Translations under genes and position numbers: made by a program
Part shown: in pieces, positions 1 to 64,000 of the stretch
Layout of the letters: each line of letters starts with the position of its first letter
Position numbering within the stretch: position 1 is the first letter of the stretch
The notes under the pieces: model-generated
Database searches by the model: none
Told to the model about the DNA's origin: nothing
Seen by the model: the letters and a program-made list of their open reading frames with translations, nothing else
Origin: Narcine bancroftii
Lineage: Eukaryota
NCBI RefSeq assembly: GCF_036971445.1
Contig: NC_091473.1
Coordinates: 205,158,377 to 205,222,376, forward strand
Direction of reading: 5' to 3'
DNA length: 64,000 bases

Positions 1-52
1 GCGCGGTGCGGCGCACACTGTTCTTTGGAAATTGCGGTGACGCACAAAACCT
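1..52 (+). pseudogene. 3' end of a family-D V remnant (1-13) plus its 23-RSS (14-52), cut by the window start.
   Basis: ...TGCGCGGTGCGGCG followed by CACACTG, 23-bp spacer, ACAAAACCT. Homologous to the ends of the other V_D copies. Confidence 0.55.
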
Positions 53-460
53 GATTCTGAAATCGGATGTGGGTGGAATCAAAACGGGAGGAAGAGGACG
101 GGAGATCATGTTAGTGATTGCGAAAGGCCGAGCAGGTGAAAATGTTAGATAGAATGAGCTAGAGGAATGGAATGAAAGAAGCGGAGAGAGGGAGCGAGGG
201 AGGAGATAAAAAGACGGAAGACACTGGGAATGTACAGATAGAGGGAGAAACCGTGAAAGGAGAGCGCGATGCAGAGTGTCTTCTCAACGCGGTCTGATTG
301 GTTCACGAATGAGATCATCAACCAATCAATCGTATGTGAAGGAAACTCATTCATTTCTGACCCAGGGTGTTTGTCCGCTCATAACATCGACCGACCCGTA
401 TTTCCCTATGTTCAGCTGTAATGCAGGGAAATCTTCGCATTTGACCTTAATCCGCAGATC

Positions 461-671
461 ATGGCTGTTCTGTGTTTTTTGCCGATTCTTTTGGTCGTTT
501 GGACTGGTGAGCATGTCCGATATGTTACCATCCCCAGTAGTCCACGTGTTTTTAACTTTAACATCAGTAAAGTTAGATGAGTTCCCCCGGAAGAATCAAA
601 CTCCTTAGCTCTCCCTCCGTTTACTCGTTTACTCGTTCACTGTCTACGTACTGATCTACGTCGCGCGCCCC

Positions 672-727
<56 letters not shown>

Positions 728-1326
728 GTCGCTCCTCGCCATTCTAATGAGAGAGAAACAAGTCCAGTCTCAAAAGAGATTTTTCAGCATCCGACGTGAG
801 TTTGCGACCTTGTGTGGGGTGAGCATTTGGAAAATTTCTTTCTTCCGAATTGAAGCCGAGCATCATGTTGCTCCTGAAGATTGGGCAGAATCTTAGGGCC
901 GATCTGCCAGCTGAGACAGATTGGTCAACAAGTGTCGCGCGGGTGCAGTACGGTCCAGCGGTGTTCACTCATTGTGCTTTGTTACAGGGGCCAGTGCGAA
1001 TGATTCAGTGACACAAAGACCGCCGGAAATGATAGTCGATGAAGGGCAGTTTGTGGAACTGAACTGTAGTTACTCGATGACAACCTACGCTTATTTTTGG
1101 TACATTCAAAATCCCGGAAAATCTCCAAAATATTTGCTGAAAATCCAACTGTCAGGAGACGTGTTTCCTTCTCGCGATTGTCCTGAGAGGATATCGGGTT
1201 CCTTAGAGAAAACGAGCCAGAGATTCCACCTTAATATCTCACAAATCCGCGTGGATGATTCCGCCGTGTATCTCTGCGCCGTGGAGCTCACGCTGTTCCA
1301 GGGCGGCGGGGATCTGCACAAAAACT
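461..1326 (+). CDS. Germline V gene segment, family A, copy 1. L-PART1 461-506, leader intron 507-987, L-PART2+V-REGION 988-1288, 23-RSS 1289-1326. Apparently intact.
   Basis: Inverted CCAAT pair at 296-326. ATG followed by 15 hydrophobic codons plus 1 nt, then GTGAGC donor. ttacag acceptor. V exon in frame with ORF 921..1490 (DSVTQ...NCSYS...FWYIQNPGKSPKYLL...DSAVYLCAVEL). Heptamer CACGCTG, 22-bp spacer, nonamer ACAAAAACT. (CT)n microsatellite 676-727 lies in the intron. Confidence 0.8.
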
Positions 1327-2417
1327 CACCTCGAAAATTGTCATCACGCGCGGTGGCTTGGGGGCGCTCTCGGTCCCCAGAAGCCAGTTCTGTCAGTCAG
1401 ATTAATAGAAGGGTGAAATCAACGCCGAGGTGCTGGAGATTTTCCCTCATCTTGCGTTTCTTTTTCTCTGCATCCGTTTCGTTTCTTTGAGGTTGAAGGT
1501 AGGATGACAGCGAGGGAGAAAAAGTGAACAGCTGTTTCCCAGAATATAGTGGGAAAAGGGAAGTTGTGTTTTTGTGATGGAAATTGAGAAGTTGATAAAG
1601 GCGGGGTGGGTAGGGCAAGAGCGTGGCCCCACATTCATGAGTGCATATGGCATAGAGAAGAGGACAAAGCAGGCATTGATGCGTGTTTCTGATCATCGTA
1701 GAGGAGGTGATGTTGCTGATGAGCTCTGTTGGGGGCTTCCAATGAGGATATCACAGATCCAGTCACAGATGGCTGGACAAAGTAACGGATTCTTTAGATT
1801 GGTCATCCGCTTTGCAACTGTGTGGGCGTTGAACGCCGGGCATTAGTCCTTGAACAGCAAACCCACCATGGTATTTCGGCGGTATAGGTGATTTAATAAA
1901 TAGTGGACCGTAAACGGTAGAGGGTGGGGGGGGGGGGTCGTCAGTTGTGGCGACGGGCGATGGGCGAATTGAAGTGTGTCCAGGTCCTTCCCGTGAGAGG
2001 TGTTAATGCGCTCGATAACCAAACGGCGAAAACATTTCCTCCAAGTCCGTTAACTTGTTCCTGTTGGGCAACAGGAGAGAGCACCGTGGAAGCAAAATCT
2101 CACAGAAATGCTGGAGCAACACAGCCGGTGTTGCAGAACCCAAAAGGATGGAAAGATACCTCACCGATATTTCGGGTCCGAGCCCTTCTTCAATGAATAA
2201 GAAAATCTCTTGAATGTGTTAAAATTAAGACTGCAGACTGACCGGGTTTGTTTGGGGGGGGGGGGAGTGGTGGGGGGGCTGAGAGGGGCAGTTCAAAGCG
2301 ACAGTTGATAATTGGCTATGGAAGGTAAAGAGATGAGAATTGATTTTGTTTCTGTCAACGGGGACAGAGGGAAACTCACATAGACAGAGACACAGAATGA
2401 GAGATAGAGATAGATAG

Positions 2418-2418
<1 letters not shown>

Positions 2419-2496
<78 letters not shown>

Positions 2497-2511
2497 GGAG
2501 AGAGAGAGAGG

Positions 2512-2554
<43 letters not shown>

Positions 2555-2582
2555 TGAGAGAGAGAGACAGAGAGTGAGAGAG
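2419..2582. repeat. Compound microsatellite: (GATA)-like run, then (GT)n(GA)n(GT)n(GA)n.
   Basis: Direct reading: (TG) about 32 repeats, (GA)n, GGGAG, (TG)12, (GA)n. This is the source of spurious low-complexity ORFs such as 2225..2626. Confidence 0.95.
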
Positions 2583-2667
2583 TGGAATCGAAATAGAGGG
2601 AGAGAGAGGGCCGCGGGGAAATGCAAAAGGGGGAAGAATTAATTGTTTATCCTGACTTCCCCCCCTT

Positions 2668-3010
2668 TCAGTTGTTTGCTGATTTTGTGGACCGAGTCAC
2701 TTGGCGAACCTCTGACTGATTGGGTAGCTCGCGTCCCTCCCGGCTCAGCGCAATTTCTCGCATATTACATTCATTGCGTGTTTCGTTCAGACACAAATTG
2801 AAATATCGTGGCCCATATATTAAATGCTTAAAAATTATAACCGAGACGACGTGGTTCTGCCTCACGTTTGACTGGACAGGATGACGTTGGAGAAAAGGGG
2901 CCGGATATTTCACCTCAATACGTCGAAAACGTTTGTAGCGGACTTGATGGTTTATCTCAGGGCGGTGTGGCTCACGCTGTTCTTTGGAAATAGCTGGACG
3001 CACAAATCGT
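2668..3010 (+). pseudogene. V pseudogene, family E, copy 1. Degenerate leader-like sequence, truncated V (FR3 only), 23-RSS 2973-3010.
   Basis: Degenerate leader homologue (cagttgtttgctgattttgtgg...). FR3 reads ...RIFHLNTSKTFVADLMVYLRAV with C104 changed to R. Heptamer CACGCTG, degenerate nonamer ACAAATCGT. The spurious antisense ORF 2668..3003 covers the same region. Confidence 0.6.
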
Positions 3011-3388
3011 ATGTGGTTTGAAATGAAACGCGAGAAAGAGGATGCTAGAGCACGTTAGGGATTGCTTAATGTTGAACAGGTGAAAATGTGAGACAGAGTG
3101 AGCTTCAAGAATAGAACGAAAGAAGGAGAAAGGGGGCGAGGGAGGAGATTAAAAAAAGGGTAGATGCGGGGAGTGAACAGGTAGAGGGTTGTGAAGCGAG
3201 GGGAACGCGATGCAAACTGTCTTCACTAACACGTTCTTATTGGTTGGATAATGACCACACCAACCAATCCTGTATGATGGAAACACTCTCATATCTGTCC
3301 CAAGTGTTAGACCGCTCATAACATCGCCCCACAAATTGTACTGCGGTAACATAAGGAAACCTTCGTTGATGATCTTAATCCATATACC

Positions 3389-4217
3389 ATGTTCTTCGTG
3401 AATGGTTTGGTGATTCTTTGGGCCGTTCTGACTAGTGAGCCTGTCTGACTGGTCAGCGACTTCTGCCCATTGTCCTCTCTCTACAAATCTCTAGCTTTAA
3501 CCTAATTAAAGACGGACAAATTCCCCAAATTCTTTTGCTCTTCCTTGCACGTTCTTCCTCCGCTTACTCATTTACACACTCTCTGTGTTTACTGAACTTC
3601 CTCGCGGTTTCACTGTCGCTCTCGTTCCCCCCTCTCTCGCTCTTCGCCATTTTCGTACTAGGGAAACGGGGACACATACAGAGTTTTTGCTACTTCCGAC
3701 GTGGGTACGCGACCTGATATGGTCGAGGATTTGTAAAATATCCTACCTCCGAATTTAGACCGGGCATCATGTTCCTACTGATTTGTTGGCTGATTATATG
3801 CACCGTTCCGCCTGTTGAGACTAATTGGTCAACCAGTGCCGCGCGGGTTCAGTGCCATCCAGCGGCGTTCACACATTTTGTTTTGTTCCAGGAGCGAGGG
3901 CAAAGGATTCGGTGACCTAAAGCCCGCCGCAAATGTTAGTGGATAAAGGGCAGATCGTATCAATGAGATGTAGTTACTTGATTAGCCCCGACACTAATTT
4001 TTGGTATATTCAATATCCCGGAGAATCTCCAAAATATTTGGCGAAAATCTACACGTCCCGAATCGTGGTTCAGACTCACGATTGTCCTGAGAAAATAACG
4101 CGTTATTTGGTGAAAAAGGAAATGAAATCCTACCTCAACATCTCTGAAAGCCTTGTGGAGGAATCCGTCTTGTATCTCAGGCAGCTGCAGATGGGCTGGC
4201 AGATCCACACAAAAAAC
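3389..4217 (+). pseudogene. V gene segment, family B, copy 1. L-PART1 3389-3434, V exon 3892-4177, RSS-like 4178-4217.
   Basis: In-frame TAA at 3918-3920 in FR1 (VT* instead of VTQ). V-region ends VLYL with no second Cys. Heptamer mutated to CAGGCAG, 24-bp spacer, nonamer ACAAAAAAC. Confidence 0.7.
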
Positions 4218-4460
4218 CGAACCTCATGGAATTTAATCGGACACTGTGGCTCAGGGGCGCACCCGTCAACGGAATGGAAGCGAAAGCGCGATCTACCTGA
4301 AGGGCCTGCTATAACGCGGAGTTGCAGGAGATTTGCCATCCTCTGAGCGTTTCTCTTTCTCTGAGTGCTCTTGGTCTGAATTGGAGGTTGGAAGTCAGAG
4401 GGAGAGGGAGAAACAGATAGGTATTTGTCAGTATATTGTAGGAAAATGAAGCAATGTTCT

Positions 4461-4739
4461 TTAGATGGAAGGAGAGAAGTTTAAAAAAATCTTAGCCACG
4501 CGGGTCGGTGGGATTAGCGATTCCTCAAACCTGTTATTGCTAAAATAAGCATCTAGTTCCTTGGTCTTGATGATATTAAAAACATAATTGTCGTTCTCGA
4601 ACCAGCCAAACTGGTTCTCGATCACCATCCTACATTCGGACTCATCGTTTCCATTTATTTGGGCAGCCCTGGTGGCGCCTTCTGCTAATTTGTAGATTGA
4701 GTTTGAGGTGAACTTGGCTGAACATCCATGAGTGAACAT
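4461..4739 (-). other. Unassigned 92-aa ORF remnant between V_B and V_F. Repeated in the cassettes; open only in copies 1, 3 and 4.
   Basis: ORF MFTHGCSAKFT...NQFGWFENDNYVFNIIKTKE... is present at 4461..4739, 17666..17944 and 33942..34220, and is truncated or disrupted in the other cassettes. No recognisable domain by eye. Confidence 0.2.
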
Positions 4740-5108
4740 GACTAAGGTTGAAGGGAGGGAGAGATTGGTACTGCTCTCGAAAGATTAACTAAGTGGAAGA
4801 CGGAGTCGCCTCAAGGAAGGAAGTGAAAGAGAACAGGAGAAGCGGCGAGAGGGTGCAGGAAAACATGTGAAGATGAAGGAAAGGGATGAGCAAGAGTGAA
4901 GAAGAGAGAGACGTCTGGTGTGTAAATATAGACAAGTAACACGTGGGAAAAAGAGTGAGAATGAGAACGGCCAAGATCAGTAACCAGGTTTCATTGGTTC
5001 TGTCACTATTGAGGCGATGTGCGAGGAATGCGCCCTCCTGTGCCTCCTAGAGGATGGGCCGCTACTGACGCGATGCCACAGTCATATATCGGGCGAAGAC
5101 GTTGAAAG

Positions 5109-5585
5109 ATGCTCCTGTTCATATTCATCCTGGATTCCTTCCCATTCAGTTGTTTTCTGATTCTGTGGGCCGTTCTGCTTGGAGAACCTCTGTCTAATTT
5201 GTCAGCGCGTGTCCCTCCCGGCTCAGACTATTTCCTCGCAGATCTGCACTGCTTGCTTCTTTCCGAAACAAATGGGGAAATGCTGTGACACACGGACATG
5301 GCCGCGGTAAGACAAGAAGTGGCACTGAAACTAGTTACCCGAGAGGTGTAACCTTATTTTTTGGAGACGTTACAATTCCCGTGGACCGTGAGTTCTTGGA
5401 TATAACATACTATTCAATGCGCTTCGGTCTTACGATCGTCCGGACAGGATGACGGTTCCTTTGGAGAAAAGGGCCTGGATATTCCACCTCACTGTTTCGA
5501 AAGCTGTTGAAGCGGACTTGGCCGTGTATCTCTGCGCGGTGCCGCTCACAATGTTCTTTGGAAATTACGGAAATGCACAAAAGCT
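5109..5585 (+). pseudogene. V pseudogene, family F, copy 1. Leader ATG 5109, degenerate V, FR3, RSS 5547-5585.
   Basis: Leader MLLFIFILDSFPFSVFLILWAVLLG, with the donor mutated from GTGAGC to GAGAAC and the acceptor degenerate. FR3 reads TVPLEKRAWIFHLTVSKAVEADLAVYLCAV. Heptamer CACAATG, 23-bp spacer, ACAAAAGCT. Paralogous to family D. Confidence 0.6.
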
Positions 5586-7088
5586 GATTCTGAAATCGGA
5601 TGTGGGTGGAAACAAAACCGGAGACAGAGGACGCGAGACTCAGAGTGAGACAGTCATATGGCAACTCGATCACACTCCCGCCACTCTCTGAGTGGAGGTT
5701 CCCCCTCAACCTTTCCCCTTTCACCATAAAGCGGTGTCCTCTTGTAGTTATCTCTCCAAATCTAAGTGGAAAGAGCCTACTCAATTTTACAGTGTCTACA
5801 ACTCTCTTAAATTAGTAAATCTCAATCAAGCATCCCCTTATTCCTCTACGCTACAAGTCCTAACCTGTGTAATCTTTCCCTGTAATTCAACTCCTGAATA
5901 CTCGAAACATCGTAGCAAATCTCTCTGCACTCTTTCAATCCTAAATATACCCTTCGTATAGTTTGGCGACCAGAAGGGCACACAGAACTCCTAATGTTCT
6001 CATATTTTCTATACTCCTCTCGTAGCTAATTGCTATTTGTTCCCTATACACACTTTAAACCTTTTTCACCAGATCGCAAATGTCCTCGAAAACCAAGGTT
6101 CCCTCTGCCTGTTATCAGTGCCTTTAATCGTGACAGGAACGGGCAAAATCTGCTCTCTCAAAATGTCGCATTTGAAGACCTTCCACTGACTGAACACATA
6201 TTTGCCATTAAACAGATTATTCCAGTCCACTCTTCCTCGATCGTTTCTCATTTCCATAAATTGGCCTCTCACCAATTTATAATATTAACTCGAGGGTTAG
6301 ACCTGTCCATATGCATAAGCAAATTGAAAATAAGGAAATAAAGTATTGCATCAGCTCTCGTTGGCACCTATATATATTGATTAAGAAATCTTTCCTGAAC
6401 AGATTTGACAAACGTTAAGCCACCCAGCCCTTTTACCACATGGGGGTCCAGTCAATATATGGAAAATTAAAATCACCTACTATCCCAACTTTCTGTTTCT
6501 TACATCGGTCTGCTTACTCTTTTCAGATTTGCACCGTCAATTCTCTTGGACTATTGTACGGTCTATAACACAACCCTTTCAGTGTGGCCGCATCATACCC
6601 GTTGGTGAACTACATCCATATGGCCTCTGAGGACGAGGCCTGTCCTGTCTAATCTCACTCCTCCCCCTTTCACCCTCCCACATCATGTCTGAAAGAGAGA
6701 ATCATGGAGCAATGTGCTGCCAGTCCTACTGCTCCTGCAACCACGTCTCACTAAAGGCAATAAAGTCGTGATTCCACGCCTGAAAACCTCCCGCCTTTAT
6801 GGCAATACTCGTTGCATTGAAATAAATAGAACATTTCTATCGTGTGCAAACCTTTGATTTCTGTCTATACACGCAGTCCTCACATGATATTTAACCACGT
6901 CCACCTCACTATCAGCTGTCACAGTCTGGTTTCCCTCCCCCTACAAATCAAACTTAACCCTCCGGAACAGCATCAGCAAACCTGCCTGCAAGGATATAGG
7001 TCCCCTTCCAGTTCGGATACAAACCACCTGTCGGATATATTTGCTGGAAAATCCGCAGCTCAGGGGTAGAGGGTCTGTCTCACTATTG

Positions 7089-7233
7089 GACGGACAGGAT
7101 GAAGGGTTCCTTGGAGAAAAGGGGTTGGATATTCTAAGTCACTATCTCCGGAGATCCTGAAGCGGACCTGGCCGTTTGTCTATGTTCGGTGCGATTCAGA
7201 CCCCTCCTGGGATATTGCGGAGGTATCCTTGAA
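7089..7233 (+). pseudogene. V fragment, family G (FR3 only). RSS is disrupted at a deletion junction.
   Basis: FR3-like ...ISGDPEADLAVCLCSVRF with a degenerate heptamer CAGACCC. The sequence continues straight into the post-V_A spacer at about 7233. Confidence 0.45.
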
Positions 7234-7796
7234 CAGCAAACCCACCATTGTATTTCGGCGGTATAGGTGATTTAATAAATAGTGGACCGTCAACGGTAGT
7301 GGGGGGGTGGGGTGGGGGGGGTCGTCAGTTGTGGAGACGGGCGATGGGCGAATTGAAGTGTGTCCAGGTCCTTCCCGTGAGAGGTTTTAATGCGCTCGAT
7401 AACCAAACGGCGAAAACATTTCCTCCAAGTCCGTTAACTTGCTCCTGTTGGGCAACAAGAGAGAGCACCGTGGAAGCAAAATCTCACAGAAATGCTAGAG
7501 CAACACAGCCGGTGTTGCAAAACCCAAAAGGAGGGAAAGATACCTCACCGATATTTCGGGTCCGAGCCCTTCTTCAATGAATAAGAAAATCTCTTGAATG
7601 TGTTAAAATTAAGACTGCAGACTGACCGGGTTTGTTGTGGGGGGGGGGGGGGGGAGGTGGGGAGGGGCAGTTCAAAGCGACAGTTGATAATTGGCTATGG
7701 AAGGTAAAGAGATGAGATTAGATTTTGTTTCTGTCAACGGGGACAGAGGGAAACTCACATAGACCGAGACACAGAATGAGAGATAGAGATAGATAG

Positions 7797-7797
<1 letters not shown>

Positions 7798-7881
<84 letters not shown>

Positions 7882-7890
7882 TGTCTGTGA

Positions 7891-7923
<33 letters not shown>

Positions 7924-7955
7924 AGAGAGAGAGGGAGAGAGAGAGAGAGAGAGAG

Positions 7956-7987
<32 letters not shown>

Positions 7988-8002
7988 ATTGAGAGAGAGA
8001 GA

Positions 8003-8039
<37 letters not shown>

Positions 8040-8055
8040 AGAGAGACTGAGAGAG
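7798..8055. repeat. Compound (GT)n(GA)n microsatellite, the longest copy.
   Basis: Direct reading. ORF 7799..8038 (MCVCVCV...) is an artefact of the repeat. Confidence 0.95.
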
Positions 8056-8139
8056 CGGAAACGAAATAGAGGGAGAGAGAGGGCCGCGGGGAAATGCAAA
8101 AGGGGAAGAATTAATTGTTTAACCTGACTTCCCCCCCTT

Positions 8140-8482
8140 TCAGTTGTTTGCTGATTTTGTGGACCGAGCCACTTGGCGAACCTCTGACTGATTGCGTAGC
8201 TCGCGTCTCTCCCGGCTCAGCGCAATTTCTCGCATATTACATTCATTGCGTGTTTCCTTCAGACACAAATTGAAATATCGTGGCCCATATATTAAATGCT
8301 TAAAAATTATAACCGAGACGACGTGGTTCTGCCTCACGTTTGACTGGACAGGATGACGTTGGAGAAAAGGTGCCGGATATTTCACCTCAATACGTCGAAA
8401 ACGTTTGTAGAGGACTTGATGGTTTATCTCAGGGCGGTGTGGCTCACGCTATTCTTTGGAAATAGCTGGACGCACAAATCGT
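8140..8482 (+). pseudogene. V pseudogene, family E, copy 2.
   Basis: Homologous to 2668-3010. Nonamer at 8474-8482. Confidence 0.6.
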
Positions 8483-8871
8483 ATGTGGTTTGAAATGAAA
8501 CGCGAGAAAGAGGATGCTAGAGCACGTTAGGGATTGCTTAATGTTGAACAGGTGAAAATGTGAGACAGAGTGAGCTTCAAGAATAGAACGAAAGAAGGAG
8601 AAAGGGGGCGAGGGAGGAGATTAAAAAAAGGGTAGACGCGGGGAGTGAACAGGTAGAGGGTTCGTGAAGCGAGGGGAACGCGATGCAAACTGTCTTCACT
8701 AACGCGTTCTTATTGGTTGGATAATGACCACACCAACCAATCCTGTATGATGGAAACACTCTCATATCTGTCCGAAGTGTTAGACCGCTCATAACATCGC
8801 CCCACCAATTGTACTGCGGTAACATAAGGAAACCTTCGCTGATTATCTTAATTCACATACCATGTTCTTCG

Positions 8872-9675
8872 TGAGTGGTTTGGTGATTCTTTGGGCCGTT
8901 CTGACTAGTGAGCCTGTCTGACTGGTCAGCGACTTCTGCCCATTGTCCTCTCTCCACAAATCTCTAGCTTTAACCTAATTGGACAATTTCCCCAAATTCT
9001 TTTGCTCTTCCTTGCACGTTCTTCCTCCGCTTACTCATTTACACACTCTCTGTGTTTACTGAACTTCCTCGCGGTTTCACTGTCGCTCTCGTTCCCCCCT
9101 CTCTCGCTCTTCGCCATTTTCGTACGAGGGAAACGGGGACACATACAGAGTTTCTGCTGCTCCCGACGTGGGTACGCGACCTGATATGGTGGAGGATTTG
9201 TAAAATATCCTACCTCCGAATTTAGACCGGGCATCATGTTCCTACTGATTTGTTGGCTGATTATATGCACCGTTCTGCCTGTTGAATTAATTGTGCCGCG
9301 CGGGTTCAGTGCCATCCAGCGGCGTTCACACATTTTGTTTTGTTCCAGGGGCGAGGGCAAAGGATTCGGTGACCTAAAGCCCGCCGCAAATGTTAGTGGA
9401 TAAAGGGCAGATCGTATCAATGAGATGTAGTTACTTGATTAGCCCCGACACTAATTTTTGGTACATTCAATATCCCGGAGAATCTCCAAAATATTTGGCG
9501 AAAATCTACACGTCCCGAATCGTGGTTCAGACTCACGATTGTCCTGAGAAAATAACGCGTTATTTGGTGAAAAAGGAAATGAAATCCCACCTCAACATCT
9601 CTGAAAGCCTTGTGGAGGAATCCGTCTTGTATCTCACGCAGCTGCAGATGGGCTGGCAGATCCACACAAAAAAAC
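8872..9675 (+). pseudogene. V gene segment, family B, copy 2. L-PART1 8872-8917, V exon 9349-9634, RSS 9635-9675.
   Basis: Same TAA nonsense (9375-9377) as copy 1. No C104. Heptamer CACGCAG, nonamer with an extra A. Confidence 0.7.
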
Positions 9676-10565
9676 CGAACCTCATGGAATTTAATCGGAC
9701 ACTGTGGCTCAGGGGCGCACCCGTCAACGGAATGGAAGCGACAGCGCGATCTGCCTGAAGGGCCTGCTATAACGCGGAGTTGCAGGAGATTTGCCATTCT
9801 CTGAGCGTTTCTCTTTCTCTGAGTGCTCTTGGTCTGAATTGGAGGTTGGAAGTCAGAGGGAGAGGGAGAAACAGATAGGTATTTGTCAGTATATTGTAGG
9901 AAAATGAAGCAATGTTCTTTAGATGGAAGGTGAGAAGTTTAAAAAAATCTTAGCCACGCGGGTCGGTGGGATTAGCGATTCCTCAAACCTGTTATTGCTA
10001 AAATAAACAACTAGCTCCTTGGTCTTGATGATATTAAAAACATAATTGTCGTTCTCGAACCAGCCAAATGATTCTCGATCACCATCGTGCATTCGGACTC
10101 ATCGTTTCCATTTATTTGGGCAGCCCTGGTGGCGCCTTCTGCTAATTTGTAGATTGAGTTGGAGGTGAACTTGGCTGAACATCCATGAGTGAACATGGCT
10201 AAGGTTGAAGGGAGGGAGAGATTGGCACTGCTCTCGAAAGATTAACTAAGTGGAAGACGGAGTCGCCTCAAGGAAGGAAGTGAAAGAGAACAGGAGAAGC
10301 GGCGAGAGGGTGCAGGAAAACATGTGAAGATGAAGGAAAGGGATGAGCAAGAGTGAAGAAGAGAGAGACGTCTGGTGTGTAAATATAGACAAGTAACACG
10401 TGGGAAAAAGAGTGAGAATGAGAACGGCCAAGATTAGTAACCAGGTTTCATTGGTTCTGTCACTATTGTGGCGATGTGCGAGAAATGCGCTCTCCTGTGC
10501 ATTCTAGAGGATGGGCCGCTACTGACGCGATCCCACAGTCATATATCGGGCGAAGACTTTGAAAG

Positions 10566-11042
10566 ATGCTCCTGTTCATATTCATCCTGGATTCCATCCC
10601 ATTCAGTTAATTTCTGATTCTGTGGGCCGTTCTGCTTGGAGAACCTCTGTCTAATTTGTCAGCGCGTGTCCCTCCCGGCTCAGACTATTTCCTCGCAGAC
10701 CTGCACTGCTTGCTTCTTTGCGAAACAAATGGGGAAATGCTGTGACACACGGACATGGCCGCGGTAAGACAAGAAGTGGCACTGAAACTAGTTACCCGAG
10801 AGGTGTAACCTTATTTTTTGGAGACGTTACAATTCCCGTGGACCGTGAGATCTTGGATATATCATAGTATTCAATGCGCTTCGGTCTCACGATCGTCCGG
10901 ACAGGATGACGGTCCCTTTGGTGAAAAGGGCCTGGATATTCCTCCTCAATGTTTCGAAAGCTGTGGAAGCGGACTTGGCCGTGTATCTCTGCGCGGTGCC
11001 GCTCACTCTGTTCTTTGGAAATTGCAGAAATGCACAAAAGCT
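10566..11042 (+). pseudogene. V pseudogene, family F, copy 2.
   Basis: Heptamer CACTCTG at 11004-11010. Nonamer at 11034-11042. A deletion lies downstream of the RSS. Confidence 0.6.
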
Positions 11043-12844
11043 GATTCTGTAACGGATGTGGGTGGAAACAATACCGGAGACAGAGGACGCGAGACTCAGA
11101 GTGAGGTTCCCCCTCAACCTTTCCCCTTTCACCATAAAGCGGTGTCCTCTTGTAGTTATCTCTCCAAATCTAAGTTGAAAGAGCCTACTCAATTTTACAG
11201 TGTCTACAACTCTCTTAAATTAGTAAATCTCAATCAAGCATCCCCTTATTCCTCTACGCTACAAGTCCTAACCTGTGTAATCTTTCCCTGTAATTCAACT
11301 CCTGAATACTCGAAACATCGTAGCAAATCTCTCTGCACTCTTTAAATCTTAAATATACCCTTCGTATAGTTTGGCGACCAGAAGGGCACAGAGAACTCCT
11401 AATGTTCTCATATTTTCTATACTCTTCTCGTAGCTAATTGCTATTTGTTCCCTATACACACTTTACACCTTCTTCACCAGATCGCAAATGTCCTCGAAAA
11501 CCAAGGTTCCCTCTGCCTGTTATCTGTGCCTTTAATCGTGACAGGAACCGGCAAAATCTGCTCTCTCAAAATGTCGCATTTGAAGACCTTCCACTGACTG
11601 AACACATATTTGCCATTAAACAGATTATTCCAGTCCACTCTTCCTCGATCCTTTCTTATTTCCATAAATTGGCCTCTCACCAATTTATAATATTAACTCG
11701 ACGGTTAGACCTGTCTATATGCATAAGTAAATTGAAAATAAGGACATAAAGTATTGCATCAGCTCTCGTTGGCACCTATATATATTGAATAAGAAATCTT
11801 TCCTGAACAGATTTGACAAACGTTAAGCCACCCAGCCCTTTTACCACATGGGGGTCCAGTCAATATATGGAAAATTAAAATCACCTACTATCCCAACTTT
11901 CTGTTTCTTACATCGGTCTGCTTACTCTTTTCAGATTTGCACCGTCAATTCTCTTGGACTATTGTACGGTCTATAACACAACCCTTTCAGTGTGGCCGCA
12001 TCATACCCGTTGGTGAACTACATCCATATGGCCTCTGAGGACGAGTCCTTTCCTGTCTAATCTCACTCTTCCCCCTTTCACCCTCCCACATCATGTCAGA
12101 AAGAGAGAATCATGGAGCAATGTGCTGCCAGTCCTACTTCTCCTGCAACCACCTCTCACTAAAGGCAATAAAGTCGTGATTCCACGCCTGAAAACCGCCC
12201 GCCTTTGTGGCAATACTCGTTGCATTAAAATAAATAGAACATTTCTATCGTGTGCAAACCTTTGATTTCTGTCTATACACGCAGTCCTCACATGATATTT
12301 ATCCACGTCAACCTCACTATCAGCTCTCACAGTCTGGTTTCCCTCCACCTACAAATCAAACTTAACCCTCCGGAGATCTGCCCTCCTCTGATCGTTTCTC
12401 TTTCTCTGCGTGCTCTGTGTCTGAGGTGAGAGGTTGGAAGTCTTGAAGAAATAGACAGCCATTTGCTGGAATATTGTACTTAAACGATCGATTGTTGTTT
12501 AGATAGATGGGAGGGAGAGGTTATCACTACTCTCGAAAGGTTAAATAAGTGTAAGAGGGAGTCGAGTCGAAACAGAACGGGAGAAGCGGCGAGGGGGCCC
12601 AGGAAAACAAGAGGAGGTGATGGGAAGGGATGAGCGAGAGTGAAGAGATAAAGACGTGGGGCGTGTAAATGTAGACAGCGAAACACGAGCGAAAATGACT
12701 GAACATGAGAACAGCCAACATTAATAACTAGATTCCATTGGTCCAGTAACTGCGCCCTATTGAGCCGATGTGCGAGGAGGGCGCCCTCCTGTGTATCCTA
12801 GAGGATGGGCCGCCACTGACGCGACCACCCAGTCTTCGACTAAA

Positions 12845-13332
12845 ATGTTGAAATATTCGCTGTTTATCTTCATGCTGGTTTCCTCCCCATTCAGTTATTT
12901 GTTGATTCTGTGGGCCGTTCAGCTTGGTGAGCCTCTGACAGATTGGTCAGCGCGTGTCCCTACCGGCTCAGCGCAATTCTTCTCATATCTTGCACTGCGA
13001 GTTTCATTCCAGGAACAAAAGGGGAAATGTAGTAACACACGGAAATGTCTGCGGGACGCCAAGCAGAGTCACTGACACTACTTACCCCACAAGTGTTACC
13101 TTATATCTTTGGGACGTTAAAATCCCCGTGGATCGTCAAATCTTGGATATAACATCCAGTTCGATGTGGTTCAGACTCACGATCGTCTGGACAGGATGAC
13201 GGTTACATTGGAGAAAAGGGTCCGAATATTACATCTCAATATCTCGAAAGCTCTTGAAGCCGACTTGACCGTGTATATCTGTGCGGTGCGGCTCACGCTG
13301 TTCTTTGGAAATAGCGGTGACGCACAAAACCT
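12845..13332 (+). pseudogene. V pseudogene, family D, copy 1. Leader 12845-12926, degenerate V exon 13013-13293, RSS 13294-13332.
   Basis: Leader MLKYSLFIFMLVSSPFSYLLILWAVQL plus G with GTGAGC donor. cattccag acceptor. The FR1-CDR2 region is degenerate with an in-frame stop (...KQSH*). FR3 is conserved (LEKRVRILHLNISKALEADLTVYICAV). Heptamer CACGCTG, 23-bp spacer, ACAAAACCT. Confidence 0.65.
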
Positions 13333-13736
13333 GATTCTGAAATCGGATGTGGGTGGAATCAAAACGGGAGGAAGAGGACGGGAGATCATGTTAGTGATTG
13401 CGAAAGGCCGAGCAGTTAAAAATGTTAGATAGAATGAGCTAGAGGAATAGAATGAAAGAAGCGGAGAGAGGGAGCGAGGGAGGAGATAAAAAGACGGAAG
13501 ACACTGGGAATGCACAGATAGAGGGAGAAACCGTGAAAGGAGAGCGCGATGAAGACTGTCTTCTCAACGCGGTCTGATTGGTTCACGAATGAGATCATCA
13601 ACCAATCCTATGTGAAGGAAACGCATTCATTTCTGACCCAGGGTGTTTGTCCGCTCATAACATCGACCGATCCGTATTTCCCTATGTTCAGCTGTAATAC
13701 GGGGAAATCTTCGCCTTTGACCTTAATCCGCAGATC

Positions 13737-13946
13737 ATGGCTGTTGTGTGTTTTTTGCCGTTTCTTTGGGTCGTTTTGACTGGTGAGCATGTCCGATATG
13801 TTACCATCCCCGGTAGTCCACGTGTTTGTAACTTTAACATTAGTAAAGTTAGATGAGTTCCCCCCAAGAATCAAACTCCTTAGCTCTCCCTCCGTTTACT
13901 CGTTTACTCGTTCACTGTCTACGTACTGATCTACGTCGCGCGCCCC

Positions 13947-13999
<53 letters not shown>

Positions 14000-14585
14000 C
14001 TCGCCATTCTATTGAGAGAGAAACAAGTCCAGTCTCCAAAAGACATTTTTCAGCATCCGACTTGAGTTTGCGACCTTGCGAGCATTTAGAAAATTTCTTT
14101 CTTTCGAATTGAAGCCGAGCATCATGTTCCTCCTGAAGATTGGGCAGAATCTTAGGGCCGATCTGCCAGCTGAGACAGATTGGTCAACAAGTGTCGCGCG
14201 GGTGCAGTACGGTCCAGCGGTGTTCACTCATTCTGCTTTGTTCCAGGGGCCAGTGCGAATGATTCAGTGACACAAAGACCGCCGGAAATGATAGTCGATG
14301 AAGGGCAGTTTGTGGAACTGAACTGTAGTTACTCGATGACAACCTACGCTTATTTTTGGTACATTCAACATCCCGGAGAATCTCCAAAATATTTGCTGAA
14401 AATCCAACTGTCAGGAGACGTGTTTCCTTCTCGCGATTGTCCTGGGAGGATATCGGGTTCCTTAGAGAAAACGAGCCAGAGATTCCACCTTAATATCTCA
14501 CAAATCCGCGTGGATGATTCCGCCGTGTATCTCTGCGCCGTGGAGCTCACGCTGTTCCAGGGCGGCGGGGATCTGCACAAAAACT
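13737..14585 (+). CDS. Germline V gene segment, family A, copy 2. L-PART1 13737-13782, V exon 14247-14547, RSS 14548-14585. Intact.
   Basis: Same architecture as copy 1. ORF 14180..14749 carries C23, W41 and YLCAV. Heptamer CACGCTG, nonamer ACAAAAACT at 14577-14585. Confidence 0.8.
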
Positions 14586-15696
14586 CACCTCGAAAATTGT
14601 CATCACGCGCGGTGGCTTGGGGGCGCTCTCGGTCCCCAGAAGCCAGTTCTGTCAGTCAGATTAATAGAAGGGTGAAGTCAACGCCGAGGTGCTGGAGATT
14701 TTCCCTCATCTTGCGTTTCTTTTTCTCTGCATCCGTTTCGTTTCTTTGAGGTTGAAGGTAGGATGACAGCGAAGGAGATAAAGTGAACAGCTGTTTCCCA
14801 GAATATAGTGGGAAAAGGGAAGTTATGTTTTTGTGATGGAAATTGAGAAGTTGATAAAGGCGGCGCGGGTAGGGCAAGAGCGTGGCCCCACATTCATGAG
14901 TGCATATGGCATAGAGTAGGGGACAAAGCAGGCATTGATGCGTGTTTCTGATCATCGTCGAGGAGGTGATGTTGCCGATGAGCACTGTTGGGGGCTTCCA
15001 ATGAGGATGTCACAGATCCAGTAACAGATGGCTGGACAAAGTACCGGATCCTTTAGATTGGTCATCCGCTTTGCAACTGTGTGGGCGTTGAACGCCGGGC
15101 ATTAGTCCTTGAACAGCAAACCCACCATGGTATTTCAGCGGTATAGGTGATTTAATAAAGAGTGGACCGTCAACGGTAGGGGTGGGGGTGGGGGGCGGTC
15201 GTCACTTGTGGCGACGGGCGATGGGCCAATTGAAGTGTGTCCAGTTCCTTCAAGTGATAGGTGTTAATGCGCTCTATAACCAAACGGCGAAAACATTTCC
15301 TCCAAGTCCGTTAACTTGCTCCTGATGGGCAACAGGAGAGAGCAACGTGGAAGCAAAATCTCATAGAAATGCTGGAGCAACACAGCCGGTGCTGCAGAAC
15401 CCAAAAGGAGGGAAAGATACCTCACCGATATTTCGGGTCCGAGCCCTTCTTCAATGAATATGAAAATCTCTTGAATGTGTTAAAATTAAGACTGCAGACT
15501 GACCGGGTTTGTTTGTGGGGGAGGGGGGGGGGCGGGGTGGGGGGGGAGGGGGGGGGGCTGAGAGGGGCAGTTCAAAGCGACAGTTGATAATTGGCTATGG
15601 AAGGTAAAGAGATGAGAATTGATTTTGTTTCTGTCAACGGGGACAGAGGGAAACTCACATAGACCGAGACACAGAATGAGAGATAGAGATAGATAG

Positions 15697-15815
<119 letters not shown>

Positions 15816-15900
15816 CGGAATCGAAATAGAGGGAGAGAGAGGGCCGCGGGAAAATGCAAAAGTGGGAAGAATTAATTGTTTATCCTGACTTCCCCCCCTT

Positions 15901-16243
15901 TCAGTTGTTTGCTGATTTTGTGGACCGATCCACTTGGCGAACCTCTGACTGATTGGGTAGCTTGCGTCCCTCCCGGTTCAGCGCAATTTCTCGCATATTA
16001 CATTCATTGCGCGTTTCGTTCAGACACAATTTGAAATATCGTGGCCCATATATTAAATGCTTAAAAATTATAACCGAGACGACGTGGTTCTGCCTCACGT
16101 TTGACTGGACAGGATGACGTTGGAGAAAAGGGGCTGGATATTTCACCTCAATACGTCGAAAACGTTTGTAGCGGACTTGATGGTTTATCTCAGGGCGGTG
16201 TGGCTCACGCTGTTCTTTGGAAATAGCTGGACGCACAAATCGT
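15901..16243 (+). pseudogene. V pseudogene, family E, copy 3.
   Basis: Homologous. Nonamer at 16235-16243. Confidence 0.6.
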
Positions 16244-16621
16244 ATGTGGTTTGAAATGAAACGCGAGAAAGAGGATGCTAGAGCAGGTTAGGGATTGCTT
16301 AATGTTGAACAGGTGAAAATGTGAGACAGAGTGAGCGTCAAGAATAGAACGAAAGAAGGAGAAAGGGAGCGAGGGAGGAGATTAAAAAAGGGTAGATGCG
16401 GGGAGTGAACAGGTAGAGGGTTCGTGAAGCGAGGGGAACGCGATGCAAACTGTCTTCACTAACGCGTTCTTATTGGTTGGATAATGACCACACCAACCAA
16501 TCCTGTATGATGGAAACACTCTCATATCTGTCCCAAGTGTTAGACCGCTCATAACATCGCCCCACCAATTGTACTGCGGTAACATAAGGAAACCTTCGTT
16601 GATGATCTTAATCCACATACC

Positions 16622-17423
16622 ATGTTCTTAGTGAATGGTTTGGTGATTCTTTGGGCCGTTCTGACTAGTGAGCCTGTCTGACTGGTCAGCGACTTCTGCC
16701 CATTGTCCTCTCTCTACAAATCTCTAGCTTTAACATAATTAAAGACGGACAAATTCCCCAACTTCCTTTGCTCTTCCTTGCACCTTCTTCCTCCGCTTAC
16801 TCATTTACACACTCTCTGTGTTTACTGAACTTCCTCGCGGTTTCACTGTCGCACTCGTTCCCCCCCTCTCTCGCTCTTCGCCATTTTCGTACGAGGGAAA
16901 CGGGGACACATACAGAGTTTCTGCTGCTCCCGACGTGGGTACGCAACCTGATACCTCCGAATTTAGACCGGGCATCATGTTCCTACTGATTTGTTGGCTG
17001 AGTATATGCACCGTTCCGCCTGTTGAAACTAATTGGTCAACTAGTGCCGCGCGGGTTCAGTGCCATCCAGCGGCGTTCACACATTTTATTTTGTTCCAGG
17101 GGCAGGGCAAAGGATTCGGTGACCCAAAGCCCGCCGCAAATGTTAGTGGATAAAGGGCAGATCGTATCAATGAGATGTAGTTACTTGATTAGCCCCGACA
17201 CTAATTTTTGGTACATTGAATATCCCGGAGAATCTCCAAAATATTTGGCGAAAATCTACACGTCCCGAATCGTGGTTCAGACTCACGATTATCCTGAGAA
17301 AATAAAGCGTTATTTGGTGAAAAAGGTAATGAAATCCACCTCATCATCTCTGAAAGCCTTGTGGAGGAATCCGTCGTGTATCTCACGCAGCTGCAGATGG
17401 GCTGGCAGATCCACACAAAAAAC
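16622..17423 (+). pseudogene. V gene segment, family B, copy 3. L-PART1 16622-16667, V exon 17100-17383, RSS 17384-17423.
   Basis: 1-nt deletion at the start of the V exon (GGGCAGGGC instead of GGGCGAGGGC) and 1-nt deletion in FR3 (AAATCCACC instead of AAATCCCACC) give ...VMKSTSSSLKAL. C to Y change in DCPE. No C104. Confidence 0.7.
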
Positions 17424-18313
17424 CGAACCTCATGGAATTTAATCGGACACTGTGGCTCAGGGGCGCACCCGTCAACGGAATGGAAGCGACAGCGCGATCT
17501 ACCTGAAGGGCCTGCTATAACGCGGAGTTGCAGGAGATTTGCCATTCTCTGAGCGTTACTCTTTCTCTGAGTGCTCTTGGTCTGAATTGGAGGTTGGAAG
17601 TCAGGGGAGAGGGTGAAACAGATAGGTATTTGTCAGTATATTGTAGGAAAATGAAGCAATGTTCTTTAGATGGAAGGTGAGAAGTTTAAAAAAATCTTAG
17701 CCACGCGGGTCGGTGGGACTAGCGATCCCTCAAACCTGTTATTGCTAAAATGAACAACTAGCTCCTTGGTCTTGATGATATTAAAAACATAATTGTCGTT
17801 CTCGAACCAGCCAAACTGGTTCTCGATCACTATCCTACATTCGGACTCATCGTTTCCATTTATTTGGGCAGCCCTGGTGGCGCCTTCAGCTAATTTGTAG
17901 ATTGAGTTTGGGGTGAACTTGGCTGAACATCCATGAGTGAACATGGCTAAGGTTGAAGGGAGGGAGAGATTGGCACTGCTCTCGAAAGATTAACTAAGTG
18001 GAAGACGGAGTCGCCTCAAGGAAGGAAGTGAAAGAGAACAGGAGAAGCGGCGAGAGGGTGCAGGAAAACATGTGAAGATGAAGGAAAGGGATGAGCAAGA
18101 GTGAAGAAGAGAGAGACGTCTGGTGTGTAAATATAGACAAGTAACACGTGGGAAAAAGAGTGAGAATGAGAACGGCCAAGATTAGTAACCAGATTTCATT
18201 GGTTCTATCACTATTGTGAAGATGTGCGAGGAATGCGCCCTCCTGTGCCTCCTAGAGGATGGGCCGCTACTGACGCGATCCCACAGTCACATATCGGGCG
18301 AAGACGTTGAAAG

Positions 18314-18790
18314 ATGCTTCTGTTCATATTCATCCTGGATTCCTTCCCATTCAGTGTTTTTCTGATTCTGTGGGCCGTTCTGCTTGGAGAACCTCTGTCT
18401 AATTTGTCAGCGCGTGTCCCTCCCGGCTCAGACTATTTCCTCGCAGATCTGCACTGCTTGCTTCTTTCCGAAACAAATGGGGAAATGCTGTGACACACGG
18501 ACATGGCCGCGGTAAGACAAGAAGTGGCACTGAAACTAGTTACCCGAGAGGTGTAACCTTATTTTTTGGAGACGTTACAATTCCCGTGGACAGTGAGATC
18601 TTGGATATATCATAGTATTCAATGCGCTTCGGTCTCACGATCGTCCGGACAGGATGACGGTTCCTTTGGAGAAAAGGGCCTGGATATTCCACCTCAATGT
18701 TTCGAAAGCTGTTGAAGCGGACTTGGCCGTGTATCTCTGCGCGGTGCCGCTCACTCTGTTCTTTGGAAATTGCAAAAATGCACAAAAGCT
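18314..18790 (+). pseudogene. V pseudogene, family F, copy 3.
   Basis: V end 18751. Heptamer CACTCTG. Nonamer ACAAAAGCT at 18782-18790. Confidence 0.6.
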
Positions 18791-19215
18791 GATTCTGAAA
18801 TCGGATGTGGGTGGAAACAAAACCGGAGACAGAGGACGCGAGACTCAGAGTGAGGCAGTCATATGGCAACTCGATCACACTCCCGCCACTCTCTGAGTGG
18901 AGGTTCCCCCTCAACCTTTCCCCTTTCACCATAAAGCGGTGTCCTCTTGTAGTTATCTCTCCAAATCTAAGTTGAAAAAGCCTACTCAATTTTACAGTGT
19001 CTACAACTCTCTTAAATTAGTAAATCTCAATCAAGCATCCCCTTATTCCTCTACGCTACAAGTCCTAACCTGTGTAATCTTTCCCTGTAATTCAACTCCT
19101 GAATACTCGAAACATCGTAGCAAATCTCTCTGCACTCTTTCAATCTTAAATATACCCTTCGTATAGTTTGGCGACCAGAAGAGCACACAGAACTCCTAAT
19201 GTTCTCATATTTTCT

Positions 19216-20108
19216 TTCTTTTTCAATCTTTTTATTATTATTATAATTTATAAACACATACAGTTCAAAGAGATATAAAAAATACATAGTAAGTAATGAA
19301 TTAATACAGAGATATTAAACAATAATATTACAGAATAAAAATATATCATAAAGTTTTTTTTACATCAGTTTAAGGTGTGAACTATCTCTAAAAAAAAGAT
19401 ATAATTAATAACAATATATGAAAAAAGAGAAGAAAATACCCCAAAAAAGAAGAAAAAACAAATCTGAATTAAAAAAACTTTAAAAAAAACAAAAAAAACC
19501 TACAGATATAGATAAACCACGCCGATCACTCCGATCTCAACTTACAGCCCAATTATCATACATAATCATAGAAAGAAAACAGAGCCAGATCAACTCACCA
19601 CAAATGAAAATATTGAATAAATGGTCGCCAGGTTAACTCAAACTTAGAAGGGGATTCATAGACAGAGTTTCTAATTTTCTCTAAATTTAAACATAGTATA
19701 GTTTGGGTAAACCATTGGAAAACAGTGGGAGGATTAACCTCTTTCCAATTCAATAGTATAGATCTTCTAGCCATTAGTGTAAGATAAGCAATCATACGAT
19801 CCGCAGGAAGAGATAAATAAGTCAAATCTATCATAGGTGCATAACATTCACTAATAGAGTTTAAAGTTGTTCATAGAGCTCATATGTCTAAAGATAAACT
19901 CCATCGCTTTTATTCTCATATCGATCCTATATGTGATAAATGTCAATTGGAAATAGCTTCCCTTACACATATGTTTTGGTCCTGTTCCTCTTTACAGAAT
20001 TATTGGAAGGAAATTTTTTCCATTATATCTACTGTTTTGAATATTGATTTACAACCACATCCCATTACTGCAATTTTTGGATTACCTATGATAGATTTGA
20101 CTTATTTA
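19216..20108 (-). mobile_element. 5'-truncated, 5'-inverted (twin-priming-type) LINE fragment insertion, about 893 bp. Cassette-3 copy.
   Basis: Flanked by TCTCATATTTTCT at 19203-19215 and 20109-20121. Antisense ORF2 C-terminus 19595..19834 plus A/T-rich 3'UTR and tail at the left end. Sense-oriented upstream ORF2 segment 19884..20108. Confidence 0.75.
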
Positions 20109-21198
20109 TCTCATATTTTCTATACTCTTCTCGTAGCTAATTGCTATTTGTTCCCTATACACACTTTACACCTTCTTCACCAGATCGCAAATGTCCTCGA
20201 AAACCAAGGTTCCCTCTGCCTGTTATCTGTGCCTTTAATCGTGACAGGAACGGGCAAAATCTGCTCTCTCAAAATGTCACATTTGAAGAACTTCCACTGA
20301 CTGAACACATATTTGCCATTAAACAGATTATTCCAGTCCACTCTTCCTCGATCCTTTCTCATTTCCATAAATTGGCCTCTCACCAATTTATAATATTAAC
20401 TCGAGGGTTAGACCTGTCCATATGCATAAGTAAATTGAAAATAAGGACATAAAGTATTGCATCAGCTCTCGTTGGCACCTATATATATTGATTAAGAAAT
20501 CTTTCCTGAACAGATTTGACAAACGTTAAGCCACCCAGCCCTTTTACCACATGGGGGTCCAGTCAATATATGGAAAATTAAAATCACCTACTATCCCAAC
20601 TTTCTGTTTCTTACATCGGTCTGCTTACTCTTTTCAGATTTGCACCGTCAATTCTCTTGGACTATTGTACGGTCTATAATACAACCCTTTCGGTGTGGCC
20701 GCATCATACCCGTTGGTGAACTACATCCATATGGCCTCTGAGGACGAGTCCTGTCCTGTCTAATCTCACTCTTCCCCCTTCACCCTCCCACATCATGTCA
20801 GAAAGAGAGAATCCTGGAGCAATGTGCTGCCAGTCCTACTGCTCCTGCAACCACGTCTCACTAAAGGCAATAAATTCGTGATTCCACGCCTGAAAACCGC
20901 CCGCCTTTGTGGCAATACTCGTTGCATTAAAATAAATAGAACATTTCTATCGTGTGAAAACCTTTGATTTCTGTCTATACACGCAGTCCTCACATGATAT
21001 TTATCCACGTCCACCTCACTATCAGCTCTCACAGTCTGGTTTCCTTCCCCCTACAAATCAAACTTAACCCTCCGGAACAGCATCAGCAAACCTGCCTGCA
21101 AGGATATAGGTCCAATTCCAGTTCGGATACAAACCCCCTGTCGGATATATTTGCTGGAAAATCCGCAGCTCAGGGATAGAGGGTCTGTCTCACTATTG

Positions 21199-21264
21199 GA
21201 CGGACAGGATGAAGGGTTCCTTGGAGAAAAGGGGTCGGATATTCTAAGTCATTATCTCCGGAGA

Positions 21265-21266
<2 letters not shown>
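21199..21266 (+). pseudogene. V fragment, family G, 5' portion. Interrupted by a full-length LINE insertion.
   Basis: ...ggacaggatgaagggttccttggagaaaagg...gtcattatctccggagatc, then poly-T of the LINE. Confidence 0.5.

Positions 21267-21329
<63 letters not shown>
21267..21329 (-). repeat. Poly(A) tail of the LINE, seen as T63 on the + strand.
   Basis: Uninterrupted run of 63 T directly next to the left TSD. Confidence 0.9.
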
Positions 21330-21334
<5 letters not shown>

Positions 21335-21582
21335 TTTATTTTTCACACCATAAATCACAATAGCCATGATATACACTTTTTCTTTTCCACACATTTACAG
21401 TGACTTTTTCTCCCTCCCCCCTTCCTCCTCCCAAGCCACCCCCCCATCCCTCCCCCCTCTCATCCATTTTAGTTATACAATCTAGGTTGCATTATTTCAG
21501 TTAGACAATGTTGTCATTCAACAAAAATACACCAGAAATTCTACTGAGTCCATTTTTTTTCTTCTCTTCTCCTTCCATCAAC

Positions 21583-24500
21583 TTAGGTAATGTTTGTTCC
21601 CGGTAGGTTTTCGCTATTGTATTTAATGTAAGGCTCCCATACTTGTTCGAATATTTCAATATTATTTCTTAAACTATATGTTATTTTTTCTAATGGAATA
21701 CATTTATTCATTTCTATATACCATTGTTGTATTTTCAAATTATCTTCCAATTTCCAGGTTGACATAATACATTTTTTTGCTACAGCTAGGGCTATCTTAA
21801 CAAATCTTTTTTGTGCATCCTCCAAGTCAATTCCAAATTCTTTATTTTTTATGTTACTTAGGAGAAAGATCTCTGGATTCTTTGGTATATTGTTTTCTGT
21901 TATTTTATTTAATATCTGATTGAGATCATCCCAAAATTTTTCTACTCTCTCACATGTCCAGATTGCATGAATTGTTGTTCCCCTTTCTTTTTTACATCGA
22001 AAACATCTATCAGATACTGTTGGGTCCCATTTATTTAACTTTTGCGGTGTAATGTATAGTCTGTGTAACCAATTATATTGTATCATACGCAGCCTCGTAT
22101 TTATTGTATTTCTCATCGTTCCAGAGCATAACTTCTCCCATGTTTCCTTTTTTATCTTTATATTTAAATCTTGTTCCCATTTTTGTTTAGTTTTACCATT
22201 TGTTTCCTCATTTTCCTTTTCTTGCAGTTTAATATACATATTTTTTATAAATCTTTTGATTAACATTGTATCTGTAATCACATATTCAAGGTTACTTCCC
22301 TCTGGTAAACTCAAGTTGCTTCCTAATTTATCTTTCAAGTAGGATCTCAGTTGGTAATATGCCAGCGCTGTATCTCCCGTTATATTGTACTTATCTCTCA
22401 TTTGTTCAAAGGATAAGAATCTATTTCCTGAAAAACAATTTTCTATTCTTTTAATCCCTTTTTTTTCCCATTTTCTAAAGGCAAGGTTGTCTATTGTAAA
22501 AGGGAGTAGCTTATTTTGCGTCAATATTAGTTTTGGTATTTGGTAATTTATTTTATTTCTTTCTACATGTATCTTCTTCCATATATTGAGGAGATGGTGT
22601 AATACTGGAGAAGTTCTATGTTGTACCAATTTTTCGTCCCATTTATATAATATGTGTTCAGGTATCTTTTCCCCTATTTTATCTAATTCTAGTCTCGTCC
22701 AGTCTGGTTTTTCCCTTGTTTGATAAAAATCTGATAGGTACCTTAATTGTGCGGCTCTATAATAATTTTTGAAGTTTGGCAATTGTAAGCCTCCTTGTTT
22801 ATACCATTCTGTTAATTTGTCTAGTGCTATCCTCGGTTTCCCCCCTCTCCATAAAAATCTCCTTATTATTTTCTTTAACTCTTTGAAGAATTTTTCTGTC
22901 AGTTGTATTGGCAATGCCTGAAATAAGTATAGTATCCTTGGAAAAATGTTCATTTTAATACAGTTTATCCTTCCTATCAGTGTTAGTGGTAGCTCTTTCC
23001 AATGCTCTAAATCGTCCTGTAGTTTTTTCATTAGTGGATTGTAATTGAGTTTATATAATTGGCCTAGATTTTTGTTTATTTGCACACCTAGGTATCTTAT
23101 TGCCTGCGTTTGCCATCTGAATGGGGATTCCTCCTTAAATTTTGAGAAATCCGCGTTATTCATAGGCATTGCTTCACTTTTATTTACGTTTATCTTGTAT
23201 CCCGACACTTCTCCATATTCCTTCAATTTCTTATATAGTTCTTTTATTGATAGTTCTGGTTCTGTTAAGTACACTATCACATCATCCGCAAACAGACTGA
23301 TTTTATATTCCCTGTCTTTTATTTTTATTCCTTTTATATTATTATCTCTTCTTATCGATTCTGCTAGTGGTTCTATAGCTAGCGCAAACAATAATGGTGA
23401 TAGTGGGCATCCCTGCCGCGTTGACCTGCTTAAGTTAAATTGCTTTGATACATGTCCATTTACTGTCACTTTCGCTAACGGTCCCTTATATAATGCTTTA
23501 ATCCAATTAATATACTTCTCCGGTAAACTGAATTTTTGCAATACTTTGAACAAGTAATTCCATTCTACTCTGTCGAAGGCCTTCTCTGCGTCTAAAGCAA
23601 CTGCTACTGCCGGTGCTTTATTTCCTTCTACTGCATGAATTAAGTTAATAAATTTACAAATATTGTCTGTTGTGCGTCTTTTTTTGATAAATCCAGTTTG
23701 GTCTAAATTTACCATTTTCGGTACCTGTTCTGCTAATCTGTTCGCTAATAGTTTAGCTATTATCTTATAATCTGTGTTTAGCAAAGATATTGGTCTATAT
23801 GACGCTGGTGAGAGTGGATCTTTCCCTTGTTTTAGTATCACTGTAATTATTGCTGTTTTACATGAATCTGGTAAGTTTTGTGTCTCATCAATCTGGTTGA
23901 TTACATCCAGGAGGGGCGGTATTATTAGGTCTTTAAATGTTTTGTAGAATTCTATTGGGAGTCCATCCTCTCCTGGTGTCTTATTATTTGGTAAATTTTT
24001 TATTATCTCTTGTATTTCTACTGTTCCAAATGGTTCTGTTAATTTATTTTGTTCCTCTATTTGTAGTTTTGGTAGTTCAATTTTAGTCAAAAATTCATCT
24101 ATTTTCCCTTCTTTCCCTTCGTTTTCGGTTCGGTATAATTGTTCATAGAATTCTCTGAAGTTTTCCTTAATTTCTTTTGGATTATATGTAATTTGTTTGT
24201 CTTTTTTCCTTGTTGCCAATACCGTTTTCTTAGTTTGCTCTGTCTTAAGCTGCCATGCTAGGATTTTGTGTGTTTTTTCCCCTAGTTCATAATATTTCTG
24301 TTTTGTCTTCATTATATTCTTCTCCACCTTATATGTTTGTAATGTTTCATATTTTATTTTTTTATCCGCCAATTCTCTTCTTTTGGTTGTATCTTCCTTT
24401 ATTGCTAATTTTTTTTCTATGTTTATTATTTCCCTTTCCAACTGCTCTGTTTCCTGATTATAGTCCTTCTTCATCTTGGTTGCATAACTTATTATTTGCC

Positions 24501-25380
24501 CTCTAATGAATGCTTTCATTGCGTCCCATAGTATAAACTTATCTTCCACTGATTCCGTATTTACTTCAAAGTACATTTTTAATTGTTTTTCAATAAATTC
24601 TCTAAAATCCTGTCTTTTAAGTAGCATGGGGTTTAATCTCCATCTATACATTCTTGGAGGGATGTCTTCTAGCTCTATTGCCAATAACAGGGGTGAGTGG
24701 TCCGATAATAGTCTAGCTTTATATTCCGTTTTCCTAACTCTCCCTTGTATGTGGGCTGATAACAGGAATAGGTCTATCCTTGAGTATGTTTTATGTCTAG
24801 TCGAGTAGTATGAGTATTCCTTTTCTTTTGGGTTTTGTTTCCTCCATATGTCCACAAGTTTCATTTCTTGCATTGATTTAATTATAAATTTGGTTACTTT
24901 GTTCTTCCTGTTAATTTTTTTCCCCGTTTTATCCATATTTGGATCCAAATTCAGATTGAAATCCCCTCCTATTAGTATGTTCCCTTGCGTATTAGCTACC
25001 TTCAAAAAGATATCTTGCATAAACTTTTGATCTTCTTCGTTAGGTGAATATATATTAAGTAGATTCCAAAGCTCTGAATATATCTGACATTTTATCATAA
25101 CATATCTCCCTGCTGGATCTATTATTTCCTCTTCTATTTTAAATGGCACATTTTTGCTAATTAATATAGCCACTCCTCTTGCTTTTGAATTATACGATGC
25201 TGCTGTTACATGTCCTACCCAATCTCTCTTTAATTTCTTGTGCTCCCATTCAGTTAAATGTGTTTCTTGGACAAATGCTATATCTATTTTTTCCTTTTTC
25301 AGTAAATTTAGTAGTTTCTTCCTTTTAATTTGGTTATGTATTCCATTAATATTTAGAGTCATATAGTTCAGCGTAGCCAT
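21583..25380 (-). CDS. LINE ORF2 protein: N-terminal APE-type endonuclease, reverse transcriptase (FADD box), C-terminal Cys/His-rich domain.
   Basis: 1265-aa ORF. N-terminus MATLNYMTLNINGIHNQIKRKKL...DIAFVQETHL (L1 EN motifs). RT motifs ...PISLLNTDYKI..., LFADDVIVY. C-terminus CFRCKKERGTTIHAIWTCERVEKFW. Confidence 0.9.
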   Translation of the reverse strand: MATLNYMTLNINGIHNQIKRKKLLNLLKKEKIDIAFVQETHLTEWEHKKLKRDWVGHVTAASYNSKARGVAILISKNVPFKIEEEIIDPAGRYVMIKCQIYSELWNLLNIYSPNEEDQKFMQDIFLKVANTQGNILIGGDFNLNLDPNMDKTGKKINRKNKVTKFIIKSMQEMKLVDIWRKQNPKEKEYSYYSTRHKTYSRIDLFLLSAHIQGRVRKTEYKARLLSDHSPLLLAIELEDIPPRMYRWRLNPMLLKRQDFREFIEKQLKMYFEVNTESVEDKFILWDAMKAFIRGQIISYATKMKKDYNQETEQLEREIINIEKKLAIKEDTTKRRELADKKIKYETLQTYKVEKNIMKTKQKYYELGEKTHKILAWQLKTEQTKKTVLATRKKDKQITYNPKEIKENFREFYEQLYRTENEGKEGKIDEFLTKIELPKLQIEEQNKLTEPFGTVEIQEIIKNLPNNKTPGEDGLPIEFYKTFKDLIIPPLLDVINQIDETQNLPDSCKTAIITVILKQGKDPLSPASYRPISLLNTDYKIIAKLLANRLAEQVPKMVNLDQTGFIKKRRTTDNICKFINLIHAVEGNKAPAVAVALDAEKAFDRVEWNYLFKVLQKFSLPEKYINWIKALYKGPLAKVTVNGHVSKQFNLSRSTRQGCPLSPLLFALAIEPLAESIRRDNNIKGIKIKDREYKISLFADDVIVYLTEPELSIKELYKKLKEYGEVSGYKINVNKSEAMPMNNADFSKFKEESPFRWQTQAIRYLGVQINKNLGQLYKLNYNPLMKKLQDDLEHWKELPLTLIGRINCIKMNIFPRILYLFQALPIQLTEKFFKELKKIIRRFLWRGGKPRIALDKLTEWYKQGGLQLPNFKNYYRAAQLRYLSDFYQTREKPDWTRLELDKIGEKIPEHILYKWDEKLVQHRTSPVLHHLLNIWKKIHVERNKINYQIPKLILTQNKLLPFTIDNLAFRKWEKKGIKRIENCFSGNRFLSFEQMRDKYNITGDTALAYYQLRSYLKDKLGSNLSLPEGSNLEYVITDTMLIKRFIKNMYIKLQEKENEETNGKTKQKWEQDLNIKIKKETWEKLCSGTMRNTINTRLRMIQYNWLHRLYITPQKLNKWDPTVSDRCFRCKKERGTTIHAIWTCERVEKFWDDLNQILNKITENNIPKNPEIFLLSNIKNKEFGIDLEDAQKRFVKIALAVAKKCIMSTWKLEDNLKIQQWYIEMNKCIPLEKITYSLRNNIEIFEQVWEPYIKYNSENLPGTNIT

Positions 25381-25980
25381 TTTATATTTTGTTTATCTTC
25401 TCTTTCCGTTTTTCCATCATTACCTTTCCTCCTTTTCCATTTCTGTTTTCTTATTTTCAACTCTTTACCAGACAACATTCCTACAACATCCAACATTTTC
25501 CTTATTCTCCTATTTCTATCTTCTTTATCCCCAATCTCCCCTTCCCCTCCTGAGTTGCCCTTTATCCCTTGTCGGACAACCACATCTCCCCTCTCCATTT
25601 GGATTTGCGAATCCACTCGCAAGCGTCAACTGATTTTGCAGTGACCGCTCTTTTCCCCCCACCCAGCCCCCCCCAGAAAAGATTTCGTTTTTTATATGTC
25701 ACAAAGGTCACTCTTTTAGTTCCCTCCTTATTCTCTCTATTCCATTACCTTCCCTTATTAATTCTTGTCTATACTTTCTATGTTTTCCTCTAATTACAGA
25801 TACTTTCACATATGCCCGTTGTCTCTATTCACTCTTATACCTCTTTACCCGCATACATATCAATCGTGGTCATTTTTACCCTCCTTACCCGTCTTCATCC
25901 CTCAGTCTATTTTTGTCTTTACCCACATACATATCAATCGTGATAATTTTTGCTCTCATTACCCGTCTTCATCCCTCAGT

Positions 25981-27210
25981 CTATTTTTGTAATTGTTCTG
26001 CAAATTTTCGTGCTTCTTCTGGATCCGAGAATAGTCTGTTTTGTTGTCCTGGAATAAATATTTTCAATACCGCAGGATGCTTCAGTGTAAATTTATATCC
26101 TTTCTTCCATAAAATCGCTTTTGCTGCATTGAACTCTTTTCTCTTCTTTAGGAGTTCAAAGCTTATATCTGGATAAATGAAGATTTTTTGCCCTTTATAC
26201 TCCAGTGGTTTGTTGCCCTCTCTTACTTTTTCCATTGTCTTCTCCAGCACCTTTTCTCTTGTAGTATATCTTAGGAATTTTACTACAATAGATCTTGGTT
26301 TTTGTTGTGGTTGTGGTTTAGGGGCCAATGCTCTATGTGCCCTTTCTATTTCCATTTCTTGCTGTAGTTCTGGACATCCTAGGGCCTTAGGGATCCATTC
26401 TTTTATAAACTCCCTCATATTCTTGCCTTCTACATCTTCCTTAAGGCCCACTATCTTTATGTTATTTCTTCTGTTATAATTTTCCATTATATCTATTTTT
26501 TGGGCTAGTAATTCTTGTGTCTCTTTAGTTTTTTTATTAGATTCCTCCAATTTCTTTTTTAAGTCTTCTACCTCCATTTCTGCTGCTATTGCCCGTTCTT
26601 CCATCTTGTCCATTTTTTTCCCCATTTCTGTTAAGGTCATATCCATTTTATTTATTTTCTTTTCTGTGTTGTTTATTCTTCTTCTTAAATCATTGAATTC
26701 CTGTGTTTGCCATTCTTTAAATGACTCCATGTATCCTCTAACAAGAGCAAGTACCTCCTTTACCTTGCCTATCTTTTCTTCTTCTATTTCCCTGTACTCT
26801 TCCTCTTCCTCTTCTTCTTCCTCTAGGTTGACCATCTGTTGTTTCTTTGCTGCCCTTTCCTCCTCTTCTTTCTTGTTTCCATTGTCTTCTGTGGTGTCTT
26901 CTTGCTGCAGGTGTTCTGCAGCTGTCGTTGCCGGCTGTGGAGATCGACTCCCCAGCTGGTCCCCCCTCCCGTCGGTGTGTTTTTTTGTATGCGCATCGCG
27001 CATGCGCGAGGAGTCGCGCATGCGCGGTTGCGCACTTTTACTCGGCTCTGTGAGCCATTGTTGTAGTTCTCTTTCTACCGACCTGAGGTAATGGGGTCTT
27101 CTCTCCACAGCGGGCCTCTTCGGACAGGTAAGGCCTTCACCTTTTTCCTCCGTTGTCTTCTCTTCCTCTCTTCTTTCCGTTGATTTTGATTTTTCTCCTT
27201 TTGTCTCCAT
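25981..27210 (-). CDS. LINE ORF1 protein (L1 ORF1p-like). Acidic, coiled-coil, and a C-terminal domain with the RNNIKIVGLKE motif.
   Basis: 409-aa ORF with E/K-rich heptad-like stretches (EEEEEEEEYREIEEEKIGKVKE...). The RNNIKIVGL.E motif resembles the L1 ORF1 (Transposase_22) RNN-RI-G-PE signature. Confidence 0.8.
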   Translation of the reverse strand: METKGEKSKSTERREEEKTTEEKGEGLTCPKRPAVERRPHYLRSVERELQQWLTEPSKSAQPRMRDSSRMRDAHTKKHTDGRGDQLGSRSPQPATTAAEHLQQEDTTEDNGNKKEEEERAAKKQQMVNLEEEEEEEEEYREIEEEKIGKVKEVLALVRGYMESFKEWQTQEFNDLRRRINNTEKKINKMDMTLTEMGKKMDKMEERAIAAEMEVEDLKKKLEESNKKTKETQELLAQKIDIMENYNRRNNIKIVGLKEDVEGKNMREFIKEWIPKALGCPELQQEMEIERAHRALAPKPQPQQKPRSIVVKFLRYTTREKVLEKTMEKVREGNKPLEYKGQKIFIYPDISFELLKKRKEFNAAKAILWKKGYKFTLKHPAVLKIFIPGQQNRLFSDPEEARKFAEQLQK

Positions 27211-27343
27211 CTTCTTTCCACCTTTATATTCACTTTTCTTTAACTTGTATTTCTGTGCCTTTGTATTTTCTCTCGTTTTTCCCGACTTTTCTGGAGAGGG
27301 CTGGAGTTCACCGTCCGGCCACTACTCCATCACGTGACTCCTC

Positions 27344-27433
27344 ATCTCCGGAGATCTTGAAGCAGACTTGGCCGTTTGTCTCTGTTCGGTGCGATTCACA
27401 CGCTTCCTGGGATATTGCGGAGGTACACAGGCT
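27344..27433 (+). pseudogene. V fragment, family G, 3' portion after the LINE. Includes an RSS-like element.
   Basis: Resumes with the duplicated atctccggagatc. Reads ...SGDLEADLAVCLCSV. Heptamer CACACGC at 27396-27402, nonamer-like ACACAGGCT at 27425-27433. Confidence 0.5.
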
Positions 27434-27847
27434 CATTCTGAGATGGGATGTGGTTAGAGAGAAAAGGGGAGAAAGAAGTGGATAAGCGTGTTGAGATTGA
27501 GAAGGGTTAAGCAGGTGAAAGAGTGAGACAGCGTGAGGAAGAACCGTAGAAAGAATGAAGGGGTGAGACGGAGGAGTGAGGGAAAGCGAGGGAGGAGATA
27601 CAAAGAGGGCAGGAGAAAGACGCGGGAAGTGGACATAGAGGGAGAAACTGAGCGAAGGACGGGGAACGAGATGGGGATTGTCTTATCAACTCAATCTGGT
27701 TGGATCAATTATGGCCACACGAACCAATCCTGTGTGTGGTAAACACTCTCAAATCTGGCCCAAGCGTCATTTCGCTTAAAACATCGCTCCACCCTGGTAC
27801 AGCGGTAACACAGGGAAATCTTCGCTTTAGACCTTAATCCGCGTACC

Positions 27848-28521
27848 ATGTCCCTTCTGAGTTGTTTGCTGATTCTGTGGGCCTTTCTGACTGGTGAGAC
27901 TGTCTGATTGGTCAGCGACGTCTATCCATCGTCTTTTCTCTTTGTATCTCCAGCTTTAACCTAATGAAAATTGACAATTCCCCAAAATGTTGCTTCCGAC
28001 TTGGAATCGCGCTCTTATATAATCGAGCATTTGTAAAATATTCTTCCTCCGATTTGAGTCCGGGCATCATTTTCCTACTGCGCTGTTGGCTGATTGTTTG
28101 CGCCGTTCTACTTGGTGAGAGTGATTGGTCAACAAGTGTCCAGTGGGATCAGCGCGATTAACACCTTCTGTTTTGTTCCAGCGGCGAGTGGGAAAGACTC
28201 AGTTAGTCAAGACCCCACGGAATTGGTGGTCTATGAAGGGCAGATCGTATCACTGAGCTGCAGTTACTCGAAGAGCCTGATGGCATATATTTGGTACATT
28301 CATCATCCTGGAAAATCTCCCAAATATCTGCTGAAAATCTACGCGTCAGGAGAGGCGTTTCCGTCCCCAGATTGTCCGGAGAGGATCTCGGGTATATTGG
28401 AGAAAAAGAGTCAGAAATCCCACCTTAACATCTCTAAAAGCCTTGTAGAAGATTCCGCCGTGTATCTCTGCGCAGTGAAGCACACGCTGTTCCTGAGCAG
28501 TGGCAGATCCGTACAAAAAAC
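27848..28521 (+). CDS. Germline V gene segment, family C, copy 1. L-PART1 27848-27893, V exon 28182-28482, RSS 28483-28521. Apparently intact.
   Basis: Leader MSLLSCLLILWAFLT plus G, donor GTGAGA. ORF 28094..28525 reads ...GKDSVSQDPTELVVYEGQIVSLSCSYSKSLMAYIWYIHHPGKSPKYLLKIY...PDCPERISG...DSAVYLCAVKH. Heptamer CACGCTG, 23-bp spacer, nonamer ACAAAAAAC. Confidence 0.8.
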
Positions 28522-29103
28522 GTAGCACACGAAATTTAATCGGACGCAGTGGGTCGGGGGCGCCCTCGATCACGGAATGGAAGCGGCAGCGCGACCTTCT
28601 TGGAGAGTCTGCAGGAACGTGGAGTGTGTTGAGATCTGCCCTCCTCTGATCGTTTCTCTCTCTCTGCGTGCTCTGTGTCTGAGGTGAGAGGTTGGAAGTC
28701 TTGAAGAAATAGACAGCTATTTGCTGGAATATTGTACTTAAACGATCGATTGTTGTTTAGATAGATGGGAGGGAGAGGTTATCACTACTCTCGAAAGGTT
28801 AAATAAGTGTAAGAGGTAGTCGAGTCGAAACAGAACGGGAGAAGCGGCGAGGGGGCCCAGGAAAACAAGAGGAGGTGATGGGAAGGGATGAGCGAGAGTG
28901 AAGAAGATAAAGACGTGGGGAGTGTAAATGTAGACAGCGAAACACGAGCGAAAATGACTGAACATGAGAACAGCCAACATGAATAACTAGATTCCATTGG
29001 TCCAGTAACTGAGCCCTATTGAGCCGATGTGCGAGGAGGGCGCCCTCCTGTGTATCCTAGAGGATGGGCCGCCACTGACGCGACCACCCAGTCTTCGACT
29101 AAA

Positions 29104-29591
29104 ATGTTGAAATATTCGCTGTTTATCTTCATGCTGGTTTCCTCCCCATTCAGTTATTTGTTGATTCTGTGGGCCGTTCAGCTTGGTGAGCCTCTGACAG
29201 ATTGGTCAGCGCGTGTCCCTACCGGCTCAGCGCAATTCTTCTCATATCTTGCACTGCGAGCTTCATTCCAGGAACAAAAGGGGAAATGTAGTAACACACG
29301 GAAATGTCTGCGGGACGCCAAGCAGAGTCACTGACACTACTTACCCGACAAGTGTTACCTTATATCTTTGGGACGTTAAAATCCCCGTGGATCGTCAAAT
29401 CTTGGATATAACATCCAGTTCGATGTGGTTCAGACTCACGATCGTCCGGACAGGATGACGGTTACATTGGAGAAAAGGGTCCGAATATTACATCTCAATA
29501 TCTCGAAAGCTCTTGAAGCCCACTTGACCGTGTATATCTGTGCGGTGCGGCTCACGCTGTTCTTTGGAAATTGAGGTGACGCACAAAACCT
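29104..29591 (+). pseudogene. V pseudogene, family D, copy 2.
   Basis: Same structure as copy 1. V end 29552. Heptamer 29553-29559. Confidence 0.65.
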
Positions 29592-29995
29592 GATTCTGAA
29601 ATCGGATGTGGGTGGAATCAAAAGGGGATGAAGAGGACGGGAGATCATGTTAGTGATTGCGAAAGGCCGAGCAGGTGAAAATGCTAGATAGAATGAGCTA
29701 GAGGAATAGAATGAAAGAAGCGGAGAGAGGGAGCGAGGGAGGAGATAAAAAGACGGAAGACACTGGGAATGCACAGATAGAGGGAGAAACCGTGAAAGGA
29801 GAGCGCGATGAAGACTGTCTTCTCAACGCGGTCTGATTGGTTCACGAATGAGATCATCAACCAATCCTATGTGAAGGAAACGCATTCATTTCTGACCCAG
29901 GGTGTTTGTCCGCTCATAACATCGACCGATCCGTATTTCCCTATGTTCAGCTGTAATACGGGGAAATCTTCGCCTTTGACCTTAATCCGCAGATC

Positions 29996-30202
29996 ATGGC
30001 TGTTGTGTGTTTTTTTGCCGATTCTTTGGGTCGTTTTGACTGGTGAGCATGTCCGATATGTTACCATCCCCGGTAGTCCACGTGTTTTTAACTTTAACAT
30101 TAGTAAAGTTAGATGAGTTCCCCCCAAGAATCAAACTCCTTAGCTCTCCCTCCGTTTACTCGTTTACTCGTTCACTGTCTACGTACTGATATACGTCGCG
30201 CG

Positions 30203-30243
<41 letters not shown>

Positions 30244-30846
30244 TCTGTCGCTCCTCGCCATTCTAATGAGTGAGAAACAAGTCCAGTCTCCAAAAGACAT
30301 TTTTCAGCATCCGACTTGAGTTTTCGACCTTGTGTCGGGCGAGCATTTAGAAAATTTCTTTCTTCCGAATTGAAGCCGAGCATCATGTTCCTCCTGAAGA
30401 TTGGGCAGAATCTTAGGGCCGATCTGCCAGCTGAGACAGATTGGTCAACAAGTGTCGCGCGGGTGCAGTACGGTCCAGCGGTGTTCACTCATTCTGCTTT
30501 GTTCCAGGGGCCAGTGCGAATGATTCAGTGACACAAAGACCGCCGGAAATGATAGTCGATGAAGGGCAGTTTGTGGAACTGAACTGTAGTTACTCGATGA
30601 CAACCTACGCTTATTTTTGGTACATTCAACATCCCGGAGAATCTCCAAAATATTTGCTGAAAATCCAACGGTCAAGAGACGTGTTTCCTTCTCGCGATTG
30701 TCCTGAGAGGATATCGGGTTCCTTAGAGAAAACGAGCCAGAGATTCCACCTTAATATCTCACAAATCCGCGTGGATGATTCCGCCGTGTATCTCTGCGCC
30801 GTGGAGCTCACGCTGTTCCAGGGCGGCGGGGATCTGCACAAAAACA
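29996..30846 (+). pseudogene. V gene segment, family A, copy 3. L-PART1 29996-30042 is frameshifted by a T6 to T7 run. V exon 30508-30808 is intact. RSS 30809-30846.
   Basis: L-PART1 is 47 nt instead of 46 because of an extra T in the homopolymer after ATGGCTGTTGTGTG, so the leader frame and phase are lost. The V exon ORF 30441..31010 is open. Nonamer ACAAAAACA. The homopolymer change could be a sequencing error. Confidence 0.55.
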
Positions 30847-31943
30847 CACCTCGAGAATTGTCATCACGCGCGGTGGCTTGGGGGCGCTCTCGGTCCCCAG
30901 AAGCCAGTTCTGTCAGTCAGATTAATAGAAGGGTGAAGTCAACGCCGAGGTGCTGGAGATTTTCCCTCATCTTGCGTTTCTTTTTCTCTGCATCCGTTTC
31001 GTTTCTTTGAGGTTGAAGGTAGGATGACAGCGAGGGAGAAAAAGTGAACAGCTGTTTCCCAGAATATAGTGGGAAAAGGGAAGTTATGTTTTTGTGATGG
31101 AAATTGAGAATTTGATAAAGGCGGCGCGGGTAGGACAAGAGCGTGGCCCCACATTCATGAGTGCATATGGCATAGAGTAGGGGACAAAGCAGGCATTGAT
31201 GCGTGTTTCTGATCATCGTAGAGGAGGTGATGTTGCCGATGAGCACTGTTGGGGGCTTCCAATGAGGATGTCACAGATCCAGTAACAGATGGCTGGACAA
31301 AGTACCGGATCCTTTAGATTGGTCTTCCGCTTTGCAACTGTGTGGGCGTTGAACGCCGGGCATTAGTCCTTGAACAGCAAACCCACCATGGTATTTCAGC
31401 GGTATAGGTGATTTAATAAAGAGTGGACCGTCAACGGTAGGGGTGGGGGTGGGGGCGGTCGTCACCTGTGGCGACGGGTGATGGGCGAATTGAAGTGTGT
31501 CCAGATCCTTCAAGTGATAGGTGTTAATGCGCTCGATAACCAAACGGCGAAAACATTTCCTCCAAGTCCGTTAACTTGCTCTTGATGGGCAACAGGAGAG
31601 AGCAACGTGGAAGCAAAATCTCATAGAAATGCTGGAGCAACACAGCCGGTGCTGCAGAACCCAAAAGGAGGGAAAGATACCTCACCGATATTTCGGGTCT
31701 GAGCCCTTCTTCAATGAATAAGAAAATCTCCTGAATGTGTTAAAATTAAGACTGCAGACTGACCGGGTTTGTTGTTGGTGGGGGTGGGGGGGGGGGGGGG
31801 TTGGGGGAGAGGGGCAGTTCAAAGCGACAGTTGATAATTGGCTATGGAAGGTAAAGAGATGAGAATTGATTTTGTTTCTGTCAACGGGGACAGAGGGAAA
31901 CTCACATAGACCGAGACACAGAATGAGAGATAGAGATAGATAG

Positions 31944-31944
<1 letters not shown>

Positions 31945-31994
<50 letters not shown>

Positions 31995-32005
31995 TGACAG
32001 AGAGA

Positions 32006-32059
<54 letters not shown>

Positions 32060-32063
32060 GAGA
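31945..32063. repeat. Compound (GT)n(GA)n microsatellite.
   Basis: Direct reading. Confidence 0.95.
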
Positions 32064-32149
32064 GCGGAATCGAAATAGAGGGAGAGAGAGGGCCTCGGGG
32101 AAATGCAAAAGTGGGAAAAATTAATTGTTTATCCTGACTTCCCCCCCTT

Positions 32150-32491
32150 TCAGTTGTTTGCTGATTTTGTGGACCGATCCACTTGGCGAACCTCTGACTG
32201 ATTGGGTAGCTCGCGTCCCTCCCGGCTCAGCGCAATTTCTCGCATATTACATTCATTGCGTGTTTCGTTCAGACACAAATTGAAATATCGTGGCCCATAT
32301 ATTAAATGCTTAAAAATTATAACCGAGACGACGTGGTCTGCCTCACGTTTGACTGGACAGGATGACGTTGGAGAAAAGGGGCCGGATATTTCACCTCAAT
32401 AAGTCGAAAACCTTTGTAGCGGACTTGATGGTTTATCTCAGGGCGGTGTGGCTCACGCTGTTCTTTGGAAATAGCTGGACGCACAAATCGT
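32150..32491 (+). pseudogene. V pseudogene, family E, copy 4.
   Basis: Homologous, with a 1-nt deletion. Nonamer at 32483-32491. Confidence 0.6.
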
Positions 32492-32869
32492 ATGTGGTTT
32501 GAAATGAAACGCGAGAAAGAGGATGCTAGAGCAGGTTAGGGATTGCTTAATGTTGAACAGGTGAAAATGTGAGACAGAGTGAGCGTCAAGAATAGAACGA
32601 AAGAAGGAGAAAGGGGGCGAGGGAGGAGATTAAAAAAAGGGTAGATGCGGGGAGTGAACAGGTAGAGGGTTGTGAAGCGAGGGGAACGCGATGCAAACTG
32701 TCTTCACTAACGCGTTCTTATTGGTTGGATAATGACCACACCAACCAATCCTGTATGATGGAAACACTCTCATATCTGTCCCAAGTGTTAGACCGCTCAT
32801 AACATCGCCCCACCAATTGTACTGCGGTAACATAAGGAATCCTTCGTTGATGATCTTAATCCACATACC

Positions 32870-33699
32870 ATGTTCTTCGTGAATGGTTTGGTGATTCTTT
32901 GGGCCGTTCTGACTAGTGAGCCTGTCTGACTGGTCAGCGACTTCTGCCCATTGTCCTCTCTCTACAAATCTCTAGCTTTAACGTAATTAAAGACGGACAA
33001 TTTCCCCAACTTCCTTTGCTCTTCCTTGCACGTTCTTCCTCCGCTTACTCATTTACACACTCTCTGTGTTTACTGAACTTCCTCGCGGTTTCACTGTCGC
33101 TCTCGTTCCCCCCCTCTCTCGCTCTTCGCCATTTTCGTACGAGGGAAACGGGGACACATACAGAGTTTCTGCTGCTCCCGACGTGGGTACGCAACCTGAT
33201 ATGGTCGAGGATTTGTAAAATATCCTACCTCCGAATTTAGACCGGGCATCATGTTCCTACTGATTTGTTGGCTGATTATATGCACCGTTCCGCCTGTTGA
33301 GACTAATTGGTCAACTAGTGCCGCGCGGGTTCAGTGCCATCCAGCGGAGTTCACACATTTTATTTTGTTCAAGGGGCGAGGGCAAAGGATTCGGTGACCC
33401 AAAGCCCGCCGCAAATGTTAGTGGATAAAGGGCAGATCGTATCAATGAGATGTAGTTACTTGATTAGCCCCGACACTAATTTTTGGTACATTCAATATCC
33501 CGGAGAATCTCCAAAATATTTGGCGAAAATCTACACGTCCCGAATCGTGGTTCAGACTCACGATTATCCTGAGAAAATAACGCGTTATTTGGTGAAAAAG
33601 GTAATGAAATCCACCTCATCATCTCTGAAAGCCTTGTGGAGGAATCCGTCGTGTATCTCACGCAGCTGCAGATGGGCTGGCAGATCCACACAAAAAAAC
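32870..33699 (+). pseudogene. V gene segment, family B, copy 4. L-PART1 32870-32915, V exon 33374-33658, RSS 33659-33699.
   Basis: Acceptor ttccag changed to ttcaag. Same FR3 1-nt frameshift as copy 3. No C104. Confidence 0.7.
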
Positions 33700-34589
33700 A
33701 GAACCTCATGGAATTTAATCGGACACTGTGGCTCAGGGGCGCACCCGTCAACGGAATGGAAGCGACAGCGCGATCTACCTGAAGGGCCTGCTATAACGTG
33801 GAGTTGCAGGAGATTTGCCATTCTCTGAGCGTTTCTCTTTCTCTGAGTGCTCTTGGTCTGAATTGGAGGTTGGAAGTCAGGGGAGAGGGTGAAACAGATA
33901 GGTATTTGTCAGTATATTGTAGGAAAATGAAGCAATGTTCTTTAGATGGAAGGTGAGAAGTTTAAAAAAATCTTAGCCACGCGGGTCGGTGGGACTAGCG
34001 ATCCCTCAAACCTGTTATTGCTAAAATGAACAACTAGCTCCTTGGTCTTGATGATATTAAAAACATAATTGTCGTTCTCGAACCAGCCAAACTGGTTCTC
34101 GATCACTATCCTACATTCGGACTCATCGTTTCCATTTATTTGGGCAGCCCTGGTGGCGCCTTCAGCTAATTTGTAGATTGAGTTTGGGGTGAACTTGGCT
34201 GAACATCCATGAGTGAACATGGCTAAGGTTGAAGGGAGGGAGAGATTGGCACTGCTCTCGAAAGATTAACTAAGTGGAAGACGGAGTCGCCTCAAGGAAG
34301 GAAGTGAAAGAGAACAGGAGAAGCGGCGAGAGGGTGCAGGAAAACATGTGAAGATGAAGGAAAGGGATGAGCAAGAGTGAAGAAGAGAGAGACGTCTGGT
34401 GTGTAAATATAGACAAGTAACACGTGGGAAAAAGAGTGAGAATGAGAACGGCCAAGATTAGTAACCAGATTTCATTGGTTCTATCACTATTGTGACGATG
34501 TGCGAGGAATGCGCCCTCCTGTGCCTCCAAGATGATGGGCCGCTACTGACGCGATCCCACAGTCACATATCGGGCAAAGACGTTGAAAG

Positions 34590-35066
34590 ATGCTTCTGTT
34601 CATATTCATCCTGGATTCCTTCCCATTCAGTGTTTTTCTGATTCTGTGGGCCGTTCTGCTTGGAGAACCACTGTCTAATTATTCAGCGCGTGTCCCTCCC
34701 GGCTCAGACTATTTCCTCGCAGATCTGCACTGCTTGCTTCTTTCCGAAACAAATGGGGAAATGCTGTGACACACGGACATGGCCGCGGTAAGACAAGAAG
34801 TGGCACTGACACTAGTAACCCGAGAGGTGTAACCTTATTTTTTGGAGACGTTACAACTCCCGTGGACCGTGAGATCTTGGATATAACATACTATTCAATG
34901 CGTTTCGGTCTCACGATCGTCCGGACAGGATGACGGTTCCTTTGGAGAAAAGGGACTGGATATTCCACCTCAATGTTTCGAAAGCTGTTGAAGCGGACTT
35001 GGCCGTGTATCTCTGCGCGGTGCCGCTCACATTGTTCTTTGGAAATTGCGGAAATGCACAAAAGCT
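34590..35066 (+). pseudogene. V pseudogene, family F, copy 4.
   Basis: Homologous structure. FR3 ORF 34930..35172. Confidence 0.6.
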
Positions 35067-35491
35067 GATTCTGAAATCGGATGTGGGTGGAAACAAAACC
35101 GGAGACAGAGGACGCGAGACTCAGAGTGAGGCAGTCATATGGCAACTCGATCACACTCCAGCCACTGTCTGAGTGGAGGTTCCCCCTCAACCTTTCCCCT
35201 TTCACCATAAAGCGGTGTCCTCTTGTAGTTATCTCTCCAAATCTAAGTTGAAAGAGCCTACTCAATTTTACAGTGTCTACAACTCTCTTAAATTAGTAAA
35301 TCTCAATCAAGCATCCCCTTATTCCTCTACGCTACAAGTCCTAACCTGTGTAATCTTTCCCTGTAATTCAACTCCTGAATAGTCGAAACATCGTAGCAAA
35401 TCTCTCTGCACTCTTTCAATCTTAAATATACCCTTCGTATAGTTTGGCGACCAGAAGAGCACACAGAACTCCTAATGTTCTCATATTTTCT

Positions 35492-36383
35492 TTCTTTTTC
35501 AATCTTTTTATTATTATTAAAATTTATAAACACATACAGTTCAAAGAGATATAAAAAATACATAGTAAGTAATGAATTAATACAGAGATATTGAACAATA
35601 ATATTACAGAATAAAAATATATCATAAAGTGTTTTTTACATCAGTTTAAGGTGTGAACTATCTCTAAAAAAAGATATAATTAATAACAATATATGAAAAA
35701 AGAGAACAAAATACCCCAAAAAAGAAGAAAAAACAAATCTGAATTAAAAAAACTTAAAAAAAAACAAAAAAAACCTACAGATATAGCTAAACCACGCCGA
35801 TCACTCCGATCTCAACTTACAGCCCAATTATCATACATAATCATAGAAAGAAAACAGAGCCAGATCAACTCACCACAAATGAAAATATTGAATAAATGGT
35901 CGCCAGGTTAACTCAAACTTAGAAGGGGATTCATAGACAGAGTTTCTAATTTTCTCTAAATTTAAACATAGTATAGTTTGGGTAAACCATTGGAAAACAG
36001 TGGGAGGATTAACCTCTTTCCAATTCAATAGTATAGATCTTCTAGCCATTAGTGTAAGAAAAGCAATCATACGATCCGCAGGAAGGGATAAATAAGTCAA
36101 ATCTATCATAGGTGCAAAACATTCACTAATCGAGTTTAAAGTTGTTCATAGAGCTCATATGTCTAAAGATAAACTCCATCGCTTTTATTCTCATATCGAT
36201 CCTATATGTGATAAATGCCAGTTGGAAATATCTTCCCTTACACATATGTTTTGGTCCTGTCCCTCTTTACAGAATTATTGGAAGGAAATTTTTTCCATTA
36301 TATCTACTGTTTTGAATATTGATTTACAACCACATCCCATTACTGCAATTTTTGGATTACCTATGATAGATTTGACTTATTTA
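35492..36383 (-). mobile_element. Same twin-priming LINE fragment insertion, cassette-4 copy.
   Basis: TSD TCTCATATTTTCT at 35479-35491 and 36384-36396. ORF fragments 35870..36109 (-) and 36159..36383 (+). Confidence 0.75.
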
Positions 36384-37475
36384 TCTCATATTTTCTATAC
36401 TCTTCTCGTAGCTAATTGCTATTTGTTCCCTATACACACTTTACACCTTCTTCACCAGATCGCAAATGTCCTCGAAAACCAAGGTTCCCTCTGCCTGTTA
36501 TCTGTGCCTTTAATCGTGACAGGAACGGGCAAAATCTGCTCTCTCAAAATGTCATATTTGAAGACCTTCCACTGACTGAACACATATTTGCCATTAAACA
36601 GATTATTCCAGTCCACTCTTCCTCGATCCTTTCTCATTTCCATAAATTGGCCTCTCACCAATTTATAATATTAACTCGAGGGTTAGACCTGTCCATATGC
36701 ATAAGTAAATTGAAAATAAGGACATAAAGTATTGCATCAGCTCTCGTTGGCACCTATATATATTGATTAAGAAATCTTTCCTGAACAGATTTGACAAACG
36801 TTAAGCCACCCAGCCCTTTTACCACATGGGGGTCCAGTCAATATATGGAAAATTAAAATCACCTACTATCCCAACTTTCTGTTTCTTACATCGGTCTGCT
36901 TACTCTTTTCAGATTTGCACCGTCAATTCTCTTGGACTATTGTACGGTCTATAATACAACCCTTTCAGTGTGGCCGCATCATACCCGTTGGTGAACTACA
37001 TCCATATGGCCTCTGAGGACGAGTCCTGTCCTGTCTAATCTCACTCTTCCCCCTTTCACCCTCCCACATCATGTCAGAAAGAGAGAATCCTGGAGCAATG
37101 TGCTGCCAGTCCTACTGCCCCTGCAACCACGTCTCACTAAAGGCAATAAAGCCGTGATTCCACGCCTGAAAACCGCCCGCCTTTGTGGCAATACTCGTTG
37201 CATTAAAATAAATAGAACATTTCTATCGTGTGCAAACCTTTGATTTCTGTCTATACGCGCAGTCCTCACATGATATTTATCCACGTCCACCTCACTATCA
37301 GCTCTCACAATCTGGTTTCCTTCCCCCTACAAATCAAACTTAACCCTCCGGAACAGCATCAGCAAACCTGCCTGCAAGGATATAGGTCCCCTTCCAGTTC
37401 GGATACAAACCCCCTGTCGGATATATTTGCTGGACAATCCGCAGCTCAGGGGTAGAGGGTCTTTCTCACTATTGC

Positions 37476-37619
37476 ACGGACAGGAAGAAGGATTCCTTGG
37501 AGAAAAGGGGTCGGATATTCTTTGTCATTATCTCCGGAGATTCTGAAGTGGACTTGTCCGTTTGTCTCTGTTCGGTGCGATTCACACGCTTCCTGGGATA
37601 TTGCGGAGGTACACAGGCT
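37476..37619 (+). pseudogene. V fragment, family G (FR3 plus a weak 23-RSS).
   Basis: FR3 ...ISGDSEVDLSVCLCSV, heptamer CACACGC, about 21-bp spacer, ACACAGGCT. No leader or FR1-CDR2. Confidence 0.5.
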
Positions 37620-37883
37620 CATTCTGAGATGGGATGTGGTTATAGAGAAAAGGGGAGAAAGAAGTGGATAGAGCGTGTTGAGGATTGAGAAAGGTTAAGC
37701 AGGTGAAAGAGTGAGACAGAGTGAGGTAGAACCGTAGAAAGAATGAAGGGGTGAGACGGAGGAGTGAGGGAAAGCGAGGGAGGAGATACAAAGAGGGAAG
37801 GAGAAAGACGCGGGAAGTGGACATAGAGGGAGAAACTGAGCGAAGGACGGGGAACGAGATGGGGATTGTCTTATCAACTCAGT

Positions 37884-37916
37884 CTGGTCGGATCAATTAT
37901 GGCCACACGAACCAAT
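37884..37916 (+). promoter_or_regulatory. Inverted CCAAT-type pair upstream of V_C copy 2. The distal box is degenerate (TGGTCGG).
   Basis: agtcTGGTCGGatcaattatggccacacgAACCAATcc, about 120 bp upstream of ATG 38036. Confidence 0.4.
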
Positions 37917-38035
37917 CCTGTGTGAGGTAAACACTCTCATATCTGGCCCAGGCGTCATTTCGCTTAAAACATCGCCCCACCCTGGTACAGCGGTAACAGA
38001 GGGAAATCTTCGCTTTAGACCTTAATCCGCGTACC

Positions 38036-38709
38036 ATGTCCCTCCTGAGTTGTTTGCTGATTCTGTGGGCCTTTCTGACTGGTGAGACTGTCTGATTGGT
38101 CAGCGACGTCTATCCATCGTCTTTTCTCTTTGTATCTCCAGCTTTAACCTAATGAAAATTGACAATTCCCCAAAATGTTGCTTCCGACTTGGAATCGCGC
38201 TCTTATATAATCGAGCATTTGTAAAATATTCTTCCTCCGATTTGAGTCCGGGCATCATTTTCCTACTGTGCTGTTGGCTGATTGTTTGCGCCGTTCTACC
38301 TGGTGAGAGTGATTGGTCAACAAGTGTCCAGTGGGATCAGCGCGATTAACACCTTCTGTTTTGTTCCAGGGGCGAGTGGGAACGACTCAGTTAGTCAAGA
38401 CCCCACGGAATTGGTGGTCTATGAAGGGCAGATCGTATCACTGAGCTGCAGTTACTCGAAGAGCCTGACGGCATATATTTGGTACATTCATCATCCTGGA
38501 AAATCTCCCAAATATCTGCTGAAAATCTACGCGTCAGGAGAGGCGTTTCCGTCTCCAGATTGTCCGGAGAGGATATCGGGTATATTGGAGAAAAAGAGTC
38601 AGAAATCCCACCTTAACATCTCTAAAAGCCTTGTAGAAGATTCCGCCGTGTATCTCTGCGCAGTGAAGCACACGCTGTTCCTGAGCAGTGGCAGATCCGT
38701 ACAAAAAAC
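38036..38709 (+). CDS. Germline V gene segment, family C, copy 2. L-PART1 38036-38081, V exon 38370-38670, RSS 38671-38709.
   Basis: As copy 1. ORF 38282..38713. RSS is CACGCTG, 23-bp spacer, ACAAAAAAC. Confidence 0.8.
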
Positions 38710-39291
38710 GTAGCACACGAAATTTAATCGGACGCAGTGGGTCGGGGGCGCCCTCGATCACGGAATGGAAGCGGTAGCGCGACCTTCTTGGAGAGTCTGC
38801 AGGAACGTGGAGTGTGTTGAGATCTGCCCTCCTATGATCGTTTCTCTCTCTCTGCGTGCTCTGTGTCTGAGGTGAGAGGTTGGAAGTCTTGAAGAAATAG
38901 ACAGCTATTTGCTGGAATATTGTACTTAAACGATCGATTGTTGTTTAGATAGATGGGAGGGAGAGGTTATCACAACTCTCTAAAGGTTAAATAAGTGTAA
39001 GAGGGAGTGGAGTCGAAACAGAACGGGAGAAGCAGCGAGGGGGCCCAGGAAAACAAGCGGAGGTGATGGGAAGGGATGAGCGAGAGTGAAGAAGATAAAG
39101 ACGTGGGGAGTGTAAATGTAGACAGCGAAACACGAGCGAAAATGACTGAACATGAGAACAGCCAACATTAATAACTAGATTCCATTGGTCCAGTAACTGC
39201 GCCCTATTGAGCCGATGTGCGAGGAGGGCGCCCTCCTGTGTATCCTAGAGGATGGGCCGCCACTGACGCGACCACCCAGTCTTCGACTAAA

Positions 39292-39779
39292 ATGTTGAAA
39301 TATTCGCTGTTTATCTTCATGCTGGTTTCGTCCCCATTCAGTTATTTGTTGATTCTGTGGGCCGTTCAGCTTGGTGAGCCTCTGACAGATTGGACAGCGC
39401 GTGTCCCTACCGGCTCAGCGCAATTCTTCTCATATCTTGCACTGCGAGCTTCATTCCAGGAACAAAAGGGGAAATGTAGTAACACACGGAAATGTCTGCG
39501 GGACGCCAAGCAGAGTCACTGACACTACTTACCCCACAAGTCTTACCTTATATCTTTGGGACGTTAAAATCCCCGTGGATCGTCAAATCTTGGATATAAC
39601 ATCCAGTTCGATGTGGTTCAGACTCACGATCGTCTGGACAGGATGACGGTTACATTGGAGAAAAGGGTCCGAATATTACATCTCAATATCTCGAAAGCTC
39701 TTGAAGCCGACTTGACCGTGTATATCTGTGCGGTGCGGCTCACTCTGTTCTTTGGAAATTGCGGTGACGCACAAAACCT
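39292..39779 (+). pseudogene. V pseudogene, family D, copy 3. Leader 39292-39373, V exon 39460-39740, RSS 39741-39779.
   Basis: RSS is CACTCTG, 23-bp spacer, ACAAAACCT. Stop codon in the degenerate FR1-CDR2 region. Confidence 0.65.
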
Positions 39780-40023
39780 GATTCTGAAATCGGATGTGGG
39801 TGGAATCAAAACGGGAGGAAGAGGACGGGAGATCATGTTAGTGATTGCGAAAGGCCGAGCAGGTGAAAATGTTAGATAGAATGAGCTAGAGGAATAGAAT
39901 GAAAGAAGCGGAAAGAGGGACCGAGGGAGGAGATAAAAAGACGGAAGACACTGGGAATGCACAGATAGAGGGAGAAACCGTGAAAGGAGAGCTCGATGAA
40001 GACTGTCTTCTCAACGCGGTCTG

Positions 40024-40053
40024 ATTGGTTCACGAATGAGATCATCAACCAAT
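40024..40053 (+). promoter_or_regulatory. Putative V-gene promoter module: inverted CCAAT pair (ATTGGTT-N16-AACCAAT) about 130-160 bp upstream of the V_A L-PART1 ATG. Representative copy.
   Basis: ctgATTGGTTcacgaatgagatcatcAACCAATcc. The two boxes are exact reverse complements of each other. The same module precedes every distal leader of families A, B and C (for example 296-326, 42926-42955, 37884-37916). Confidence 0.5.
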
Positions 40054-40183
40054 CCTATGTGAAGGAAACGCATTCATTTCTGACCCAGGGTGTTTGTCCG
40101 CTCATAACATCGACCGATCCGTATTTCCCTATGTTCAGCTGTAATACGGGGAAATCTTCGCCTTTGACCTTAATCCGCAGATC

Positions 40184-40396
40184 ATGGCTGTTGTGTGTTT
40201 TTTGCCGATTCTTTTGGTCGTTTTGACTGGTGAGCATGTCCGATATGTTACCATCCCCGGTAGTCCACGTGTTTTTAACTTTAACCTTAGTAAAGTTAGA
40301 TGAGTTCCCCCCAAGAATCAAACTCCTTAGCTCTCCGTCCGTTTACTCGTTTACTCGTTCACTGTCTACGTACTGATCTACGTCGCGCGCCCCCTT

Positions 40397-40428
<32 letters not shown>

Positions 40429-41021
40429 CTCGCCATTCTAATGAGAGAGAAACAAGTCCAGTCTCCCAAAGACATTTTTCAGCATCCGACTTGAGTTTGC
40501 GACCTTGTGTCGGGCGAGCATTTAGAAAATTTCTTTCTTCCGAATTGAAGCCGAGCATCATGTTCCTCCTGAAGATTGGGCAGAATCTTAGGGCCGATCT
40601 GCCAGCTGAGACAGATTGGTCAACAAGTGTCGCGCGGGTGCAGTACGGACCAGCGGTGTTCACTCATTCTGCTTTGTTCCAGGGGCCAGTGCGAATGAAT
40701 CAGTGACACAAAGACCGCCGGAAATGATAGTCGATGAAGGGCAGTTTGTGGAACTGAACTGTAGTTACTCGATGACAACCTACGCTTATTTTTGGTACAT
40801 TCAACATCCCGGAGTATCTCCAAAATATTTGCTGAAAATCCAACTGTCAGGAGACGTGTTTCCTTCTCGCGATTGTCCTGAGAGGATATCGGGTTCCTTA
40901 GAGAAAACGAGCCAGAGATTCCACCTTAATATCTCACAAATCCGCGTGGATGATTCCGCCGTGCATCTCTGCGCCGTGGAGCTCACGCTGTTCCAGAGCG
41001 GCGGGGATCTGCACAAAAACT
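40184..41021 (+). CDS. Germline V gene segment, family A, copy 4. L-PART1 40184-40229, V exon 40683-40983, RSS 40984-41021.
   Basis: Canonical leader, donor and acceptor. ORF 40616..41185. Conserved Tyr before C104 is replaced by His (DSAVHLCAV). Heptamer CACGCTG, nonamer ACAAAAACT at 41013-41021. Confidence 0.75.
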
Positions 41022-42113
41022 CACCTCGAGAATTGTCATCACGCGCGGTGGCTTGGGGGCTCTCTCGGTCCCCAGAAGCCAGTTCTGTCAGTCAGATTAA
41101 TAGAAGGGTGAAGTCAACGCCGAGGTGCTGGAGATTTTCCCTCATCTTGCGTTTCTTTTTCTCTGCATCCGTTTCGTTTCTTTGAGGTTGAAGGTAGGAT
41201 GACAGCGAGGGAGAAAAAGTGAACAGCTGTTTCCCAGAATATAGTGGGAAAAGGGAAGTTATGTTTTTGTGATGGAAATTGAGAAGTTGATAAAGGCGGC
41301 GCGGGTAGGGCAAGAGCGTGGCCCCACATTCATGAGTGCATATGGCATAGAGTAGGGAACAAAACAGGCATTGATGCGTGTTTCTGATCATCGGAGAGGA
41401 GGTGATGTTGCCGATGAGCACTGTTGGGGGCTTCCAATGAGGATGTCACAGATCCAGTAACAGATGGCTGGACAAAGTACCGGATCCCTTAGATTGGTCA
41501 TCCGCTTTGCAACTGTGTGGGCGTTGAACGCCGGGCATTAGTCCTTGAACAGCAAACCCACCATGGTATTTCAGCGGTATAGGTGATTTAATAAAGAGTG
41601 GACCGTCAACAGGAGGGGTGGGGGTGGGGGGCGGTCGTCACTTGTGGCGACGGGCGATGGGCGAATTGAAGTGTGTGCAGTTCCTTCAAGTGATAGGTGT
41701 TAATGCGCTCGATAACCAAACGGCGAAAACATTTCCTCCAAGTCCGTTAACTTGCTCCTGATGGGCAACAGGAGAGAGCAACGTGGAAGCAAAATCTCAT
41801 AGAAATGCTGGAGCAACACAGCCGGTGCTGCAGAACCCAAAAGGAGGGAAAGATACCTCACCGATATTTCTGGTCTGAGCCCTTTTTCAATGAATAAGAA
41901 AATCTACTGAATGTGTTAAAATTAAGACTGCAGACTGACCGGGTTTGTTGGGGGGAGGGTGGGGTGGGGGGTGGGGGAGTGGGGCAGTTCAAAGCGACAG
42001 TTGATAATTGGCTATGGAAGGAAAAGAGATGAGAATTGATTTTGTTTCTGTCAACGGGGACAGAGGGAAACTCACATAGACCGAGACACAGAATGAGAGA
42101 GAGAGATAGATAG

Positions 42114-42114
<1 letters not shown>

Positions 42115-42183
<69 letters not shown>

Positions 42184-42184
42184 C

Positions 42185-42263
<79 letters not shown>

Positions 42264-42268
42264 GAGAG
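42115..42268. repeat. Compound (GT)n(GA)n microsatellite.
   Basis: Direct reading. Confidence 0.95.
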
Positions 42269-42353
42269 CGGAATGGAAATAGAGGGAGAGAGAGGACCGC
42301 GAGGAAATGCAAAAGTGGGAAGAATTAATTGTTTATCCTGACTTCCCCCCCTT

Positions 42354-42696
42354 TCAGTTGTTTTCTGATTTTGTGGACCGATCCTCTTGGCGAACCTCTG
42401 ACTGATTTGGTAGCTTGCGTCCCTCCCGGTTCAGCGCAATTTCTCGCATATTACATTCATTGCGTGTTTCGTTCAGACACAAATTGAAATATCGTGGCCC
42501 ATATATTAAATGCTTAAAAATTATAACCGAGACGACGTGGTTCTGCCTCACGTTTGACTGGACAGGATGACGTTGGAGAAAAGGGGCCGGATATTTCACC
42601 TCAATAAGTCGAAAACCTTTGTAGCGGACTTGATGGTTTATCCCAGGGCGGTGTGGCTCACGCTGTTCTTTGGAAATAGCTGATCGCACAAATCGT
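42354..42696 (+). pseudogene. V pseudogene, family E, copy 5.
   Basis: Homologous. Reads VYPRAV. Nonamer at 42688-42696. Confidence 0.6.
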
Positions 42697-42925
42697 ATGT
42701 GGTTTGAAATGAAACGCGAGAAAGAGGATGCTAGAGCAGGTTAGGGATTGCTTAATGTTGAACAGGTGAAAATGTGAGACAGAGTGAGCGTCAAGAATAG
42801 AACGAAAGAAGGAGAAAGAGGGCGAGGGAGGACATTAAAGAAAGGGTAGATGCGGGGAGTGAACAGGTAGAGGGTTCGTGAAGCGATTGGAACGCGATGC
42901 AAACTGTCTTCACTAACACGTTCTT

Positions 42926-42955
42926 ATTGGTTGGATAATGACCACACCAACCAGT
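42926..42955 (+). promoter_or_regulatory. Inverted CCAAT pair upstream of V_B copy 5. The proximal box is mutated to CCAGT in this copy.
   Basis: ttATTGGTTggataatgaccacaccAACCAGTcc. Other V_B copies carry AACCAATcc (for example 3258-3270 region, 16490-16500). Confidence 0.45.
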
Positions 42956-43075
42956 CCTGTATGATGGAAACACTCTCATATCTGTCCCAAGTGTTAGACC
43001 GCTCATAACATCGCCCCACCAATTGTACTGCGGTAACATAAGGAAACCTTCGTTGATGATCTTAATCCACATACC

Positions 43076-43879
43076 ATGTTCTTCGTGAATGGTTTGGTGA
43101 TTCTTTGGGCCGTTCTGACTAGTGAGCCTGTCTGACTGGTCAGCGACTTCTGCCCATTGTCCTCTCTCTACAAATCTCTAGCTTTAACCTAATTAAAGAC
43201 GGAGAATTTCCCCATCTTCCTTTGCTCTTCCTTGCACCTTCTTCCTCCGCTTACTCATTTACACACTCTCTGTGTTTACTGAACTTCCTCGCGGTTTCAC
43301 TGTCGCACTCGTTCCCCCCCTCTCTCGCTCTTCGCCATTTTCGTACGAGGGAAACGGGGACACATACAGAGTTTCTGCTGCTCCCGACGTGGGTACGCAA
43401 CCTGATACCTCCGAATTTAGACCGGGCATCATGTTCCTACTGATTTGTTGGCTGATTATATGCACCGTTCCGCCTGTTGAGACCAATTGGTCAACTAGTG
43501 CCGCGCGGGTTCAGTGCCATCCAGCGGCGTTCACACATTTTGTTTTGTTCCAGGGGCGAGGGCAAAGGATTCGGTGACCCAAAGCCCGCCGCAAATGTTA
43601 GTGGATAAAGGGCAGATCGTATCAATGAGATGTAGTTACTTGATTAGCCCCGACACTAATTTTTGGTACATTCAATATCCCGGAGAATCTCCAAAATATT
43701 TGGCGAAAATCTACACGTCCCGAATCGTGTTTCAGACTCACGATTGTCCTGAGAAAATAACGCGTTATTTGGTGAAAAAGGTAATGAAATCCCACCTCAA
43801 CATCTCTGAAAGCCTTGTGGAGGAATCCGTCGTGTATCTCACGCAGCTGCAGATGGGCTGGCAGATCCACACAAAAAAC
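43076..43879 (+). CDS. V gene segment, family B, copy 5. L-PART1 43076-43121, V exon 43554-43839, RSS 43840-43879. ORF is open but lacks the second Cys.
   Basis: Leader MFFVNGLVILWAVLT plus 1 nt, donor GTGAGC, acceptor ttccag. ORF 43514..44008 includes C23, W41, FR3 ...SESLVEESVVYL, then heptamer CACGCAG directly (no CAV codons), 24-bp spacer, nonamer ACAAAAAAC. Proximal promoter CCAAT is mutated to CCAGT in this copy (42950-42954). Confidence 0.6.
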
Positions 43880-44768
43880 CGAACCTCATGGAATTTAATC
43901 GGACACTGTGGCTCAGGGGCGCACCCGTCAACGGAATGGAAGCGACAGCGCGATCTACCTGAAGGGCCTGCTATAACGCGGAGTTGCAGGAGATTTGCCA
44001 TTCTCTGAGCGTTTCTCTTTCTCTGAGTGCTCTTGGTCTGAATTGGAGGTTGGAAGTCAGGGGAGAGTGTGAAACAGATAGGTATTTGTCAGTATATTGT
44101 AGGAAAATGAAGCAATGTTCTTTCGATGGAAGGTGAGAAGATTAAAAAATCTTAGCCACGCGGGTCGGTGGGACTAGCGATCCCTCAAACCTGTTATTGC
44201 TAAAATGAACAACTAGCTCCTTGGTCTTGATGATATTAAAAACATAATTGTCGTTCTAGAACCAGCCAAACTGGTTCTCGATCACTATCCCTCATTCGGA
44301 CTCATCGTTTCCATTTATTTGGGCAGCCCTGGTGGCGCCTTCAGCTAATTTGTAGATTGAGTTTGGGGTGAACTTGGCTGAACATCCATGAGTGAACATG
44401 GCTAAGGTTGAAGGGAGGGAGAGATTGGCACTGCTCTCGAAAGATTAACTAAGTGGAAGGCGGAGTCGCCTCAAGGAAGGAAGTGAAAGAGAACAGGAGA
44501 AGCGGCGAGAGGGTGCAGGAAAACATGTGAAGATGAAGGAAAGGGATGAGCAAGAGTGAAGAAGAGAGAGACGTCTGGTGTGTAAATATAGACAAGTAAC
44601 ACGTGGGAAAAAGAGTGAGAATGAGAACGGCCAAGATTAGTAACCAGATTTCATTGGTTCTATCACTATTGTGACGATGTGCGAGGAATGCGCCCTCCTG
44701 TGCCTCCTAGATGATGGGCCGCTACTGACGCGATCCCACAGTCACATATCGGGCGAAGACGTTGAAAG

Positions 44769-45245
44769 ATGCTTCTGTTCATATTCATCCTGGATTCCTT
44801 CCCATTCAGTGTTTTTCTGATTCTGTGGGCCGTTCTGCTTGGAGAACCTCTGTCTAATTTGTCAGCGCGTGTCCCTCCCGGCTCAGACTATTTCCTCGTA
44901 GATCTGCACTGATTGCTTCTTTCCGAAACAAATGGGGAAATGCTGTGACACACGGACATGGCCGCGGTAATACAAGAAGTGGCACTGACACTAGTAACCC
45001 GAGAGGTGTAACCTTATTTTTTGGAGACGTTACAATTCCCGTGGACCGTGAGATCTTGGATATAACATACAATTCAATGCGTTTCGGTCTCACGATCGTC
45101 CGAACAGGATGACGGTTCCTTTGGAGAAAAGGGACTGGATATTCCACCTCAATGTTTCGAAAGCTGTTGAAGCGGACTTGGCAGTGTATCTCTGCGCGGT
45201 GCCGCTCACACTGTTCTTTGGAAATTGCGGAAATGCACAAAAGTT
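44769..45245 (+). pseudogene. V pseudogene, family F, copy 5.
   Basis: Heptamer CACACTG at 45207-45213. Nonamer ACAAAAGTT at 45237-45245. Confidence 0.6.
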
Positions 45246-45670
45246 GATTCTGAAATCGGATGTGGGTGGAAACAAAACCGGAGACAGAGGACGCGAGACT
45301 CAGAGTGAGGCAGTCATATGGCAACTCGATCACACTCCCGCCACTCTCTGAGTGGAGGTTCCCCCTCAACCTTTCCCCTTTCACCATAAAGCGGTGTCCT
45401 CTTGTAGTTATCTCTCCAAATCTAAGTTGAAAGAGCCTACTCAATTTTACAGTGTCTACAACTCTCTTAAATTAGTAAATCTCAATCAAGCATCCCCTTA
45501 TTCCTCTACGCTACAAGTCCTAACCTGTGTAATCTTTCCCTGTAATTCAACTCCTGAATACTCGAAACATCGTAGCAAATCTCTCTGCACTCTTTCAATC
45601 TTAAATATACCCTTCGTATAGTTTGGCGACCAGAAGAGCACACAGAACTCCTAATGTTCTCATATTTTCT

Positions 45671-46562
45671 TTCTTTTTCAATCTTTTTATTATTATTATA
45701 ATTTATAAACACATACAGTTCAAAGAGATATAAAAAATACATAGTAAGTAATGAATTAATACAGAGATATTAAACAATAATATTACAGAATAAAAATATA
45801 TCATAAAGTTTTTTTTACATCAGTTTAAGGTGTGAAATATCTCTAAAAAAAAGATATAATTAATAACAATGTATGAAAAAAGGGAAAAAAATACCCCAAA
45901 AAAGAAGAAAAAACAAATCTGAATTAAAAAAACAAAAAAAAAACAAAAAAAACCTACAGATATTGCTAAACCACGCCGATCACTCCGATTTCAACTTACA
46001 GCCCAATTATCATACATAATCATAGAAAGAAAACAGAGCCAGATCAACTCACCACAAATGAAAATATTGAATAAATGGTCGCCAGGTTAACTCAAACTTA
46101 GAAGGGGATTCATAGACAGAGTTTCTAATTTTCTCTAAATTTAAACATAGTATAGTTTGGGTAAACCATTGGAAAACAGTGGGAGGATTAACCTCTTTCC
46201 AATTCAATAGTATAGATCTTCTAGCCATTAGTGTAAGAAAAGCAATCATACGATCCGCAGGAAGAGATAAATAAGTCAAATCTATCATAGGTGCAAAACA
46301 TTCACTAATAGAGTTTAAAGTTGTTCATAGAGCTCATATGTCTAAAGATAAGCTCCATCGCTTTTATTCTCATATCGATCCTATATGTGATAAATGTCAA
46401 TTGGAAATAGCTTCCCTTACACATATGTTTTGGTCCTGTCCCTCTTTACAGAATTATTGGAAGGAAGTTTTTTCCATTATATCTACTGTTTTGAATATTG
46501 ATTTACAACCACATCCCATTACTGCAATTTTTGGATTACCTATGATAGATTTGACTTATTTA
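45671..46562 (-). mobile_element. Same twin-priming LINE fragment insertion, cassette-5 copy.
   Basis: TSD at 45658-45670 and 46563-46575. ORF2 C-terminus 46049..46288 (-) begins MIDLTYLS..., and the inverted segment 46338..46562 (+) ends ...PMIDLTYLS. Confidence 0.75.
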
Positions 46563-47654
46563 TCTCATATTTTCTATACTTTTCTCGTAGCTAATTGCTA
46601 TTTGTTCCCTATACACACTTTACACCTTCTTCACCAGATCGCAAATGTCCTCGAAAACCAAGGTTCCCTCTGCCTGTTATCTGTGCCTTTAATCGTGACA
46701 GGAACGGGCAAAATCTGCTCTCTCAAAATGTCGCATTTGAAGACCTTCCACTGACTGAACACATATTTGCCATTAAACAGATTATTCCAGTCCACTCTTC
46801 CTCGATCCTTTCTCATTTCCATAAATTGGCCTCTCACCAATTTATAATATTAACACGACGGTTAGACCTGTCCATATGCATAAGTAAATTGAAAATAAGG
46901 ACATAAAGTATTGCATCAGCTCTCGTTGGCACCTATATATATTGATTAAGAAATCTTTCCTGAACAGATTTGACAAACGTTAAGCCACCCAGCCCTTTTA
47001 CCACATGGGGGTCCAGTCAATATATGGAAAATTAAAATCACCTACTATCCCAACTTTCTGTTTCTTACATCGGTCTGCTTACTCTTTTCAGATTTGCACC
47101 GTCAATTCTCTTGGACTATTGTACGGTCTATAATACAACCCTTTCAGTGTGGCCGCATCATACCCGTTGGTGAACTACATCCATATGGCCTCTGAGGACG
47201 AGTCCTCTCCTGTCTAATCTCACTCTTCCCCCTTTCACCCTCCCACATCATGTCAGAAAGAGAGAATCCTGGAGCAATGTGCTGCCAGTCCTACTGCTCC
47301 TGCAACCACGTCTCACTAAAGGCAATAAAGTCGTGATTCCACGCCTGAAAACCGCCCGCCTTTGTGGCAATACTCGTTGCCTTAAAATAAATAGAACATT
47401 TCTATCGTGTGCAAACCTTTGATTTCTGTCTATACACGCAGTCCTCACATGATATTTATCCACGTCCACCTCACTATCAGCTCTCACAGTCTGGTTTCCT
47501 TCCCCCTACAAATCAAACTTAACCCTCCGGAACAGCATCAGCAAACCTGCCTGCAAGGATATAGGTCCCCTTCCAGTTCGGATACAAACCCCCTGTCAGA
47601 TATATTTGCTGGAAAATCCGCAGCTCAGGGGTAGATGGTCTGTCTCACTATTGC

Positions 47655-47798
47655 ACGGACAGGAAGAAGGATTCCTTGGAGAAAAGGGGTCGGATATTCT
47701 TTGTCATTATCTCCGGAGATTCTGAAGTGGACTTGTCCGTTTGTCTCTGTTCGGTGCGATTCACACGCTTCCTGGGATATTGCGGAGGTACACAGGCT
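47655..47798 (+). pseudogene. V fragment, family G.
   Basis: As 37476-37619. Heptamer at 47762-47768. Confidence 0.5.
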
Positions 47799-48214
47799 CA
47801 TTCTGAGATGGGATGTGGTTATAGAGAAAAGGGTAGAAAGAAGTGGATAGAGCGTGTTGAGGATTGAGAAAGGTTAAGCAGGTGAAAGAGTGAGACAGAG
47901 TGAGGTAGAACCGTAGAATGAATGCAGGGGTGAGACGGAGGAGTGAGGGAAAGCGAGGGAGGAGATGCAAAGAGGGCAGGAGAAAGACGCGGGAAGTGGA
48001 CATAGAGGGAGAAACTGAGCGAAGGACGGGGAACGAGATGGGGATTGTCTTATCAACTCAGTCTGGTTGGTTCAATTATGGCCACACGAACCAATCCTGT
48101 GTGAGGTAAACACTCTCATATCTGGCCCAGGCGTCATTTCGCTTATAACATCGCCCCACCCTGGTACAGCGGTAACAGAGGGAAATCTTCGCTTTAGACC
48201 TTAATCCGCGTACC

Positions 48215-48888
48215 ATGTCCCTCCTGAGTTGTTTGCTGCTTCTGTGGGCCTTTCTGACTGGTGAGACTGTCTGATTGGTCAGCGACGTCTATCCATCGTC
48301 TTTTCTCTTTGTATCTCCAGCTTTAACCTAATGAAAATTGACAATTCCCCAAAATGTTGCTTCCGACTTGGAATCGCGCTCTTATATAATCGAGCATTTG
48401 TAAAATATTCTTCCTCCGATTTGAGTCCGGGCATCATTTTCCTACTGTGCTGTTGGCTGATTGTTTGCGCCGTTCTACCTGGTGAGAGTGATTGGTCAAC
48501 AAGTGTCCAGTGGGATCAGCGCGATTAACACCTTCTGTTTTGTTCCAGGGGCGAGTGGGAACGACTCAGTTAGTCAAGACCCCACGGAATTGGTGGTCTA
48601 TGAAGGGCAGATCGTATCACTGAGCTGCAGTTACTCGAAGAGCCTGACGGCATATATTTGGTACATTCATCATCCTGGAAAATCTCCCAAATATCTGCTG
48701 AAAATCTACGCGTCAGGAGAGGCGTTTCCGTCTCCAGATTGTCCGGAGAGGATATCGGGTATATTGGAGAAAAAGAGTCAGAAATCCCACCTTAACATCT
48801 CTAAAAGCCTTGTAGAAGATTCCGCCGTGTATCTCTGCGCAGTGAAGCACACGCTGTTCCTGAGCAGTGGCAGATCCGTACAAAAAAC
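48215..48888 (+). CDS. Germline V gene segment, family C, copy 3. L-PART1 48215-48260, V exon 48549-48849, RSS 48850-48888.
   Basis: Essentially identical to copy 2. ORF 48461..48892. Confidence 0.8.
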
Positions 48889-49470
48889 GTAGCACACGAA
48901 ATTTAATCGGACGCAGTGGGTCGGGGGCGCCCTCGATCACGGAATGGAAGCGGTAGCGCGACCTTCTTGGAGAGTCTGCAGGAACGTGGAGTGTGTTGAG
49001 ATCTGCCCTCCTATGATCGTTTCTCTCTCTCTGCGTGCTCTGTGTCTGAGGTGAGAGGTTGAAAGTCTTGAAGAAATAGACAGCTATTTGCTGGAATATT
49101 GTACTTAAACGATCGATTGTTGTTTAGATAGATGGGAGGGAGAGGTTATCACAACTCTCTAAAGGTTAAATAAGTGTAAGAGGGAGTGGAGTCGAAACAG
49201 AACGGGAGAAGCAGCGAGGGGGCCCAGGAAAACAAGCGGAGGTGATGGGAAGGGATGAGCGAGAGTGAAGAAGATAAAGACGTGGGGAGTGTAAATGTAG
49301 ACAGCGAAACACGAGCGAAAATGACTGAACATGAGAACAGCCAACATTAATAACTAGATTCCATTGGTCCAGTAACTGCGCCCTATTGAGCCGATGTGCG
49401 AGGAGGGCGCCCTCCTGTGTATCCTAGAGGATGGGCCGCCACTGACGCGACCACCCAGTCTTCGACTAAA

Positions 49471-49958
49471 ATGTTGAAATATTCGCTGTTTATCTTCATG
49501 CTGGTTTCGTCCCCATTCAGTTATTTGTTGATTCTGTGGGCCGTTCAGCTTGGTGAGCCTCTGACAGATTGGTCAGCGCGTGTCCCTACCGGCTCAGCGC
49601 AATTTTTCTCATATCTTGCACTGCGAGCTTCATTCCAGGAACAAAAGGGGAAATGTAGTAACACACGGAAATGTCTGCGGGACGCCAAGCAGAGTCACTG
49701 ACACTACTTACCCCACAAGTGTTACCTTATATCTTTGGGACGTTAAAATCCCCGTGGATCGTCAAATCTTGGATATAACATCCAGTTCGATGTGGTTCAG
49801 ACTCACGATCGTCTGGACAGGATGACGGTTACATTGGAGAAAAGGGTCCGAATATTACATCTCAATATCTCGAAAGCTCTTGAAGCCGACTTGACCGTGT
49901 ATATCTGTGCGGTGCGGCTCACGCTGTTCTTTGGAAATTGCGGTGACGCACAAAACCT
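49471..49958 (+). pseudogene. V pseudogene, family D, copy 4.
   Basis: Leader, degenerate V, FR3 and RSS as in copy 3. V end 49919. Confidence 0.65.
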
Positions 49959-50362
49959 GATTCTGAAATCGGATGTGGGTGGAATCAAAACGGGAGGAAG
50001 AGGACGGGAGATCATGTTAGTGATTGCGAAAGGCCGAGCAGGTGAAAATGTTAGATAGAATGAGCTAGAGGAATAGAATGAAAGAAGCGGAGAGAGGGAG
50101 CGAGGGAGGAGATAAAAAGACGGAAGACACTGGGAATGCACAGATAGAGGGAGAAACCGTGAAAGGAGAGCGCGATGAAGACTGTCTTCTCAACGCGGTC
50201 TGATTGGTTCACGCATGAGATCATCAACCAATCCTATGTGAAGGAAACGCATTCATTTCTGACCCAGGGTGTTTGTCCGCTCATAACATCGACCGATCCG
50301 TATTTCCCTATGTTCAGCTGTAATACAGGGAAATCTTCGCCTTTGACCTTAATCCGCAGATC

Positions 50363-51198
50363 ATGGCTGTTGTGTGTTTTTTGCCGATTCTTTGGGTCGT
50401 TTTGACTGGTGAGCATGTCCGATATGTTACCATCCCCGGTAGTCCACGTGTTTTTAACTTTAACATTAGTAAAGTTAGATGAGTTCCCCCCAAGAATCAA
50501 ACTCCTTAGCTCTCTCTCCGTTTACTCGTTTACTCGTTCACTGTCTACGTACTGATCTACGTCGCGCGCCCTCTTTCTCTCTCTCTCTCTCTCTCTCTGT
50601 CGCTCCTCGCCATTCTAATGAGAGAGAAACAAGTCCAGTCTCCAAAAGACATTTTTCAGCATCCGACTTGAGTTTGCGACCTTGTGTCGGGCGAGCATTT
50701 AGAAAATTTCTTTCTTCCGAATTGAAGCGGAGCATCATGTTCCTCCTGAAGATTGGGCAGAATCTTAGGGCCGATCTGCCAGCTGAGACAGATTGGTCAA
50801 CAAGTGTCGCGCGGGTGCAGTACGGACCAGCGGTGTTCACTCATTCTGCTTTGTTTCAGGGGCCAGTGCGAATGATTCAGTGACACAAAGACCGCCGGAA
50901 ATGATAGTCGATGAAGGGCAGTTTGTGGAACTGAACTGTAGTTACTCGATGACAACCTACGCATATTTTTGGTACATTCAACATCCCGGAGAATCTCCAA
51001 AATATTTGCTGAAAATCCAACTGTCAGGAGACGTGTTTCCTTCTCGCGATTGTCCTGAGAGGATATCGGGTTCCTTAGAGAAAACGAGCCAGTGATTCCA
51101 CCTTAATATCTCACAAATCCGCGTGGATGATTCCGCTGTGTATCTCTGCGCCGTGGAGCTCACGCTGTTCCAGGGCGGCGGGGATCTGCACAAAAACT
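50363..51198 (+). pseudogene. V gene segment, family A, copy 5. L-PART1 50363-50408, V exon 50860-51160 with in-frame TGA at 51093-51095, RSS 51161-51198.
   Basis: AGA to TGA nonsense in FR3 (KTSQ*). ORF 50793..51095 stops where other copies read ...TSQRFHLNIS. An additional substitution lies downstream. Confidence 0.7.
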
Positions 51199-52281
51199 CA
51201 CCTCGAGAATTGTCATCACCCGCGGCGGCTTGGGGGCGCTCTCGGTCCCCAGAAGCCAGTTCTGTCAGTCAGATTAATAGAAGGGTGAAGTCAACGCCGA
51301 GGTGCTGGAGATTTTCCCTCATCTTGCGTTTCTTTTTCTCTGCATCCGTTTCGTTTCTTTGAGGTTGAAGGTAGGATGACAGCGAGGGAGAAAAAGTGAA
51401 CAGCTGTTTCCCAGAATATAGTGGGAAAAGGGAAGTTATGTTTTTGTGATGGAAATTGAGAAGTTGATAAAGGCGGCGCGGGTAGGGCAAGAGCGTGGCC
51501 CCACATTCATGAGTGCATATGGCATAGAGTAGGGGACAAAGAAGGCATTGATGCGTGTTTCTGATCACCGTAGAGGAGGTGATGTTGCCGATGAGCTCTG
51601 TTGGGGGCTTCCAATGAGGATGTCACAGATCCAGTAACAGATGGCTGGACAAAGTACCGGATCCTTTAGATTGGCCATCCCCTTTGCAACTGTGTGGGCG
51701 TTGAACGCCGGGCATTAGTCCTTGAACAGCAAACCCACCATGGTATTTCAGCGGTATAGGTGATTTAATAAAGAGTGGACCGTCAACGGTAGGGGTGGGG
51801 GTGGGGGGCGGTCGTCACTTGTGGCGACGGGCGATGGGCGAATTGAAGTGTGTCCAGTTCCTTCAAGTGATAGGTGTTAATGCGCTCGATTACCAAACGG
51901 CGAAAACATTTCCTCCAAGTCGGTTAACTTGCTCCTGATGGGCAACAGGAGAGAGCAACGTGGAAGCAAAATGTCATAGAAATGCTGGAGCAACACAGCC
52001 GGTGCTGCAGATCCCAAAAGGAGGGAAAGATACCTCACCGATATTTCGGGTCTGAGCCCTACTTCAATGAATAAGAAAATCTCCTGAATGTGTTAAAATT
52101 AAGACTGCAGACTGACCTGGTTTGTTGGGGGGGGGGGGGGGGTGGAGAGGGGCAGTTCAAAGCGACAGTTGATAATTGGCTATGGAAGGTAAAGAGATGA
52201 GAATTGATTTTGTTTCTGTCAACGGGGACAGAGGGAAACTCACATAGACCGAGACACAGAATGAGAGATAGAGATAGATAG

Positions 52282-52405
<124 letters not shown>

Positions 52406-52491
52406 GCGGAATCGATATAGAGGGAGAGAGAGGGCCGCGGGGAAATGCAAAAGTGGGAAGAATTAATTGTTTATCCTGACTTCCCCCCCTT

Positions 52492-52834
52492 TCAGTTGTT
52501 TGCTGATTTTGTGGACCGATCCACTTGGCGAACCTCTGACTGATTGGGTAGCTTGCGTCCCTCCCGGTTCAGCGCAATTTCTCGCATATTACATTCATTG
52601 CGTGTTTCGTTCAGACACAAATTGAAATATCGTGGCCCATATATTAAATGCTTAAAAATTATAACCGAGACGACGTGGTTCTGCCTCACGTTTGACTGGA
52701 CAGGATGACGTTAGAGAAAAGGGGCCGGATATTTCACCTCAATACGTCGAAAACGTTTGTAGCGGACTTGATGGTTTATCTCAGGGCGTTGTGGCTCACG
52801 CTGTTCTTTGGAAATAGCTGGACGCACAAATCGT
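52492..52834 (+). pseudogene. V pseudogene, family E, copy 6.
   Basis: Homologous. Nonamer at 52826-52834. Confidence 0.6.
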
Positions 52835-53213
52835 ATGTGGTTTGAAATGAAACGTGAGAAAGAGGATGCTAGAGCACGTTAGGGATTGCTTAATGTTGAA
52901 CAGGTGAAAATGTGAGACAGAGTGAGCGTCAAGAATAGAACGAAAGAAGGAGAAAGGGGGCGAGGGAGGAGATTAAAAAAAGGGTAGATGCGGGGAGTGA
53001 ACAGGTAGAGGGTTCGTGAAGCGAGGGGAACGCGATGCAAACTGTCTTCACTAACGCGTTCTTATTGGTTGGATAATGACCACACCAACCAATCCTGTAT
53101 GATGGAAACACTCTCATATCTGTCCCAAGTGTTAGACCGCTCATAACATCGCCCCACCAATTGTACTGCGGTAACATAAGGAAACCTTCGTTGATGATCT
53201 TAATCCACATACC

Positions 53214-54041
53214 ATGTTCTTCGTGAATGGTTTGGTGATTCTTTGGGCCGTTCTGACTAGTGAGCCTGTCTGACTGGTCAGCGACTTCTGCCCATTGTCC
53301 TCTCTCTACAAATCTCTAGCTTTAACGTAATTAAAGACGGACAATTTCCCCAACTTCCTTTGCTCTTCCTTGCACGTTCTTCCTCCGCTTACTCATTTAC
53401 ACACTCTCTGTGTTTACTGAACTTCCTCGCGGTTTCACTGTCGCTCTCGTCCCCTCCTCTCTCGCTCTTCGCCATTTTCGTACGAGGGAAACGGGGACAC
53501 ATACAGAGTTTCTGCTGCTCCCGACGTGGGTACGCAACCTGATATGGTCGAGGATTTGTAAAATATCCTACCTCCGAATTTAGACCGGGCATCATGTTCC
53601 TACTGATTTGTTGGCTGATTATATGCACCGTTCCGCCTGTTGAGACTAATTGGTCAACTAGTGCTGCGCGGGTTCAGTGCCATCCAGCGGCGTTAACACA
53701 TTTTATTTTGTTCCAGGGGCGAGGGCAAAGGATTCGGTGACCCAAAGCCCGCCGCAAATGTTAGTGGATAAAGGGCATATCATATCAATGAGATGTAGTT
53801 ACTTGATTAGCCCCGACACTAATTTTTGGTACATTCAATATCCCGGAGAATGTCCAAAATATTTGGCGAAAATCTACACGTCCCGAATCGTGGTTCAGAC
53901 TCACGATTCTCCTGAGAAAATAACGCGTTATTTGGTGAAAAAGGTAATGAAATCCACCTCAACATCTCTGAAAGCCTTGTGGAGGAATCCGTCGTGTATC
54001 TCACGCAGCTGCAGATGGGCTGGCAGATCCACACAAAAAAC
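53214..54041 (+). pseudogene. V gene segment, family B, copy 6. L-PART1 53214-53259, V exon 53717-54001, RSS 54002-54041.
   Basis: FR3 1-nt deletion frameshift (VMKSTSTSLKAL). No C104. Q to H in FR1. Confidence 0.7.
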
Positions 54042-54931
54042 CGAACCTCATGGAATTTAATCGGACACTGTGGCTCAGGGGCGCACCCGTCAACGGAATG
54101 GAAGCGACAGCGCGATCTACCTGAAGGGCCTGCTAAAACGCGGAGTTGCAGGAGATTTGCCATTCTCTGAGCGTTTCTCTTTCTCTTAGTGCTCTTGGTC
54201 TGAATTGGAGGTTGGAAGTCAGGGGAGAGGGTGAAACAGATAGGTATTTGTCAGTATATTGTAGGAAAATGAAGCAATGTTCTTTAGATGGAAGGTGAGA
54301 AGTTTAAAAAAATCTTAGCCACGCGGGTCGGTGGGACTAGCGATCCCTCAAACCTGTTATTGCTAAAATGAACAACTAGCTCCTTGGTCTTGATGATATT
54401 AAAAACATAATTGTCGTTCTCGAACCAGCCAAACTGGTTCTCGATCACTATCCCTCATTCGGACTCATCGTTTCCATTTATTTGGGCAGCCCTGGTGGCG
54501 CCTTCAGCTAATTTGTAGATTGAGTTTGGGGTGAACTTGGCTGAACATCCATGAGTGAACATGGCTAAGGTTGAAGGGAGGGAGAGATTGGCACTGCTCT
54601 CGAAAGATTAACTAAGTGGAAGACGGAGTCGCCTCAAGGAAGGAAGTGAAAGAGAACAGGAGAAGCGGCGAGAGGGTGCAGGAAAACATGTGAAGATGAA
54701 GGAAAGGGATGAGCAAGAGTGAAGAAGAGAGAGACGTCTGGTGTGTAAATATAGACAAGTAACACGTGGGAAAAAGAGTGAGAATGAGAACGGCCAAGAT
54801 TAGTAACCAGATTTCATTGGTTCTATCACTATTGTGACGATGTGCGAGGAATGCGCCCTCCTGTGCCTCCTAGATGATGGGCCGCTACTGACGCGATCCC
54901 ACAGTCACATATCGGGCGAAGACGTTGAAAG

Positions 54932-55408
54932 ATGCTTCTGTTCATATTCATCCTGGATTCCTTCCCATTCAGTGTTTTTCTGATTCTGTGGGCCGTTCTG
55001 CTTGGAGAACCTCTGTCTAATTTGTCAGCGCGTGTCCCTCCCGGCTCAGACTATTTCCTCGCAGATCTGCACTGCTTGCTTCTTTCCGAAACAAATGGGG
55101 AAATGCTGTGACACACGGACATGGCCGCGGTAAGACAAGAAGTGGCACTGACACTAGTAACCCGAGAGGTGTAACCTTATTTTTTGGAGACGTTACAATT
55201 CCCGTGGACCGTGAGATCTTGGATATAACATACTATTCAATGCGTTTCGGTCTCACGATCGTCCGGACAGGATGACGGTTCCTTTGGAGAAAAGGGCCTG
55301 GATATTCCACCTCAATGTTTCGAAAGCTGTTGAAGCGGAATTGGCCGTGTATCTCTGCGCGGTGCCGCTCACACTGTTCTTTGGAAATTGCGGAAATGCA
55401 CAAAAGCT
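54932..55408 (+). pseudogene. V pseudogene, family F, copy 6.
   Basis: Homologous structure. FR3 ORF 55272.. Confidence 0.6.
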
Positions 55409-55832
55409 GATTCTGAAATCGGATGTGGGTAGAAACAAAACCGGAGACAGAGGACGCGAGACTCAGAGTGAGGCAGTCATATGGCAACTCGATCACACTC
55501 CCGCCACTCTCTCAGTGGAGGTTCCCCCTCAACCTTTCCCTTTCACCATAAAGCGGTGTCCTCTTGTAGTTATCTCTCCAAATCTAAGTTGAAAGAGCCT
55601 ACTCAATTTTACAGTGTCTACATCTCTCTTAAATTAGTAAATCTCAATCAAGCATCCCCTTATTCCTCTACGCTACAAGTCCTAACCTGTGTAATCTTTC
55701 CCTGTAATTCAACTCCTGAATACTCGAAACATCGTAGCAAATCTCTCTGCACTCTTTCAATCTTAAATATACCCTTCGTATAGTTTGGCGACCAGAAGAG
55801 CACACAGAACTCCTAATGTTCTCATATTTTCT

Positions 55833-56726
55833 TTCTTTTTCAATCTTTTTATTATTATTATAATTTATAAACACATACAGTTCAAAGAGATATAAAAATA
55901 CATAGTAAGTAATGAATTAATACAGAGATATTAAACAATAATATTTCAGAATAAAAATATATCATAAATTTTTTTTTACATCAGTTTAAGGTGTGAACTA
56001 TCTCTAAAAAAAGATATAATTAATAACAATATATTTAAAAAGGAGAAAAAAATACCCCAAAAAAGAAGAAAAAACAAATCTGAATTAAAAAAACTTTAAA
56101 AAAAACTTAAAAAAAACCTACAGATATAGATAAACCACGCTGATCACTCCGATCTCAACTTACAGCCCAATTATCATACATAATCATAGAAAGAAAACAG
56201 AGCCAGATCAACTCACCACAAATGAAAATATTGAATAAATGGTCGCCAGGTTAACTCAAACTTAGAAGGGGATTCATAGACAGAGTTTCTAATTTTCTCT
56301 AAATTTAAACATAGTATAGTTTGGGTAAACCATTGGAAAACAGTGGGAGGATTAACCTCTTTCCAATTCAATAGTATAGATCTTCTAGCCATTAGTGTAA
56401 GAAAAGCAATCATACGATCCGCAGGAAGAGATAAATAAGTCAAATCTATCATAGGTGCAAAACATTCACTAATAGAGTTTAAAGTTGTTCATAGAGCTCA
56501 TATGTCTAAAGATAAGCTCCATCGCTTTTATTCTCATATCGATCCTATATGTGATAAATGTCAATTGGAAATAGCTTCCCTTACACATATGTTTTGGTCC
56601 TGTCCCTCTTTACAGAATTATTGGAAGGAAATTTTTTCCATTATATCTACTGTTTTGAATATTGATTTACAACCACATCCCATTGCTGCAATTTTTGGAT
56701 TACCTATGATAGATTTGACTTATTTA
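55833..56726 (-). mobile_element. Same twin-priming LINE fragment insertion, cassette-6 copy.
   Basis: TSD at 55820-55832 and 56727-56739. ORF fragments 56213..56452 (-) and 56502..56726 (+). Confidence 0.75.
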
Positions 56727-57801
56727 TCTCATATTTTCTATACTCTTCTCGTAGCTAATTGCTATTTGTTCCCTATACACACTTTACACCTTCTTCACCA
56801 GATCGCAAATGTCCTCGAAAACCAAGGTTCCCTCTGCCTGTTATCTGTGCCTTTAATCGTGACAGGAACGGGCAAAATCTGCTCTCTCAAAATGTCGCAT
56901 TTGAAGACCTTCCTCTGACTGAACACATATTTGCCATTAAACAGATTATTCCAGTCCACTCTTCCTCGATCCTTTCTCATTTCCATAAATTGGCCTCTCA
57001 CCAATTTATAATATTAACTCGACGGTTAGACCTGTCCATATGCATAAGTAAATTGAAAATAAGGACATAAAGTATTGCATCAGCTCTCGTTGGCACCTAT
57101 ATATATTGATTAAGAAATCTTTCCTGAACACATTTGACAAACGTTAAGCCACCCAGCCCTTTTACCACATGGGGGTCCAGTCAATATATGGAAAATTAAA
57201 ATCACCTACTATCCCAACTTTCTGTTTCTTACATCGGTCTGCTTACTCTTTTCATATTTGCACCGTCAATTCTCTTGGACTATTGTACGGTCTATAACAC
57301 AACCCTTTCAGTGTGGCCGCATCATACCCGTTGGTGAACTACATCCATATGGCCTCTGAGGACGAGTCCTGTCCTGTCTAATCTCACTCCTCCCCCTTTC
57401 ACCCTCCAACATCATGTCTGAAAGAGAGAATCTAGTCCTACTGCTCCTGCAACCACGTCTCACTAAAGGCAATAACGTCGTGATTCCACGCCTGAAAACC
57501 GCCCGCCTTTGTGGCAATACTCGTTGCATTAAAATAAATAGAACATTTCTATCGTGTGCAAACCTTTGATTTCTGTCTATACACGCAGTCCTCACATGAT
57601 ATTTATCCACGTCCACCTCACTATCAGCTCTCACAGTCTGGTTTTCCTCCACCTACAAATCAAATTTAACCCTCCGGAACAGCATCAGCAAACCTGCCTG
57701 CAAGGATATAGGTCCCCTTCCAGTTCGGACACAAACCCCCCGTCGGATATATTTGCTGGAAAATCCGCAGCTCAGGGGTAGAGGGTCTGTCTCACTATTG
57801 G

Positions 57802-57945
57802 ACGGACAGGATGAAGGGTTCCTTGGAGAAAAGGGGTCGGATATTCTAAGTCATTATCTCCGGAGATCTTGAAGCAGACTTGGCCGTTTGTCTCTGTTCG
57901 GTGCGATTCACACGCTTCCTGGGATATTGCGGAGGTACACAGGCT
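57802..57945 (+). pseudogene. V fragment, family G.
   Basis: As above. Shows the uninterrupted target sequence gtcattatctccggagatcttgaagcagac. Confidence 0.5.
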
Positions 57946-58359
57946 CATTCTGAGATGGGATGTGGTTAGAGAGAAAAGGGGAGAAAGAAGTGAATAAGCG
58001 TGCTGAGATTGAGAAAGGTTAAGCAGGTGAAAGAGTGAGACAGAGTGAGGTAGAACTGTAGAAAGAATGAAGGGGTGAGACGGAGGAGTGAGGGAAAGCG
58101 AGGGAGGAGATACAAAGAGGGAAGGAGAAAGACGCGGGAAGTGGACATAGAGGGAGAAACTGAGCGAAGGACGGGGAACGAGATGGGGATTGTCTTATCA
58201 ACTCAGTCTGGTTGGATCAATTATGGCCACACGAACCAATCCTGTGTGAGGTAAACACTCTCATATCTGGCCCAAGCGTCATTTCGCTTATAACATCGCC
58301 CCACCCTGGTACAGCGGTAACACAGGGAAATCTTCGCTTTAGACCTTAATCCGTGTACC

Positions 58360-59033
58360 ATGTCCCTCCTGAGTTGTTTGCTGATTCTGTGGGCCTTTCT
58401 GACTGGTGAGACTGTCTGATTGGTCAGCGACGTCTATCCATCGTCTTTTCTCTTTGTATCTCCAGCTTTAACCTCATGAAAATTGACAATTCCCCAAAAT
58501 GTTGCTTCCGACTTGGAATCGCGCTTTTATATAATCGAGCATTTGTAAAATATTCTTCCTCCGATTTGAGTCCGGGCATCATTTTCCTACTGTGCTGTTG
58601 GCTGATTCTTTGCACCGTTCTGCCTGGTGAGAGTGATTGGTCAACAAGTGTCCAGTGGGATCAGCGCGATTAACACCTTCTGTTTTGTTCCAGGGGCGAG
58701 TGGGAACGACTCAGTTAGTCAAGACCCCACGGAATTGGTGGTCTATGAAGGGCAGATCGTATCACTGTGCTGCAGTTACTCGAAGAGCCTGACGGCATAT
58801 ATTTGGTACATTCATCATCCTGGAAAATCTCCCAAATATCTGCTGAAAATCTACGCGTCAGGAGAGGCGTTTCCGTCTCCAGATTGTCCGGAGAGGATAT
58901 CGGGTATATTGGAGAAAAAGAGTCAGAAATCCCACCTTAACATCTCTAAAAGCCTTGTAGAAGATTCCGCCGTGTATCTCTGCGCAGTGAAGCACACGGT
59001 GTTCCTGAGCAGTGGCAGATCCGTACAAAAAAC
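58360..59033 (+). CDS. Germline V gene segment, family C, copy 4. L-PART1 58360-58405, V exon 58694-58994, RSS 58995-59033.
   Basis: ORF 58627..59037. Extra Cys next to C23 (SLCCSYS). Heptamer CACGGTG. Confidence 0.75.
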
Positions 59034-59609
59034 GTAGCACACGAAATTTAATCGGACGCAGTGGGTCGGGGGCGCCTTCGATCACGGAATGGAAGCGGCA
59101 GCGCGACCTTCTTGGAGAGTCTGCAGGAACGTGGAGTGTGTTGAGATCTGCCCTCCTCTGATCGTTTCTCTCTCTCTGCGTGCTCTGAGGTGAGAGGTTG
59201 GAAGTCTTGAAGAAATAGACAGCTATTTGCTGGAATATTGTACTTAAACGATCGATTGTTGTTTAGATAGATGGGAGGGAGAGGTTATCACTACTCTCGA
59301 AAGGTTAAATAAGTGTAAGAGGGAGTCGAGTCGAAACAGAACGGGAGAAGCGGCGAGGGGGACCAGGAAAACAAGAGGAGGTGATGGAAAGGGATGAGCG
59401 AGAGTGAAGAAGATAAAGACGTGGGGAGTGTAAATGTAGACAGCGAAACACGAGAGAATATGACTGAATATGAGAACAGCCAACATTAATAACTAGATTC
59501 CATTGGTCCAGTAACTGCGCCCTATTGAGCCGATGTGCGAGGAGGGCGCCCTCCCGTGTATCCTAGAGGATGGGCCGCCACTGACGCGACCACCCAGTCT
59601 TCGACTAAA

Positions 59610-60097
59610 ATGTTGAAATATTCGCTGTTTATCTTCATGCTGGTTTCGTCCCCATTCAGTTATTTGTTGATTCTGTGGGCCGTTCAGCTTGGTGAGCCTC
59701 TGACAGATTGGTCAGCGCGTGTCCCTACCGGCTCAGCGCAATTCTTCTCATATCTTGCACTGCGAGCTTCATTCCAGGAACAAAAGGGGGAATGTAGTAA
59801 CACACGGAAATGTCTGCGGGACGTCAAGCAGAGTCACTGACACTACTTACCCCACAAGTGTTACCTTATATCTTTGGGACGTTAAAATCCCCGTGGATCG
59901 TCAAATCTTGGATATAACATCCAGTTCGATGTGGTTCAGACTCATGATCGTCTGGACAGGATGACGGTTACATTGGAGAAAAGGGTCCGGATATTACATC
60001 TCAATATCTCGAAAGCTCTTGAAGCCGACTTGACCGTGTATATCTGTGCGGTGCGGCTCACGCTGTTCTTTGGAAATTGCGGTGACGCACAAAACCT
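59610..60097 (+). pseudogene. V pseudogene, family D, copy 5.
   Basis: As above. V end 60058. Confidence 0.65.
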
Positions 60098-60501
60098 GAT
60101 TCTGAAATCGGATGTGGGTGGAATCAAAACGGGAGGAAGAGGACGGGAGATCATGTTAGTGATTGCGAAAGGCCGAGCAGGTGAAAATGTTAGATAGAAT
60201 GAGCTAGAGGAATAGAATGAAAGAAGCGGAGAGAGGGAGCGAGGGAGGAGATAAAAAGACGGAAGACACTGGGACTGCACAGATAGAGGGAGAAACCGTG
60301 AAAGGAGAGCTCGATGAAGACTGTCTTCTCAACGCGGTCTGATTGGTTCACGAATGAGATCATCAACCAATCCTAGGTGAAGGAAACGCATTCATTTCTG
60401 ACCCAGGGTGTTTGTCCGCTCATAACATCGACCGATCCGTATTTCCCTATGTTCAGATGTAATACGGGGAAATCTTCGCCTTTGACCTTAATCCGCAGAT
60501 C

Positions 60502-60710
60502 ATGGCTGTTGTGTGTTTTTTGCCGATTCTTTGGGTCTTTTTGACTGGTGAGCATGTCCGATATGTTACCATCCCCGGTAGTCCACGTGTTTTTAACTTT
60601 AACATTAGTAAAGTTAGATGAGTTCCCCCCAAGAATCAAACTCCTTAGCTCTCCCTGCGTTTACTCGTTTACTCGTTCACTGTCTACGTACTGATCTACG
60701 TCGCGCGCCC

Positions 60711-60766
<56 letters not shown>

Positions 60767-61358
60767 CTCGCCATTCTAATGAGAGAGAAACAAGTCCAGT
60801 CTCCAAAAGACATTTTTCAGCATCCGACTTGAGTTTGCGACCTTGTGTCGGGCGAGCATTTAGGCAATTTCTTTCTTCCGAATTGAAGCGGAGCATCATG
60901 TTCCTCCTGAAGATTGGGCAGAATCTTAGGGCCGATCTGCCAGCTGAGACAGATTGGTCAACAAGTGTCGCGCGGGTGTAGTACGTTCCAGTGGTGTTCA
61001 CTCATTCTGCTTTGTTCCAGGGGCCAGTGCGAATGATTCAGTGACACAAAGACCGCCGGAAATGATAGTCGATGAAGGGCAGTTTGTGGAACTGAACTGT
61101 AGTTACTCGAAGACAACCTACGCTTTTTTTTGGTACATTCAACATCCCGGAGAATCTCCAAAATATTTGCTGAAAATCCAACGGTCAGGAGACGTGTTTC
61201 CTTCTCGCGATTGTCCTGAGAGGATATCGGGTTCCTTAGAGAAAACGAGCCAGAGATTCCACCTTAATATCTCACAAATCCGCGTGGATGATTCCGCCGT
61301 GTATCTCTGCGCGTGGAGCTCACGCTGTTCCAGGGCGGCGGGGATCTGCACAAAAACT
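60502..61358 (+). CDS. Germline V gene segment, family A, copy 6. L-PART1 60502-60547, V exon 61021-61320, RSS 61321-61358.
   Basis: Leader and splice sites are canonical. A 1-nt deletion in the last germline codons (YLCAWS instead of YLCAVEL) lies in the region normally trimmed at the V-J junction. S to K change in CDR1 (CSYSKTTYAFFWYIQ). Confidence 0.7.
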
Positions 61359-62452
61359 CACCTCGAGAATTGTCATCACGCGCGGTGGCTTGGGGGCGCT
61401 CTCGGTCCCCAGAAGCCAGTTCTGTCAGTCAGATTAATAGAAGGGTGAAGTCAACGCCGAGGTGCTGGAGATTTTCCCTCATCTTGCGTTTCTTTTTCTC
61501 TGCATCCGTTTCGTTTCTTTGAGGTTGAAGGTAGGATGACAGCGAGGGAGAAAAAGTGAACAGCTGTTTCCCAGAATATAGTGGGAAAATGGAAGTTATG
61601 TTTTTGTGATGGAAATTGAGAAGTTGATAATGGCGGCGCGGGTAGGGCAAGAGCGTGGCCACACATTCATGAGTGCATATGGCATAGAGTAGGGGACAAA
61701 GCAGGCATTGATGCGTGGTTCTGATCATCGTAGAGGAGGTGATGTTGCCGATGAGCACTGTTGGGGGCTTCCAATGAGGATGTCACAGATCCAGTAACAG
61801 ATGGCTGGACAAAGTACCGGATCCTTTAGATTGGTCTTCCGCTTTGCAACTGTGTGGGCGTTGAACGCCGGGCATTAGTCCTTGAACAGCAAACCCACCA
61901 TGGTATTTCAGCGGTATAGGTGATTTAATAAAGAGTGGACCGTCAACGGTAGCGGTGGGGGTGGGGGTCGGTCGTCACTTGTGGCGACGGGCGATGGGCG
62001 AATTGAAGTGTGTCCAGTTCCTTCAAGTGATAGGTGTTAATGCGCTCGATAACCAAACGGCGAAAACATTTCCTCCAAGTCCGTTAACTTGCTCCTGATG
62101 GGCAACAGGAGAGAGCAACGTGGAAGCAAAATCTCATAGAAATGCTGGAGCAACACAGCCGGTGCTGCAGAACCCAAAAGGAGGGAAAGATACCTCACCG
62201 ATATTTCGGGTCTGAGTCCTTCTTCAATGAATAAGAAAATCTCCTGAATGTGTTAAAATTAAGACTGCAGACTGACCGGTTTTGTTGGGGGGGTGGGGGG
62301 GGGGGTGGTGAGGGAGAGGGGCAGTTCAAAGCGACAGTTGATAATTGGCTATGGAAGGTAAAGAGATGAGAATTGATTTTGTTTCTGTCAACGGGGACAG
62401 AGGGAAACTCACATAGACCGAGACACAGAATGAGAGATAGAGATAGATAGAT

Positions 62453-62630
<178 letters not shown>

Positions 62631-62714
62631 GGAATCGAAATAGAGGGAGAGAGAGGGCCGCGGGGAAATGCAAAAGTGGGAAGAATTAATTGTTTATCCT
62701 GACTTCTCCCCCTT

Positions 62715-63057
62715 TCAGTTGTTTGCTGATTTTGTGGACCGATCCACTTGGCGAACCTCTGACTGATTGGGTAGCTTGCGTCCCTCCCGGTTCAGCGCAA
62801 TTTCTCGCATATTACATTCATTGCGTGTTTCGTTCAGACACAAATTGAAATATCGTGGCCCATATATTAAATGCTTAAAAATTATAACCGAGACGACGTG
62901 GTTCTGCCTCACGTTTGACTGGACAGGATGACGTTAGAGAAAAGGGGCTGGATATTTCACCTCAATACGTCGAAAACGTTTGTAGCGGACTTGATGGTTT
63001 ATCTCAGGGCGGTGTGGCTCACGCTGTTCTTTGGAAATAGCTGGACGCACAAATCGT
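62715..63057 (+). pseudogene. V pseudogene, family E, copy 7.
   Basis: Homologous. Nonamer at 63049-63057. Confidence 0.6.
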
Positions 63058-63436
63058 ATGTGGTTTGAAATGAAACGCGAGAAAGAGGATGCTAGAGCAC
63101 GTGAGGGATTGCTTAATGTTGAACAGGTGAAAATGTGAGACAGAGTGAGCGTCAAGAATAGAACGAAAGAAGGAGAAAGGGGGAGAGGGAGGAGATTAAA
63201 AAAAGGGTAGATGCGGGGAGTGAACAGGTAGAGGGTTCGTGAAGCGAGGGGAACGCGATGCAAACTGTCTTCACTAACGCGTTCTAATTGGTTGGATAAT
63301 GACCACACCAACCAATCCTGTATGATGGAAACACTCTGATATATGTCCAAAGTGTTAGACCGCTCATAACATCGCCCCACCAATTGTACTGCGGTAACAT
63401 AAGGAAACCTTCGTTGATGATCTTAATCCACATACC

Positions 63437-64000
63437 ATGTTCTTCGTGAATGGTTTGGTGATTCTTTGGGCCGTTCTGACTAGTGAGCATGTCTGACTGG
63501 TCAGCGACTTCTGCCCATTGTCCTCTCTCTACAAATCTCTAGCTTTAAACTAATTAAAGACGGACAAATTCCCCAACTTCCTTTGCTCTTCCTTGCACCT
63601 TCTTCCTCCGCTTACTCATTTACACACTCTCTGTGTTTACTGAACTTCCTCGCGGTTTCACTGTCGCACTCCTTCCCCACCTCTCTCGCTCTTCGCCATT
63701 TTCGTACGAGGGAAACGGGGACACATACAGAGTTTCTGCTGCTCCCGACGTGGGTACGCAACCTGATACCTCCGAATTTAGACCGGTCATCATGTTCCTA
63801 CTGATTTGTTGGCTGATTATATGCACCGTTCCGCCTGTGGAGACTAACTGGTCAACTAGTGCCGCGCGGGTTCAGTGCCATCCAGCGGCGTTCACACATT
63901 TTGTTTTGTTCCAGGGGCGAGGGCAAAGGATTCGGTGACACAAAGCCCGCCGCAAATGTTAGTGGATAAAGGGCAGATCGTATCAATGAAATGTAGTTAC
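63437..64000 (+). CDS. V gene segment, family B, copy 7, partial. L-PART1 63437-63482, V exon from 63915, truncated by the window end.
   Basis: Leader, donor GTGAGC and acceptor ccag are present. The FR1 reading frame is intact as far as the window extends. Confidence 0.5.

Follow-up and report, generated by a model that had tools for sequence, protein, structure and literature searches.

The two CCAAT boxes at 40024-40053 of the 64,000-nucleotide stretch analyzed here (the window) are probably two independent, ordinary CCAAT/Y-box promoter elements and candidate NF-Y sites. We hold this reading with modest confidence. In it, the boxes descend from one ancestral V promoter that was multiplied by recent segmental duplication, and one box suffices. 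The site reads ATTGGTTcacgaatgagatcatcAACCAAT, which is exactly ATTGGTT-N16-AACCAAT and agrees with the pattern (N16-18) of the first-pass annotation. It consists of a distal, inverted ATTGG (40024-40028), a 16-bp spacer (cacgaatgagatcatc) and a proximal CCAAT (40049-40053). The boxes thus stand in opposite orientation, 25 bp apart, in what would be the proximal promoter of TCR alpha/delta-like V segments. The annotation had regarded the pair as a palindromic module common to all V families. It is intact in only two of the five homologous V-promoter families of the window, VA and VB.

Self-comparison of the window revealed a tandem array of ~10.18-kb units (~10.2 kb) that are 95-98% identical and are broken up by an L1 element. 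The array holds six copies of VA, seven of VB, four of VC, five complete copies of PsiE and six of PsiF. Leader exons downstream of the motif splice to V-set domains (Pfam PF07686, E 1e-12 to 1e-14), and the V exons end CAV-type, followed by a heptamer, a 22-24-bp spacer and a nonamer (23-bp RSS). Among PDB matches overall, antibody scFv and diabody constructs scored highest; among single-V-domain chains, TCR alpha chains were the best. Because of the Pfam V-set match, the TCR alpha chains as the closest single-domain structures and the 23-bp RSSs, the segments are identified as V genes and, as judged from the sequence, the locus is a TCR alpha/delta-like V cluster on the plus strand throughout. 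At the focal site, the VA leader exon (L-PART1, MAVVCFLPILLVVLT + G) occupies 40184-40229 on the plus strand with a donor GT at 40230, and the V exon, which encodes a TCR alpha-like V-set domain, occupies 40683-40983 on the same strand with a 23-bp-spacer RSS at 40984-41021.

The families differ in integrity. VC is the best-preserved and most functional-looking family, with intact ORFs, canonical Cys residues and RSS in all four copies. VA has four copies with open reading frames and two disrupted ones; in copy 60168, which is counted as open, the V exon is 1 bp shorter, so that the frame shifts in the last codons and gives CAWS, not CAVE. No VB copy has the second conserved Cys or a proper heptamer, and stops or frameshifts are present in five of the six complete copies, leaving 42750 as the sole in-frame complete copy. 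These losses make VB a family of pseudogenes, which is still duplicated along with its neighbours. At the VB 3' end (43820-43879 and other VB copies), YL-CACGCAG... stands in place of the true heptamer, and a small 3' deletion relative to VC is apparently the cause of the missing Cys and heptamer.

Several further features of the array were observed. The L1 element is full-length, lies on the minus strand at 21267-27210 and interrupts one repeat unit. Its ORF1 (25981-27210, 409 aa) and ORF2 (21583-25380, 1265 aa) are intact, its poly-A tail appears as a 77-nt poly-T run (21267-21343), and it is potentially active; the best named relatives in a homologue search with ORF2 were teleost L1 elements at 45% identity. 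A compound (TG)n(GA)n microsatellite, the length of which varies by copy, lies ~700 bp upstream of every VB promoter (42115-42268; copies e.g. 2419-2582, 7798-8081, 52283-52406 and 62452-62629), and the VA intron has a (TC)n tract (40397-40421, plus copies) that is length-variable too. Some 250 bp upstream of each VA, VB and VC promoter is the RSS of a pseudo-V or V relic (PsiE RSS at 39741-39779; V relics at 42533-42692 and about 47600-47720), and the purine-rich tract begins right after this RSS. The unit that was duplicated ancestrally was apparently a pair of pseudo-V and V. The long L-V introns of VA, VB and VC each hold a further leader exon in decayed form, ~130 bp 5' of the V exon (VC 38257-38302, VA 40560-40605, VB 43431-43476, plus copies), which is clearly paralogous to the outer leader. 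Its GT donor is lost in VA and VB, and in VC the donor is kept, the ATG is changed to ATT, and TATATAA is found just upstream (38204-38210). PsiE and PsiF have one leader only and a ~90-bp intron. A few bases 3' of the outer and inner leader splice donors there is an inverted CCAAT in the context (G/A)ATTGGTCA(A/G)C (38095-38099, 38312-38316, 40615-40619, 43486-43490, and copies). The one after the inner leader, ATTGGTCAAC, is a 10-bp block invariant in VA/VB/VC and matches the promoter box in conservation although it is intronic.

A scan of the window for ATTGGTT-N14-20-AACCAAT gave 12 exact matches, against 0 in 100 shuffles. A mismatch-tolerant search added 42926-42955 (proximal box CCAGT) as a 13th copy, as well as four sites in which the left half is not ATTGG. 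The CCAAT pentamer by itself is barely over-represented in the window (181 vs 160 expected). Only two module sequences were present, one per family. The VA sequence occurs six times: at the focal site, at 297-326 with an extra CAAT duplication directly 3' of the proximal box, at 13577-13606 (given previously as 13590-13615), at 29836-29865, at 50203-50232 with an A>C change in the spacer, and at 60342-60371. The VB sequence occurs seven times, with the spacer ggataatgaccacacc. The pair at 53064-53093 (ATTGGTTggataatgaccacaccAACCAAT) forms a 9-bp inverted repeat, and further intact pairs are located at 3239-3268, 8712-8741, 16472-16501, 32720-32749 and 63287-63316. In the seventh, 42926-42955, the proximal box is mutated to CCAGT and precedes the sole in-frame complete VB copy; the annotation had rightly noted that the only ORF-open VB copy (42750) carries this change. 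The 12 identical copies exist because the ~10.2-kb unit was duplicated recently, and the two module sequences come from one ancestral promoter, so the count of 12 vs 0 is not independent evidence. The statistic is the outcome of recent duplication, not of recurrence. In tandemly duplicated antigen-receptor loci, N exact copies against 0 expected gauges duplication, not selection.

The pair occupies a constant place in the promoter. The centre-to-centre distance of the boxes (middle base to middle base) is 25 bp in both VA and VB, and the end of the proximal CCAAT is separated from the leader ATG by 130 bp in VA and 120 bp in VB. The boxes are at -135/-160 in VA and -125/-150 in VB relative to the ATG, and the module lies 120-160 bp before the ATGs. 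They are also ~50 and ~75 bp upstream of a conserved TATA-position block (GCTCATAACATCG, 40100-40112, plus strand), in which AACATCG is invariant in VA/VB/VC. This block may be a core promoter element; it follows the proximal CCAAT by ~50 bp and precedes the ATG by ~75 bp. On the other side, a purine-rich tract (39850-40010, ~75% A+G on the plus strand) extends between the upstream pseudo-V RSS and the module. The observation that such a tract precedes each module was borne out (73-80% purine vs a window mean of 50%), and the tract is homologous in all five families. The longest invariant VA/VB/VC promoter block, GCGAGGGAGGAGAT (14 bp, 39920-39933 region and homologues, columns 87-100 of the three-way alignment described below), belongs to this purine tract and is not a CCAAT box; chance alone would give 0.22 runs of 14 bp, and the block may be a GAGA-like or polypurine element.

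The two halves of the module are distributed unequally among the families. Both boxes are intact in 6/6 VA and 6/7 VB copies, and at least one intact CCAAT pentamer is present in the -105 to -160 zone of all 28 V promoters. Only the proximal box is intact in all four VC copies. The VC homologue at 37887-37916, previously listed as a double box at 37884-37916, reads GTCGGAT...AACCAAT, in which the distal box is GTCGG and only the proximal AACCAAT is intact; in the other VC homologues (27699-27728, 48066-48095 and 58211-58240) the distal box is GTTGG. Only the distal box is intact in PsiE (5/5 copies) and PsiF (6/6), with unrelated sequence at the proximal position. In PsiE it reads ggaCCAATgga on the minus strand (39184-39188, ~108 bp before the ATG; copies at 12737, 28996, 49363 and 59502), and in PsiF it reads gaaCCAATgaa on the same strand (44653-44657; copies at 4993, 10450, 18198, 34474 and 54816). 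Neither these leaders, with the distal ATTGG only, nor the four VC genes with intact ORFs have the pair, contrary to its ascription to every functional-looking L-PART1. The halves have been kept or lost independently, the distal one being lost in VC and the proximal one lacking in PsiE and PsiF.

These promoters are homologous. The VA, VB and VC promoters can be aligned over their full length, with a mean column identity of 80% and pairwise values of 71-80% depending on the segment. The five-family alignment revealed that the PsiE and PsiF promoters are homologous throughout to those of VA/VB/VC, including the purine-rich tract. From this alignment, the common ancestor of the window's five V families probably already had the inverted distal ATTGG, and the proximal box belongs to the VA/VB/VC clade. 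Module integrity does not track gene integrity: open reading frames follow only 4 of the 12 intact pairs, and 5 of the 9 open V segments are without an intact pair. Some of this speaks against the reading as ordinary promoter elements, since the pseudogene family VB keeps both boxes, whereas VC has lost one and the sole in-frame VB copy the other.

To evaluate conservation, the consensus sequences of families VA, VB and VC were placed in a three-way alignment (390 columns). The fraction of invariant columns was 0.62 in the upstream purine tract, 0.57 in the 30-bp module, 0.65 from the module to the ATG, 0.63 in the leader exon, 0.54-0.70 in the intron segments and 0.64 in the V exon. The module (57% invariant) compares with a mean of 60% over 30-bp promoter windows, and 76% of these windows are at least as conserved. 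Within families, variable columns made up 8/94 in the module vs 232/2546 in the flanks (Fisher P=1), which gives no signal of within-family purifying selection on the module. Footprinting across V paralogues, proposed in the first-pass annotation as a check, thus gave the 30-bp unit no advantage in conservation over its flanks, whether families were compared with each other or internally. Invariant columns likewise make up 54-70% of the introns and V exon, so that at VA/VB/VC depth neutrality seems to be uniform across the locus.

Smaller parts of the module behave differently. The proximal AACCAATCCT is a 10-bp invariant block across VA/VB/VC, and five of the seven columns of the distal 7-mer are invariant in the three-way alignment. 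Invariance of ten prespecified columns has P=0.01, yet ~1.4 such runs are expected by chance in 390 columns. Over the 294 alignable promoter columns of all five families, the distal TTGG is one of only two invariant runs of at least four columns; for five prespecified columns, invariance of four or more has P=0.03, a result that alignment anchoring may inflate. Between VA and VB the arms are identical at 14/14 positions (nominal P=0.015) and the spacer at 8/16 (nominal P=0.03 for 8/16 or fewer), and in the three-way alignment 5/16 spacer columns are invariant (nominal P=0.01 for so few). By these values, constraint on each pentamer core has weak, nominal support and constraint on the 30-bp unit has none, and the spacer is evolving faster than background. 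Conserved arms around a diverged spacer would be the pattern expected of two separate protein sites with an unconstrained spacer.

Much of this would also be expected if the boxes were a neutral relic with no role in transcription, passively inherited with a ~400-bp promoter copied along with the genes, and persisting because of young duplications and moderate family splits (~75% identity). Divergence is uniform over the promoter, introns and V exon, the module has no within-family substitution deficit, and runs of at least 10 invariant columns are expected ~1.4 times by chance in the 390-column alignment. Pentamers are mutated in apparently intact genes (GTTGG/GTCGG in VC; CCAGT in VB at 42926) and boxes are kept by pseudogenes, and L1-derived sequence in the same repeat unit has everted CCAAT pairs too. 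Passive inheritance accounts less readily for pentamer cores nominally above background conservation (P about 0.015-0.04), for at least one box in 28/28 promoters, for a position and flanks that match verified NF-Y sites, and for the mild excess of CCAAT pairs 19-40 bp apart. We regard it as somewhat unlikely, with a substantial residual probability.

Outside the promoters, everted pairs are found within the same repeat unit in sequence derived from L1 or other repeats (46168/46199, 31 bp apart; 46825/46837, 12 bp apart; and copies). The pairs at 46168-46203 and 46825-46841 are unrelated to V promoters, indicating that such pairs arise without promoter function. In one repeat unit, the number of CCAAT pairs 19-40 bp apart was 4 vs 0.94 expected (P=0.024).

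The half-sites had been described as exact reverse complements. This is correct, with inverted-repeat arms of 8 bp in VA (GATTGGTT/AACCAATC) and 9 bp in VB (ATTGGTTGG/CCAACCAAT), the arm extensions being directed outward in VA and inward in VB. However, two RRCCAAT sites in opposite orientation automatically form a 7-bp inverted repeat, and the change in VC is uncompensated; a palindrome made of two CCAAT boxes calls for no special explanation. When single-strand folding was compared with shuffles, z was -3.4 for VB, -1.4 for VA and +0.55 for VC. A hairpin or cruciform was rejected as a conserved structure, since VA is unremarkable and VC is unfolded, without compensatory change.

The same data bear on whether the module is a true bipartite palindromic unit, in which a fixed 16-bp spacer would be required for cooperative twin NF-Y, for a dimeric factor on both arms or for a cruciform. 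Such a unit would account for exact reverse-complement arms (8 bp long in VA; 9 bp long in VB, with a fold z of -3.4), and for a 25-bp distance within the known double-NF-Y class. The broken left arm of VC, without compensatory change (z=+0.55), the missing right arm of PsiE and PsiF and the 7-bp deletion in the PsiF spacer are contrary to it, as are the different arm extensions of VA and VB and a palindromy that opposed RRCCAAT sites produce automatically. The spacer lengths of VA and VB are equal despite 50% sequence divergence, but 30 indel-free bases are expected about half the time from a rough count of gap events in the three-way alignment. A bipartite unit is thus very improbable in our estimation. 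What stands of the earlier proposal of an NF-Y-type bipartite element is the promoter-proximal CCAAT boxes, their NF-Y-like flanks and the 25-bp distance; no unit is conserved above background.

The five family promoters were scanned for octamer, CRE, RUNX, ETS, GATA, Sp1, TATA, E-box, Myb, TCF and Ikaros motifs. Beyond CCAAT, only CAGGTG was common, at the far 5' edge of VA/VB/VC, and the scan found no conserved octamer or canonical CRE. The Ig V octamer, ATGCAAAT/ATTTGCAT, is located about 70 bp upstream of the start. The sole match in the octamer scan was a 7/8 ATGCAAAC at -179 in VB, with none in VA, VC, PsiE or PsiF. The TRBV decamer/CRE, AGTGAYRTCA with a TGAnnTCA core, is found 80-120 bp upstream of many TRBV genes (PMC2685407). 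In VA, the spacer sequence TGAGATCA fits the loose TGAnnTCA form of this element, and AATGAGATCA (40036-40045, at -149) is an 8/10 match to the V-beta decamer; the near match is absent from VB and VC. The earlier statement that no octamer or CRE is evident therefore holds for the canonical forms but not for this loose one. In the VB spacer the minus strand reads TGTGGT, an exact RUNX core (42943-42948 and copies), and VC has TGTGGC.

These spacer motifs raise the alternative of a composite element, in which the spacer would hold a lineage-specific site and the CCAAT boxes would assist. The VA sequence that agrees with AGTGAYRTCA at 8/10 positions and fits TGAnnTCA (PMC2685407), the exact RUNX core in the VB spacer and the TGTGGC of VC could each serve as such a site. 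However, neither motif is common to the families, the RUNX site sits in a pseudogene family, the matches were found post hoc, and no part of the promoter is less conserved than the spacer (5/16 invariant, P=0.01). We give this explanation little credence.

We return to the reading that we favour, two independent CCAAT boxes each able to bind NF-Y. Binding of NF-Y needs every base of CCAAT, and mammalian sites have a purine at -1/-2, C/G at +1 and a purine at +2, the +2/+3 positions being stringent and T disfavoured (PMC6843132). The VA distal box, CTGATTGGTT as a plus-strand 10-mer and AACCAATCAGA on the minus strand, fits these rules fully (AACCAATCAG), and for the most part so do the distal boxes of VB (AACCAATAAG), PsiE (GACCAATGG) and PsiF (AACCAATGA). 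The invariant proximal box CCAATCCT, within the block AACCAATCCT, has C at +2 and T at +3, which is off the mammalian matrix.

In the mechanism that we propose, the ubiquitous trimer NF-Y (NF-YA/B/C) would bind whichever box is intact. It would keep the region upstream of the predicted transcription start nucleosome-free and would help to position initiation at the TATA-position block ~50 bp downstream, giving the presumed promoter activity. T-lineage specificity would come from elsewhere, e.g. locus enhancers. A single box appears to be enough, and the palindrome of VA and VB would be a by-product, not a functional unit. Should NF-Y bind the boxes, that would add a little to the scant knowledge of V-gene promoters outside mammals and would suggest that a ubiquitous pioneer factor, and not a lymphoid-specific motif, sets basal V-promoter architecture here. 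A more far-reaching and quite doubtful possibility is that TCR alpha/delta V promoters here have swapped a CRE/decamer- or octamer-type motif for an NF-Y-based architecture (a purine tract plus one or two Y boxes, everted twins 25 bp apart in some families), with NF-Y as a pioneer factor that would keep unrearranged V promoters nucleosome-free and hence RAG-accessible.

Searches beyond the locus returned few relatives. Protein searches with the V sequences gave nothing usable, the one hit being a muntjac TRAV at 34% identity, and metagenome DNA scans with the promoter pattern and the V-exon pattern gave no match. Two paralogous genes of the muntjac TRAV locus have no CCAAT within 400 bp upstream of either, which is very thin evidence, from two muntjac genes, that the CCAAT box is not a universal TRAV promoter feature. 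In the papers that could be searched, no direct precedent was found for CCAAT/NF-Y in TCR V promoters.

On the favoured reading, the pair is a fresh instance of a well-known element type. The CCAAT box of NF-Y typically lies about -60 to -100 from the transcription start site, and double-CCAAT modules are known from cell-cycle promoters and from sites co-bound by FOS/Sp/RFX5/PBX3. As in NF-Y/Y-box promoters, the boxes here are promoter-proximal and upstream of a TATA-position block. The NF-Y control probe CTGATTGGTTAAA is of the MHC class II Y-box type, and the boxes here are likewise intact with a purine-rich 5' flank (AACCAAT). The VA distal CTGATTGGTT is identical to the core of the standard NF-Y EMSA control probe (PMC7061728) and to ICE3 of the topoisomerase II-alpha gene (PMC2673423), and the proximal CCAATCC resembles a verified NF-Y site, ICE1 (CCAATCCC; PMC2673423). 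In contrast to such NF-Y sites, at least one family here that looks functional (VC) does without the distal box.

Human ChIP-seq found NF-Y-bound double CCAAT boxes with distance peaks at 24-28 and 35-37 bp and never below 19 bp (PMC4889920); the 25-bp distance here falls in the 24-28 bp class and above the 19-bp minimum. In NF-Y-bound regions, direct repeats are much commoner than inverted or everted pairs, the spacing of the inverted and everted configurations not being analysed separately (PMC4982600), whereas the pair here is everted, ATTGG...CCAAT. It also differs from the double-CCAAT modules in having no Sp1 or E-box site between the boxes, and in belonging to antigen-receptor V segments and not to cell-cycle genes. 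A double-CCAAT module would be expected to keep both boxes together in related promoters; here two of five families have both. The V-beta decamer and Ig octamer promoters are similar in that a short motif ~80-160 bp upstream is shared by paralogues through duplication (PMC2685407). The shared motif here, unlike theirs, is CCAAT, which is of the ubiquitous-factor type and neither lymphoid nor CREB-family.
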